Shown piece after piece: positions 1-64,000 of a stretch of DNA of 64,000 bases (position 1 is the stretch's first letter; every line of letters begins with the position of its first letter). Origin of the DNA: Ylistrum balloti (taxonomy: Eukaryota). The stretch is from NCBI RefSeq assembly GCF_031769215.1, contig NW_026782081.1, forward strand, positions 2,728,001 to 2,792,000, in the 5' to 3' direction. The notes below the pieces were generated by a model. The model was not told where the DNA came from. It searched no databases and worked only from the letters and a program-made list of their open reading frames with translations. The translations under genes were made by a program, and so were the position numbers.

Positions 1-1013
1 ATATCGGGGGGAAATCAAATCTAAGGGTTATCCTCGCGATATGCATCATTGTATTTGAGAAGACATTATTGAAGCTCTTTATTGGATACTATCAAATAAT
101 ACAATCTTTGGGAACAGTTGAGTTATATGTACACCAGAGCTGTATTGATTTTGGATTATGACAGCAAGAGAATGTGCAGATGTAACAAATAATACCTTAC
201 GCATAGTCGACAAGATGAGGTAAAGAAAAAATATCCGTGGAATAATTGGTAGTGGACAAAGAGAAGGAGACCAGAGATTCCGGTGTAACGTTGAAAAGGG
301 ACCCGGGATTCATTTTCAACGCTGGTCAATTTTCAAAGTTACGCAGTGTAATCATCTTTTGTGTCATCGGCGACACAATATAAACATAAAACAATGAAAC
401 TTGTTTCTAAAATGCGGTTGAAGAGTATAGAGTGAATATTTCATTAATCAAAATGGACTAGACGATGAAAGAGGCTTCATTTTCAAGATTGATTTAAAAG
501 TCTTGATAATAATAATTCGTCTGGTGTATACATTGTCGTCTCATTACGGCTTGTTTGACAATTCTGAATATGACGAGCCAGAAATCAGTTGTAAGTAAAT
601 CACACAGCCGCTTATAAACTTTGGTTTGGATGTATAATCTAAAGTGGACAGGTATCATTTGTGTTACTGTTATGTCGATGTCGTTAATCAAGTTAATGGA
701 TACCCTTACGCCTTCGAGTTTGTGTGGATATACTCTAGGGGTTCAATCGGTATGATAATGTCTAGAGCGGAACCTTTTGACTTCAAATTGTTGAAAAACT
801 CGAGTGTAATATGGCTTTCCAACATATAAACAATACAGGTTTATCGTGAGATAATATTGTTACATTCAACAAATTGGAAGTTATACACCACAGAGGAAAA
901 CTTCTTCATTTGTTATCGATTTCATGCTTATCCACCTTTATTTCATATCTTGTAAATGCCAACGAGAGATAATTGAAAACGTATGGTCAAATGCTGCTCT
1001 TTGTTGATAATAG

Positions 1014-2854
1014 AGACTGGTTTGCGAGGGATTTACGTTGCAGACAAGAGGAATATCACTGATGCAATATCCGATTGCACAAAACACCATGAAGGACAAC
1101 TGGCGTCAGATGAACATCTTAGAAATGTATTACAAAATTGCCTGGATTTTGCAGACGACATTTGGGTTATTGAAATATCATTTTCTCGCGCAGGTATGAT
1201 ATAAAATTGAACTAATAATTAATCTTAAAGTTCGATGATTGTCCAATATTCTTTAGATCTACCTGTGATTGACTGCGGTCATAATTCATTTAGATAATAT
1301 CTTATAAATAAAATAATGATATTTTTACTGGTCAGATAATCTCTCGGACAGCTGTGCTGAAATGAACCAAAACGGTGAATTGAAAACGGGAGGCTGTACA
1401 GAGGAACGGGCTTTTGTCTGCATATCGCAAAGTATGTGTAACTGTCTATGAAATGAATGTTAAACAATGTAGCGAAAACAAAAACAAATAATAAAAATAA
1501 AAAAATAAAAACTAAAACAATCCGCGCCTACATGTTGTTCCAATCGTTTATCTTTGTATCTTCAGTAATTAAAATTCGAACATATATCTAAGATAATATC
1601 TGCGCAGACAGAGTGAGATCTGATTGAAATAGGGTCAGGTCTCATTTAGTTGAAATCATCTCTTTTTTTATGTCAAGTAAGCATCAATGTTAAGTTATGT
1701 TTGTTATCATTATACATCGACATAGATCAATAAAGTAAGTCGGATCAATGAAAGTGATTCTTTTTTTCCCCAAGAAAACAACCAGACTGATTCTTCCTGT
1801 GCTGGATTTCCAACTGTGACCAAATCGAAATCTTCTACCTCCATCTCTGGTAACCGGTTATTGATTATTGCAACATAACTATACGAAACATCTTAAGAAT
1901 GCGATACATTTTATTCTATACGTGATATATGGTAACAGGATATCATTGCCATTAGTTTATAAATAATGTTTGCGATTTTACTTTGCAGCAGGGCTAATAG
2001 GTGGAATTATAGCTGTTTGCATAATTCTATCTGTCTTTGTGATTCTTGGAATCGGACTGCTCTGTCGACGAAGAAGGTATATCATTTAAAGTGATACATA
2101 AAATGTATCGAGTATGAACATTTAATTCTGATACAAATTATAACCTGTTGTTTAATTTTTAAATATCAGTGTTTTTTATTGACAAGAGACATTACCAAGC
2201 TTAAACATGACAATGTATATACACATCGTGTGGTGTATAAATGAACTCAAATCTCATTTCAGAAAATGTGAGAAAGAGGCAGATTGCGTGTTGAACTCTG
2301 CGTATGGGCTACAAGACAGCTCAATAGTAGGTTCATTGCAAACGGAAGGAGAAACAAAACTTCAATACTCAGAGAGCTATGCCAATGCCTTGGAAAAGGC
2401 AGAAATACATGTGCGGGATTCCAAACATTCAAATATATATATAAATAACAACGCTGGAGATATTGTGACAGAAGAGCAATATGAAATATTTGGAGATAAT
2501 GATCGGATGTATGCTTTATCGGATGCTACTCCAGAATATGAGAACTACACAAATGATACTAATTCCACGAAAGACGTTTTAGAAGACTATTCACTGAGTG
2601 ACTCTATCAATAGTCCAAAATCAACTAATACTAATTACCGCCCTTTATCAAGCACAGACAATCTACCGGAGGAAGAATACAACACTTTTGCAAACCAACT
2701 CGATGACTTGCCACCTTCTGATACTTATGACCATGTTCATGACGTAGCAGAAGATGGATATGACCAATTTCAGCCGAGATCAAGTAACAGGTCGAATTTC
2801 ACTGAAGACGACGAAACGGGATACATGCAGTCAACTTTTCCGGAGTGTATATAA
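1014..2854 (+). CDS. Receptor R1: type-I membrane protein with degenerate CTLD, short stalk, TM helix and tyrosine-rich cytoplasmic tail (5' exons not resolved)
   Basis: Phase-consistent GT-AG exons: 1014-1193 (YVADKRNITDAISDC..GQLAS..NC..DDIW), 1336-1431 (SDSCAEMNQNGELKTGGCTEERAFVC), 1775-1849 (Ser/Thr stalk), 1989-2076 (TM GLIGGIIAVCIILSVFVILGIGLLC followed by RRRR) and 2263-2854 (tail with 14 Tyr, ends TAA). No convincing signal-peptide exon was found upstream. Confidence 0.8.
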
Positions 2855-5800
2855 TAGGTTTACTCAGTTGCAATTTTTTTCTTCTATGTCTGTATATCCG
2901 AGATGAGCTGACATGTAACATGAATCATAAAAAATACAAAGTGAATGATATATGTCATTTATAGATACTGATTTACTGACAAAATTAACAGTTTGTTAAC
3001 ATTGAAGTATCTCTATAAAACTGATTTGCTGACAAAGCTGAAAAAATAACAATCTTTATAAAATACTGCCCTGTCATGAGAATATATGAATGCAATAACA
3101 AATGTTTGAAATGATACTATTTGAAGAAGAAATGCAATAACTGTTAATATATCCAGATATAATATAATCGTAGAATGTTCTCCCAAATTCTTATGTTAAT
3201 TAATTGAACTTTAAATTCAAATCATCGACGCTCTCGTAGACAGTTCTGCGATGATTACCAACGATTTCTTTACAAAAAATGTATCATAATAGTGCTAGTC
3301 GTTGACAAATATCATTTGATCAGAATCAGATTAAGGCTAGATTATGACACTTTTCGTCTTTCACTTTTAATTGTATGCTTTTGTTAAATTGCTGATGCAT
3401 TGTTAGGGGTCTCCCTGGACGTTTCTATGGCACTTTTGATACTATATAATTAAGTTCTGAGGATTTCAATGTTTATTTTAAAAATATGATTATCACATGC
3501 AGGACTGTTGAAAATACTTTAAAAGGAATCTTGTTATCGTTATTTCTGGAGAAGTATAGGAAAGATCTTACTAAGAGATTTCATTTCAGAATATTTTATT
3601 GATACAAACAACCAAAAGGATTAGACAGCAGGCCAAAGCCTATTTAAGTCTTCTCCCAAGATAATACGGTGGTCAGATATAACCATACATACATACCTTA
3701 CATTACATACATACAATCATTAATTTATGTTGACAGACTTATCAATTTTAAATTATGGGAGACAACTCGATTATTTTAAGGTCTTTTCAGTTTACTATGT
3801 CTTATAATATTAAATGTGCATTACATGTACTTTCTCTATCATATAAAAGGGGTTTGGGCAAGAGTTCGTAACAAAGTTCCACTTAGTCCCTTACTGTGCG
3901 CTTTCAATTTTGAAATGCACAGAAAAAATACCATAAGGCCGACTATCCATCTTTAATTAGACGCTTGCTATTTAAAATTGCTTCTTTCTCAACCATAATC
4001 TGTAAAAAATAATTTAGAGGTTTTAGTACGTATTGATGTTGGAGGTGTATTGTATAATGAAAGGAAAATTCGACTCCACTCGACCTCCCTAATCTCTCTC
4101 TATAAATACGTACTACACAGAACTTTCGAAAAAATCCTACTATTCCTATTTGATTGATGAATTTATATGCGTAGTTCTCAAAAAGTTTTTGATCTTTACA
4201 TTAAAAAAGAGGAGGAAAGATAATCGATTAACCTTGCTTTGAACCAATAATAATGATATAGATTTTAATATCGATATCTCTCGAAGATTTCTTGCTTTTG
4301 AACTTTCTTGTTATATACAATACAATTTCACGGTTTTTATCAATTCAACTACGTGTCCTATCGTACTGATTTCGTATGATAATGTTGCCGTGATTAGTTC
4401 AGTCACTAATCACAATTTTTATGTGTTCAGTGCTGTATGTTTCACCTCTGTCATATTGCTAGCGATTGACCTTAACCAATCATGTATTTTAGCTGTAATT
4501 TTACCAGTATTGATGTGCTGTCTATGTTTGTATTTTATTTTTATTTTGACAACGCAGAAAAAATGTAGCTCCATTAATGAATTGAAATTATATTTTTGTA
4601 TAAGGTTTACAAGAGAACAAAAAACATTTCAAGACAAAAACGTGAAAAACCCTCCCAAAGATGTGTTTAAAGATTTTTTAATATTTTCAGAATAGTTTGA
4701 GGTGTTGTAAACTAAGAACTGGTTTCTTAACATGTCAACATTAAACACATATATAAAAACATTTGGGTTAGAACATTAACGGACACATAAAATGAGAGAG
4801 CCGCTCAATTAGGCGTATATATGATGCTTAGGTTTAAATATACATGTACATTTAGACTACCTGTGCGGATAGATTAGAGGTTCAGTTGTTTTTTGAGTGT
4901 GCAATTAAGAGGTTAAAAATCAAAATAAATTAAAAAACATAAAATTAAATAAAAAATGCGCATATAATGAATTGCGGTTAACGGTGTATTACGTGTTTTA
5001 ATAACGTTTTTTTACCATTAGCATTTCAAATTACATCGTTTCATAAAGTACTTTCACACACGTTTTCCTAAGGCAAATCACACTCTTCACATGCCTAATT
5101 AACTGGGAAATGTCCCCTTATGACCTCGTGCGGGCAAATGTCAAATTCAGTTGTAATCGATGCTTTAATACAAATGAGTTTTGCGTTCTTCGCCGTTCAT
5201 CATATTCGCAAAACACTTTAACAAAAGTTCCCTCTGTTTATTATCAAAATACTTAAACACAACGTCTCAAGGTTTCAGCTCAAACTTTAAAATTGATCCA
5301 AATTTGTTAAAAAGGAGCGCAAATTTTGAAATTTAGCTCTGATTGATATCCAATTGACTTTAAAAGATAAAATTGTCGTTTTACGGGGTGTTATCAACAC
5401 CATCATTTGCCATCCTTTTCAATCATGTACCAGCTAATTAGATATGATTTCGATACTTGCAGTGTCGGAGCAATGGTTTGTAATAACAATAATAACCTTT
5501 ACTAAGGTATTATTTTTTGTTGTCGTTTTCAGTTTTCATGCCAATAAAGAATTAAATTAATTGAATGAACGTTATTGTATTGTATATAATGTTGAATTGG
5601 AGTTCTACTCATTGTTGCGACAGTAACACATTTTCGTTTATTATTCCCGATATCAGGAAAGCATGAAAATTTTAAATTGTCTTAATTGTTTATATCGACA
5701 TTACCTTATACAATGACGCCAAGGTTGTTATTAGTTAGAAGGTTATTTAAAACATCATCAAACAGGAAAGATAATAAAAAATTATTCAGTGTAGAACTTT

Positions 5801-6790
5801 AGATGAACCATTAAAGTGCTTATGCCCTATGATTCTTTAACGACAAAAAAAAAAAAAAAAAAAAAAACCCACCAAACATACTCACAACATGTACTGCATT
5901 ACGTAAGCAGTGCTTCTTATAGATATGAGAAAATATATTTCGATCCATGATGATCAAATGACTGAATTAATCATATTGCAGGTTGACATGTATATACTGT
6001 AGTTAACACACAGTAGTGTAAAACGTACTAAACCCAATTCACAAGAAGCCGTTTCGTTCCCGTAAAAATAATGGGATTTATTTGCTATTAAACAATATGT
6101 AGGACGACCATGGATTCTGATTCTGCCAGAAGACAATGTAAATGAAAACGTATCATTCCAAAATATATTGGCTTCTTTTGTACCAAAAGCGAAGTGTGAT
6201 AAAGACGTCATAACATACTTGAACTCTAAAACTGTCCTATCTATGTCTGTTTTTAAGTTATATTGCTATGAATTCCAATGGCGGTATCCTGCCTGCTTCC
6301 GACCCTCGTCTGTGCCAGCCAAATATCGAAGAGAAGTCATACATTAACCAACTAAACTCAATATTTTAAACCTGAATTCTGTTAGCTTCCACTACTTTAT
6401 AAAAATCATGTATATAGTAAGTGATTTGTTACTTTTTGAATGGTATAAAGTATATGTATATATCCTTCCCTATCTTTTAGTTGAATTTATTTCGTAATTA
6501 TTAGAATCTCGCTCCAATGAACATATCAATCGTGAAGTTGAAAAAAATATTCATGAACCCATATCGACGAGGTTTTAGTTCGTGGACTGAATACATTGTA
6601 CATTTCAAATCAATCAAATCAGTTTAAAGAAAAATCTTCCATTTATTCGGGTTATCTAGAAAACAAAAACATTATAAAACTTGAAAACATATTAAAAGTG
6701 ACTATTTGAAAAGCAAATAAGATGTATGGTCACAACATTTGCTGGGTAAAATTACAATATATGATTCAGCACTTTTTCAATGTCATTTAT

Positions 6791-9700
6791 CTAAAGAGGA
6801 AGATCAGGATTTGTATGACCAGATATGTCGTAATCTGTTTCATTTTCAGTTCCCAAATTCAGAAGACCGTATCCGTCGGTCTCGACATGATCGTAGGGAC
6901 TAGCAGCTGCTTCATCAGTCATTGCTTTTTTCATATCCGCAAACGTATTATAGATACCGGGTGGTATTTCTGGACGAGAACACAGTGTATAGCCACCATT
7001 ACGCGATTCGGTATTACTCGGAGATGAGGAACATGGTATAAAACGATCATTTTCCTTTGCTAATGTGGATGTTTTATCATCAGTTTGAACCTTGGCGGGC
7101 TGTGTTGCTAGCCTACCACTCATATCGAAGTAACCCGTTGAAGTATTCCTAACCTGGATGTATGGGTTTCCTTTGTTGGCCTTAGTTTCATTCTGTTCTG
7201 ATTTGTCATAACCCGTAGTAATAATGGCATAGTCTGGTTCAAGCGCAGCACAGCTGTTTATGTAAGGATTTTCGTTGAGAGGAATATTCGTATCGTATGC
7301 ATTATTGAGAAATGAATGCAATCCTGAACTTGCTGTGTTGTTATTTGCGTTCCATTTCCGCTTTCTACAAATAAAATGATCAAACCTAATAAATGATAAA
7401 GATATGAAAGCCAGTTTATAACATTATTATCTTATTTGGATATCTTGATGTTTAATAATTATGTTTTACCATTTATTTTTATTAATTGATGAGTATTATG
7501 TTTATCACATATTATCCTTTATTTGTGTTTCCTCAATGTATTTAACTTTGATTTTACTAATTTACAAAAGAGCTTGTCGAATAGTGTTCGTTTATCTGAC
7601 CTAAACAGTACCTTCTGTGTACAATGGCAGATAATGTAGTGCCGATGGCGAGAAGAAGAGTGAATATAGCGACTATCGTCCATATCATTGCTGAAATTAA
7701 ACAAAATCATTTATGTAAACAGTAGATATTTATATTTCTACATAATAAATAGCTGTGGAACAGAGTTGAGGGAGAAAATGATAAAAAGACCGAATACAAT
7801 GGCAATATACATCACAGCTGTATTCCAGCTCTAATTAGGAAACAACTGTTTTTTATTATCCTTAATAAAGACAATCTACGTGTTAACAGAAAGAAATGTA
7901 AGTTCATGGTATTTCTAAACCTATGCAATACGATATTAGTTACGTTGGATACAAGCTTACCTGCATTGGATGCTGTATCCTGTTTAAAAGTTTTTTCTAA
8001 TAGGAAATTTTTACAAGATGTCCCATCAATGTCGTTACCTGGGTGTAAATATAAAATACTGTATGTATATCATGATATATAGTGTGTAATCCGAAATTCT
8101 TAAAGTTTATCATTCATAAAATGAAGGTTCTAAACAAAGAAATCATACTTAAACACGATGCCTGTTTTGCCATGGATGAACTACCATTCCAGTATTTTCT
8201 AATCAAGCTAAAAGAATATACGATATCAATATTTCAATTTCGAAGGTTGACGTATAAATTAGTAAGTGGAAATTCATTTAACTTTTTACTCATGTAAGTA
8301 GTATCGAAACATTTCATTTAGCTGGTAATTTCAATTGAATAGAAGCGCTTTTAATATAACATTTAAAAGATTCAATCTTATTTATGACCAAGTGCTAAAT
8401 AAAAGACCTTGTTACCATCGTTCGTATGTCCTTTACATAATCTCCTAACCATTTTGTCACAATATTTTCCTATTGTATGTATAGAATAATAGTACTGCCG
8501 AACCGAATCAGTACCATCTCGTACACTCCATCAGCCAGTATTAACATGCTTTCGCCAGTCATTTGTCTTATGACAGTGTTGTCTTTGAAACGTCAATCTT
8601 AAATCTTCTACTGATTGTATTATATGAATTGGCATCCTTCACATATAAGAAGCTTTTTATGTGATTTATCAAGATTTCGTTCTGGTATTAAATATGCAGT
8701 TGTATCTAATAGTAAACTTACGTTCGTGTATGCAAAGGAAACGTTTTTTATTACTGCAGCTGATGTTGTATAAATCACCAAAACTGACATACTGGCAAAC
8801 AATATCAGATTTATTCTGCATTTCTGTAAAGAACAAACAATATGATACATTAATCACAGGAACTCGGTAACTGAATTGTATTACTCTCACTCCAGCATTG
8901 TAATATAGAAACAAATGTTCCAAGTGTGAATCAACCAAACTGAAATACCAGATCTCATACATTTCTATAAAGAGCAGGTTGTTTAATGATTGCAATAATC
9001 CATGGGTATACATTGTCTCTATCCACCAATACTGATACGTATAAAAATATAAAACATTTCACTGTATTTTATGTTAGGTCATTGATGAAGGCTACCAGTG
9101 GTAAATGCAGCACCTAACATACTGCAGAAACTTTCATAGAAGTTTGAAACAATTGCTTACGTTTTTGATGGTTTGATGTCTGTGTCCAAATGTCGGCTAC
9201 GTTATCAGTGCAATTTTCAAACAGCAGTTGAATATTGCTCCATGTTGCTAAGCTTCCTTTCATTTCATCAACGCAGTATGTTTTAGCATCATTGTACGTC
9301 AACTGTAACCCCACGTACACTGCGGACAGCTGCTCCACTGTTCGATCAAGACATAGACAGCGAAGTCATTAGCAACTTAATTCGTCATATCGAGTTTAAG
9401 TAAATATGATTCACTGGAATTGTGTTGGAGTATAAATACCTATATGATATAATGTACTAATCTTCTCTGAAATCATTTTACCATTGAAAAGAACTGATTT
9501 GTAAGCAAGATATACGATAAATCATAAAATACCCATACACAGGTTATAGCAGTATTCTGTTATCGTTTAGAACATATACATACAATTGAAAATCCAAACA
9601 ACAAATTGTTACAAAATACTACCAAAAATATATTGAATTACCTGCAAAACAACGCTTGTCATCAGTATGCCATACAGTGTAACCTTTTTCTTCACAAAGA

Positions 9701-12700
9701 CATCTGTTTATGTAAGCTTCTGTCCGACATACAAGGTTACTTTGACATTCACTTGAAGTAGCACAAGCGCTATTGAATGATTTTTCTGTAAACAAAAACA
9801 GTACATAAAAAGCTAAAGTAATTTATCTAGTAAATCATGCTGCAATCACGTCTTATATGGACAAATGTTTTTACATACCTACATATGTCAACGTAATTGT
9901 ATCTGCTATAATATAACCGAAATCCTTCATTGTTTTTTCCATTTCTGAGTATTAAAAACATTCTTTACATTTTAATTGAGATATTGAATGTTTCGATAAA
10001 CTGACAAATTCTGGCTTTCCTTTTAACCAAAACATGTGTAATCTATCACTAATTTCTTGGTTACGGATAATGACAATATCGAGTAAAAAGAAACGATCTT
10101 AATTTCATACATCAGATATGGATGAACATAATTGCTTTCTGTATACATTATCGAATACTTTACAAGTGTATTTTTTCTTCCGAGTTTTGTCATCACATTC
10201 ATCTACATGCAGACATATGTTATATGAGCAGTATGAAAATGAACGGCTACTTCAGTGCGTACTTGTGTGACAGGTAGAGGTTGAGGAATCCAAAAACGTG
10301 TTATTCTCATCCTTACATTGACAAATCCTTCTGCCAGTGTACTGTTGGCTACACACAAGGTTACCTCTACAACCTTCTGGTATGTCATCAAAACAAGTAT
10401 CGTTGTAACGGGATTCTACAAAGAGAACATAGTCAGTGAAGTAATTTACAAGCAATACGGTGGTAAATCTAACAAAATACAAGGAAACACCATTAATATA
10501 GAATATCATTCAACAAATTGAATAACACAATAATTCTGCGAATTCAGAGAGCTATAAGTAGATATCCTTGTGCATGATTTTTGTTTTGTTTTTTTATCTG
10601 TCTCAAGCATAAAGATGTATCATGATACATGTAAACCACAATAGGTCAATCGAAATTCAGACAAAGTTTATCGTTGCTAATGAGATATAAATCAAAGATA
10701 TGGGCAAAAATAACAAAATATTGTCATTCACCAGTGTTCTGGTTAAACACGATTTTAGTTTTGATTGATCGCAGCTTTAAGGAGTTTTAATGATTACTGC
10801 TGATAAGGGCTAACAATTACCAATAGAAAACGTATTGCAGAAAACATATCTGCAGAAAATGATGAGTACCGCTCATGCAAGACCTTTCAATTTAAAATAT
10901 TGTTCTTAGTTAATATAATTATTTGACAGCATCTGTTCTAACTTTGAATAGAAATATAGATCGAATATATATTTATCTAACTTACTTGTCTTACATGCTG
11001 ATGCTGATGGATCCCAATACATGTTTTCCTCTTCGTAACAACGACACGCAGTGCCATTGTTCTGTTGACGACACACAAGATTACTTTTACAGCTTTCATG
11101 AGTGTTCTCGTAACATGTCTCGTTGTAATCAGATTCTGAAATGAGTTGTATTACTTCATTAATGTCGTATCTAGTTTTCAGAAGCGCAACCCCTTCGTTG
11201 ATTTCAAATAAAGATTCAAATGAATTTTTATCTGAGATTGCGAATACAAACACATCTATTAGAAGCAATGTAACCAAATGACTAATTAACTTGCACTATG
11301 CAACTGTTCCGTCCTTCTTTGATTCATTGGTGAATCTAAGGCCTAAATTTTGAAATCTATGTGAATCTGAGATTAAGTCAAAGTTAAGAATGGTAATACT
11401 AGGAAATTCTTAGATCTTAAGTTATCGTTTCCACCTTGAATATCAATTACAGTAATGTAGTAAAAATTACAAAAGTACAAAAAAACCCCACTATTTTCTT
11501 AGTCTTCTCCCAAGTTATGAAACCTCTTCAATATAAAGTCTTATATACTTTCCTCTTATTTGAATCACTCTCTCTCTTATGGTTATGCAAAATAGAACAC
11601 ATCAATTAATCAGGTGTTTCAGGATTCCATGCATTTAAAACCGCTTTGTACTCAATTGTCAAGTATGTATACGTATCGCATGTATATATTATTAGCTGTT
11701 AATGATGTTAGAGATCGCAATCTTTCAAAGCATCTATGTTGCTTGATGTTTCCTGTACTACTACGTGCCGATGTTCTTGCGGACAGGTGGACAGACTGAC
11801 AAAATCATATACATACACAGTACGTGGTAGACTCATCTAATCATGTTTTTAATCTGAATGCTTGATATTGACATGCTTAATTATTGTGTAGAAGAGAATG
11901 TTTTCAATGGGAGGCAATTTTTCAATGTTACATCACTCGGCCAAACTTAAAAAAAAACATAAGACACACAGCTTCAAAGATGCAGTAGAAATAAATGGTA
12001 ATCTAATCTGTTTTATACATCTATTTCGTCCTCTTTGAAGTATTACCTATATACTGTCCTCATTAAGCTACTTACTAGGTTTACATTCTGTTTGTCTATC
12101 GTCCCAGAACACGTCTTTTGAACATAGACAAGAGCTTGTATCGTTATCACAAACGAGTGTGTTTGCACAGTTGTTTTGTATAGTAAGATTACAAGACGCA
12201 TTGTACCTCGACTCTGAAACAGGCAAAAACACCGTAAACATTTAAAAGTAGTTATCAAAACACCGAGTTATCATCAGACATTAAGGAATCCTAATATGGT
12301 AAACAAATATTTAACGATTGGACTGGCTTCACAAATAGACATATGATACATATACGTATATTATGTTACACTTTCATAGTATTATAATATACGGGGGAAA
12401 GTTCTGCATTTGCTTTCATTGGCAGCATTTATTAGTAGAAGATATAAATGTTAGAAAAAGAAGGCTAACTGTTTTTACATGTCGATGATACACTGTCCCA
12501 GAACATGGTCGTTTCGTCAGAACAAAGACATGTTTGTTTCCCCTCTGACGTGACGCATATAGAGTTCCCTTTACACTGTTTTGCAGGCTCACATGATGAT
12601 CCATAAGATACTGATTAGAAACAAAATACATGTGTAAAGGTTATGTAGTTATTGTTTATATATATCCAGATATATATATATATATTTAGAAAGTTTTGTT

Positions 12701-15700
12701 TATCAGATTTATATTTAAATAAATACATAAGTATATGATTTCCAAACGTCATCTGATAACTGTATGAAATAACAAATATCACACAAGTTGAATATTGCGT
12801 AAAATGAAATAACAGGTTATGAGATGTTATTGAAAAATTACTTGAATCAGCAAAGATATGTATCAAAAACCATTTCATAACAAGACTGAAATTTCTGACA
12901 TCGTTATTCTGAAATAGAGTAATGAAACCATACAATTGGCAAATAATGCCATCAATGGCAACAATTAAATAACTTAATAGTCCTTACAACAAATTCTCTG
13001 TTTTCATTTATAATATATATGAATCAAACGTTCCTTGTGGAGTGTTGATGAAATACCATATGTATACATACTAACCAGGTGCTTCACAAACAACACCTGC
13101 TGTTTTACTCGGAGTGCACGCTGTAGCCAGTACATCACAGTCGATCAATCTATCCTTGGAGCTGTCACATAACAACGCCACTCTCCATGGACCGGCATAA
13201 CCTTTACCGAAATAGGCATTTAATTTGGTTATTCCTCCACTGAAAAATAGCAATAGCAATATATATATCCAATGAAGGATTGTCTCTTTTACTATCTAAG
13301 TTTACTGATACACTGATTCCAGTCAGGGATAATGGTGAAGAGTTATGAAGATATATGCATTGCATTTTGTATCAATTATTCGATGTCATTTGACAATCTT
13401 AATAGCAAAAGTCTAATTATTATTTTTAAATGATAGCATAATATGCTTTGGCTTCAATATATTACATAAATTATTGCCTTATATTAACTAGTAAATGAAC
13501 CTACTTGAACCCAAGTTGCTTGCATGCAACCCTTGACTCCACTTCTCCCCAACTGTTTTGACAAATAGATAACCAACTGTTTTCTCTGTATATTTCAACT
13601 CTTCCTTCGAACGCATCTTTTCCATTCTTGAGTCTAAGGTCACCTTAATTATAGATCAAAAAGCTAATAATGAGAGTTATGTTACATCCTTTAGAATATT
13701 TTAATACATATAAAACAATCTAAACTCACATGATATATTCCTCAAATTCTTTGGTATTGTACATAAAAATAGACGTGAAATTTGGCGCCAAAAATATTAT
13801 GAGGAATGTAAAGAAATTATCTCCAACCTTGTTTCGGTAAAGTTGTAGAGGGGGGCCGTTCACAAATAATTTCCACTTCAAAGTCAATGCGTCCGGCACA
13901 ATTACTGTTCTTGAGTATGTCGAATTGACATGCACTGATACTGCTTTCTTTGCCGTCACACATTACATTGTCTATCAAAAATGTCTTCTTCCTGCCCCTT
14001 TTTCTGCTTCTATAACTCCCAGCTCTGTAATTACGGAAATTCTTCCACATAAAAAATATCACATGGAACCGATTTTAAAATCAAAAAAAAAAAAAAAAAA
14101 AAATACGCCGAGAGCACTTATCTTTCCGAATGTCCTCATTTTCATAATAAGATATTATTGGAAAGGACCTAACATCAGTTGGATGCTATTATGTCGGTAA
14201 ACGATTAGACTATACTGTTAGGCTTTCGTTTTCGTTTCGTTGTCATACGTGGTAGAATAAATCTAAGTCGTTTTCAGTAAAGATACAGAGGCCTTGATTA
14301 TGAGTCATGATTTTTTGGCGTCATTTGCATAGAAATATTGAGAACATTAAGAGAGATTAAGTTATTGCATTCAAAGTATATAAGTTATGTGACATTTTCC
14401 CAAGTTAAAACAGTGTCATTGAAACTTATTTTTTATAATATACACATGAACTAGAGTTTCTCTGAAGTTATCATACATTAGAAATTGAAAGTCCCAGAAG
14501 GACGAAAGCGATGCGTCATGCAATTTACTGTATTACATTGCTCTATTTTATCAAATAATATCATTTTGTATTGAAAGATGCTATGTATTCGTATGTCTCT
14601 TACAAGAAACCGAGCTGGCGACAGACGACGATGACGTTTCCATGATGATCATGCCATCCGTTATTACAAACAGTACCCCATCGATCATTCTCATAAACCT
14701 CCAGTCGCCCCTGGAATTCGTTGATTCCATCCATGAGACGAATATTTCCGTCTGTAAAAAAATTTTTCACTGCAAATATCCAAGTCGATTGTTTAGATCG
14801 CCTATTAGTTTATAAAATTTATGATAATTACTAGTTTGCTTTTCTGCCCTTTAATGAATTTATTTAACTGATGTGACCCAACAAGACTATACATCTGTTA
14901 CAGACTTGTTTCATGATTATTTCAGTAAAATACTGTCAAGGCAGAGTATTCAATAGAGAGGTAAGACAGTATACCTATATAATGCATAAGTGATATGTAC
15001 TAAGTTGACACATTAAATGTCTTTGTATGCCGGAGTTCAATATCATTAACTCTCACGCCAACATAATGGTAACTCTTCAAAGACAACAAAACAAGATGCG
15101 TAATCTGCTTTCATAGGAAGGATCAAGGATGTTTTGGAGTAAGATCGATCTTCTGTCTCAAAACTCTTAAATGAAATATTAAATTAAATAATATTAAATT
15201 TAGAAATTATTCTCGAAAAGACACTAAGTATTTAAAATGCTAATTCTGTATTTGCTCAGAATTGTGAAAATAAAACAAAACGAGAGGGGACAAAACACAC
15301 TCACACAACATCAAGAACATAATTACATGTAAATGTATGTCATCAAGTACAAGGGAATGTATATCTATAGAGGTGTGACAAAAGATCACAAAGGGAAAAA
15401 CGACAAACATTAGGGAATGTTCTGAGATATAATGTAATTATTGGTGAGGTTGAAATGATGTAAGTTTTATTTTACTCACCACTCCACTTAAAGTTTGACC
15501 TGAAGGTATGTTCTGTTTAAGTAGGTATATCCGACGAGATAAACTAGTGCGCTGTTGGTGTAATATATTTGTGACGATGACGTGTCCTCATATCTCGACA
15601 ACGAAGTCTCAAGATATTCACTAAAAGTAGTCTGTATTCCTTGGTGGATATTTATCAGTATAACTGTTGCAATATGACAATTATATGGTCTTTATAAAGG

Positions 15701-18020
15701 ACAGCTTTAATGGAAAACCTATTAATTACCATCATGAATGCCAAAACAAGACAAAAATGCTTATGTTAACATACTACGTCGAAATACTTCGTAATCATCA
15801 AATTTCGTGGGAAATTATTTTCGTTAATAATTTTCATCTTCAAATTTACGTCTCCACGAAAACAGATGAAAATTGTCAGCAAATATAAATCTATTCATGA
15901 GCAAGATTTATTTCCGAATCGCGAGTCAACGGAAATGTTTATTTATATAAAACTACATGCCCAACGAAAATAGAGGATTTCATAGTAAAATCAATGTCGG
16001 TGATGAAATCTTGTGTCAAGTAGAGCAGCTAGGTTTTGAAGGTGAATGTCACCATACTAATGTCAACAATTATGATGTGGTGATGATCAGGGCTGTATAT
16101 TACTTCTCGTTCTATAAAACAATACTTTTCGGCTAGTTTTAAAAGAAATATCGAAAATATTTTCATTCGTAATACCTTAATACTATATCATGAACTTACT
16201 TTTAACTTTGGTATTGCTTTTTGCTGGGTTCCTGGGCACAGGGGAATACCAGGCAATGAAATAGCAGATTGTGCCGCAAAGTAAGCTTGATCGCTACCAA
16301 CAGTTGTTTTTAAAATTCATGTTACCGATTTTAAACCATTTATTAAACAAATTTTAAAAGCTCAGTGGCAGGAGGACTGGAATATTTATACCAACAACAA
16401 ATTGCACTCCATTGAGCCTGTTATCGGTGAATGGTCTCCAGGCTATAGAGACAACCAACGAGACGAAGTTGTCATTGCCCGTCTTCGGAAGGGTCATACA
16501 TACCTTACACATTCATATATGTTGAAAGGCGAAGATAATCCTTGGTGCATAGGATGTGATGAGCCATAAACCGTTAAACATTTTTTATTGGATAGCAATG
16601 ACCTTCTGTCTACTCGAGAATGTTTCTATCGTAACATTACATGTCTAAAATCCCTTTTTGAAACTGTTGAGATTTGCAAAATTCTACATTACCTGAAAGA
16701 TGTTGGTCTATATAATAGACTATGACGTACCATTTTAATCTTTTGTGTTAGCGTACCCACTTAAGATTTTTAACATTTGTCTTTTACCTTTTTGTTTGTT
16801 TAATGTTATTTCCTTTTGGATCTCTGTGTGTTTTACCGTTTGATGGCCCTAATGACATTTTACGTGTTGACAGGCCGTTGAGAATGTAATGATAATAATA
16901 TTTGAATTATTTCATGGAATTTACGTCATTTTTATTGGGACATAAAGTAATGAAATATTTCAATAAAATTATAATTTGTGAACTATAACAAAAACACAAA
17001 ATCCTTTGCAAACAATAATTAGGTGCGTTTGATTGACGTTTTTGCACATATCATAAACAAACCACGCAATATATAAGTATAATAAGATGTATATATACGT
17101 TGAATAAAAGCAAGTAAACCATTTCTTGATATTGAAGAGGATCATCACAAATTTTCAATCAGCTGCTAATGTAATTTCACAATAATAATATAGCAAAGTT
17201 ATCTGCAAATTTTCTGTCAGCTTGTATCACACTAGGAAAGAAACAAACAAACAGGGCCTAAACGGTCGGTGAAAACGGCGAAAAAAAGTTGCGGCAGAGT
17301 AGACAGAACGGGTTGAACAATCTGATAAAAGTTACTGTTGGGGTCTAGGATTTGCGTTGGAAAGACAAATAAAAGTGAAAATGACCAAGAATATCTGCAA
17401 TTAAACGAAAAGTCGACGAAATCTTGCGAGGAAATTCTTATCAATTAAGGTCGTACAATCCAAAATGTTTCGCAAATGTTGAGAAGTTTATCCATGTGCC
17501 AAAACAGGTGAAATGAACATTGTCAAAATCTCCATTTTTACTTTCCTGCTAATTAATTACAACGCGTATAGTAAACAAATAATTAGAAATCAGCCAGAAA
17601 AATAAACTTTCTGGTATGTTCAAATCAATTGCGAACTGTGTGCTGAGAGCTCAAAACTTCTATAATCTGACGTTGTACCGACGACGATCAAGTAGTTGAT
17701 TTTTAGCGTCATTGGATATCACACACACACACATCCACAAAAGACAAAAAAAAAAAAAAATAAATAAATAATAATAAAAAATCTATGTCATCAAAAGCTG
17801 CATCATTAACACTTTTTCGTTGAGTAGTAGGTTATTCCATAAATGGAAATCTGGGGAGCACCTACCCCAACTTAAGCGATGCCAAGGTTACCTGGAAAAT
17901 ACTAAAAACTGGATATGTCTTGGGGATAAAACTAGCTTAAAAGATAACTGAAGTAAACATACCTACTGGGGCCGCAATTATCCCGAGCTGTAGGATGAAA
18001 ATGTAGTAAACTCGGTACAT
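6791..18020 (-). CDS. Receptor R2: mosaic type-I membrane protein, signal peptide - SRCR - SRCR - 5x 6-Cys EB/EGF-like - degenerate CTLD - stalk - TM - Tyr-rich tail (~867 aa)
   Basis: Exons: 18020-17963 (MYRVYYIFILQLGIIAAPV), 14751-14604, 14024-13828, 13643-13505, 13239-13076, 12610-12470, 12213-12076, 11231-10986, 10415-10263, 9944-9879, 9785-9642, 9337-9161, 8823-8722, 8038-7961, 7690-7612 (TM MIWTIVAIFTLLLAIGTTLSAIV) and 7364-6791. All junctions are GT-AG and phase-compatible; the sum is 2604 nt with no internal stop. The 66-nt linker exon and the acceptors at 11231 and 9337 are the least certain parts. Confidence 0.85.
9642..12610 (-). other. Five one-exon 6-Cys EB/EGF-like modules of R2
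   Basis: Exons 12610-12470, 12213-12076, 11135-10986, 10415-10263 and 9785-9642 share the consensus (E)S.YN..C-x5-7-C..NLVC-x6-9-CxC-x7-8-(W/L)D-x5-C, for example ESDYNETCYENTHESCKSNLVCRQQNNGTACRCYEEENMYWDPSASACKT. The family label (EB-module-like) is inferred. Confidence 0.75.
13076..13643 (-). other. SRCR domain 2 of R2 (two exons)
   Basis: LRLKNGKDAFEGRVEIYRENSWLSICQNSWGEVESRVACKQLGF plus AYFGKGYAGPW..LLCDSSKDRLIDC..C..TAGVVC. Confidence 0.92.
13828..14751 (-). other. SRCR domain 1 of R2 (two exons)
   Basis: IRLMDGINEFQGRLEVYENDRWGTVCNNGW..VVCRQLGF plus FLIDNVMCDGKESSISAC..NC..VEIIC matches the classic SRCR pattern. Confidence 0.92.
16150..16900 (+). mobile_element. 3' fragment of an I-group (Nimb/I-like) non-LTR retrotransposon: RNase H end, Zn-knuckle-like segment and 3' UTR, in R2 intron 1
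   Basis: FCWVPGHRGIPGNEIADCAAK (RNase H C-terminal motif), then WQEDW..RLRKGHTYLTH..CIGCDEP*TVKHFLL. It carries in-frame stops, and its 3' UTR matches 47146-47420. Confidence 0.8.
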
Positions 18021-18755
18021 CTTGAGCGATCAGCGGATAATGAGTAAGTAAGGCAGTGTATCAACGGTAGATAGTCAATAGGATACGGAAGTACTTAGCC
18101 CAACATTGCACTCTAGCGAATTTCGTTCCTTTCTTTATAAATATAGTAAGATATCACGTACTTTAACAATACACATACTGCATCATTTGTATAGAACAGC
18201 ATTACACTGCTATTGTATCATTTGATTACGTTAAAGATTTTCCAACGCATGTGAGTCTTATTTTTGTAAGCTTGGCTACAGGTGTGAAATTACTTCTGAT
18301 TTTCCGATTAGCCATTGGTGGTTTATTTAGTTATGTTTATTTGTGTATTGTTATTTATTAGACATATTGTTGGTACCGAAATTATGAAAATCAACTGAGA
18401 ATTGGTGTTTATCACAATCATCTGAATGTAAATCTACATATTTTGAAATTTTCTCTTGAGATTTATTATACATTTTTGGAAGTAATCAAACAACAGCACA
18501 CTATACTAAACTTTTGGCAATTCACACATAATTTTATACGACTGGACTTCTAGGGAACACTTTGAATGGGCTTTTGTGAACTGACTGGTACGCAGTAAGA
18601 CACAGACTGTGATGGTTAAACTGGTTATATGTGTATAATCCTGAAATAATGATAACACATCAGTATTATTGACAAAAAACATAGCATATATCATATGACA
18701 GAAATCCGGCTATAATGTTTTACAAAAATTGGTTGATAATATATATCAATTGTAG

Positions 18756-21700
18756 TTAGTCAAGCCAAGGAACCCAAGCACCGCCATGCAGTTTTGGGTT
18801 GCTGGACGTATCCGCTGTTCTGTTACCTACATGTACCATCGTTTCAGCATAATATTTGAGTCTTAGAAGCAGTCCTCGTTATCAATAGCTATATTGTGCA
18901 ACTCACATGGATCAGACGGTATATGGAACAGATTAATACGATCAACTTCGTTATTATTGAATCTGTAATAATCATATTTCTGTCCACACTCCACACTTAT
19001 AGGGCAATGTCGACATTTCCCCGTTGTCTTTCTACGTGAAATATCTCGCAGAAATAAATGAAACATAGCTGCTCCAGTTTCGAACTTGCTGAAATGTAGT
19101 TTGGTACTGTCATCGAGCGTGTGATAAGGCGGATACCAATTGGCCATATCCGTTGCATCATTATGCAATACGACTAATTTGTAATCCCCAACACGAATCG
19201 CCCCTGTAGAACCATACGGCTCCAGGTTATGAAGGATCTCGTTACGGACGGGTTCACCGTTTGTTGATAACATTTTCCATATGTCCAGGCCATCAGTGTC
19301 TCCAAGGTCTGTAGGGTCACCACCTGCTGCAGAATAAAGTGTTGGCAGCCAATCGCAGACATGTATCAGGTTTTCAGATACATATCCAGTTGTATCAAGT
19401 AGAGGACTGTTAATGAATGCTACACCTCGAACACCGCCTTCCCACAAAGTATTCTTCATACCCCTGTATGGAACAATCATCATCGAATAAAAACATTATC
19501 TATATGTCTTTACGAAAATATAAGATCGGTTAACAAAAGAAAAAGGAAAAGGTTTGATAAAATAAGATAAAAATATGAACAAACGGAAAATTTACACAAG
19601 GGCGCCCAAACAATGAATTTTGATCATTTCAAGTGCATAATGTCACGTTTCCAAAGGAGAACAGACGTCTAACTGTATATCGTATAAGAAAATAGAATAT
19701 TTCTTAATGAAATCATTATGGCGACCAAATGAAACCTTCCTAGTTCTTTATCAACCTGCATCTCTTTAAACCCTGTGTTGTTAGTTTATCTGTCAGTGTT
19801 GTCGACATCTTGCAAAAGCGTTACATCGTTAAATAGTCCTATCGATTCAACTACGACATATGATCAACATAGGTTAAGAGCGCTGGGTTGTCTCTATCCA
19901 CAAATGAAAAATTCACTATAGGGAAATTTTCTTGTGTGAAAAGTTCGACATAAACGGCTAAAGGGGAAGAATATATCATGTCATTGATTTCCAGTGGTAT
20001 GCGCAATGGATATGGTCAATATTTATTATCTATTATCATTTATTAATATCTATTATTTATAGTTTGGCAGATTGTACCACGCGAATTTATCGATAGATTA
20101 CGATAATGATTATTATCATGAACACATCAAAAATATTCCTCAGCCGTATCTAATTGATGAGCGCATATAAGAGTATAATTACGAACACTATGTACTTAAT
20201 TAACGACACAAGAAATGAATGATTCAGGTAGTCTTTTAAGAAAGAGATTGAATGTTGAGGTTTGTTTTTGAAACATAAGAAATTATACGTGTGATTTTGT
20301 TTACTATAGTAAGCATAGTGCACAACCTCATCATGAACACCTCTTAAAAAATATATTGGATAATTCGTTATTCTTTTGTGTTATTACTACTCTGAATACC
20401 ATCATGGTAATATAATTGAAATGGCGAATATTCAAAATAAAGTTGTTTATGAGCAGACCACTGTGTGTGACCTTACCGTAAGGGAAAGTTATTCCCTGCG
20501 CCTTCCATATATCCGTTTGACGAACCCCCATTGTCTGTTGTAAAGAGGATGATAGAATCTTTGTACATATCACGTGTCTTTAGAGCATCAACTACATCAG
20601 CAACACCGTCATCAAGTGCAGCAACCATTCCTAGTAACAATGTTTAAGTTGATCATATTTGAAATTTGTCGAATATATATAAACATGTACGACAGGTCAT
20701 TGTATCCACAATTGTATAATGTTCCCTGTGTGGGGCCCTAAACATAGGGAGCAGGAATTCTACCTGTTGACCCTATTGCATGACCTTAAGAGGCCACTCA
20801 CTTAGAATATTTCGTCGGGCTTATATCTCACTTGACACTGCCAGATTTGTTGGTATTTAATTGAGCGTTTGCCCCTGTGTGGAGAGCTTTCTGTTCTATC
20901 CTCTGTCCAAGATATACTAGAAACTAAACAAAGGGTAGAAACTAATTCTTGCTTGGCATTCATTATTGTTGTAGTGAAACGATCAGTTTGCCGTTGTTAG
21001 TATGATGTGATCGAGTGGGATGTCTTGAAGGGGGCCACTGCATTATACCATGTACCTAGTGAGGTAGCACAATAAAATTGGTGTGAGTTTCGTACTGTCA
21101 TAATAATGCTGACACGAAGCCTCCAAAACACCAGAATTCAACATATGCCCAAATTGGGAGGCTTTCCTCAAATGACTGGCTGTTGGTAAGACTTTAAGCA
21201 ATATAAACAAGTTCTACATCAGCAACATTATCCTTTCAGAAAAATGTAAACAATGTAAATACACTATGAACATTGAATGTTATATCTGGATAATAAGTAT
21301 ACATTATCATTGATAGATATGTGCACGTTTATCACATAATGTTTTATGGCACCTTCTTTTAAAGTCATCTTAACACTCACCTCCGAAGCTTATATTTCAT
21401 AAACATTAGTGGTATTCTCCTATCATTGGAGACATGTTTAACGATACAATAACTTGGAATTAATCTGCGTTGTTTATGCTGTCCATTTACTGAGTTACTA
21501 TCTTTGAACACTGATTTTCAGAACAACATCTTTGGAAGGTAGGTAGTGTCTGACTGACATCACCGTATAAACGGAATATGTTCTAATTCAACGATGCATG
21601 CTTTCATTTTATCACCCATATCTCTGTATAATATACAGTATGTCATATTTAAAGGAGAAATTATAACAATACTTTCTTGGCATATGTACTTTCGAGTTTA

Positions 21701-24700
21701 TAAAATTTCAAACGGGAACATATTCAGTAACAAAACATTAGACTGAATGGCATTGACATGATACATTTGACAATTAAATTGAAATTGCTATTTTTGCCAA
21801 TCCTCGTTCTTTTGTGAAGTCAATGAATTTATTCTTAGTCTAATTATGTGATAATTACTCGGACGGTTAATTGATTGGGTAACGTTTTGAATGTAAGACG
21901 CGCATTAAACATAATTGTACCTGCATAGTGTCTTCTCTCTGCGCTCCGTATGTGTGGATGCCTATTGATATACGCCGATGGGGCTTGTAAAGGATTCCCA
22001 CTGGGCACATTCCCAGTGTGAACGGCTTGGTATGGGAGATAGAGGAACAGGGGCTGCAAGAAATCATTCAGTGTTCCTGAATATGTAAACGTTAATGGAG
22101 CTTTATTGTGTTACACAGGAACCGTTTCTTACATCCACATTGGCGAAATTATTTATGGAAATACAATATTTGTTCAACCTTTATGGTATACTTCTATCAA
22201 CAAGGGATTACCTCCTCTCTGTTATGCTGTTTCACGATGTCCACTGCTCGCTCTGTAAACAGCGTTGTTGAGTACTGTCCGATTGCTGTGTAGTCTAGGC
22301 TAACATTGCTTCTAAAGTCATAACCAAAGAAGCCCTGCAATGATACATAGTTAGTGACGGTCGTTTTTATATATTGGTTTAAAGTTGTGTGACAATAAAA
22401 ATCGTACATTTTTACATATTTATTTTTATACTGACATTAAATGGTTATCAAGCTGACATTGTTAATCAGCCTAGTAACAACCATAGCTAACAACAAAAAT
22501 GAAACAATGCTAATTTGCAGCAATTTCATGTTCAAGTATGTATTTACCGCATAAGGTATCCACTGAAAGTACTTAATCTGTTTAAATGATAAGGAATAAA
22601 AGTACTTGTAAGCTTACACATCAATTTTGTAAGGTAGGTTGGTGCATATGTGAACCGTTCACGTTCTTGTTAATGTCCCGTCAGCATTTCTAATCAAACA
22701 ACGTACGTATTTTAAAGCTGCGCAATGACTCTTTAGTCATTAACGTATTCATACAAAATACATTATGAGGAGAGTCGTAAAATTATATCTCATATCTTGC
22801 TTTTTGTCAAAAAGGTATGAAGAAAGATGTTGAAGGTGTCAAATAATCTAGCATAGAAACTATCCGAGAGCCCAAATAATCGTTTATATTACATTCTGTT
22901 TATTGGAGTGGGTATCCCGAGAGCAACTTCATGTGTCTTTATAGCAGTTTGGTGTTGTAAACTTTAATTCATAGTATATTTCTAGCGTCCATGATTTTTC
23001 GGTGTCTTTTTTGAAACGAATTTCGGATTATAGCTATAACTGAATACAACTTCTGTTGCCGCAGTCGTTGTCATATATTTGTGTAAGAGTTTAATTCATA
23101 TTGCGTGACATTAACATCAATGCTGATGCACCCTTGTAGTTTATATAGAAGTTGAGAAAATGTGTCATCAGTAGACAGAATCAATCCAACAATCTGAATT
23201 CTAGAGTCCAGCTGAATAATTCAAATAATTATCATTTTGCATGCAAATAATGCTGAAACCGCGTGTCACCACTTGGTTAAGTCGTCTTTTGAAATTAAAT
23301 AATAAAAAGCATTCAGATTGGAATCGAAGTTGAATAGCTTAGACAACGCTTTCACATATCACAATTTGCGAAATTCTACGTCGACGTTGCTTCATAGTTT
23401 CGTCATGTGACTTACTGGAATTTGCACATGAATCCGAAATGTTAATATTGTCTGCTGCAATACATATCAGCTATATCAGTGTGTATGGAAGCTGCATCGG
23501 GTAGGAAATAATGAAGATGAGGTGTGAAGTGAATATTGAAAATCAACATTAATCCTGATGATAAGTCCATCTGTACTGTGAACCGTTTTCTTTACATGTA
23601 CACTACCTGACAGTGGTGCCTGATCGAGCTCTGAATGTGACTCTATACCGTAATAGTATTAATGATACAATACATTCATAGACAAAACTAGACCGAGTTA
23701 CCTCACTGTCTTCATATGTGTGATCATAGTAGTCTCCATGTGAGTTGTAATATCCGGTGAAAGTTTCAAATCCTCGATACGTTGGTGTATACTCACTCTT
23801 AAAGGAGCCAAGATGCCACTGTAATGTTGATATCAATGATTTGTTGGAAGCATATTGATAAAAATGACAAAGAAACAATTCTTGAACAAGTGTTAAGTGA
23901 TCATTTGTAAACAGATAAATCACAAATGTACGTATATTCATTAGGTACAATTAATAAGCAAATGGAAAATGTAATATGAGATGCTGGATGTGAAATACTT
24001 TCTATATTGATGTTTACATTAAACAGCTAGTTGTGACGTGATGTACCTACCTTGCCCACTATATGCGTTCGATATCCAAGATTTCGCAACCTCTGGGGCA
24101 TGATAGTGATGTTCAATGGAAGACCATTTGGTTGGGCACCTCTGATCACACCTGAATGTAATCCTAAACATACGACTTTGTATTTATATCAGTATAACAC
24201 ACGAATCATTTATTATCGGGTATTCAACATAATATTTCAACGTGAAGCAAGGAAATGATAATAATTTAATAAGTTCTGGTTTTAAAAAAATAAGTTAAGA
24301 ACATTAAAGATCCATCGGCAAGCTGTCACTGAGCAAGTGTCCGATTAGATACAACACAGTGTTGTAGCACCAAATGCGACTGCTCTAACAGGGCTTTGGT
24401 ACACTCAAAACGCAAAAAGGTATGAAGTTTGTAAGATTTCACGCTGACTGAGATTGAAGTACTAGTTTAAGGGCGATAGAATCACGATTGACAAATTAAT
24501 GGCAAAAAGTTATATAAAGAGACAACGGCATTTTTACAGGATGATGTCAATAGCTAAAAGAGTCAATTTGTTAAAAGCAGATTCTAACAATAGATCGCTA
24601 CATGGTCCAATCGAGTCTACTGACCTAAATATAATTTTAAAAAATGTGGAGAGAGTTGGCCATTTAATCTTGGACTGAGCATGTTCATCAATACTCAGGG

Positions 24701-26485
24701 AAAATTGTGTGTCAATAGTGATAAGTTTGCCAGTTGAAAACTTTCGAATGGAACAGGACTAAATGACACTTACCGGTATGGATTGGATGTAGTCCTGACA
24801 TAAGCGCTCCTCTTGTTGGGGTACATAATGGGGAGACATAGTAGTTATTAAGTATGATTCCTCTGTAAGCGAGACTATCTATATTTGGTGTAGGAATTTG
24901 ACTGGATCCATGGAAACTTACATCATTCCAGCCCTATAAAACCAAAACGAACGATTAAGATGTTATTTTTGCGAGTCAATAAAAACATGAAACAATTCAT
25001 CTTATATCACCACTATTGGTGATATAACTTTTCCAGTGATGATGTAATTTTTGTACTTTTGGCCAAGCGAAACTGTGCTTTCTAGTAACTGCAATGAAAA
25101 ACAATAAGAAAATACAAACATTTTAACAGTCCTAATCATAATCCAAACACAAATTTAACCAACAGGCAAACTAACCAGCATCAAACACGTCCACCTTCAT
25201 ATCGAATCAACTGCGACATATAAGCACCATACGTTAGTAGTGTTGGATTGTTGCTATCCAGAAACGGAAAATCACAGTAGGAAAATCAAAATCATCACGA
25301 ATATCATACAGCTTGGTGGAGCGCTGTCCAAGATAATTTCGTTGTAGAAAAAATTCGAGATAAGCGGCTGGTTTAGGAGAGTCTGTCGTGTCATTGATTT
25401 CCAGTTCTTATGAGTATATATATATTGGAGGTGGTCAATGATTTCTTGTTATTTAGAGACAGGACGCTATCAGTGTATCTGAAAGTGAAATTAAACGTCC
25501 TTGTAACCTGTTTTGATAAACTCCTTGATAAGTTCAACAAGAACAAGTCAGCCAAGAGAAGTGCACAGTTAATTCCCATAGGTATGCTAATACTCTGTTG
25601 GAAGATCTTACCATTTAACTCAACGAAGATGTCGACCAGAAACTCAATAATTTTTATTATTTCGTCCTTCGAATATTTCTTCTTTGACTTGGCCGTATCT
25701 TTTACGGAAAAAATCTTCAGTATAGTTTACAACCATATATTTGTACCGGCGTAGTTGGAAGTATAAATACTCACGTTTTCAAGTTATTGGACGCCTTATC
25801 GCCAGAAATGATTACATACCTATCATGTAAGTCTTGAAGTGTGGATTTAATATCGATTGCCAATGTTAGGACGTATATGAAGCGTAGGTTGAATAACTTT
25901 GTTTTACATCAAACGATTCAATTTACATTTTTGTTTTTCTGTGATAGGTATAACTTTTTTGTTAACGATTCTTTCCAGCAGATAAAACATGAAATGGAAG
26001 AAAACAACGTAAAACAGCATATTTAAAATGGCGTTATCTTGTTGGCAAGCGTATTGACGTTTCAGATGTAAAGAAGACACCAACATTTCCCATTTTTTAA
26101 ATGCAAATGCTTAAAAAAACCCAATGCATTGATGCTGTAATAACAAATATAACTAACGGTTCGTGCTCTCTAGACTGCCAGATATTTTGTTTAACTGCGA
26201 AAATATCTCTCTACTCCTTTTATATTAGATTTTAGTCTTGCTGTATTCCTGTATGTCAGTGGCTGTCGCGATAGGCTGAAGCTTTGCTCGAATATTTTTT
26301 TGATCTCGCGATACCATACGTTACGTCAACAGTGATCTACATCTCATATATCTTATATATATACTCACCAGATCGTCTGCTACCACAACAATTATATGGG
26401 GCCGAGACGTTGTTTTACATATGCCCATTTTGACAGAGTGACACAGAAAAGAAAGACACCAGAAGACTATTTTTGTTGACAGCAT
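18756..26485 (-). CDS. ARSB: Arylsulfatase B/I/J-like secreted or lysosomal sulfatase, frameshifted near the C-terminus as assembled
   Basis: Exons: 26485-26369 (signal peptide + [11 protein letters not shown]), 24933-24774 ([25 protein letters not shown]; FGly motif CxPxR at 24825-24811), 24163-24051 ([10 protein letters not shown]), 23818-23702 (WHLG..RGF), 22334-22212, 22053-21921 ([12 protein letters not shown]), 20630-20477 (FTTDNGG..NFPLR) and 19463-18863 ([31 protein letters not shown]). The conserved end [10 protein letters not shown] lies in another frame at 18869-18756. The symbol is family-level only. Confidence 0.93.
20855..21230 (+). mobile_element. Degenerate SINE with tRNA-derived head and Meta/MESC-like central domain (sulfatase intron)
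   Basis: Contains gcttggcattcattatt..gttagtatgatgtgatcgagtgggatgtc..ctagtgaggtagcacaataaa, which resembles the Meta/MESC core as I recall it. The tail is gactggctgttggtaagactttaagcaatataaacaa. Confidence 0.55.
25190..25900 (-). mobile_element. Decayed Penelope-like reverse transcriptase fragment (sulfatase intron 1)
   Basis: Frameshifted [70 protein letters not shown], matching the abundant mollusc GIPMGTNCAPLLADLFL/RYIDD RT type. Confidence 0.7.
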
Positions 26486-27479
26486 TCTTCTAATGTATCC
26501 GGAAACAAAAGGTACAATACATTTGTAGATTTTCAGTCTAATTTTAAATCACCAACTTATATTCATCAAGGGTAATAGAACTTCGTAAAATTCATGTGTT
26601 GTATCCTTCACAGTATCGTCCGAAATGAGAGGAGGCAGCAAATGTTTCATTTGTGTTAAAACACAAAGAGACCATTAAGATATTCATTAAAAAATATGTA
26701 TTAAACCAGTCGTAAATTCAATATTAATTAGTAATAACAATGTTTTGTTTTAGATGTTGCATGCATATTCACTATTAGCATTGTTATTATATACACGCGT
26801 TGGTAAAGTCACAGATGTACAAATGTTAAAACAGGTATAAAGTATGGATTGATCTATTATAAAAAATGTGATACGACCAGGACAAACGGCGTTAATGGAA
26901 ATGAATGCATACATATGTAGTAATTGCAAATTTATGGTTATGTCGATATTATTCGGCTCTGTAAGATGTAAAGAAATACATTGCTAACAAAATCGTTCTC
27001 TTTTACTTCTCTCTAGATACGTCCTCAGGAACTGATGGATAATATGTCACCATTTTGATATTATGATATGATAATATGGTGGTTATATGGCGAATGTCAG
27101 TGACGAACTAGCTGTTATCATTGTATCTTCTTTCCCATGTGTACCAGTAAATATTGTTTGAATTTTTAAGGATCAGTATATTGAAGAATTCGCGTGTTTC
27201 CCTTTATTCCGTTTTACACATTCCTACAACATATCGATAACGGTACTGTGGTTTCGCGAAGATTATCTTAAAACTGATATATTAAAAGTTATTTTGTGGT
27301 CTTTACAAAAACAAAAAATATATAAATAAATGAATAATTTGATAAATGAATAGGCATATCAAAACAAAACAAGCCGACGCTTAAAGCAAAGTTTGTCATA
27401 TGATTTTATGCGGACGTGTGCATTTTTGCTTTAAATTACGGACGAGCTGGAAACACAATCTGTTATCTTTAGTCGACCA

Positions 27480-27830
27480 TGTCAAGAGCATGCGTAACTG
27501 ACATCTTCATTCCAGTTCTTCAGCACAAAGCGATATATGCTTTTACGCTTGACCAGTTTGTATGTATATGCTGAAAATGTTATGAAGTTATCATTTAATT
27601 GCATGCAAAATTTGCGTCTATAATCGTCATCGTAATATTTGATACAGGAAATGATATTTATCCTCAATTATTTGACTGTATTACTTTACGAGAAACAGCA
27701 CGATAAGCTCTTGGGCATTCATTGGATTTTTCTTTTTTTCTCTCTCTTCATGTCCTCTTTCCTGTTTCTTGAGATCATTTCGTATTTAGATGGCGTTCCA
27801 GGTTTTTTATCTTTCTATTAGTAATTTCTA
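27480..27830 (-). mobile_element. Possible highly decayed LINE 3' end
   Basis: Only IEDKYHFL..Y..YRRKF, resembling the C-terminal IEDEYHF motif of LINE RTs; many stops. Confidence 0.3.
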
Positions 27831-29116
27831 TTTTGACATATATAATTCAAAAGTTAACAATTTAAAGCAATATCTAGCGTTACATTTTACCGATATTCCA
27901 TCATGTTTTCACTTGTATTGGGTAACAGGTCATTGGGTTGAAAGAAACTACTCTTTGAGGGAAGCGTATGCATGCTTGTCGGAAATGCAAGTTCGATCCA
28001 TTTACAAATTAAATTACGTATACAATTAGGCACTTCTCGTGTCTTTCTCTTTTTTTGTCGTGTCTTAACGAGTGTTTTCCTTCTAAGAAACCGTATTTGG
28101 TAGGTCTTCGTCCGCTATTCCAATACATAATTTATAACAGATAATTTTCTTGACCTGCCGATTGGAAAGATTGTTTTTCACTAACATGCTTTTCATACAT
28201 GATTTGATACCTGCTTCTGTTATGTTAAGATTTACAGAATACAATTTCCAATCAAAATGCACTTCGTAAAGTAAAAGAGATCTGCATATTTATACAGGAT
28301 TGGTTGACCTTGTTCTGTACGGTGGCGTTATCGATGCCGGAGTTTGTTGGAAATTGACAGAAACATAGAGAGATTCGAATTTAAGAAATATGACAGGAAA
28401 GCGATGTGCGCATATATATTTACGGTATCAACAGGGGACAATTCGCTAACGACATAATAGCATCCTGGCCCAAGCCTTGCCATCGGTGCTGATCACATAT
28501 GGTCAGGATTATTTTGGTTCCATTCACACAGAATCAGGCAACAAAATAATGTATAACGATCTTTGGATTTACTGACGAAATATGTTTTAACATATAATTT
28601 ACATACACTTAGCGAAAAATATTATTGATGTTGTTGTTATATACAACTTTGATTTTAAGGTATGTTTTTTCAGTGAGTTTTTTTCTCAGCAATAAAGATT
28701 CTCATGAGCTTCGTCAACATACATGTACGACAGGTTCCAGAGAGATTGTATAGCATTGTATTATGAAAATAACGAAATATAAAGATAGCCTGAACAATGA
28801 GAATATTAACAGAAACGCATCTGGCCGAGTACGGATTACATCAGGAAATGCACACTGAAGGAAAGAAATGCTGCAACTGTACTTGTTTATCTTGTATATC
28901 ATTGGTTTAGAATTTCAGAATTTTGAATTTTAAGTTTATTAAAAAGGCGACTCGACCCAGCAGATCATAATTCGATCTTTTTTTAAAGATATACGCCGAT
29001 GAACAGTCAAAACTGGTTTGCCTTGTTGACCGCTTTCTTACATTTTTTCAGCAATTACGAATATTAAGAGCACAGAAAACGTCATATTCAACCTTTATTT
29101 TGAGTGCAATAACTTT

Positions 29117-32100
29117 TCAACCAACGATGATTCCGCTACCGTCGACATCCCTGGAAAACATAATTACATGGTAAAGTTAGTATGAGACTTAAAGCAACAA
29201 AAGAATAAATTCATGCACTTACTTAACACTGTAAATACGAATTTGCTTGATAGATATGCAAACTTGTCAGTGTTTGGCAAGAACATAAGTTTAGTGTGAC
29301 ATAGTGGTATGTTATTAGACTACCCCACCTCTTATATTTTTGTAGGCATAAACTATAACAAATACGGTTGAATCTTACAGTGGCGAGATCAATTTCATAT
29401 CAAATGGATAGAAATTTCTTCTTTCTTTCTTTATTCTATTGATTAATTGCTTTGGAAATAAACAGAAAATCGTATCGATGCTAAACTTGAAGCCATATTA
29501 GCTGTACGTATTTGACTCCATTTTGACATTACAATGACTTGTAATAGTAAGAAGTCATTTACCTGGTTTTATATGAAAAATAACGAACGCGACAATCTTG
29601 CGATAAAAGGGTAACATTATGTTTTATATATATATATATTACGTACCAATGTTTTTTGTATACATAATTTTATATTTTGATACTATATCTATAAAATTAC
29701 ACATTGAATGCATTAATGTTATTTTGCTACATCACTAAAACATCACTGTAGCAGTTGTTCCCGTTCAAAAAGTTATCATAAAATAAGAAGTCACCACAAT
29801 ATACATATTGAGACATACTAGTACCAGCCTATGGACACATACTCTGATTGACAGATGTAGTAAAGGTGAATATCACAATCATCATCTGCCATCTTGAAGC
29901 CACCAGCCCCATAGAGGTTCATACAGTTGCCAGACAGGGCATTATTGGGTTCTCCATCAGCCCAGTTGATATAAGTGAGTTCCTCTCCTGTTTGGGCCCA
30001 CTTCCATACATTTTCTACTTCCAAATCTGTTCCATCGATCCAATACAGAACATGCGATGCATCTGTGTACGAAAGAAAGATACCAGGATAATTACACACC
30101 ATGTGTTCAGTCTTTGATATTCAATCCTAATACATAATCATTGTGTAAACGTTGGTTCGACTATGTTATTCTGAATACAAAGTAGGTCCTAATTATACCG
30201 TATTTTAACATACAGTTGTTTACGTTTGCTATTTTATGTTCGTTTCTGCACCTAATCCCTATTGATATGCTTGTTGACATATTCGTCTTTATGTTCTAAT
30301 GCGATTTTCTTCTGTCATGACCGAGCTAAAAGTACTTTCACATGGATACATAGAGTTATAAACATAATGTTGATTGTAATCGTCTTCTTTATGCAGCTGT
30401 CGATGACATTGTTATTTACAATATGAATATTTAATCCCAATTATTGCATAATATCAAATTCAAACGTAAGAAAAACACAGAAGTAAACCCCTCATACATT
30501 TTCCCCGTGGCTGTAACACAACCATTCTGAAGGAACAGACTTATCAAAGATGGGTGGTATGAAAAATGAAATAAAACAGCATGTAATATATATATTTATG
30601 ATGATTTGACAAAGATATATAAACGCAATGTTAGTGTTAACCTTATTGACAAAAACAGTTGCCAGAATCAACACAAGTTATAGCTAGTTTAGTTTTGAGG
30701 GTTTGTTATGTCAGAAAGTTAGGTATTTATTTATATAAGCCTTTATAAAAGTACAACCCGATTTTCATGGTTCAATTCAGGAAAATACATTATCTTTAGC
30801 CACGGATCGAATAATTTGTACAATCCTGAAAACACAGACTACATAGAATATAGGTGCAAACGATAAATATACCAATGCGTGAGTGAGACGCCAGAACGGA
30901 ACTATCTAGTCATTAGAACTACAAACGTAACGTTGGAAATGGAACCTACGAGCCGTGGCAAACTTAGGCTGCCGTTTGAAATGGTCTCCAGAGAAAGGTC
31001 CATTTTCCACAGGGACGTCGTTGAAAGCGCTGACTGTGGATAATGGACCCAACTACCATTACGGCGATTGTCACATTCGGATTATGCAGTATAGTTATTG
31101 ATCAAAGATTAAAGAAATCTTCTGAATTATACTATTACATACTATCATACCTGTTATCCTTCAGTTTAAGCTCACACAATAAGAATTATATTATGTGAAC
31201 ACGATTAGGATGACCTACAGATAGTCTATTAAAACGATTAGCTGCACAATATCAATATAAAGGAATACAATCGTAAGTTGATTCAGGGTATTGTTTAAGC
31301 TCATAAACGTATTTGCCAATTTATTAAAGTCCTCGTACATTTTTCTTTAACTAGTAAACAATTTGTATATTGTGATGAATATTGTTCTGTATGACCAAAT
31401 GTTTCTGTGGATATTTTGTCGTCTTCTGTGTAATTTATGGTTATAAAGACATGGATTGAATACTGGAGATAACAATAAAACCAGCTCTTCTCCAAAATGG
31501 ATTGTCTTACTTTCCATGACTCCTATGTGTACCTGCAATCACTCCTATATAATTGACAGCTCTCTTGACCTAAGGTGAACCGTCCGCTAAGTCGAGTGCC
31601 AGTAATACACGTATGTAACAAGAGTCAGTTGTATAGAAAAACAAGACATTTAAGTCAAGATATTCCGCGGTTCCTTTTGCCAAGTTGTACATGAAACAGG
31701 AGTAATTTTTATGGCACAATAAACATGTGACATTGCATTCTGGGTCCAGTTTCAATGTGGAATATAGAACCGATGTGATCTTGACAGAGAAAACGTCACA
31801 GATTTTTCGGTCGGTTTTCAACGTTCAATATGAAAAAAAGTCTAATGGGTCATACTACAGTAGATCATTGATATTCAGCGTAAATTTCAATTTCAATTTA
31901 TGAAAGGCTTAAATCCCGTATTATAATACAACGATTAATTTTAATCGTTATACATTATTCAAAAACCGAATCTTGAATTTGCGGAGTGACTTGACACTGC
32001 AGTGTTAGCGTATTTTATACAGTTTACAGTGGATGCACTGGCGTAGTTGATTGTTAATTTATAGATTTTAAATAATTATTCAGTTTATGGTTAAAAATTA

Positions 32101-33560
32101 TGATTTCCGCCCAATCAAGGGAGGAAACTCGAACAAACTTCATCTGGTTTTAATCGACGTTGATAAAATGTGATTGCGAATATAAGTAGTTTAACCTCTT
32201 ATATAAGCAAACGTTCATATTTTCCAAAAAGTACAAACCGATATGAAAACGGAATAGGAATAATGAAAAATATAAGTATTCTACAGACTGCTGGTGTTCA
32301 TTTTAACCTATCAATCAGAAACATGTATGCATTTGCATGATTCAACAGGAACTGGTAACAACATATTTTCAGAAAATTTCAAACATTCAAAGATCCAGGT
32401 TTGCCTAAAAATACTACACACCGTGCCTGTGTATATGCTTCAGTTCCGATATAAGAAAGTTCTGTTCATCTGCTGAAGTGATGACTGCCAAATTCGAATG
32501 GAGGGCTAAACACGTCGCCTACAATAGCAAAAGGGTTAAAAAATGTAGGCAATTGTTAAGAAGTAGTGCATCATTTCAATATATTGCTTTATTTATCAAA
32601 ACGTTTAAGGGTTTGATTTGGGTCGTCACATAATCTGAGTAAATGTTGACATTATATCAAACAGTGTGAACCCTTATTACTACCTTACATCCACACACAA
32701 TCAGTACATTATCTTTTAAAAAAAGAGTAACTATAACTCTCTATTTATATAATCTTGTATATTTAATCGGATCTTGAAGTAGATGCTATTGATAATTGCT
32801 TTAACGGCACTTGTGAAACAATTGATTATGCAACAAGTGATTCTAGACTTTGTCCAACATTAAACACTTCCGTCAAAAAACTTTACATAATGTGACCTTT
32901 CAGTGGGAAAATTTTCAGACTTTCAACATTCAAACTACAAATGTTTGATAATAACCAGAGACTGAGCCTAGTAGGGTGATATTCTCTATTTATATTTGTA
33001 TTTAATTTCTTGACTGCCTCTTCGAGGGATTGATATTAGTTGTATTAGCGTAGCAAATATTACATCCAACATTCATAAAAATGAAATACTATCAGTCATG
33101 ATACTTTGATTTATGACGTAACACAATAATAACCATTATGTGCTGACTTTCTGTTATGCTGTTCACTTTAGTTATAAAATATACTTACAAACGCTTCTCC
33201 CCATGTTGATTTACCATGGGAAAATAAATAGCAGTTGTTCTCAAATGACACCCATCCGTTCCTACAAGATGCTAAACCTGAAAATATTCTACATTAAATT
33301 ATAAGATAAAACCGGGAATAAATCTGGAATAAGTTCAAGCTTTCTCGGTTTGTTCAATATCTATAATGCGTACCATTTACCTCACCTGTGTTGTTGTTCA
33401 TCATACGCTTTTGAATAAAAACTCCTTTTACTACTTGTCGCCATATTGCATGTGTATCATCAGTACATGTTTGTCCCTAAAATTATACGAAATATTAATA
33501 TTTACCCTCCGGGATACAGCATACGATCAATGTCAAGAGAAGAGAAAGCCGGGAGTCCAT
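29117..33560 (-). CDS. Secreted C-type lectin L1 (perlucin-like, 164 aa, EPN motif)
   Basis: Exons: 33560-33506 (MDSRLSLLLTLIVCCIPE), 33277-33189 (CRNGWVSFENNCYLFSHGKSTWGEA), 32518-32422 (TCLALHSNLAVITSADEQNFL), 30062-29843 (YWIDG..WADGEPNN..NCMNL..MADDDC..YYIC) and 29150-29117 (DVDGSGIIVG*). Confidence 0.9.
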
Positions 33561-34717
33561 TTTTAATGATGTCATCTACTTTCCCAGGTGAAGTAGACAA
33601 GCAGTTGACCTGAGATAGTGCTAATCTGAAGCGAGGTTTACGGCACCAGTTGCCACACATATATAGTACCTGTAACGTTACACACGGTTACAAACGTGTG
33701 ATTACTGGGCTCAAATGGTGCTCTTTATGATATATAATACATCCTATCTAGCTCTGTAGAACAGCTTTGTTAGTAGGTCTTCTTATGATCGTGTGGACAG
33801 GCAATCCTAAACATTATATGTTACGAGGAAATTATTTGCCAGGTATTTACCAATGTTTGAGCACGCATGCATTGTATTTAATGTCCACGTCTATCTAATG
33901 TAAATAACATATCAGGTTATGCAAGAAACATTGATAACCGATATTTGAATACTTGAACTTTTGAAAACTTTTCTTAACATGTGAATTAATATTTAAAAAA
34001 TGGTCCTTTGAGGTATTCCTCTGTTTTAAGCATCAAAAATATGACTTTCTCATTGCAAGCTTTCATAAAGCGTATAACATGCCGCTATCGCATTGTATGA
34101 TGCTTCTCTGAATTTGATGCATTTTCCATAATACCAAGAAGTTGAAGTCAGACATATCCTTCCTTGAGATATTGTATTATCAACAAAATTAATTTTCTAT
34201 ATTTACTAATACGTTTATTCAATAATTTCCCAATATTACTGACAAGTTTCACGATATATAACTTGGCAATGATAACATTAGGTATTTGTTTCCCATTTTG
34301 TTTTTAAACAACGAGTGGAGAAGGGATGACTTAATGAGTTTGTGAATTAAACAGAATAAAACAATATTTTCTTTAAAAGAGCTAGTATTTTAAACAAAAC
34401 TCCTTGCTTGAAACTACATCATAAATAGATATTTATTCAATATTCATGCTTACACTATAGTTGTTTGCTCAGGGAAGATATCTATACAAAATAAGAGTTA
34501 TATTAATCGGCTTTTGCAAAGTTTATCAGAAACAAAATACAAATTGATAATTAAGTAGAATAGTTAGTAGTGCTTTAACGTATGTATAAGGACTTTTCCA
34601 CATCATCGCCTTTCAACACTGAGCAATCCAAGTATCAGTTTCATTGAATTGCACAGTGGTAGTCAAATGAAGTCGATAGAGAAATCAAATTTATTCGCTT
34701 TATTACACTATTATCAA

Positions 34718-36285
34718 TCAACCGATGATATTTCCAGATTCCTCTCTATCACTGTCAATGAAAAAAGACAAAACATTACTTGAAAAATAAAACATCACAA
34801 TATCAAATCATGCTAACATTACACGAATAAAGATTGAGTTCGTAATTCCTACTGGACATGAAGTTAATACATAAGTTCTCTGGGGTATCACCTTTATAAG
34901 ATAAAGCTTAACGATGTACTGAATTGATAAGAATGTAATTTAATATACTGATAACAGTAACCCTGATAGCATCAAACGTTAAGAACATTTAAAGAAGACA
35001 AATAATTGATATCAGTGCTTCTAATATCTATGCAAACAATCTAGATATCTAATATATTATCTTACGTTTCTTGGCAAATGTAGTTGAGATGCAATTCGCA
35101 ATCATCATCCGCCATTAGAAATCCACCTCTACCCCAGAGATTCATGCAGTTGCCACCTTGTGCGTTGTTTGGTTCGCCGTCAGCCCAGGCAGTGTAGGTA
35201 AGCTTATCTCCTGTTATCGCCCATCTCCATACGTTTTCTACTTCAAGGTCTGTACCATCTATCCAATACTGCACGTGAGGTGCATCTAAAGGAAACGAAA
35301 CCTTTAATTCGTCAATCAATACATCTAGCGAAGATGAGGATTTGAATTCGTGGATAAATGTACCGGACGAAACTAATTATTTATTCATAACCTAAATTCA
35401 CCGGTATCTGAGTTTTCTAGTAAGCTAGATCCATTTTGTTATGGTAGGGCAGAGCAGCTGCGTCGACCAATCCAATGGGGTGACAATGTCTATTCTTAAT
35501 CATCACTTAATATTGACGTAGTTTTGGGCAACAGGCTTAAGTTTATATAAGTCCTCTCCATAAGGCAGATAAACGGTTACATTAAATAAAGTACATATGA
35601 TCACACATTCACTGATTTATAGATAATATTAGTATAAGCTCCTATCTTGTTAAATTAAAGATATTAAATTGTTGAAATTTTTTTTAATAAAAATATGGTT
35701 TGAATAAGAAAACAGAGTCGATGTCTTAATGTCTAAAGAAGAATATATCGTGTTTGTGACCTATAATAAATGATAACTTAGATAGGTACCATTTTGATGA
35801 AGTTGATTAAGTTCACCAGTCAGGAAGGTTTGCTCCATGTCTGAAGTAATTACTGCCAGATGCGAATGAATTGCTAAACATGTTGCCTGAAGTAATATGA
35901 TAAACACTGATTACTAAATATATGTGGCAGTAGAATTGAAATCCCGAAGCTGAATTACATTCCCATAAAGCAAAGAGATTTATTTGCTCATCTATCGTAA
36001 ATAAATCGATTATCTTTTCAAGAAAAAAAAGGTATAAAACATGTATTTTCTTAGTTACGCGTGAAAAAATAAAGAAAGCGATAAAATTATTCTTTCTTAT
36101 CTACTAATGTATATCCCTAAACTGCGTAAGAACTCTTTTCTTTTGTTTTCTTTTTTATCAACGTTATAACAACTTTTTCACACTTTTCTTTTCTTTTCAA
36201 CATTTCGTATATTTCATGTTATTTGGTATTTTGTACTTTATGGCAGTTATAAAGAGCTTAAAAATACAATATTGGACATTTTTGC

Positions 36286-36316
<31 letters not shown>

Positions 36317-37965
36317 TGATTTTAAATTTCTTTTCGGGGAGACCTGTCCACTTTTGTTTCATCTACAAGAAATCGCAGTTATTTATATTGTTTAACATAA
36401 GTATTTGTTCACATGTGTTGACCTTCATAAGGGGTGTATAAAAATAAAGCTTATCTTTAATCACCATAAGTACGTGTATGAAAGTGTATCTTCATCTAAC
36501 TCGGAGTATTTATTTTATTGCTTAGGGGGTTTATCAATATATTAAAGTAATTGATGTGACGTTGTATTGTAATACTAACTGCTATATATCCGTCGGTTAA
36601 AAAAATCAGTAGGGCGTTCGGTTAGTTAGCCAGAGGTCCTAGGAAATCTCGGAGGCATTAATAAAGTAAGAGCGTTATGGAAGGCATTATGGATTTCCCG
36701 TGTGAAAAAAGTAGCACAAAGTTCCATTCGATTCGGTTAGTAGCCTCTCTTGAGGCGTTATGGTATAAGTATACAAACCGACGCCTCGGCCCAAGTGGAT
36801 TTCCCGTGTGAAAATAAGTAGCACAAAGTTCCATTCGATTCCCAGCCTTGCCTGCATGCAAACCCTAAAATGAATAAAATATTTGGCAAAGTGTAACAAT
36901 GTTTTTTCGTGTAACGTCTTCAGAGCAAAAATATACCATAAGACAAACATATGATGTATTCTGGTGAATAATTCAAACTAATAAGTATTAATAGCAAACT
37001 GTTTCCCAATGCGATTGAAAAATAGAAAAATGATCGAACAAATTATATTTTAATTCACAACATTTATGTTGTAATGTGGTCGTGTCTCGTTCGAATACTC
37101 AAAGTCACGCGTGAAACATGACATTGTGTAAGAATGAATCACATGACACAACAAAATACAAGCATTATCACTTGACACACACATTACCTCTTCCAATACT
37201 CAAAGTCACACACGGGAAACATAGCATTGTATGAGAATGCATCACATGGAACAACACATTCCTGTACTATAAACTTGACATTCATATTATCTCTTTCAAT
37301 ATTCAAAGTCACACGTGTGAAACATGACATTGTATAAGAATGCATCACATGGAACAACACATTCCTGTACTATAAACTTGACATTTATATTATCTCTTTC
37401 AATATTCAAAGTCACACGTGTGAAACATGACATTGTATAAGAATGCATCACATGGAACAACACATTCCTGTACTATAAACTTGACATTCATATTATCTCT
37501 TTCAATATTCAAAGTCACACGTGTGAAACATGACATTGTATAAGAATGCATCACATGGAACAACACACACTATAAACTTGACATTCATATTATCTCTTTC
37601 AATATTCAAAGTCACACGTGTGAAACATGACATTGTATAAGAATGCACACATGGAACAACACATTCCTGTACTATAAACTTGACATTCATATTATCTCTT
37701 TCAATATTCAAAGTCACACGTGTGAAACATGACATTGTATAAGAATGCATCACATGGAACAACACATTCCTGTACTATAAACTTGACATTCATATTATCT
37801 CTTTCAATATTCAAAGTCACACGTGTGAAACACGGCATTGTCTAAGAATGAATCACATGACAAAAAAAAAAAAAAGAAATACATGCACTATCATTTGACA
37901 CACACATTACCTCTTTTAGCACATAGAGCTGAAATAATAAACACGATTACTATCCTAACGTCCAT
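34718..37965 (-). CDS. Secreted C-type lectin L2 (163 aa, EPN motif; paralog of L1)
   Basis: Exons: 37965-37911 (MDVRIVIVFIISALCAKR), 36864-36779 (CRQGWESNGTLCYLFSHGKSTWAEAS), 35886-35790, 35285-35066 (WADGEPNNAQGGNC..MADDDC) and 34751-34718 (DREESGNIIG*). Confidence 0.9.
37093..37915. repeat. Tandem repeat, 8 units of ~103 bp, in L2 intron 1
   Basis: Unit caatattcaaagtcacacgtgtgaaacatgacattgtataagaatgcatcacatggaacaacacattcctgtactataaacttgacattcatattatctcttt, with starts at ~37093, 37194, 37297, 37400, 37503, 37600, 37702 and 37805. Confidence 0.95.
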
Positions 37966-39501
37966 TTTCGAACAAGTGGATCGTCTGTTCTAGAAAGAAT
38001 AGATAACGCCTTCCTATCAAAGTGAAGGACAGAAGTCTTACCTGTGTATCCGTATGCTAGTGTAAACGTGACATCAGCCTTTGTTTTATAAATTGAACAT
38101 TACCTATAAAACTAGCAGGATATAAAATCAATTTTTCAGTCAACCTCTTCCACATTGTATTTCCTCTGAATATGTGTGGCGATAAATAATAACTTTTAAC
38201 CATTTCTATATATCAATAGTAGGTAAAATGTTTAAGGAACAAAGTAAAGTGAATTCTCATCTCAGTGACAATTCGCTCTGTATATGCAACTGTACATATA
38301 CAACAGATATTTATCCCTCTATTTACTTCTGTCTTCTCCTTCCTTCTGGTATCTCTCTTTACATCCATCCTCATATGTCTATTGAATGAATTTCAATCAG
38401 TGTGACCTTCAGTAAATATTTGCTGGATGGTCTAGCTGAACAACTAAATCTCTATCGAAATGAAATTCTTTAACTAGAGCGTATTTTGCAAAACCTACGT
38501 ATTAAAAAGTGGACATACTCGATTTGTGGTTGACGATATTCACCAATGCCGAATCTGGAGGTAACAGACGTTTTAACATAGGAACATAACTGTACTTATT
38601 TATTTTTTTATAAAGGTTTAGCAGACAACAAACAACAGAGGCAATCCATATATTGTAAATAACGCAAACAAAATAGAGACATTTCCATCAAACGGTATAC
38701 GTGTTATCCTTATGTGATATTTTTTATTTCTATATAGCAAACTTCATGTCTCATTATCCGACATTCAGGAGCTTTTTCCTAATATTTGATTGGTGTAGAT
38801 TATCTTAAAGACATATGATCTTCATACTGATTTCTTTTCTATTTCCTTTTGCAGTATGAAGAAAGACATGTTTTCATTCGTGGTTGTTCCGTTATCGATC
38901 TTATTTGGGAACGTGGTGATATTTGCTAATATTAACGATGTACATTTTAGAGGTATATGTGTAAATATTTCCGCTGTTCATATTTTGCTCAAGATTAGCC
39001 GAATTCGAGAATGAATTAAGATAATGTTGACATGTGGGTATTTGAAAAGAAATCCATTATACTGTGCTACCTATAAAATTGTGTGATGTTTTACCAGATC
39101 CACAACTTGAACACGTGTACAGAAGTAAAGTTATTATATAGAAGGGAAAGTATCTAGGAATAGACAAGTTTTACTTGAACGTATTCGTATTGAGGTTTTC
39201 GTAAAAAGAAAACAAATAAGGGGGGGGGGGAGTTAAAGGTATTTTCATGTACGAGATGGTGTCATCTCACTGATGTATAATTAGATAATTTAACAGGTCC
39301 AGTACATCAACACGAATTTACCAAGGTTTTCTTCCAGGATGGAGAGAAAGATATTTACAATGAGAACGGCCGCCTTATTTACGTGTCACTGATATTGAAT
39401 TAGATTGACGCGTTTGAAAATATCTTATCAGCTATAAACGTCCAATCCCTCTATTATCTATTTCAGAATTACCAAGATTGTCCAATACACTGCGAGCTGG
39501 A

Positions 39502-42500
39502 ATGATGAAAAAATTACCTTTGTTCGTATTTGTACTAATATCAGCAATTCCTTACTCGGGTAAGCGTGTAGTGTATACATGTAAATATTGGTGGCGATAG
39601 ATGTTCATGGTGTTTGTGCCTGGTGTTTAAAGAATTTCGATCGCGCTTGTGTCATTGTTCGGTGTACAGGAAATTAATTTTAAATTCCATATGTTGTAGA
39701 TAGTTCGTTGTAATGACAAATGATCCATTCTGAGCACACTATGACTTCCTAATGTATCACAAAAACAAATTTAAAATCTTGATTGCAACATACGGTCATT
39801 TAATCCTCTGAATCTAAAAATTGATAATGTTGTAGACACATGTATCCTAGTTAAAATATATTCTTTCAAAGCTGACAGTGCAAGACAAGATTAGAATGCT
39901 TCCGAGACTTCCACTCTATGCTGTCGATATCTTACGGTCATTGTACATTTGTCTAAGAAGGTGGCAGACATTTTAGTCCAAACTGATGCCGGTATAGATT
40001 CTAATGACCATGTCAATTAACAAATCAAAGATTTTTAACTGTTGTCCGATTTTTTTTATTAAAGTTACTACATATGTGTAGTCTAATGTAACGAACACAA
40101 TGGTGCAATCAGTTTTTTTTTATAAAGCACAACCATGGCTGCCACATATGGTTAAGGTGTAGGCTATATTGATAGCAACTTTAAGTTATATCATTACAAT
40201 ATCTCTATTGCCTAGTGTCACCTGCTAGAGTACTGGTTACTGACCATGACCTTGTACCAGGTGTCATGGTGTCATGAATAAGTTTTGGGGTATTATGTTA
40301 CGGTATATATATATTTATAAAGCGTATATTTTCAGCCGCTGCTCAGTGTAGAGGAGGATGGATTGGCTTCAGGGAATCGTGCTACTATCTGTCGCATGGA
40401 GTTGCAACCTGGGTTGAGGCCGGTGTAAGTTTAAAAACGTTACAAGAATGGTACAAAAGACACACAAGAGGTTATACTTTTCAATATTAATTTGGATTTA
40501 TACACAGTATGCAAGAGCGTCATACTGCCATTTCATCCTTCTAAATCCCATGAGTTAAACCACGGACATAAATTATTAAAACTAGATTAATGAAGCTAAC
40601 ATCAATGAAATAGATGATTTGTAGGGCAATCATGAGAAGAACAAATACGTGCATATATTTATTTGCTAATTTTCCTTCTTACCAGGAAATTTGTAATATG
40701 CTCGGGGGCTTCCTTGCCATGATAGAGACAGCAGAAGAACTGACATTTCTGAAATCTGAATTAGTTCACCTTCATCAACATGGTAAGTACACGTCCGAAT
40801 ACTAATAATTAATTCATTTGCTTGACGGCTATTCAGATATTTGTGTTGTGACACATGGAATAAGCGTATGTAGAGCTGAAATTACCTGATTAGTGATGTC
40901 ATAGCGTCAGGTGTCATATGATTTGTGTCATCTGCAAAGAAAAGGAATTGAAATGTAAATATCGATTATTGAAATGCTCTAGCGGTCTAATTAACTGACT
41001 TATTATTAAAGTATCTACGTTATGTAATTTTGCACTTACGCGTTTCGATAGTGTTACATTAACTGAAAACCATGGAAGGTCCTCTATTCATCAATGCTGA
41101 TATGAAACAAATTTTTAATCGGTTATTACATATTTTATGTTATTGTCGAGAACATCATGTACACTATTTTATAAATAAGATAAGAAAATTGTTATGAATT
41201 GTTTCCATCCTAAATTACTCTCCCAACATAGTTAAGGAGTGCATGAGAATCGTTTTGGTATGTTAGCCTTTTTTGTCTTTTGTGCACTGCTTTTGTAATG
41301 CGTTTATTACATTATTATCATTTGACCTTAAATTCACAGAATATTTTATATTGGTGGCAATCAACCAATGTTAAAAGGACAAGGTTTGCACTTTACCTCT
41401 TTTAAATAAAACATACGTGTTGGAGGTATCCTGTGAGATTCCTCAATGGATTAACATTATATTTATTCCATGTTATCATAATTACAAGATACTGGTTGGC
41501 ATTTGTCTATTTACAAGGCAACGGCATCTGATGGTCAATGCACTTATATGTTTACATTTGTAATATACCTTTCCAACAAGTTACACATATGGTCGCTTGA
41601 AATAACATAAATAATAATAAATGAATACAAAACAATATATACGGGTGAATATTTTCTAAATATCACAAATACCAAGAACTTCCCATCCGGCTGTCACCAT
41701 GGCATGGGTTAAACGTACTTTCCTCAACATAGTGCAATTTCTGTATCTGTAAATCTGCGCACACATACAATAATTATATACCGCACTCAGTGTCACACTG
41801 ATCGGTGGCTCTTCCATATAAATACATCATGTTCCTAAACAATCTAGTATGTATTAATTGTCGGGAGAAAAGCTTCCAAAAAAGGAAGTGTTTGAATTCC
41901 TCATTTTCAAATATTGCCGTACCTGCGACTCGGTAACGTGGAAATTGAGATGATATACCTATATCCGACACGGAAAAGTTGATTCAGTCATAACTGTAAC
42001 ATTGTGCTCAATAGTTCTGGATATAACGTGATATTTGCATGTCCATTGAAAATTATATGCAACAGTATAACAACGATTTACCGACAGCAACATTCGCCAT
42101 CTGTATACCTAACCGGAGGACGAGTGTCAATGGCGACAATGACACTGGATAACCATGATACATAAGAAAATGACGTCAGGAATAATAGGGTGACCCAAAA
42201 AACTAGATTTGTTTGACTAGTCACTGATGTCATTAAATCCTTATTCTAATAACTGAAATTATGCACAAAACCGGAACTTAATTATCACTTAATTTCAAAA
42301 GGAATTGACCTTGTTTATACTGTTCCAGATATCTATTGCAAGTTAAACTCACTTTGTTTCAGCATAACCAAGCCATGCCATAATATAGCTTAACCCTCTC
42401 TTTACTAAGCGCAAGTCCTTTTCTTTGTTGGAATTTTAAGGCTTCGCTTGTAGCTTTTCTTCGTGAGGCGACCGGAGCACAAGTTACACAAAGTGACTCA

Positions 42501-43936
42501 GCAGCCAAATGATCTTCTGACGATATATTTCACATTGCTTTATGTTCTTCTCTTTAATCAAATAAAACGCTGAAACTTGCCTTGACATTTTAACATTTTA
42601 CATCATACACAGGACAGGAAATTTGAATGCACTATTGAATATTATTCACATAAATGCTATTTAGCATAAAAGAATACAGGAATTCCAATGTGAAAATAAA
42701 CAATGATAAAAAACATCATTATAAAATCAATTGTGGCATGAAGAATATGCTACAAGTCCACTTGTAATGATATCAACTATAACATAGTTTACAGATCAAA
42801 GCTGAACCACTTTTAAAGCAAAACGAATACGAGTAAGTGAAATCAATGTAAGCTCCTGCGGATTTTGTACCGAATCTGTGGTCAGGAACATGAAAACATA
42901 CATCATCAGTGACTTTTAATAATTGATACGTTTATCAACATCTACACATATTCTTGTTTCAATGAAAAGAATTGTCGCTTCAGACATTGTATTTTTTTAG
43001 ATGCTTCAACGAAGCAATATTGGATTGATGGCAACGACCTCGAGATCGAAAATGTCTGGAGGTGGATAAAAACTGGACAGACTATTACCTTTACGGACTG
43101 GGCTCCTGGAGAACCTAATGCTGCCGAAAATGATAATTGCTTGAACCTTTGGGGAAAGAGTGGATTTCGCTACGCTGACAATCCTTGCGAAGAACATTAC
43201 AACTATGTGTGTGAAATNNNNNNNNNNNNNNNNNNNNNNNNNNNNNNNNNNNNNNNNNNNNNNNNNNNNNNNNNNNNNNNNNNNNNNNNNNNNNNNNNNN
43301 NNNNNNNNNNNNNNNNNNNNNNNNNNNNNNNNNNNNNNNNNNNNNNNNNNNNNNNNNNNNNNCGAGAAACGGCGACATTTCAGGGCCAAATTGAAAGAAC
43401 ACACAAAGGCAGGCCATGATGTCCTATTCATTACTGGACAGGAATATACGATTTCCAGATTATCGATGCAAGTGATTATCTTTCATGAACCCTTTCTGTG
43501 ACATCTCATAGTTTACTTAACTATATAACAATTTTAGCTAGTCTAAGATTAATAGAAAATATAGCTAAAATTGTACAATGCAATGCAAACATGATACAGA
43601 TAAATTTACAAACAGCATATTTAGATCCTAATGTCATTTTTGACGAGGACAATAATGCCGGTGAATGGCAGATATCTTTCCACTACAGAGTCAGTAAATA
43701 TCATCGAAATTGAAGGAAATCGGTCCCTATAATTAAGGAATGGATTGCGAAGTTTCCAGACTACCTTCATCGTACCTGTCAGTAGTAGTAGGTGTTATAT
43801 AACATTTAATACATGATGTTACATGTAATTTTCATTTCTGTCAGATAAAATAAGGGGGGGGATCAATCTTTATCAACATAGTATTTTGCTACTGTTTCAT
43901 TACAGAGATTCTGAGATGTCAGGGATTGTGGGATGA
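39502..43936 (+). CDS. Secreted C-type lectin L3 (~164 aa, EPN motif)
   Basis: Exons: 39502-39559 (MMKKLPLFVFVLISAIPYS), 40336-40424 (CRGGWIGFRESCYYLSHGVATWVEAG), 40686-40782, 43001-~43220 (WAPGEPNAAENDNC..YADNPC; last 3 nt fall in the N gap) and 43906-43936 (DSEMSGIVG*). Confidence 0.88.
43218..43362. other. Assembly gap (145 N)
   Basis: Run of n. Confidence 1.
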
Positions 43937-46289
43937 TGACATTATGCTGTCAGGAGGACGATAGAGAATACTTCAGCCATACGAATATAACAATTCATCC
44001 AATAACAGCATTTTCGTATCAACCGGCGACAGTGTTTATCTATTAGATAATAAACACACATTATTGTACTAAATAGGAAAGGCTTTGATATTGTAACATG
44101 CAAATAATGTGAAATGTTCCCCTTATATATTCAGGGGATAGTAATTGTTAAAACCAAACCTCATCACCATATATCCAGTATATGCATGTAACAACATAAA
44201 TGTATATCAGTACTTAGGTAATGAAATCTAAAAGAGATGTGATCATCACAATACTAGCGAAATTCTACAAAAACTAGGACCTGCATAATTATCTTCAAGA
44301 CGGTTTATGACATGTTGTTAGCCAATCAAAGCGTTTCTTTCAATCCTTAATAACGTAGAAACTCTGTCCACTTTCCAGAAAAGTTGTGAAGAGATTCGGG
44401 TCAAAATGTAGGTCGAGACATGAAAAGTAAAAGAGAAATCCCTGCATGGGTTATTTACCTAAATTGTTGTTTATATTGATTTACATACCTAAAATTCGTA
44501 ATGTCTACCTCTGAATGACGAAGTAGATCAATAAACGACCATCGTGGAGAAGCATCGACAAGTGACGTGATGAAAGACTCATACGAGATTGTCACTACGT
44601 TTCTTTCAAATGTAGATAAGGATTTATGTATAAGTGGGAATAGAATCATCCAGTAAAGGTAGGAGACAATACCTTATCATATATTTATATATTGGATGAA
44701 GTCGATTGATACTATCACCTACATATTTATTGACATCATGACCTTATCTCGAAGCAAACTGAACCGGAATATGTTACAATGATTACCAAAATCGTGCTTT
44801 CTTCTTCATATTTCGATAACATATTTGAGCATGTCGTTATAACAAATGTATCGATGTCGATCATCTGTCTCAGGAAAGATGGTCGCCATCTTTACGCTCT
44901 AGTAAAATTCCTGAGTATATCGAGGATTAGAACATCAAAATTACCCACTAAACAACTAATGACCGGTAATTCAGAAAATGGATTACATGTGATGCTTTCG
45001 TTAAAATACTGACGTTTCTGATGCAACATTAACATTAAATCTTTGCCTGTGTGAGTGTGTAAGGATGTATCAATATATGTTTGTAATGTGTAAACAAAAA
45101 CAAAATAAATACAAAAACCCATACCCTCAAGTTTGAGAAAATAAGTTTCTTAGTTTTTAATACGAAAATCTTTCATTCATCATAACAGGTGAAATTAGAT
45201 TTGCATAATTTAAATCTCCAATGAACTGCGAATACTAATCACTTTGAAAATTATGATAACGAAACTAGACCAAAAAATATTTGAAAAGAAATGTCTAAAA
45301 ATTCAGTATGGGGAAGTTCTTATGTCCATATATCATGATAACCTTGGATGTCGTATTGTGGTCTCTAATCTAAATAGTACCAGAGAAAATATAATCCTTC
45401 CTCATTGTTTTTCAAGAATCTTTGCCTAAAAATACCGTCGCTAGAGGTGTGGCTCTATTCGAGATAGGATGCAACGGGACATGAACGGACACAATGGATT
45501 GTAAGATATGGGGGCCGAGTTGAAGTTTAAATATTACTTTTTGTAAACAAATGCACCCCTATGGTATATGTTTTAACTTTGATCTGTCGTTGTTTGTTTG
45601 TTTGCCCTTTCGAGTTTTTGTTATTTGTTGATTTAAAAATCATTATAATTTAGGAATCTATGCCGATTCGATTTGAAGCAACCAAGTGTTCTGTCACCGG
45701 CTTACTTGTTTGACAATAGAATTAAACAGATAAGTGTTGTTTATTATGAAAACTTATGTATGTACGATTAATAAGCGATTATCAGATATGTTTTGAATAA
45801 AATACTATTTCATTCAGGATTACATGCCTTACGCCATATTTTAAAAATAAAAATCGTCGTACATTATGTGGCTTGACAGAGAATATCGATGTTATTAATC
45901 ACCATGAAACCAAATTGACCGATCTCGAAATGTAAACATAAGGAAAATATAATTTTTCGACATACATTACAAATACTTAAGAACCCAAAAATCAGAAAAA
46001 AATTATCCACGGTTGTAATGATCAGGATCTGAGTTACTAGCTCTGAGACAGAGAAGGGATACACATTTTATATAAAATGTATAACTGCTTTGAATTAAAA
46101 TCAATGTCTAGGGCAAACAGTTCGATATACGGGTTCTTCATTACAAACACCTCTATTTTGTGATAGGAAAGTCCCAGTGTTCTGCAATATTGTTTGTTTG
46201 ATAGTTCTTAACTACAAAGAATAAATTCAAGATTAATTTGGTATCTGGAATCCAAGCGCATAATATCACCCCTACAAAGCAGTTTTAGT

Positions 46290-47420
46290 TCTATGCGAGG
46301 TACCAACGATCATTTGGTTAGACTTGAAACCTTTGTGCGTGAGGCTTTTCTAAAGAAGGAGCACTTGGTTGCTGTTTTCTTAAATTTGGAAAAGGCTTAC
46401 GACACAACATGGAAATACGGCATAATGAAAGATCTGCACGATATACGTATTAAAGGTAATCTACCAATTTTTATTTCAAATTTTCTATCAGATATAGTAT
46501 TTCAAGTCCGAAATGGAACGACCCTTTCCGATGTTCATCAACATCAAATCGGTGTACCACAACATAGCATTCTTTCGGTTATACTTATAATTAACAGTAT
46601 TGTCAAAACATTATCCCCTTCAATGGAGGGTGCTCTTTATGTCGATGACTTCATCTTATGCTATCGATTTAAGCATATGAATACTATCGAAAGACAACTA
46701 CAACAATGTTTGAAACGACTACAAGTTTTGGCAGATGAAAATGGTTTTAAATTTTGACAATCAAAACAATTTGTATACATTTTTGTCAAATTCGGAAACA
46801 ACACGACGATCAAAATCTGTTTCTCTGTGGTGCACCCATTCCGGTTATTGAGCAAACGAAATTCTTAGGTGTAATATTCGACAGGAAATTGTCGTTCCTT
46901 CCACACATAAAATACCTTAAAGCCAAATGCCTTAAGGCACTGAATATTCTAAAGGTTGTGTCCCACACTGGGGAGCTGAAAAGTTTTGCTAAGACTCTAT
47001 AGAGGCCATATTAGAACAGAAATTGGACTACGGTTCCAATGTGTATGGATCTGCTAGACCTTCATTTTTGAAATTATTAGACATTGTTCTTCACCAAGGT
47101 CTCAGACTCGCTTTTGGAGCTTTTAAGACCACATCTACAGCAAGCGAGAACGTTTTTATCGTAACATTACATGTCTAAAATCCCTTTTTGAAACTGTTGA
47201 GATTTGTAAAATTCTACATTACCTGAAAGATGTTGGTCTATAAAATAGACTTTAACGTACCATTTTAATATTTTGTGTTAACATACCCATTTAAGGTTTT
47301 TAACATTTCTTTTTTACCTTTTGGTTTGTTTAATGTTATTTCATTTTGGATCACTGTGTGTTTAACCGATGGCCCTAATGAATTTTTATGTGTTGACGTG
47401 CCCTGAAGAATATAATAATA
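46290..47420 (+). mobile_element. Internally deleted I-group LINE: RT fragment joined directly to the 3' end
   Basis: DHLVRLETFVREAFLKKEHLVAVFLNLEKAYDTTW..GVPQHSIL..LYVDDF..KFLGVIFDRKLSFLPHIKYLK..LDYGS..GAFKT. At ~47146 it jumps to sequence matching 16616-16890. Confidence 0.85.
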
Positions 47421-48489
47421 ACAAAGAACATAGCTATTTTGTAATAGGAAGTTCCCAGTGTTATGCATTATATTTGTTGTTTGATGATCACTTATCCTCC
47501 CCCTCCCCCTGCATGTGATTTCAAAAACAATTACGGTTTCGGTGTGAAGTGTGTTATGTTGGCACAGCATCAGAGATATGACTCGATAAGCCGACAAACG
47601 GAGGTTCGAGTTAAATACAGTGTTTGTCTTTTTCTTGTTTAATAGTTCACTACAGCCGATACTTCCATCACACTAAAATGACGTTTTGGATTCCCTCATT
47701 GTCACAAAATGTCATAGTGGACACCGACAGCTACCAAATAAAAACATTATCAGCGCGGTCTTTGAAATATGATTGTTTGAATTTTCGCTTTATAACAAGA
47801 GGATGAAATTTCAAAAAGCGGTATTTTGTATTCTATTTTTTTGTTTGCTGTTAGTTGGTATCAATCGCTTTCAAACTGTTTTAATATACTAAATAAGAGA
47901 AAAACAGCATATGGGAATTAATTGATGTAAAACCTTCTGACGCAACTTTCGCATTATTAGTTTAGAACAGGGAAATTGATCAATTTCTTTGCATTGACTA
48001 GAATGTACTGTTTTAGTTGGTCACAACTGAAAATTTATATCATTAGGGGAAAAGTTAGTGCTGATGTAAATCATTCTTAAATCATTACTTCAGTTTTTAT
48101 TTTATTGAAAATTTCCGATATTTCACTGGCAAACTGAAACAAATGATATATATCTACCAGATCCAGTGTGTACATACGTGTTTAACTGTTATTCATGGAG
48201 TGGAAGGTTTCAAATATCATATATAGTTTATGCGAAGGTACACTTACTTTTATGGACGATTATGGCTTTAAAATTTTATAAAGCAAATAACATTCGACTT
48301 TACACCTTTGTATGTGACCATATCGCTATTACCTCATTGACCTATCATTCATATATCTTGTATTACGTATATAATGAACGGCTCCGGTATCAACAATCTT
48401 ATCTACCACATGTACGGACGCCAAACCCTTTCTTATCGCCAAATTAAAGAATTGTCTTTATTTTCCAGCACGGACTGTGAACTGGAATA

Positions 48490-51400
48490 ATGGTTAATCT
48501 ACCTGTGTTAACATTTGTATTTATTTTAGCGATTCCATACTCAGGTAAGTGTGAAAATGTAGTGTTGTCTGCATCGATTTGTTTTATCGTTATTTGTCAA
48601 GAGATTGGTTTAGTGTCACAGCCTGATAATCTGAGTTTTGTCTAAGTAAGAGTTTTTGAATCTCTATGTTGGAATTTCAACTTCATTGTGTTCTATTCGC
48701 TTAGATCATGTAGCTATGTTTTCCACTCAAATCCCAATGTACACAAAAATCATCCTCGAATATAGACTCAACAAAAAAAGAAAGGTTAACATGTTTCCTT
48801 GGCGAATACCTGTAAATGAGAGAAAACAAAATGACGTTTGTGCAATATAAGAAAATGGTAATGTTTTACATTACAAAATCCAAGGGGGTTACCAAAATCA
48901 TTCAAGCGTGAAAGTCTGTATTAGCGAAAGAGCTGCACGAGGTTTTCTGCGACTAACTTGTATCTTCGCTTGAATTTCATAAACATTCAAACTGACAACT
49001 GTTCCTTAGGTCCTTAGGACTTAGAAATCACCGAATCTTGCTATCTATCAACTTTATCATTATGCCCCGGCTGTCACAAGTACAGAGAGAAAAGGCTGTA
49101 GGCATGATCCAGGCTGGGGAGTCTCGCCGTCGAGTTGCACGGCATTTTGTTTGCAGTGTTAATACAATTTGCCAGTTGGTAAGTCGTTTAAACCAAACTG
49201 GGTCAACATCCAATCTTCCCTGAAGCGGCCGACCCCGTAAACCGACCGCCAGGGATGACCGTCGTATACGATTGATACACTTGCGCAATCGATTCGTAGC
49301 CGCAGTAGAGACTACAAGGACATTGTTTGAGCGTCGTGTGTCTCCCCAAACAGTCCGCAACAGGTTAAGGGTCTACCAATTGAAAGCGCGGCGCCCCTTC
49401 ACTGGACCCAATTTGTTGCGACGTCATCGTAATAATCGGCGTAACTGGACCCGTGTTCACCGTCATTGGGCCTTACGACAATGGAACAATGTTCTGTTTT
49501 CAGATGAGTCCAGGTTTTGTCTGCAACACGGTGACGGAAGGCGCAGAGTGTGGAGGCGCCGAAGGGAGCGTTTTGCGAACTGCTGCGTCGCAGAACGGGA
49601 CCGCTTTGGCGGCGGAAGTGTAATGGTTTGGGGTGGTATTTGTGGGGGGACTTGGACCAAACTTGTTGAGTTAAATGGCAATTTAACAGGCATTCGATAT
49701 CGGGACAAAATTTTAAGACCAGTGGTTCTGCCATTCTTAAGATGCCATGATGTTGGCGCCATTTTTCAACAGGATAACGCACCAGCGCACACCAGTCGCG
49801 TCAGCAGAACTTTCTTGCAGCAAAATAACGTACAGGTGTTAGATTGGCCATCTAAATCACCTGATTTGTCACCGATTGAGCATGTCTGGGACATTCTTGG
49901 GCGACGCGTGAGAGAACGTCAAAATCAGCCGTCAAACTTGCAAGAGCTGGCCCAAGCCTTGATCGCTGAATGGAACAACATCTCTTTTCGAATTATTCGC
50001 CGATTTACGAGATCCATGCGACGACGCTGCAATGCTGTTTACTTCGCAAACGGTGGCAATACCCGTTACTATTGGTGTTACCTTTGAAATTGACTCCAAC
50101 GTCCTTTACAGTCAAATAAAATCAACTGAACGCAAAGTTTTATAATGAACCATGACTGCAGTTTTATCAGAATTTATCAATTATGTTATTCGTACATTAT
50201 TGGTAAGGATTTATGAAGGGGTTAATTAATTAATCACAGAATAAAGTAGTGTTACCTTTCTTTTTTTTGTTTAGTATATGTGTAAAAACATTTTGATTAG
50301 ATACGAAACCATGATTTCACGATATTTCGAGTAATTTTGTTGAGGTTTGTGTTAGGTATATGTTGTATTACAGCGGTTATAACGTTTGATGACTGAATTG
50401 TTCCACTTGTCTCATGACGGTGACAACAAAGTCGCTTATCCTACACATGACTGTTATACATAAACATGTTTTCAAAATAACTGCAAGATATTGTTAATAA
50501 CCTGGTTTAATTTAATCTTGTTGCCGGTGGTGTTCGGCGCAATGATATATATCCTTAAGCCAAAATAAGATGAACCAAATTAGTTTACCGAAAACTTTGT
50601 TAAGGTAACTTCAAATATAATCCATTCTTTTATTGTCTCCTATTAGGACCGAACAGGTTCATGTTAGGAATCTTCATTGAGGGAATGGAATCCAAAACTT
50701 AGTCAGGATGGATGTTTCACTAGTTGATATGCTGCGTGGAAACATGAGAATAAGTAATGGGTAACGTTGATGTTTATCGTAACCTATTAGTTTCAATATA
50801 TAATTCATAAATGGTCTATTAACAGCCGCCGTCCAGTGTAGAGGGGGATGGATTGGCTTCGAGGATTCATGTTACTATCTGTCTCACGGAGTCGCCACCT
50901 GGGCTGAGGCCGGAGTAAGTTTGAACAAATGCCGTAAATGAACGTGAATATGATAAATGCAAGACTCTTTGGAAATAGCTGCAATCTAAAAAGAGACAAA
51001 AATGTACAAGAATACTTTTTTTCCAAACAGGGTGTTTGTAAGATGCTTGGAGGCTTTCTAGCTATGATAGAAAGAGCAGACGAACTGACTTTTCTGAAAT
51101 CTGCGTTAAATAATCTCCATCATAATGGTAGGTATATGTGTAAACCTGAATGATATACGCTATTGGAGGTATTTCGCTAGGTATTGATACTTAACACCCA
51201 TTTCTAGAATTAAATTGTAACGATTACGCTAAAAGTAAAGAAAAATATGATTTATTTGTTTTAGATGCTTCAACGAAGCAATACTGGATTGATGGCAACG
51301 ACCTCGAGATCGAAAATGTCTGGAGGTGGATAAAAACTGGACAGACTATTACCTTTACGGACTGGGCTCCTGGAGAACCTAATGCTGCCGAAAACGATAA

Positions 51401-51889
51401 TTGCTTGAACCTTTGGGGAAAGAGTGGATTTCGCTACGCTGACAATGATTGCGAAGAACATTACAACTATGTATGCCAAATAAGGTATGCATAAACATAG
51501 CTGACAATGAACACTTTTATTCTTCACGCATTAAGATAGCTGTTTGGTTTTATCACTAACATCAGCGTTATATTTCAATGACGATGACAAATGACGGGAC
51601 AAAGCTCCGCAGAAGCACAGTCCATATTGTCAAGGTCTTTGAGGAAAACATTAATCAGAACCGCCGTTTGCTTATGTAAAATACAAGTCACTTGTTTCCT
51701 TTCTTCATCAATCAAATAAAACGTAGCTGGTATTTTACATAGCTTTATAACATGTATGTTACTTGCTTTTATAAGTTTTTAGCAGCAGTTATTCGATAAA
51801 AGTTAAGAAATCAATATTTTTGTACCAACTCAGTATTTTTGCCATTGTATCATTTCAGAGATCCTGAAGAAACTGAAATTGTTGGATGA
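48490..51889 (+). CDS. Secreted C-type lectin L4 (163 aa, EPN motif; paralog of L3)
   Basis: Exons: 48490-48544 (MVNLPVLTFVFILAIPYS), 50826-50914, 51031-51127, 51265-51484 (WAPGEPNAAENDNC..YADNDC) and 51859-51889 (DPEETEIVG*). Confidence 0.9.
48763..50276 (+). mobile_element. Tc1-family DNA transposon (~1.5 kb) in L4 intron 1
   Basis: Imperfect terminal inverted repeats (left actcaacaaaaaaagaaaggttaaca; right tgttacctttcttttttttgtttagt), flanked by TA dinucleotides, enclosing a transposase frame. Confidence 0.9.
49062..50087 (+). pseudogene. Tc1 transposase (DD34E) with a single premature stop
   Basis: MPRLSQVQREKAVGM (HTH)..LP*SGRPRK..FSDESRF..VMVWGGI..FQQDNAPAH-34aa-SPDLSPIEHVW. TGA at 49221-49223 interrupts an otherwise continuous 341-codon frame. 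Confidence 0.92.
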
Positions 51890-52045
51890 TGACTGCCTTT
51901 ACCAAAAATAACATCGCTATAGAGAAATAAAAATAGAACAATATACAGCATATGAAGCTGTTCCGGTGACATTGTTTATATTTTAGTACATTAGCACATA
52001 ATTTCTTCTAAAAGCTCTCTTAAAATTACTTTTATACAATGCCGA

Positions 52046-52070
52046 TCTCTCTCTCTCTCTCTCTCTCTCT

Positions 52071-52110
<40 letters not shown>
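52046..52110. repeat. Compound microsatellite (CT)n(CA)n
   Basis: Directly visible between the 3' ends of L4 and L5. Confidence 0.95.
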
Positions 52111-52111
<1 letters not shown>

Positions 52112-52257
52112 CCCCCCACACACACAAACATAAAATAGTCTCAACTCTGAATGAATTGTTTATGTTTTGGTTTATTTAAAAATATCATAAAATTCGGTGT
52201 TGATACGTATTAATCAAGATTCATTTCCTGATCGCTTTGTCACGAACGAATTTTCCA

Positions 52258-55200
52258 TCATCCGATCACTTGGTCGCCCTCGCCATTGACGCTTCAATGA
52301 AATCAATTAATATGCCTTTTGATAAAAGCAAACAAGAAATCAATATACATATATACATATACAACAGCTATTTCATCCACTAAGTTATTATTATTGTATG
52401 TATGATATTCTTTCCAAATATCTCAAACCATATCTTTCTTTAAGTACAAAATATAGTTTATAATTTAAGAAATGAGCTGCTTCTTTTTCAATGCACATAA
52501 CCGTGCGCGGTACAGTCTGTACTACACGAAATTGAGCAATATCAAAATGTATATATACAATGATATTTTCTTTATATACATCAACAATAGATAGTAGTTA
52601 TAATAACCATGAATATGTATCACTGGTTGTAAATAAATAAGTTCAATATTCTTTTACAAGCTACTATGTTATCGTGTATTTGTTTAGATAGCGCAAATAC
52701 ACGTATATCACATTCATATATGTTTTTTTAATAAATAGATGAATCATCGATTTAAAGTACATGTATGCATAATAAATAACTAAGCTCATTTCGCAAAGGA
52801 AATTATATATACGTCTACAACCTTCATCAGCCCATTGATACGAGAAGTCTCTCCAAAGCACTAGGCAGTTCGCCGATGTTCCTGCATTGGGGTCATTACC
52901 TCCCCAGTCAGTAAAGGCAAGCTTGTCCCCATTTGAAGTCCAACGCCATACATTCTCTACCTCTAAATCGGTTCCATCTATCCAATACCCCACTAAAGTA
53001 TGAAATCGTAAGTGTAACAACATAATTTATGTATTTCCGAACAAAAAATTATATATCTACACTATGTTACTCTGCTTCTTTGGATCGTTACCGTAAGACC
53101 TCTTTCGTGACTGTTTTTATTCTCCTTTTGATTCTGACACGGCGTTGAAATCTTAACTGTGCTCATAAGTAGTTTTTTCCTACATATACTTGTGTATTTG
53201 TGAAACGCAAAAGAGTAGGATGATGTTTTATCTAGTCGTAAAACACTTATCTCAGTCGTGTTTACCACATCCTTCTTTATTTTGTACAATTTCATATTTT
53301 GGCTGTGGCTAAAAATTGAGCGCAATGAATATATTTCAAAGACTACTGGACTGGCGTGTGAAGAGTGTCAAACCTTTCTCTTATAAATAACTGAACAGCT
53401 AAACAAATCTGATGCGCACTTTTTTGTTTTGTTTGTTTTATTTAATCATAAAATTATGTAAGCTTTGTAATATGCAATACGTTTACTCGAAAACTTCGGT
53501 ATATCGGATCAATCTCAAATTGTAATAATCTTTGACAGATAAATTATTATTCGGTAATGTCAACACTGTTAGATATAATTCCGGTGTGGTGACAACAACT
53601 TTCGTTTTATAGAAATGTAAACTCTGCCTCTTACCAATGTATTTTGTGCATTAAGTATCAAAGCGACAAGAGGGATTTGGAATTGTCATTGATTCACATC
53701 TGCTGGCCTATATTAATGGAATAATGAAGAAAACAACCTGCATTAAAACGATGTGCCTCCGCCTTCAAGAAGGTATTCTCAGCAGTGGACTCAAGAATGG
53801 CAAGATGGCTGTGCAGATCCGTACACATAATCTGAAATGTATAGTTTGGCGGAACATATCCAAACAAATAATCTGGAATATTAAGTTGGCCGACCAGATC
53901 CGTATAAATAATCTGGAATATTTAGTTGTCCGACCAGATCCATATAAATAATCTTAAATATATAGTTGGCCGACCAGATCCGTACAAATAATCTGGAATA
54001 TTTAGTTGTCCGACCAGATCCGTATAAATAATCTGGAATATTTAGTTGTCCGACCAGATCCATATAAATAATCTTAAATATATAGTTGGCCGACCAGATC
54101 CGTACAAATAATCTGGAATATTTAGCTTGGCCGATCAGATCCGTATAAATAATCTGGATATTTAACGTAGCCGACCAGATCCGTATAAATAATCTGGAAT
54201 ATTTAGTTGGCCGAGCAGACCCGTACAAATAATCTGAAATATTTTGTTTGGCCGAGCAAATACTTATAATTAATTTTAAATATTTAGCTTAGCCTAGCAG
54301 ATCCGTACAAATAATCTGGATTATTTAGTTTGGCCGAGCAGATCCTTATAATTGATTTTAAATATTTGGTTTAGCCAGGCAGATCCGTACAAATTATCTG
54401 AAATATTTAGTATGGCCGAGCAGATCCGTATAGATAATCTGAAATATTAAGTTGACAGAGCAGATCCGTACAAATTATCTGAAAGGTATAGTTGGTCGTG
54501 CAGATCCGTACAAATATGTTTTGTTCCAAAAACAATCTCTCACCATTGTATGTCTCAACAACAGCTTCACACGCAATTAAATTAGGCAATTCAATTATAT
54601 TTAGAACCATGGTGAGCATACATTAGCGGTCAAAAAACATATAAATCAACATTAAGAGTCACACTGAAGTTATGTGATACAATGGACTTTTCCGACTTGT
54701 ATCTGTTGGGTGAGGTAATTTAATAACACTAAATGTTTATTCATTAATTTCTAATAGTTTTCTTCTCTTCTTCAATTAAATATTATATTTTTACTTAAAG
54801 AATTATACTAAAAGGTTGAAAAATGAAATCAAATGGAATTATATGAGAAATAGATTTAAGTAGTTGTCTCCCCTACTTCAGCATTCTGATTTATTTATGT
54901 TTGTATATGTTCAAGTGTCTAATTTTGTATGCCTATGTTTGTACCACTGTTTGTTACCATATTTGGAGAGGGCTTAAATAGGCTATGACGGCTGCCCAAT
55001 CCATTTGTCAATTTGACAATAAAATTTGTTGAAATTGAGTCACAGGGAAGTTGCTCGCAGTAGTTGTAAAGCTAGCCTAAGTAAACACTGGATGAATGGA
55101 TACATGCATACATCCCTAATGCTGCATATGTGTAACGCCATCGGGTGTGAAACAGTTCAGTCAAAATGGTTTTCACAAATTGTCACTATCCGAACTCAAA

Positions 55201-57680
55201 TTAATAGGAAATAAGAAAATAGAAACTGTTAGAAAAAAACTTATGAAAGACTTCGTTATCCAATGAGAAAATGCGAATTTTCTTTCACATATAAGCATGT
55301 GTAGCCGGTAAAATATTAAAACGGTGAACGATGACAGAATCTTGACAGGGAAGCAGTGATAACAAAGGTTATAGTGTTTAACGACATCTGGTCTTTTTTA
55401 ATTATCAATGAATCACATACCGATGCTTCAGCCCAAGTTTCTGCGTCCTTCGAGAAAAAGTAGCAAGAATTTTCAAATCGTACCCATCCGTTTCTGCAAC
55501 CAGTTGCTGAAGATAAAACACGTTTTAAAGGTACAATCTAAATATGCATTTCAAAATTCAGCATTTTCATTAAATTTTACGACATATAATGAAAAAGTAC
55601 ATATAAATTATCTACACTTTTTTGTCAGAATTTTATGTTGTTGATTTACTGATATATATTATTGCGCCTGCACTACATTACGATAGCCGATTAGTACACA
55701 TTAGATTGAAAAAAGCTCGTTATTTCGGCTTACGTCATCTTGGTATTATGAATTAAATTGATTGGTGATTACGAGCTACACTATCTCGCTATTACGAGCC
55801 ATGTCGTATCGTTATTACGGTTTAAGATATCTCGTTACAAAGAGTAAAGTGATCTTGTCATTAAAGCTGTAGCTATTTCGTTATATTAACATACGTCATG
55901 TGTTTTTGCTGTGATTTCATTATAGATTCTTAATTTCCAGTGTCATGATAAGACTATTGGATAATAGTATATAAATATATAAAGGAAATACATTATATCA
56001 CAATATAATGACATACATTAACACAGTATATTTCAATACAATAACTTACTAATGCATATTCAATACTACGCTGTGCGTTATGGGCTAAACCAAATTACTA
56101 TATCAGATAGAAATATAAAGGAAAACATATTTTTGTAATATGATATTTGAAATATAATCAATGTCTTTAGTTACATCAACTCAATTTCACTATTGAGGCT
56201 GGAATTTTTAAATATCTCCTGACTGCATATTCTGTTTATTATATCAAAAAACTACCACGGATTGCAAAGCGACAACCCATATGTGAATATATGCATATGT
56301 TTATACTTTAAATACTTTTAATAAAGTACGCCAAAATTTCTATCAAGACCTTTGTTATTTGGGAAACGTCTCTACATATCAACTCAATCACAGCATGTGT
56401 TTGATGTTTTGAAACACCGAATCTACAATGGTTGGATGTATAATAATGTAGAAAATGAAGAACGGTTTTTATCACTTATACTGAACTTTTTACTTTCACT
56501 TTCAGATGTTGTCTAATTCAAATTTTAAATTTATATATATATATATATTGTTCTGGCAGAAGACTTATATAGGCTCTAGCCCGCTGTCTAATCATATTGA
56601 TTATTTTTATCAAAAAAATATTCTGAAATCAAAAATGTTGTGACGCAGTAAGGATCAAGAGTGCAGAGCCCGTATATTACCGTGAAATAACTAATAAAAC
56701 AGAACTCCATTTACACATGTGTGCATACTTATTGGACAAACTATCAATATGAGTCATTTACTTATGATCACTTTTACTTTGGTCCTTCAACTGCCTTGGT
56801 AACGGTAAAGCTAGATGAATTCGTAATAACGCAGTAACTTGACTTTTAGCAACGAGATAATGCAACTCTTAATTACGAGATCATAAAGTCGTAACAATGA
56901 TATTGCACAACTTTTTATAACGAGATGACGCAAGTAGTATTAACTGGATTTCTTTTTTGAGTTAAGATATGGTACTTATCGGCGTTTTTAATTTTCAATG
57001 ATTTAATCTGTATCGAGGTTTAGGTCCCCAACGAGTATTTAACCAATCTTCGACGACCTTTTTAAATAATTCTTTTGTAAGAACTTTACTTTTTATCCCA
57101 TTTGGGACAGCATCATGTCCCCATTCTTAGAGGATTGATCACCGTCCTTCTTCATTTTCCAAGAAAGGTGGACAACGGCTGTATTGTTGTAATAAGGAAA
57201 TGACGTGACTCGTAATAACGATAATAATGTATATTTGTAAAGTATATTTTAGCATATATTGTAAGAAATGCATTAAAATTAAAGAGGTAATATACAGAGG
57301 ACGAAAGCATAAAGCGGACCAGGTCGACAATACCATTGTCAAGTAAAGTGGTAAAATCTCACAACAGGCTAATGGAAACAAACTTTGACTCTCTTTGTTG
57401 ACATGAGTTCATCTAAACGAGTATCAAAGATCTTAAAGAAAATCTTCAATTCACCTACAAATCATTTGATGACGACATGTCATTGAATAATAAAATAGTT
57501 ATGAATTATGTTTATCTTTAATACCAACCAGAATATCAAATTAACGACAAGACACACTGTTCTTTATCATCCACTTAAAATTATTCTTTCATTGCAAGAT
57601 TTTCTGTACTTACCTTGTATTGCGGCTGGTTGTAATGTCAAGCAATAACAAAAGACCACCGTATTCCATAAGACCTTCAT
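52258..57680 (-). CDS. Secreted C-type lectin L5 (162 aa, DPN loop; exon-4 donor mutated)
   Basis: Exons: 57680-57614 (MKVLWNTVVFCYCLTLQPAAIQ), 55506-55421 (CRNGWVRFENSCYFFS..TWAEAS), 53831-53738 (IMCTDLHSHLAILE), 52992-52785 (WGGNDPNAGTSANC..WADEGC) and 52291-52258 (VNGEGDQVIG*). The exon-4 donor reads CT instead of GT. Confidence 0.82.
53814..54514. repeat. 40-41 bp minisatellite (~18 units) overlapping the L5 exon-3 acceptor
   Basis: Unit gcagatccgtacaaataatctggaatatttagttggccga; the central part has a 120-bp higher-order period (53941-54000 is identical to 54061-54120). Confidence 0.95.
54656..55044 (+). mobile_element. L5-specific ~380-bp segment flanked by an 8-bp direct repeat; possible truncated retroelement 3' end
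   Basis: GAGTCACA occurs at 54656-54663 and 55037-55044. L6 has a single copy and no insert. The insert ends in caataaaatttgttgaaatt. Confidence 0.5.
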
Positions 57681-58870
57681 GATGGAAGAAACCTTTTCCT
57701 ACTGCAGTTTACACAGATAATATTTACACCAATACGTACACAACAAATGCCTTGAGAAATGACATATGTGAAAGCCAACGCACGAATACACAAAACCTGA
57801 CACACATGAAAGATAAGAAATAATAGTGATACAAAAAAAGTGCCACATTTTAATAAAATAAAAAGCAACAGATTTTCAATTCAATCTCAAATTCGAGAAA
57901 ACGAGGATAAGATACGATCAAAATATCTTTAACAAAAACTCTTGATATGATATGAATGGTTGCTAATTTATATATTTTTTTTCAATTGAATTTGTTTCTT
58001 AGTTAAGTATTTATAAGGTAAGAAAGCTACATTAAAGTACTATCATGAGAACGTCATCATAATCCAACCTCATATTCAATAAAACTAAGGTAAAATATGA
58101 AAAAAAAAGAAAACGAACACAAGACACTTTAGAAAAAAAACGAAAAGTGTAGTCAGCGTCTTCTTCTTTATCGATGACAAATACAATAAAAATATTTTTC
58201 AATCCAAGCAAATTATGTTACGTGCCTAAATAAGAATACGGTACAATGAAAATAACGGTATCACCAAGTTCAGTAACGAGCGCAAAATACGTCCAATTTC
58301 ATATCACGCGAGAAAGTACAACATTCCTAACAAGCTCTTTAGAGCAACCATAAAGCTTTCCAGTATTATATGTCCAACTGAATCTACAGAAATTCTGTAT
58401 CGTTGTTCGTTTGATAGCGAGTTGCCGATATCTTGCAAGGACTTCGTGATGCTGGGAAAATATTTTCAAAAGATACGCAAGTAAATAGCATCTTTAATAG
58501 GAATTTAGAGTAGAGCCACACAATGAATTAAACTGTACCACATAATCTAGATTTAGAAGCCTAGGAGAGGACTGAGGAAAATTCGCAGGATCAAAACAAT
58601 TGCCTTAATCTAGATGTCATGGTGCATTAGCCCAATAACTTAATAATTACTTAATTTTCATGTATCTGACAATTTTAGAAGAACGCAAAGCATATTGTCT
58701 ATTCTGAACCGTGGTACTATACGAATAAATTGATACGCGACATGCAAGTTACGGCAAATACCAGGAGACTTATTATTCACGAGCGGAGTGCAAGGCCAGC
58801 AATGTCGAAGATTGCACAAAAATACACACAGTTGAATAGTATCTAATAATCAGATAAAATAAGATACGGT

Positions 58871-59105
58871 NNNNNNNNNNNNNNNNNNNNNNNNNNNNNN
58901 NNNNNNNNNNNNNNNNNNNNNNNNNNNNNNNNNNNNNNNNNNNNNNNNNNNNNNNNNNNNNNNNNNNNNNNNNNNNNNNNNNNNNNNNNNNNNNNNNNNN
59001 NNNNNNNNNNNNNNNNNNNNNNNNNNNNNNNNNNNNNNNNNNNNNNNNNNNNNNNNNNNNNNNNNNNNNNNNNNNNNNNNNNNNNNNNNNNNNNNNNNNN
59101 NNNNN
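58871..59105. other. Assembly gap (235 N) between the L5 and L6 units
   Basis: Run of n. Confidence 1.
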
Positions 59106-59216
59106 CTGAATGCATTGTTTGTGTTTTGGTTTATTTAAAAATATCGTAAAATTCGGTGTTCATACGTATTAATCAAGACTCATTTCCTGATCACTTTGTA
59201 ACGAACGAATATTCCA

Positions 59217-62200
59217 TCATCCGATCACTTGGTCGCCCTCGCCATTGACGCTTAAATGAAATCAATTAATATGCCGTTTGATAAAAGCCAACAAGAAATC
59301 AATATACATATACAACAGCTATTTCATACACTAAGTTATTATTATTGCATGTATGATATTCTATCCATATATCTCAAGCCATAACTTTCTTTAAGTACAA
59401 AATATAGTTTAGAATTTAAGAAATGAGCTGCTTCTTTTTCAATGCACATAATCGTGCGCTGTAAAGTCTGTACTACACGAAATTGAGCAATATCAAAATG
59501 TATATATACAATAATATTTCCTTTACATACATCAACAATAGATAGTAGTTATAATAACCATGAATATGTATCACTGGTTGTAAATTAATAAGTTCAATAT
59601 TCTTTTACAAGCTACTATGTTATCGTGTATTTGTTTAGATAGCGCAGATACACGTATATCACATTCATATATGCTTTTTTTAATAAATAGATGAATCATC
59701 GATTTAAAGTACATGTATACAATATAAATAACTAACCTCATTTCGCAAAGGAAGTTATATATACGTCTACAACCTTCATCGGCCCATTGATACGAGAAGT
59801 CTCTCCAAAGCACTAGGCAGTTCGCCGTTGTTCCTTGATTGGGTTGAGAACTTCCCCAGTCAGTAAAGTCAAGCTTGTCCCCATTTGAAGTCCAACGCCA
59901 TACATTCTCTATCTCTAAATCGGTTCCATCTATCCAATATCCCACTAAAGTATGAAATCGTAAGTGTAACAACATAATTTATGTATTTCCGAACAAAAAA
60001 TTATATATCTACAATATGTTAATCTGCTTCTTTGGATCGTTACCGTAAGACCTCTTTCGTGACTGTTTTTATTCCCCTATTGATTCTGACACGGCGTTGA
60101 AATCTTAACTGTGCTCATTAGTAGATTTTTCTACATATACTTGTATATTGTGAAACGCAAAAGAGTAGGATGATGTTTTATCTAGTCGTTAAACGCTCAT
60201 CTCAGTCGTGTTTACCACATCCTTCTTTATTTTGTACAATTTCATATTTTGGCTGTGGCTATAAATTGAGCGCAATGAATATATTTCAAAGACTACTGGA
60301 CTGGCGTGTGAAGAGTGTCAAACCTTTCTCTTATAAATAACTGAACAGCTAAACAAATCTGATGCGCACTTTTTTGTTTTGTTTGTTTTATTTAATCATA
60401 AAATTATGTAAGCTTTGTAATATGCAATACGTTTACTCGAAAACTTCGGTATATCGGATCAATTAAATCTCAAATTGTAATAATCTTTGTCAGATAAATT
60501 ATTATTCGGTAATGTCAACACTGTTAGATATAATGCCTGTGTGGTGACAACAACTTTCGTTTTATAGAAATGTAAACTCTGCCTCTTACCAATGTATTTT
60601 GTGCATTTAGTATGAAAGCGACAAGAGGGATTTGGAATTGTCATTGATTCACATCTGCTGGCCTTTATTAATGGAATAATGAAAAACAACCTGCATTTAA
60701 ACGACGTGCCTCCGCCTTCAAGAAGGTATTCTCAGCAGTGGACTCAAGAATGGCAAGATGGCTGTGCAGATCCGTACACATAATCTGAAATGTATAGTTT
60801 GGCGGAACATATCCAAACAAACAATCTGAAATATATAGTTGTCCGAACAGATCCGTACAAATAATCTGGAAAATTTAGTTGGCCGAGCAGATCCGTACAA
60901 ATAATCTGAAAGAAATAGTTTGGCAGTGCAGCTCCCTTACAAATAATCTGAAATGTTGATTGGCCGATCAGCTCCGTACAAATAATCTGAAATAGATGTT
61001 TTGGCAGTGCAGCTCCCTTACAAATGATCTGAAACGTTGATTGGCCTAGCAGATCCGTACACATAATCTGAAATGTATAGTTGGCCGTGCAGATCCAAAC
61101 AAATATGTTTTGTTCCAAAAACAATCCTATCTCTCACCATTGCATGTCTCAACAGCAATTTAGAAAAATGATGAGCATACATTAGCGGTCAAAAAACATA
61201 TAAAACACAACACTTTATAGAGTCACAGGGAAGTTGTTCGCAGTAGTTGTAAAGATAGCCTAAGTAAAAACTGGATGAATGGATACATTCATACATCCCT
61301 AATGCTGCATATGTGCAACGCCATCGGATGTGAAACAGTTCAGTCAAAATGGTTTTCACAAATTGTCACTATCCGAACTCAAATTAATAGGAAATAAGAA
61401 AGTAGAAACTGTTAGGAAAAAACTTATGAAAGACTTCGTTATCCAATGAGAAACGGCGAATTTTCCTTAACATATAAGCATGTGTACCCGGTAAAATATC
61501 TAAACGGTGAACGATAACAGAATTTTGACAGGGAAGCAGTGATAACAAAGGTTATAGTGTTTAACGACATTTGGTCTTTTTTAATTATCAATGAATCACA
61601 TACCGATGCTTCTGCCCAAGTTTCTGCGTCCTTCGAGAAAAAGTAGCACGAATTTTCAAATCGTACCCATCCGTTTCTGCAACCAGTTGCTGAAGATAAA
61701 ACACGTTTTAAAGGTACAATCTAAATATGCATTTCAAAATTCAGCATTTTCATCAAATTTTACGACATATATTGAAAAAGTACATATAAATTATCTACAC
61801 TTTTTTGTCAGAATTTTATGTTGTTGATTTACTGATAAATATTATTGCGCCTGCACTACATTACGATGGCCGATTAGTACACATTGGATTGAAAAAAAGC
61901 TCGTTATTCCGGCTTACGTCATTTTGGTATTATGAATTAAATTGATTGGTGATTACGAGCTACACTATCTCGCTATTACGAGCCATGTTGTATCGTTATT
62001 ACGGTTTAAGATATCTCGTTACAAAGAGTAAAGTGATCTCGTCATTAAAGCTGTAGCTATTTCGTTATATTAACATACGTCATCATGCGTTTTTGCTGTG
62101 ATTTCATTATAGATTCTTAATTTCCAGTGCCATGATAAGACTATTGGATAATAGAGGAAACAGAATGATACATATACAATGTTACACACCATAAATGTAC

Positions 62201-63925
62201 AACGAATACAATATAATCATACAATGTATATAAATGAAATACATTATATCACAATAACATGACATACATTAACACAGTATATTTTAAAACAATAACTTAC
62301 TAATGCATATTCAAAACTACGCTGTGCGTTATGGGCTAAACCAAATTACTATATCAGACAGAAATATAAAGGAAAACATATTTTTGTAATATGAAATTTG
62401 AAATATAATCAATGTCTTTAGTTACATCAACTCAATTTCACTATTGAGGCTGGAATTTTAAAATATCTCTTGACTGTATATTCTGTTTATAATATTAAAA
62501 AAAACTACCACGGATTACAAAGCGACAACCCATATGTGAATATGTTTATACTTTAAATACTTTTGATAAAGTACGCTAAAATTTCTATCAAGACCTTTGT
62601 TATTTTGGAAACGTCTCTTCATATCAACTCAATCACAGCATGTGTTTGATATTTTGAAACTCCGAATCTACAATGGTTGGATGTATAATAATGTAGAAAA
62701 TGAAGAACGGTTTTTACCACTTATACTGAACTTTTTATTTTCACTTTCAGATGCTGTCTAATTCAAATTTTAAAATTTGATATATATATATTGTTCTGGC
62801 AGAAGACTTATATAGGCTCTAGACCGCTGTCTAATCATATTGATTATTTTTATCAAAAAAATATTCTGAAATCAAAAATGTGACGCAGTAAGGAACAAGA
62901 GTGCAGAGCCCGTATATTACCGTGAAATGACTGATAAAACAGAACTCCATTTACATATGTGTGCATACTTATTGGACAAGCTATCAAGAGGAGTCATTTA
63001 CATATGAACACTTTTACTTTGGTCCTTCGACTGCCTTGGTAACGGTAAAGCTAGCTTATTCGTAATAACGAAGTAACTTGACTTTTAACAACGAGATAAT
63101 GCAACTCTTAATTACGAGATCATGAAGTCGTAATAATGATATTGCACAACCATTTATAACGAGATGATGCAAGTAATACTTATTAGATTTCTTTTTATTG
63201 AATTAACATATGGTACCTATCGGCGTTTTTAATTTTCAATTATTTAATCTGTATCGAGGTTTAGGTCCTCAACGAGTATTTAACCAACCTTCGACGACCT
63301 TTTTAAATAATTCTTTTGTAAGAACTTTATTTTTATCCCATTTGGGACAGCAACATGTCCCCATTCTTAGAGGATAGATCGCCGTCCTTCTTCATTTTCC
63401 AAGAAAGGTGGACAACGGCTGTATTGTTGTAATAAGGAAATGACGTGACTCGTAATAACGATAATAATGTATAATTGTAAAGTATATTTTAGCATATATT
63501 GTAAAAAGAAATGCATTGAAATTAAAGAGGTAATATACAGAGGACGAAAGCATAAAGCGGACCAGGTCGACAATATCATTGTCAAGTTAAGTGGTAAAAT
63601 CTCACAACAGGCTAATGGAAACAAACTTTGAACCTATCTTGGTTGACATGAGTTCATCTAAACGAGTATCAAAGATCTTACAGAAAATCTTCAATTCACC
63701 TATAAATCATTTGATGACGACATGTCATTAAATAATAAAATAGTTATGAATTATGTTTATCTTTAATACCAACCAGAATATCAAATTAACAACAAGACAC
63801 ACTGTTCTTTATCATCCACTTAAAATTATTCTTTCATTGCAAGATTTTCTGTACTTACCTTGTATTGCGGTTGGTTGTAATGTCAAGCAATAACAAAAGA
63901 CCACCGTATTCCATAAGACCTTCAT
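59217..63925 (-). CDS. Secreted C-type lectin L6 (162 aa, QPN loop; near-identical paralog of L5)
   Basis: Exons 63925-63859, 61689-61604, 60784-60691, 59944-59737 (WGSSQPNQGTTANC..WADEGC) and 59250-59217; all junctions canonical. Confidence 0.9.
60766..61104. repeat. 40-41 bp minisatellite (~9 units) overlapping the L6 exon-3 acceptor
   Basis: Same unit as 53814-54514, with its own variants (ggcagtgcagctcccttacaaat). Confidence 0.93.
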
Positions 63926-64000
63926 GATGGAAGAAACCTTTTCCTACTGCAGTTTACACAGATAATATTTACACCAATACGTACACAACAAATGCCTTGA

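What the first reader, a model, noticed from the sequence alone, without database searches (positions are those of the whole stretch)
1014..9337. Tail-to-tail pair of paralogous receptors sharing a degenerate CTLD-stalk-TM-tyrosine-tail cassette
Seen: the last five exons of R1 (+) and R2 (-) have similar lengths (180/96/75/88/592 vs 177/102/78/79/574 nt) and identical intron phases (1,1,1,2). The peptides align: YV..DA..C..G.LA..NC.D..DIW; SD.{1,2}C......G.L....C.....F.CI; and a single-Cys stalk (DSSCAGF vs GTSCKNF). The otherwise divergent tails keep an ordered cassette: R1 YNTFA..YDHV..DGY..ETGY vs R2 YNTFA..YDHV..DGY..ETDY. Inference: an old inverted duplication of a signalling receptor with a conserved docking module, possibly acting as a paired-receptor system like vertebrate paired immune receptors.
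Basis: partly seen in the sequence, partly recalled or inferred. Interest (0 to 1): 0.75.

Follow-up and report, generated by a model that had tools for sequence, protein, structure and literature searches.

The report
Scallop receptor pair sharing tyrosine tail
Two neighbouring scallop genes facing each other encode related cell-surface receptors whose inner tails keep the same ordered set of tyrosine motifs. The pair is real and old, but it belongs to a larger scallop family of receptors with this tail and is not an activating/inhibitory pair of the vertebrate kind.

Summary
Both models already exist in RefSeq for Ylistrum balloti: R1 is XP_060067992.1 ('DMBT1-like'), R2 is LOC132548250.

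The two genes are paralogous along their whole length. Both encode signal peptide, SRCR repeats, EB-like modules, a compact CTLD-like domain, a membrane span and a tail of about 200 residues rich in Tyr and acidic residues.

The tails align better than shuffles (1 of 2000). The convergent pair is also present in Pecten maximus. Orthologues of one or the other gene occur in Mizuhopecten and Argopecten. Synonymous sites are saturated while dN/dS is 0.06-0.3, so the duplication is old and the tails are constrained.

Across eight tails the invariant residues are mostly tyrosines: a PhixNxxY motif, one lone Tyr, YNTF, YD and a last Tyr.

The paired-receptor reading fails. The ectodomains are only 25% identical, there is no ITIM or charged membrane span, and both tails are long.

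New here: a collinear Yxx[FL]...YDxx...Yxx[FL] cassette ends at least nine further receptor genes of this genome with other ectodomains.

Most likely these tails are multivalent phosphotyrosine docking scaffolds, which is inferred. No RNA data were available.

The parts
1014..1193 (+). R1 exon A: N-terminal half of the compact CTLD-like domain (entered in phase 1, left in phase 1)
   Evidence: AG/GT flanks. Equals P0003 residues from 547. Similar to R2 exon A at z=12.2.
1336..1431 (+). R1 exon B: C-terminal half of the CTLD-like domain (the C...G.L....C.....F.C motif)
   Evidence: Pfam Lectin_C E=0.0048, 18.1 bits, below the 22.6-bit cut-off. z=7.3 against R2.
1775..1849 (+). R1 exon C: stalk with the conserved C-x-x-F
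   Evidence: The Cys and Phe are invariant in six sequences. Sequence similarity to R2 is not above chance.
1989..2076 (+). R1 exon D: membrane span plus the RRR stop-transfer; phase-2 donor
   Evidence: No charged residue in the span.
2263..2854 (+). R1 exon E: cytoplasmic tail with 14 Tyr, stop codon included
   Evidence: dN/dS against Pecten is 0.25 overall and 0.06 for the last 70 residues.
2678..2770 (+). R1 core cassette: YNTF, 12 residues, YDHV, 7 residues, YDQF
   Evidence: Conserved in the Pecten and Mizuhopecten R1 orthologues.
2855..6790 (.). Spacer of 3.9 kb between the two convergent stop codons (3' UTRs and intergenic DNA); polyadenylation-signal hexamers on both strands
   Evidence: simple hexamer scan only; no transcript evidence.
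6791..7364 (-). R2 exon E': cytoplasmic tail with 11 Tyr, stop codon included
   Evidence: dN/dS against Pecten is 0.24.
6860..6952 (-). R2 core cassette: YNTF, 15 residues, YDHV, 4 residues, YGLL
7612..7690 (-). R2 exon D': membrane span, phase-2 donor
7961..8038 (-). R2 exon C': stalk with C-x-x-F
8722..8823 (-). R2 exon B': C-terminal half of the CTLD-like domain
9161..9337 (-). R2 exon A': N-terminal half of the CTLD-like domain
   Evidence: dN/dS against Pecten is 0.13.
9643..12629 (-). R2: five EB-like cysteine-module exons, at about 9643-9789, 10288-10419, 10960-11136, 12059-12214 and 12471-12629
   Evidence: tblastn of P0010. Pfam EB module is weak here (20.8 bits against a 24.3 cut-off for P0010) and just passes in the Pecten orthologue (24.4 bits).
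13077..14749 (-). R2: two SRCR domains, each split over two exons, at about 14591-14749 and 13826-14029, then 13507-13644 and 13077-13250
   Evidence: Pfam SRCR E=8.9e-34 for P0010.
17970..18020 (-). Probable R2 signal-peptide exon, missing from the RefSeq model
   Evidence: Weak tblastn matches of the Pecten and Argopecten N-termini (E=5.6 and 0.053). Translation starts MYRVYY followed by a hydrophobic run.

Best explanation
R1 and R2 are two full-length paralogues of a scallop family of type I mosaic receptors. R1 has four SRCR domains and two EB-like modules; R2 has two and five. In both, these are followed by a compact CTLD-like domain without sugar-binding motifs, a short stalk, one membrane span and a tail of about 200 residues that is acidic and Tyr-rich. 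The duplication that placed them tail to tail predates the split of Ylistrum and Pecten. Their tails have diverged in nearly everything except a set of tyrosine motifs kept in order: a membrane-proximal PhixNxxY, one lone Tyr, then YNTF, YD(H)(V) and a last Yxx[F/L]. A collinear Yxx[FL]...YDxx...Yxx[FL] cassette, always at the C-terminus after a membrane span wherever the upstream part could be read, ends at least nine other receptor genes of this genome with different ectodomains. It is therefore a general signalling tail of scallop receptors, not a private feature of this pair. Inferred mechanism: ligand-driven clustering lets a Src-type kinase phosphorylate the tyrosines. The phosphorylated array then docks SH2 or PTB proteins. 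Candidate readers are a Syk-type tandem SH2 on the ITAM-like and hemITAM-like pair, and Nck-type SH2 on YDxV. R1 alone carries a Grb2-type YxN and R2 alone a PI3K-type YxxM, which would give the two genes a shared core output and different side outputs. Shown: gene structures, paralogy, age, purifying selection, tyrosine conservation and the wider family. Inferred: phosphorylation, binding partners and any immune role.
For: Gene models equal RefSeq proteins. Whole-length paralogy, E=7e-56. Pfam SRCR 2e-86 and 8.9e-34. The convergent pair is also in Pecten maximus, with an extra tandem R1 copy. A tail profile searched against 1.84 billion representative proteins gave only 6 hits, all from scallops or from one unlabelled run. 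dS is 1.3-2.2 (saturated) while dN/dS is 0.24-0.25 for the tails and 0.06 for the R1 cassette. In the eight-tail alignment, 5 of 11 invariant columns are Tyr, although Tyr is about 6-7% of the residues. Motif census: PhixNxxY 8/8, YNTF 8/8, YD 8/8, YxxM in 4/4 R2 only; a conserved NIY[AI]N (YxN) site is found in all four R1-group tails only. Wider family: R1 against the C606 tail scores 77 with 0/3000 shuffles reaching it. Iterated cassette profiles gave new loci at 6e-5, 5e-4, 4e-9 and 9e-5 before each was included in the profile. These cassettes lie at C-termini after membrane spans. In the separate C318 receptor family, Mizuhopecten orthologues keep YDHV, 10 residues, YDVF. Precedent for tyrosine-motif to Syk signalling in bivalve receptors: CgIgR (PMC6994640), CgCLec-HTM and CgCLec-TM1 (PMC12842671, PMC13027682).
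Against: There is no expression or phosphorylation evidence: no RNA run was on offer for this species. No canonical ITAM, ITIM, ITSM or NPxY is present. The +3 residues are V/F rather than the L/I that Syk prefers (my own knowledge of SH2 specificities). In R2 orthologues the middle motif drifts (YDDT in Pecten, YDNM in Argopecten), and dN/dS of the R2 cassette region (0.30) is no lower than for the rest of the R2 tail. The cassette is short and acidic, so some weaker family members (E 0.03-0.4) may be compositional matches. R1 against the C318 tail is not above shuffles. All these motifs also fit YxxPhi endocytic signals.
Confidence: 0.6

Rival explanations
1. The tyrosine motifs are unphosphorylated YxxPhi sorting signals read by the AP-2 mu2 subunit. 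R1 and R2 would then be constitutively endocytic scavenger receptors, and the cassette would drive internalisation rather than signalling.
For: YNTF, YDHV, YDQF and YGLL all fit YxxPhi, and every tail carries 3-9 such motifs. SRCR ectodomains are typical of scavenger or endocytic receptors (established knowledge).
Against: One or two YxxPhi motifs suffice for sorting, so an ordered array of three to six conserved tyrosines in a strongly acidic context is more than sorting needs. Asp at +1 and acidic residues upstream are typical kinase-substrate features (own knowledge). The conserved PhixNxxY and the paralogue-specific YxN and YxxM motifs are signalling-type motifs.
Confidence: 0.2
2. One reading: R1 and R2 form a paired-receptor system like vertebrate activating/inhibitory pairs, with opposing outputs from similar ligand-binding parts.
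For: The genes are adjacent and related. Each tail has its own extra motif: YxN in R1 and YxxM in R2.
Against: The ectodomains differ in domain number and are about 25% identical. No ITIM is conserved; the single SPYDHV match occurs in one species only. Neither membrane span holds a charged residue and both tails are long. The shared part is the tail, the reverse of vertebrate pairs.
Confidence: 0.04
3. R1 and R2 work together as one heteromeric receptor. Convergent neighbours would be co-regulated, the ectodomains would pair through the CTLD-like domain or the stalk cysteine, and the two tails would jointly build one docking platform.
For: The linkage is conserved between Ylistrum and Pecten. 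The stalk Cys is invariant. CTLDs of NK-type receptors dimerise (own knowledge).
Against: Pecten has two R1 copies for one R2. The CTLD-like region plus stalk holds six cysteines, consistent with three internal disulfides, so the stalk Cys need not be free (inference). No co-expression data exist, and no complex prediction was run.
Confidence: 0.1
4. The shared tail motifs are only a residue of common descent, or a compositional artefact of Tyr/Asp-rich disordered tails, without a common function.
For: The tails are low-complexity and acidic. BLASTP between the two tails gives only E=0.001.
Against: Synonymous sites between Ylistrum and Pecten are saturated, yet the tyrosines are invariant across eight tails from two paralogue groups and at least four genera. 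Shuffle tests keep composition and are still exceeded.
Confidence: 0.06

Closest known systems
Oyster transmembrane C-type lectin receptors CgCLec-HTM and CgCLec-TM1 (hemITAM, Syk, ERK, IL-17/TNF), as summarised in PMC12842671 and PMC13027682
   Same: Bivalve membrane receptors with a C-type-lectin-type ectodomain and a tyrosine motif in the tail. CgCLec-HTM has its membrane span at the C-terminal end of the protein, that is after the lectin domain as here. R2 (TDGYGLL) and the related C993 tail (EDGYGVL) resemble the hemITAM core.
   Different: R1 and R2 carry SRCR and EB-like modules in addition. Their CTLD-like domain is compact and lacks the sugar-binding motifs. The tail holds an ordered array of five to six conserved tyrosines, not a single hemITAM.
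Oyster CgIgR (five Ig domains, classical ITAM, binds CgSyk; PMC6994640)
   Same: A type I bivalve receptor whose tail has two spaced tyrosine motifs. It shows that ITAM to Syk signalling operates in bivalve hemocytes.
   Different: CgIgR has a canonical D/ExxYxxL/I x6-12 YxxL/I. R1 and R2 have YDHV x4-7 Yxx[F/L], which fails the canonical pattern. The ectodomains are unrelated.
Vertebrate membrane SRCR receptors with tyrosine-phosphorylated tails (WC1, CD163 family, CD5, CD6; PMC3511184 and PMC2681482 for WC1)
   Same: Type I receptors with tandem SRCR domains, belonging to multigene families.
   Different: The vertebrate ones are reported as group B SRCR (PMC2681482), usually one exon per domain (own knowledge). 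Here each SRCR is split over two exons. They have no EB or CTLD modules. Their tails, which are phosphorylated on tyrosine, show no similarity here (own knowledge).
Vertebrate paired immune receptors (KIR, LILR, Ly49, PIR, SIRP)
   Same: Linked paralogous receptor genes.
   Different: There the ectodomains are nearly identical and the tails opposite (ITIM against a short tail plus a charged membrane span that binds an ITAM adaptor). Here the ectodomains have diverged and the tails share the same motifs.
Multivalent YDxV arrays that recruit Nck: nephrin, vaccinia A36, EPEC Tir (own knowledge)
   Same: YDHV fits pYDxV. Several acidic YDx[V/F] motifs sit in one disordered tail. R1 also has YxN, as A36 has a Grb2 site. 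A language-model feature search listed the Orthopox A36R family as third neighbour of the R1 tail, at a sub-threshold score of 0.76, which is a lead only.
   Different: No homology. Binding is untested. In R2 orthologues the Val at +3 is not kept.
CED-1 / Draper / MEGF10 engulfment receptors (PMC6219719, PMC8092387)
   Same: Type I receptors with repeated small cysteine modules and a tail that combines an NxxY-type motif with spaced YxxPhi motifs.
   Different: Those have EMI and EGF-type repeats, a true NPxY, and in Draper a canonical ITAM. Here the motif is PhixNxxY without Pro, the modules are EB-like, and SRCR and CTLD-like domains are present.

Membership tests
Vertebrate-type paired (activating/inhibitory) immune receptors | Closely similar ectodomains in the two members | tested here: not met
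   25% identity over 828 aligned residues. R1 has 4 SRCR and 2 EB modules, R2 has 2 SRCR and 5 EB.
Vertebrate-type paired (activating/inhibitory) immune receptors | One member carries a conserved ITIM ([SIVL]xYxx[ILV]) in a long tail | tested here: not met
   The regex over eight tails gives one match (SPYDHV) in Ylistrum R2 only, not kept in the Pecten or Argopecten R2.
Vertebrate-type paired (activating/inhibitory) immune receptors | The other member has a short tail and a charged residue in the membrane span that recruits an ITAM adaptor | tested here: not met
   Both tails are 194-201 residues. Neither membrane span contains D, E, K or R.
Vertebrate-type paired (activating/inhibitory) immune receptors | Genomic linkage of the members | tested here: met
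   Stop codons 3.9 kb apart in convergent orientation. The same arrangement is in Pecten.
C-type lectin-like domain (Pfam PF00059 / CTLD fold) | Sequence match above the Pfam gathering score | tested here: not met
   Best score 18.1 bits (E=0.0048) on R1 exon B, and 15.3 bits for P0005; the cut-off is 22.6. No hit for R2.
C-type lectin-like domain (Pfam PF00059 / CTLD fold) | Cysteine pattern of the fold (helix-1 Cys to last-strand Cys, and the inner C...C pair), plus the A...C...G.LA and F.C landmarks | tested here: met
   Invariant A24, C28, G34, L36, A37, C87 and C95 in six sequences. Which cysteines pair with which is inferred, not shown.
C-type lectin-like domain (Pfam PF00059 / CTLD fold) | Long loop region with the Ca2+/sugar motifs (EPN or QPD, and WND) | tested here: not met
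   The domain is about 95 residues with no such motifs in any of the six sequences. A canonical CTLD exon with EPN lies elsewhere in the window, at 29818-30102.
C-type lectin-like domain (Pfam PF00059 / CTLD fold) | CTLD three-dimensional fold | tested here: inconclusive
   My AlphaFold2 model is unusable (pLDDT 37). A profile search of the Protein Data Bank gave NKG2-D (E=0.056) and LY75 CTLDs as best hits. The ESM Atlas model of residues 546-645 has CTLD-containing clusters among its neighbours at TM 0.64-0.75, and all the named nearest feature hits are Lectin_C at 0.81-0.85. hhalign against one canonical CTLD exon was not significant.
SRCR superfamily | SRCR domains above the Pfam threshold | tested here: met
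   PF00530 E=2e-86 with 4 stretches for R1, and 8.9e-34 with 2 stretches for R2.
Canonical ITAM (YxxL/I x6-12 YxxL/I) | Two YxxL/I motifs 6-12 residues apart | tested here: not met
   No match in any of the eight tails. The relaxed form Yxx[LIVF] x4-12 Yxx[LIVF] matches at the YDHV...Yxx[F/L] pair in all four R1-group tails (five copies, as R1b has two) and in 2 of 4 R2 tails.
hemITAM (acidic triplet, G, YxxL) | A single YxxL preceded by acidic residues and Gly | tested here: inconclusive
   EDGYDQF (Ylistrum and Mizuhopecten R1), TDGYGLL (Ylistrum R2), DGGYSCL (Argopecten R2) and DDGYDVF (the unlabelled run P0006). Leu at +3 in only 2 of 8. Pecten R1 has EGEYDHF.
CED-1/Draper/MEGF10 engulfment receptors | NPxY in the tail and EMI plus EGF-type repeats outside | tested here: not met
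   No NPxY. There is no Pfam EMI or EGF hit; only the EB module appears, near threshold.
Scallop YD-cassette receptor tails (a grouping proposed here) | C-terminal exon after a membrane span encoding Yxx[FL], 10-17 residues, YDxx, 4-10 residues, Yxx[F/L] in an acidic context | tested here: met
   R1 and R2 score 6.6e-22 and 6.3e-16 against the 12-row cassette profile. Nine to eleven further loci match.

The most novel reading that the evidence does not exclude
The YxxF...YDHV...Yxx[F/L] tail would be a scallop, possibly wider molluscan, signalling module encoded in the 3'-terminal coding exon. It would have been spread by duplication and exon shuffling onto a dozen or more type I receptors with unrelated ectodomains: SRCR-EB-CTLD-like, SRCR-TSP1, EB-like, and novel cysteine ectodomains with or without a mucin stalk. 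It would act as an invertebrate counterpart of ITAM-bearing tails, a multivalent phosphotyrosine scaffold that defines a previously unrecognised immunoreceptor-like repertoire. R1 and R2 would be two members whose extra motifs (YxN against YxxM) split the output.
Probability: 0.35. Interest if true: 0.65.

Novelty: new variant of a known kind. Interest (0 to 1): 0.45.

Why it matters
Bivalves have large, poorly charted sets of surface receptors, and only a few (CgIgR, CgCLec-HTM, CgCLec-TM1) have been tied to an intracellular pathway. A recognisable tail module with conserved tyrosines, shared by receptors with different ectodomains, would give a simple sequence handle for picking signalling-competent receptors out of scallop genomes. 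It would also give a short list of peptides to test against Syk, Nck, Grb2, PI3K and PTB adaptors. For the pair itself the result is more modest. It is an old, conserved, linked pair of mosaic SRCR receptors, already present as unnamed RefSeq models. Its shared core motifs and paralogue-specific extra motifs suggest a partial division of signalling labour.

Tried and rejected
1. RNA evidence: the run search found no RNA run, only one DNA-like holder covering 0.89 of the words, introns included. I did not use read laying, because contigs of a DNA run cannot show splicing.

2. Structure of the CTLD-like domain: AlphaFold2 on a six-row alignment gave pLDDT 37, so I did not run a fold search on it. 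hhalign against one canonical CTLD exon of the window was not significant.

3. Single-sequence genome searches with each tail exon found no paralogue, not even the partner gene. Only profiles did.

4. The strict DNA pattern for YNTFA...YDHV occurs only in R1 and R2. The looser YDHV...YDxF pattern is not enriched over its control genome-wide (8 against 5). However, 3 of its 5 in-frame matches lie in receptor tails.

5. The R1 or R2 tail against the C318 tail is not above shuffles. That gene joins the family only through the profile and shared motifs.

6. Pfam finds nothing in the ectodomains of C318, C710, C993 and C1033, so I do not call them CTLD receptors.

7. Literature searches for the locus names and for the motif returned nothing relevant.

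8. Complex prediction of R1 with R2 was not run, since I do not claim that they bind.

9. The joined (spliced) models built from the window were never sent to a search tool. Searches were done exon by exon by reference. After that I used the database proteins P0003 and P0010 that the searches returned. The exons were joined only once, inside a local script, to test string identity with P0003.

Full report
**Observation**

The window belongs to contig C224 (2,728,001-2,792,000) of a 648.5 Mb genome. The genome is Ylistrum balloti, a scallop: a search returned RefSeq protein XP_060067992.1 (P0003) from a contig of exactly the same length, 3,659,541 bp.

The five R1 exons are 1014-1193, 1336-1431, 1775-1849, 1989-2076 and 2263-2854 on the + strand. 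The five R2 exons are 9161-9337, 8722-8823, 7961-8038, 7612-7690 and 6791-7364 on the - strand.

Translated in the stated phases, the R1 exons give residues 547-888 of P0003 without a single difference. The R2 junctions are those of RefSeq protein P0010, LOC132548250. So the exon models are not new; they are the existing automatic annotation.

**Is the similarity more than chance?**

I tested each exon pair against 2000 shuffles that keep composition.

- The two CTLD-like exons are clearly homologous (z=12.2 and 7.3, 0/2000 each).
- The tail exon is significant (score 77, z=5.5, 1/2000). BLASTP gives E=0.001.
- The stalk and membrane-span exons are not above chance in sequence. Only their length and phase agree.

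**Homology is not confined to the last five exons**

- Upstream of R1, beyond the window's left edge, lie SRCR and EB-like exons (locus L007).
- Upstream of R2 in the window lie five EB-like exons, two SRCR domains split over four exons, and a probable signal-peptide exon at about 17970-18020 that the RefSeq model lacks.
- The two full proteins align collinearly: 25% identity over 828 residues, E=7e-56.
- Pfam finds four SRCR domains in R1 and two in R2. The EB module sits near threshold.

**The 'CTLD'**

The domain is about 95 residues long. It keeps the landmarks A...C...G.LA, DIW, and C...G.L....C.....F.C, and it lacks the long loop with the sugar-binding motifs. Its assignment rests on several weak lines of evidence:

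- Pfam Lectin_C is sub-threshold (18.1 bits against a 22.6 cut-off).
- A profile search of solved structures puts NKG2-D and LY75 CTLDs first, at E=0.056 and 2.
- ESM Atlas feature and structure neighbours are mostly CTLD families, with TM 0.64-0.75 for residues 546-645.

My own AlphaFold2 model failed (pLDDT 37). 'Degenerate, compact CTLD-like' is a fair description, but fold membership is not proven.

With the stalk the region holds six conserved cysteines. The 'single-Cys stalk' may therefore be paired internally rather than free. This is inference.

**Age and constraint**

- A profile of the tails, searched against 1.84 billion representative proteins, found six proteins only. They are from Pecten maximus, Mizuhopecten yessoensis and Ylistrum itself, plus one unlabelled sequencing run.
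- A region-restricted word search added the Argopecten irradians R2.
- In Pecten the genomic order is R1b, R1a, then R2 on the opposite strand. The convergent pair is conserved there, and R1 is tandemly duplicated.
- Exon sizes are also conserved.
- Between Ylistrum and Pecten, synonymous sites are saturated (dS 1.3-2.2). dN/dS is 0.25 (R1 tail), 0.24 (R2 tail), 0.13 (R2 CTLD exon A) and 0.06 (the last 70 residues of R1).

These figures support real coding exons under purifying selection. They partly make up for the missing RNA evidence: no RNA run was on offer.

**What is conserved in the tails**

In the alignment of eight tails, eleven columns are invariant: R, N, Y, Y, Y-N-T-F, Y-D and Y. 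Five of the eleven are tyrosines. The conserved set is:

- a membrane-proximal PhixNxxY, in 8 of 8 tails;
- one lone Tyr;
- YNTF;
- YD, followed by HV in all the R1 tails and in Ylistrum R2, HI in the unlabelled run, DT in Pecten R2 and NM in Argopecten R2;
- a last Yxx[F/L].

No canonical ITAM, ITIM, ITSM or NPxY occurs. Each paralogue has its own conserved extra motif:

- NIY[AI]N (YxN type) in all R1 tails;
- GY[FIL]DM (YxxM type) in all R2 tails.

**The cassette is not private to the pair**

- The eight-tail profile gave a weak third hit in the genome, on contig C606 (E=0.067).
- Its translation shows the same ordered motifs: GEYDVF, YDHV, YDVFQGR, a further Tyr, and a C-terminal LP.
- It aligns to the R1 tail as well as R2 does (score 77, 0/3000 shuffles).
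- That gene has SRCR and thrombospondin-type exons upstream. An AG consistent with a phase-2 acceptor lies at the same place, inside the RRR stop-transfer.

Iterating cassette-only profiles found further loci before each was included in the profile:

- C446 (6e-5), C471 (5e-4, two tandem cassettes), C710 and C993;
- then C424 (4e-9), C1033 (9e-5), C427 (0.035) and C103 (0.37).
- C318 came from a motif scan.

Where the context can be read, the cassette is always at the C-terminus after a membrane span and a basic stop-transfer.

The ectodomains differ:

- C424 has SRCR, EB-like and the same compact CTLD-like exons as R1 and R2. Its exon A hit is 5.5e-6.
- C446 has EB-like exons.
- C606 has SRCR plus TSP1.
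- C318, C710, C993 and C1033 have cysteine-containing ectodomains with no Pfam match.
- The CTLD-like profile also hits a locus on C509, at 8.5e-10.

The C318 family has two Mizuhopecten orthologues that keep YDHV, ten residues, YDVF, while the spacer between them changes.

**Interpretation**

R1 and R2 are two linked members of a scallop family of mosaic type I receptors, and their tail module is shared more widely. The most economical function for an ordered, conserved, acidic multi-tyrosine array is phosphotyrosine-dependent docking.

Bivalve precedents exist: CgIgR binds Syk through an ITAM (PMC6994640). CgCLec-HTM and CgCLec-TM1 are reported to signal through a hemITAM and Syk (PMC12842671, PMC13027682).

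Which readers bind here is inference from motif resemblance only:

- a Syk-type tandem SH2 on YDHV x4-10 Yxx[F/L];
- Nck type on YDxV;
- Grb2 type on the R1 YxN;
- PI3K type on the R2 YxxM;
- PTB type on PhixNxxY.

A language-model neighbour search placed the Orthopox A36R family third for the R1 tail. A36 is a known Nck/Grb2-recruiting tail (own knowledge). The score was 0.76, below the level at which such hits mean anything, so I treat it as a lead.

The main rival is that these are YxxPhi endocytic signals.

**The paired-receptor analogy**

The analogy with vertebrate paired receptors fails each defining feature except linkage. The ectodomains have diverged, there is no ITIM, there is no charged membrane span, and both tails are long and carry the same motifs.

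**Earlier scan note**

Note s1-262784 describes R2 as SRCRx2, EB-likex5, CTLD, membrane span and an 11-Tyr tail spanning 6791-18020. I checked this and it agrees.

**Limits**

- There are no transcript data.
- The fold of the CTLD-like domain is unproven.
- The weakest family members may be compositional matches.
Searches were exon by exon by reference, and later work used the database proteins returned by those searches.
- The N runs of the window were not touched.

Noticed in passing
window 17952-18035 (-): The RefSeq model of R2 (P0010) starts at an internal Met inside the first SRCR domain and has no signal peptide. A short exon reading MYRVYY followed by a hydrophobic run matches the N-termini of the Pecten and Argopecten orthologues and is probably the true first coding exon.
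   Followed up: partly
L007 9282-9440 (+), that is C224:2727282-2727440, just left of the window: A third EB-like open frame upstream of R1 exon A is not part of the RefSeq R1 model. Nearly identical minus-strand frames at L007 9193-9348 and 9577-9717 suggest a local duplication, so this may be a pseudo-exon or an alternative exon.
   Followed up: no
L009 and L010 (Pecten maximus LR736839.1, 28.54-28.60 Mb): The Pecten annotation splits each R1 copy into two gene models: an SRCR protein of 625 or 528 aa, and a separate tail protein of 207 or 470 aa. The 470-aa model also carries an EB-like module, the CTLD-like domain and the membrane span. Copy R1b carries an internal duplication of the YDH[FV]...EYDHF unit.
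   Followed up: partly
G000:C471:645707-646066 (-) and G000:C427:387941-388114 (-): Some family members multiply the cassette. The C471 tail has two tandem copies of YG[IE]L, YSHx, YDxF, YD[HR]x. The C427 tail of 307 residues carries about fifteen tyrosine motifs, most of them YDxx, including two YDHT...YDVFN[RK]K units.
   Followed up: partly
window 18863-26500 (-): Open frames that read like exons of an arylsulfatase-type gene (for example the 206-aa frame at 18863-19483) lie directly upstream of R2's first exon. I judged this by eye and ran no family scan.
   Followed up: no
window 29818-30102 (-): An exon of a canonical C-type lectin with WIDG, an EPN motif and the usual C-terminal cysteines.
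   Followed up: no
L011 (Logan contig SRR26445941_87844, 1027 bp): A genomic contig from an unlabelled run carries an R2-like tail exon with the same phase-2 acceptor. It reads YNTFA, YDHI and DGYDVF and ends early, before the last motifs. The species is unknown.
   Followed up: partly

What the first reader, a model, noticed from the sequence alone, without database searches (positions are those of the whole stretch)
52874..52900. L5 vs L6: substitutions pile up, all non-synonymous, in the sugar-binding loop
Counted by eye: exon 4 has 13 differences in 208 nt, and 8 fall in one 27-nt stretch (GGT AAT GAC CCC AAT GCA GGA ACA TCG vs AGT TCT CAA CCC AAT CAA GGA ACA ACG; GNDPNAGTS vs SSQPNQGTT; L6 59826-59852). 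All 8 are amino-acid changing. Exon 2 has only 2 silent differences, and introns are ~95% identical. Established: this loop carries the EPN/QPD specificity residues. Inference: diversifying selection, or a patch conversion from another lectin, retuning specificity right after duplication. If L5/L6 are really alleles, this would be balanced polymorphism.
Basis: partly seen in the sequence, partly recalled or inferred. Interest (0 to 1): 0.7.

Follow-up and report, generated by a model that had tools for sequence, protein, structure and literature searches.

The report
Scallop lectin twins differing at sugar loop
Two nearly identical copies of a small secreted scallop lectin gene differ mainly in the loop that should contact sugar, a familiar pattern in immune lectins, and the two "copies" may be the two parental versions of one gene placed side by side by the assembler.

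Summary
The window comes from the saucer scallop Ylistrum balloti. L5 and L6 are five-exon "perlucin-like" C-type lectin genes on the minus strand. Exon 4 (208 nt) has 13 differences, 8 of them in 52874-52900 (L6 59826-59852), and all 8 change amino acids (GNDPNAGTS vs SSQPNQGTT). The stretch aligns with the EPN motif of paralogues: L5 has DPN and L6 has QPN.

- **Direction:** Pecten and Argopecten orthologues show that L6 is the changed copy (5 of 8 sites L6-derived, none L5-derived).
- **Donor:** no donor exists in the 648-Mb assembly.
- **Constraint:** the rest of the protein is constrained (pN/pS 0.25).
- **Clustering:** P=0.005 by mismatches. Counted as events, P=0.20 over the whole unit, because an intron holds an equally dense cluster. 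Within coding sequence P=0.008.
- **Spectrum:** seven of the eight changes are transversions and two are adjacent doublets.

Two caveats apply. Copy 1 ends and copy 2 begins exactly at a 235-N gap, and both outgroup scallops have one gene there, so L5/L6 may be unmerged haplotypes (about even odds). L5 has also lost the conserved exon-4 splice donor (GT to CT).

Earlier notes of this scan report similar motif switches in other lectin duplicates of this genome. This is a moderate example of a known pattern.

The parts
52874..52900 (-). L5 sugar-loop codons GNDPNAGTS (DPN at the EPN position). This is the ancestral-like state.
   Evidence: It matches the Pecten orthologue (GGHDPN) at most polarised sites.
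59826..59852 (-). L6 sugar-loop codons SSQPNQGTT (QPN). This is the derived state.
   Evidence: Of the 8 sites, 5 are L6-derived, 0 are L5-derived and 3 are ambiguous or unresolved. Seven of the 8 changes are transversions.
52785..52992 (-). L5 exon 4 (C-terminal half of the lectin domain, 208 nt)
   Evidence: Pfam Lectin_C scores 30.4 bits on this exon alone.
59737..59944 (-). L6 exon 4
   Evidence: Pfam Lectin_C scores 28.8 bits.
52783..52784 (-). L5 exon-4 splice donor reads CT instead of GT (the +1 G is replaced by C)
   Evidence: Pecten has GAG|GTATGT, Argopecten GAG|GTAATT, L6 GAG|GTTAGT and L5 GAG|CTTAGT.
59735..59736 (-). L6 exon-4 splice donor GT, intact
57614..57680 (-). L5 exon 1, the signal peptide (MKVLWNTVVFCYCLTLQPAAIQ), which the NCBI model misses
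   Evidence: It is similar to the N-termini of the Mizuhopecten, Pecten and Argopecten orthologues, and the donor is G|GTAAGT.
63859..63925 (-). L6 exon 1, the signal peptide, with one replacement (A>T)
55421..55506 (-). L5 exon 2 (L6: 61604-61689), with 2 silent differences
53738..53831 (-). L5 exon 3 (L6: 60691-60784), with 2 replacements (H>R, F>L)
52258..52291 (-). L5 exon 5 coding part (L6: 59217-59250). In the conserved phase it encodes the tail S-VNGEGDQVIG-stop.
   Evidence: The tail matches the orthologue tails ending in VIG, VVG or AIG.
52147..58870 (.). Duplicated unit, copy 1. It ends at the last base before the N gap.
58871..59105 (.). Assembly gap of 235 N lying exactly between the two copies
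59106..64000 (.). Duplicated unit, copy 2. It starts at the first base after the gap and runs 1095 bases past the window end.
52043..52128 (.). (CT)n(CA)n microsatellite about 20 bp left of copy 1. The matching position of copy 2 falls in the gap.

Best explanation
L5 and L6 are two 95-96% identical versions of one small secreted, single-domain C-type lectin gene ('perlucin-like') of Ylistrum balloti. The gene has five exons: a signal peptide, the lectin domain in three exons, and a short conserved tail.

Shown: one version, L6, has undergone a lineage-specific burst of 8 nucleotide and 5 amino-acid changes within 9 codons of the long loop that carries the EPN-equivalent residues. This turned an ancestral DPN-type loop into a QPN-type loop. 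The rest of the protein stayed under purifying selection.

Inferred: the burst probably arose from a few multi-nucleotide mutation events, or from a short conversion by a donor that is not in this assembly. It was probably kept because it alters which sugars or microbial surfaces the lectin binds. If the copies are paralogues this is divergence in ligand specificity. If they are haplotypes it is functional allelic polymorphism.

Shown: the version with the old loop, L5, has lost the conserved exon-4 splice donor. It cannot make the conserved C-terminal tail in the normal way and may be decaying.
For: - **Family and position:** Pfam Lectin_C scores 57 bits on the L5 protein, and both exon-4 translations score above the cut-off. 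D/Q align with the E of EPN in ten relatives.
- **Polarity:** with the Pecten and Argopecten genes as outgroups, 5 of 8 loop sites are L6-derived and none is L5-derived.
- **Constraint elsewhere:** pN/pS is 0.25 outside the loop. Inside it Nd is 8 on 20.3 sites, against 5 synonymous changes on 89.3 sites gene-wide (Fisher P=2e-4, uncorrected).
- **Not just a loose loop:** among four scallop orthologues the loop is no more variable than the rest of the domain (7/9 vs 62/117 columns, P=0.14). L5 vs L6 is 5/9 vs 4/116 (P=6e-5).
- **Clustering:** P=0.005 by mismatches over the unit, and P=0.008 by events or P=0.004 by amino acids within coding sequence.
- **Spectrum:** 7 transversions to 1 transition against 97:96 in the background (P=0.04), plus two adjacent doublets.
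- **L6 integrity:** L6 has all splice sites, and its exon lengths add up to 162 codons, like the orthologues' 160-162 aa.
- **Literature:** QPN is a recurrent, functional motif in bivalve lectins. MmCTL4 (QPN/WSD), for example, binds mannose and xylose but not galactose (PMC12842671).
Against: - At the event level the loop ties with an intronic cluster, and the whole-unit P is 0.20, so dense clusters arise here without selection.
- The 8:0 non-synonymous to synonymous split is only P=0.10.
- There are no binding, expression or population data.
- By motif spacing, both copies and all orthologues lack two of the five canonical site-2 calcium ligands (Ala at the E193-equivalent position, WAD instead of WND). 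Sugar binding by the classical mode is therefore unproven for either copy. This is inference from the alignment; the structure model was unusable.
- 'After duplication' is uncertain because the duplication may be an assembly artefact.
Confidence: 0.45

Rival explanations
1. L5 and L6 are not paralogues. They are the two haplotypes of a single gene whose diverged contig ends were not merged and were scaffolded end to end across a gap (a false 'heterotype' duplication). This question is separate from what caused the loop burst. If it is true, the difference is an allelic polymorphism in one animal, not divergence after duplication.
For: - Copy 1 (52147-58870) ends at the last base before the 235-N gap. 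Copy 2 starts at the first base after it and continues 1095 bases beyond the window.
- Pecten maximus and Argopecten irradians each have one gene of this type within +-10 kb, in gap-free sequence. The Pecten locus also has neighbouring lectins in the matching orientations.
- Exon 4 occurs only twice in the assembly.
- The protein database holds a protein only for L5.
- A gap between duplicated pairs on one scaffold is listed as a primary mark of false duplications and was not found for true ones (PMC9516828).
- The only other gap in the window also abuts a 96.5% identical duplicate.
Against: - Non-coding divergence of 3.6% and pS of 5.6%, plus large indels, are high for alleles, although not unheard of in bivalve immune loci. 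That comparison rests on my general knowledge.
- The gap has a specific positive length (235 N).
- The position matching copy 1's microsatellite falls in the gap. A true tandem duplicate with a microsatellite at the junction would break an assembly in the same way, and that would also explain why copy 1's contig stops in non-repetitive sequence.
- I could not see read depth.
Confidence: 0.5
2. The burst is a neutral accident. One or a few clustered multi-nucleotide mutations, or a micro-conversion, hit a tolerant surface loop and drifted, with no change in function worth selecting.
For: - An intron-1 site (about 56935-56945) has about 5 substitutions in 12 bp, and 56920-56966 has 6 events per 27 nt.
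- There are 12 adjacent multi-base substitutions in the unit, 2 of them in the loop.
- The transversion bias suggests an unusual mutational process.
- The changed positions are ones that also vary among orthologues. The invariant P, N and Cys are untouched.
- The canonical calcium site looks incomplete in the whole orthologue group.
Against: - The densest cluster of raw mismatches outside the minisatellite falls on 27 nt that make up about 0.5% of the unit and encode the ligand loop. The rest of the coding sequence is depleted in replacements (pN/pS 0.25).
- The loop change between L5 and L6 equals the whole between-genus divergence at that loop.
Confidence: 0.3
3. The patch was copied by gene conversion from another lectin gene present in this genome.
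For: Two lectins just upstream of L6 (C224:2794258 and 2799036) and the syntenic Pecten neighbour carry QPN loops. Conversion is common in tandem lectin arrays (general knowledge).
Against: - No second match to either 27-mer within 3 mismatches, and none to the 21-mer L6 core within 2 mismatches above the control rate, in 648 Mb.
- The QPN neighbours share only CAACC with L6 at the DNA level.
- Local k-mer sharing is at chance level.
Confidence: 0.07
4. The loop difference is a sequencing or polishing error in one copy.
For: The region lies in a gap-adjacent, possibly misassembled stretch.
Against: There are eight substitutions and no indel. The frame and the invariant Pro, Asn and Cys are kept. 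The result is a motif (QPN) that is common in bivalve lectins.
Confidence: 0.03

Closest known systems
Perlucin-like single-domain C-type lectins of scallops (NCBI models from Pecten maximus, Argopecten irradians and Mizuhopecten yessoensis; P0002-P0004)
   Same: They share 59-69% identity, the same exon phases and donor position, a signal peptide, six cysteines, a WAD motif and a short tail ending in (V/I)(I/V)G. The locus is syntenic within a lectin cluster.
   Different: The outgroups have one gene where this assembly shows two. L6's SSQPNQGTT loop is not seen in any of them. L5 has a broken exon-4 donor.
EPN/QPD motif switching in C-type lectins (the mannose-binding protein A paradigm) and motif-variant bivalve lectins such as AiCTL5, MmCTL4 and VpClec-4 (QPN)
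   Same: The change sits at the first residue of the tripeptide that, in canonical lectins, binds calcium and the sugar hydroxyls. QPN is a known bivalve variant with measured sugar binding (PMC12842671).
   Different: Here the switch is DPN to QPN, not EPN to QPD. DPN and WAD are not mentioned in that review. Two of the five canonical calcium ligands appear to be absent, so the classical binding mode is not assured.
False heterotype duplications in assemblies of heterozygous genomes (Ko et al. 2022, PMC9516828)
   Same: Two diverged copies lie adjacent on one scaffold with an assembly gap exactly between them.
   Different: Read depth, k-mer multiplicity and read-pair discordance, the other defining marks, could not be examined here.

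Membership tests
C-type lectin-like domain (Pfam PF00059 Lectin_C) | Profile match above the curated cut-off | tested here: met
   P0001 (L5) scores 57.2 bits against a cut-off of 22.6. The L5 and L6 exon-4 translations alone score 30.4 and 28.8 bits.
C-type lectin-like domain (Pfam PF00059 Lectin_C) | Conserved cysteine framework (four core Cys plus the N-terminal pair of long-form domains) and the WIGL-like core | tested here: met
   Alignment A1 has C120, C136, C144, W81 and D83/G84 invariant. C21, C32 and C49 are present in L5, L6 and the orthologues.
Calcium-dependent carbohydrate-recognition domain (canonical site 2: EPN/QPD, Glu, WND) | Tripeptide E/Q-P-N/D in the long loop | tested here: inconclusive
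   L6 has QPN, a variant known in sugar-binding bivalve lectins. L5 has DPN, which the review does not mention. The Pro and Asn are invariant.
Calcium-dependent carbohydrate-recognition domain (canonical site 2: EPN/QPD, Glu, WND) | Acidic residue two positions before the Cys, and the Asn of WND | tested here: not met
   By motif spacing in A1, both copies read ...S/T-A-N-C and W-A-D. The equivalence to the mannose-binding protein ligands comes from my knowledge of that family and was not checked on a structure, because the model was unusable.
Calcium-dependent carbohydrate-recognition domain (canonical site 2: EPN/QPD, Glu, WND) | Measured calcium-dependent sugar binding | not testable with these tools
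   This needs recombinant protein and glycan assays.
Tandem paralogue pair (true gene duplication) | Both copies present on one haplotype, shown by spanning reads and diploid depth | not testable with these tools
   No reads were available. The copies are separated by an N gap.
Tandem paralogue pair (true gene duplication) | Two copies in related species or elsewhere | tested here: not met
   There is a single copy in Pecten maximus and in Argopecten irradians within +-10 kb. This fits a very recent duplication as well as an artefact.
Site under positive or diversifying selection | Replacement rate in the loop above the neutral rate after correcting for the choice of window | tested here: inconclusive
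   P=0.005 by mismatches but P=0.20 by events over the whole unit. P=0.008 and P=0.004 within coding sequence. N vs S within the loop gives P=0.10.

The most novel reading that the evidence does not exclude
L5 and L6 are two haplotypes of one gene, and the sugar loop is a balanced polymorphism. An old-type DPN allele, here also carrying a splice-donor loss, and a remodelled QPN allele are kept in the scallop population by pathogen-driven selection. That would be an MHC-like allelic recognition system in an invertebrate lectin.
Probability: 0.1. Interest if true: 0.6.

Novelty: new member of a known kind. Interest (0 to 1): 0.3.

Why it matters
If the loop change really retunes binding, this pair is a compact natural experiment. 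The two proteins differ at ten residues in the first four exons, five of them in the ligand loop, plus the C-terminal tail that L5 can no longer make normally. It could show how bivalve immune lectins acquire new specificities. The practical lesson for this genome is a caution. Young 'duplicates' that straddle N gaps may be haplotypes, so counts of lectin gene expansion and claims of post-duplication selection need read-depth support. The annotated L5 protein is also mis-modelled, with no signal peptide and a frameshifted tail.

Tried and rejected
- **Donor search:** both 27-mers (3 mismatches or fewer), the 21-mer L6 core (2 or fewer), exon-4 DNA and the exon-4 protein were searched against the whole assembly, and local 9- to 12-mers against 74 kb. 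No donor was found.
- **Neighbouring QPN lectins as donors:** rejected on codon comparison.
- **Structure:** the AlphaFold2 model of P0001 from a 12-sequence alignment had pLDDT below 50 over residues 83-136, the very region of interest. It was not used, and no fold search was run.
- **PDB sequence search:** it only confirmed the family. The printed alignments did not include a well-characterised single-domain lectin, so the ligand equivalences rest on motif spacing.
- **Assembly-wide gap test:** I did not try to get round this. The loci already held contain only the window's two gaps.
- **Exact-protein look-ups:** P0001 and the Mizuhopecten protein P0004 returned nothing, so there was no Mizuhopecten DNA for polarisation.
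- **Literature and earlier notes:** no paper on the Y. balloti nuclear assembly is in the library. A word search of the scan's notes for gap or haplotype artefacts returned nothing.
- **Joined model:** the joined, spliced L6 or corrected L5 protein was not searched or folded, because no reference exists for a joined model. All work was done exon by exon.
- **DGR-like mutagenesis:** considered in thought only. The changes are not adenine-specific, so the idea was dropped.
Full report
**Source and layout**

The window is G000:C224:2,728,001-2,792,000 of a 648.5-Mb assembly with about 33% G+C. A word search with the exon-4 open frame returned one protein, NCBI 'perlucin-like [Ylistrum balloti]' (P0001, 173 aa). 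It is encoded on a contig of 3,659,541 bp, the same length as C224. The genome is therefore the saucer scallop, not human and not prokaryotic.

| Gene | Exon-4 coordinates | Strand | Motif at the EPN position |
|---|---|---|---|
| L1 | 29848-30051 | - | EPN |
| L2 | 35071-35274 | - | EPN |
| L3 | 43018-43215 | + | EPN |
| L4 | 51282-51479 | + | EPN |
| L5 | 52790-52996 | - | DPN |
| L6 | 59742-59948 | - | QPN |

Canonical exon 4 (L5 52785-52992, L6 59737-59944, 208 nt) has 13 differences, and 8 of them fall in 52874-52900 / 59826-59852. They sit in five codons: GGT>AGT, AAT>TCT, GAC>CAA, GCA>CAA and TCG>ACG, giving G>S, N>S, D>Q, A>Q and S>T. The Nei-Gojobori count for the nine codons is 8.0 non-synonymous and 0 synonymous. 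Exon 2 has two silent differences. Ungapped non-coding columns differ at 3.6% (179/4972).

**Gene model**

I mapped P0001, compared it with the orthologues and obtained five exons.

| Exon | L5 | L6 | Content |
|---|---|---|---|
| 1 | 57614-57680 | 63859-63925 | signal peptide, donor G\|GTAAGT |
| 2 | 55421-55506 | 61604-61689 | lectin domain |
| 3 | 53738-53831 | 60691-60784 | lectin domain |
| 4 | 52785-52992 | 59737-59944 | lectin domain, sugar loop |
| 5 (coding part) | 52258-52291 | 59217-59250 | conserved tail |

- The exon lengths add up to 162 codons, like the 160-162 aa orthologues.
- The NCBI L5 model lacks exon 1.
- It also ends in an unrelated 27-residue tail in place of the conserved 11-residue one.
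- The reason for the odd tail is visible in the DNA. The conserved phase-2 donor after ...TGC GAA ATG AG reads GT in Pecten, Argopecten and L6 but CT in L5.
- Both copies still encode the conserved tail (S-VNGEGDQVIG-stop) in exon 5 in the proper phase.
- L6 looks fully intact. L5 has a lesion at an invariant splice position.
- I did not search or fold a joined spliced model, because a joined sequence has no reference. All searches were exon by exon.

**What the loop is**

Pfam Lectin_C matches P0001 (57 bits) and each exon-4 translation. In an alignment with ten relatives, the D of L5 and the Q of L6 align with the E of EPN. The following Pro and Asn and the downstream Cys are invariant.

One caveat comes from motif spacing. 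L5, L6 and their orthologues have Ala where canonical domains have the second acidic calcium ligand, and they have WAD instead of WND. Classical calcium-dependent sugar binding is thus not assured for either copy. The ligand equivalences are from my knowledge of mannose-binding protein. I could not verify them, because the structure model was unusable there. A recent review lists QPN in many bivalve lectins, some with measured sugar binding, and does not mention DPN or WAD (PMC12842671).

**Which copy changed**

The loop sequences are as follows.

| Gene | Loop |
|---|---|
| Pecten maximus orthologue | GGHDPNEATH |
| Argopecten irradians orthologue | GGQEPNAGES |
| Mizuhopecten yessoensis orthologue | HSGEPNQGAS |
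| L5 | GGNDPNAGTS |
| L6 | GSSQPNQGTT |

With Pecten and Argopecten DNA as outgroups (loci L038 and L039), 5 of the 8 loop sites are L6-derived, none is L5-derived and 3 are ambiguous or unresolved. Elsewhere in exons 2-4, L6 gained H>R, V>I, A>D and one silent change, and L5 gained L>F and one silent change. The burst therefore belongs to L6.

**How unusual it is**

- Outside the loop pN/pS is 0.25, which indicates purifying selection. Overall pS is 0.056 and pN is 0.037.
- Loop replacements per site (8 of 20.3) exceed synonymous changes per site gene-wide (5 of 89.3; P=2e-4) and the non-coding rate (P=3e-7), both before correcting for the choice of window.
- Scan-statistic permutations for 8 or more mismatches in 27 nt give P=0.005 over the unit and P=0.0003 within coding sequence.
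- Adjacent multi-base substitutions are common here: 12 runs in the unit, two of them in the loop.
- Counting each run as one event, the loop has 6 events and ties with an intron-1 cluster at 56920-56966, which is real substitution and not misalignment. The P values are then 0.20 over the whole unit, 0.008 within coding sequence and 0.004 at the amino-acid level.
- The 8:0 split alone gives P=0.10.
- Among the four orthologues the loop is not significantly more variable than the rest of the domain (7/9 vs 62/117 columns, P=0.14). L5 vs L6 is 5/9 vs 4/116 (P=6e-5). L6 has changed in this loop as much as whole genera differ.
- The spectrum is odd, with 7 transversions to 1 transition against 97:96 in the background (P=0.04).

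**No donor**

- Neither 27-mer recurs within three mismatches anywhere in the assembly.
- The 21-mer L6 core, with two mismatches or fewer, matches only itself and one place at or below the control rate.
- Exon-4 DNA matches only L5, L6 and weakly L2.
- The two QPN lectins just upstream of L6, and the syntenic QPN neighbour in Pecten, share only CAACC with L6.
- Local k-mer sharing is at chance level.

Conversion from a gene present in this assembly is therefore effectively excluded. A donor on an unsampled haplotype cannot be excluded.

**Paralogues or haplotypes**

*For a false duplication:*
- The repeat is 52147-58870 against 59106-64000 plus the next 1095 bases. Copy 1 ends at the last base before the 235-N gap and copy 2 starts at the first base after it.
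- Ko et al. 2022 list a gap between duplicated pairs on one scaffold as a primary mark of false heterotype duplications, and did not find it for true duplications (PMC9516828).
- Both outgroups have a single gene.
- Only L5 has a protein in the database.
- The window's other gap also abuts a 96.5% identical duplicate.

*For a true tandem duplication:*
- A true duplicate whose junction lies in the gap gives the same picture.
- Copy 1 has a (CT)n(CA)n microsatellite about 20 bp to its left, and the matching position of copy 2 falls in the gap. This would explain both contig ends.
- The gap has a specific positive length.
- A pS of 5.6% is high for alleles.

I could not see reads, and the assembly-wide gap test was blocked. 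I put the two possibilities at about even odds.

**Reading**

Shown:
- The burst is real and specific to the L6 lineage.
- It lies in the EPN-equivalent loop of an otherwise constrained perlucin-like lectin.
- There is no donor in the assembly.
- L5 has a lost splice donor.

Inferred:
- The burst arose from a few multi-nucleotide events or from an unsampled micro-conversion.
- It was retained because it changes ligand recognition.

A neutral cluster in a tolerant loop remains a serious rival. The pattern of young lectin duplicates differing at the sugar motif is familiar. Earlier notes of this scan report it at other places in this genome (s1-262776 and s1-258798). I did not test those notes.

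Noticed in passing
window 52783-52784 (L5) vs 59735-59736 (L6): L5's conserved exon-4 splice donor is CT instead of GT. The NCBI L5 protein (P0001) therefore uses a cryptic donor 4 nt downstream and carries a frameshifted 27-residue tail in place of the conserved tail of about 11 residues ending in VIG.
   Followed up: yes
window 57614-57680 and 63859-63925: The signal-peptide exon of L5 and L6 is missing from the NCBI model, which starts with an unrelated MARNSEI exon at about 55782-55802. No L6 protein was found in the protein database.
   Followed up: partly
window 42986-43217 vs 51250-51481: The 96.5% identical block shared by L3 and L4 (the sugar-binding exon) ends exactly at the other N gap (43218-43362), and the sequence after that gap has no counterpart near L4. 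The reported 'homogenised exon' may therefore be an assembly problem and not gene conversion.
   Followed up: partly
window 56920-56966 (intron 1 of L5; L6 about 63160-63205): A dense cluster of real substitutions, about 5 in 12 bp and mostly transitions, lies in non-coding sequence. It is as dense in events as the lectin loop.
   Followed up: partly
window 53800-54516 and 54640-55032 (L5) vs 60755-61105 (L6): A minisatellite of about 81 nt in intron 2, derived from the 5' end of exon 3, has more repeats in L5 than in L6. About 390 bp present in L5 are absent from L6.
   Followed up: no
G000:C224:2794258-2794461 and 2799036-2799239 (just beyond the window); L038:6903-7106: The two lectin genes upstream of L6 have QPN loops (WAPYQPNNGNASNC and WGLNQPNNGNLSNC), as does the syntenic neighbour in Pecten maximus. 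A QPN lineage is therefore conserved next to this gene across genera.
   Followed up: partly
alignment A1, P0004 (Mizuhopecten): Two of L6's derived residues (Ser at the first changed position and Gln after PN) equal the state of the Mizuhopecten orthologue (SGEPNQG). This could be convergence on a limited set of allowed residues or an old variant. No Mizuhopecten DNA was available to check.
   Followed up: no
window 49272-50087 (+) and 46293-46757 (+): A 271-aa open frame that looks like a Tc1/mariner-type transposase, and a fragment that looks like a reverse transcriptase, lie between L3 and L4. Both were judged by eye from the translations.
   Followed up: no
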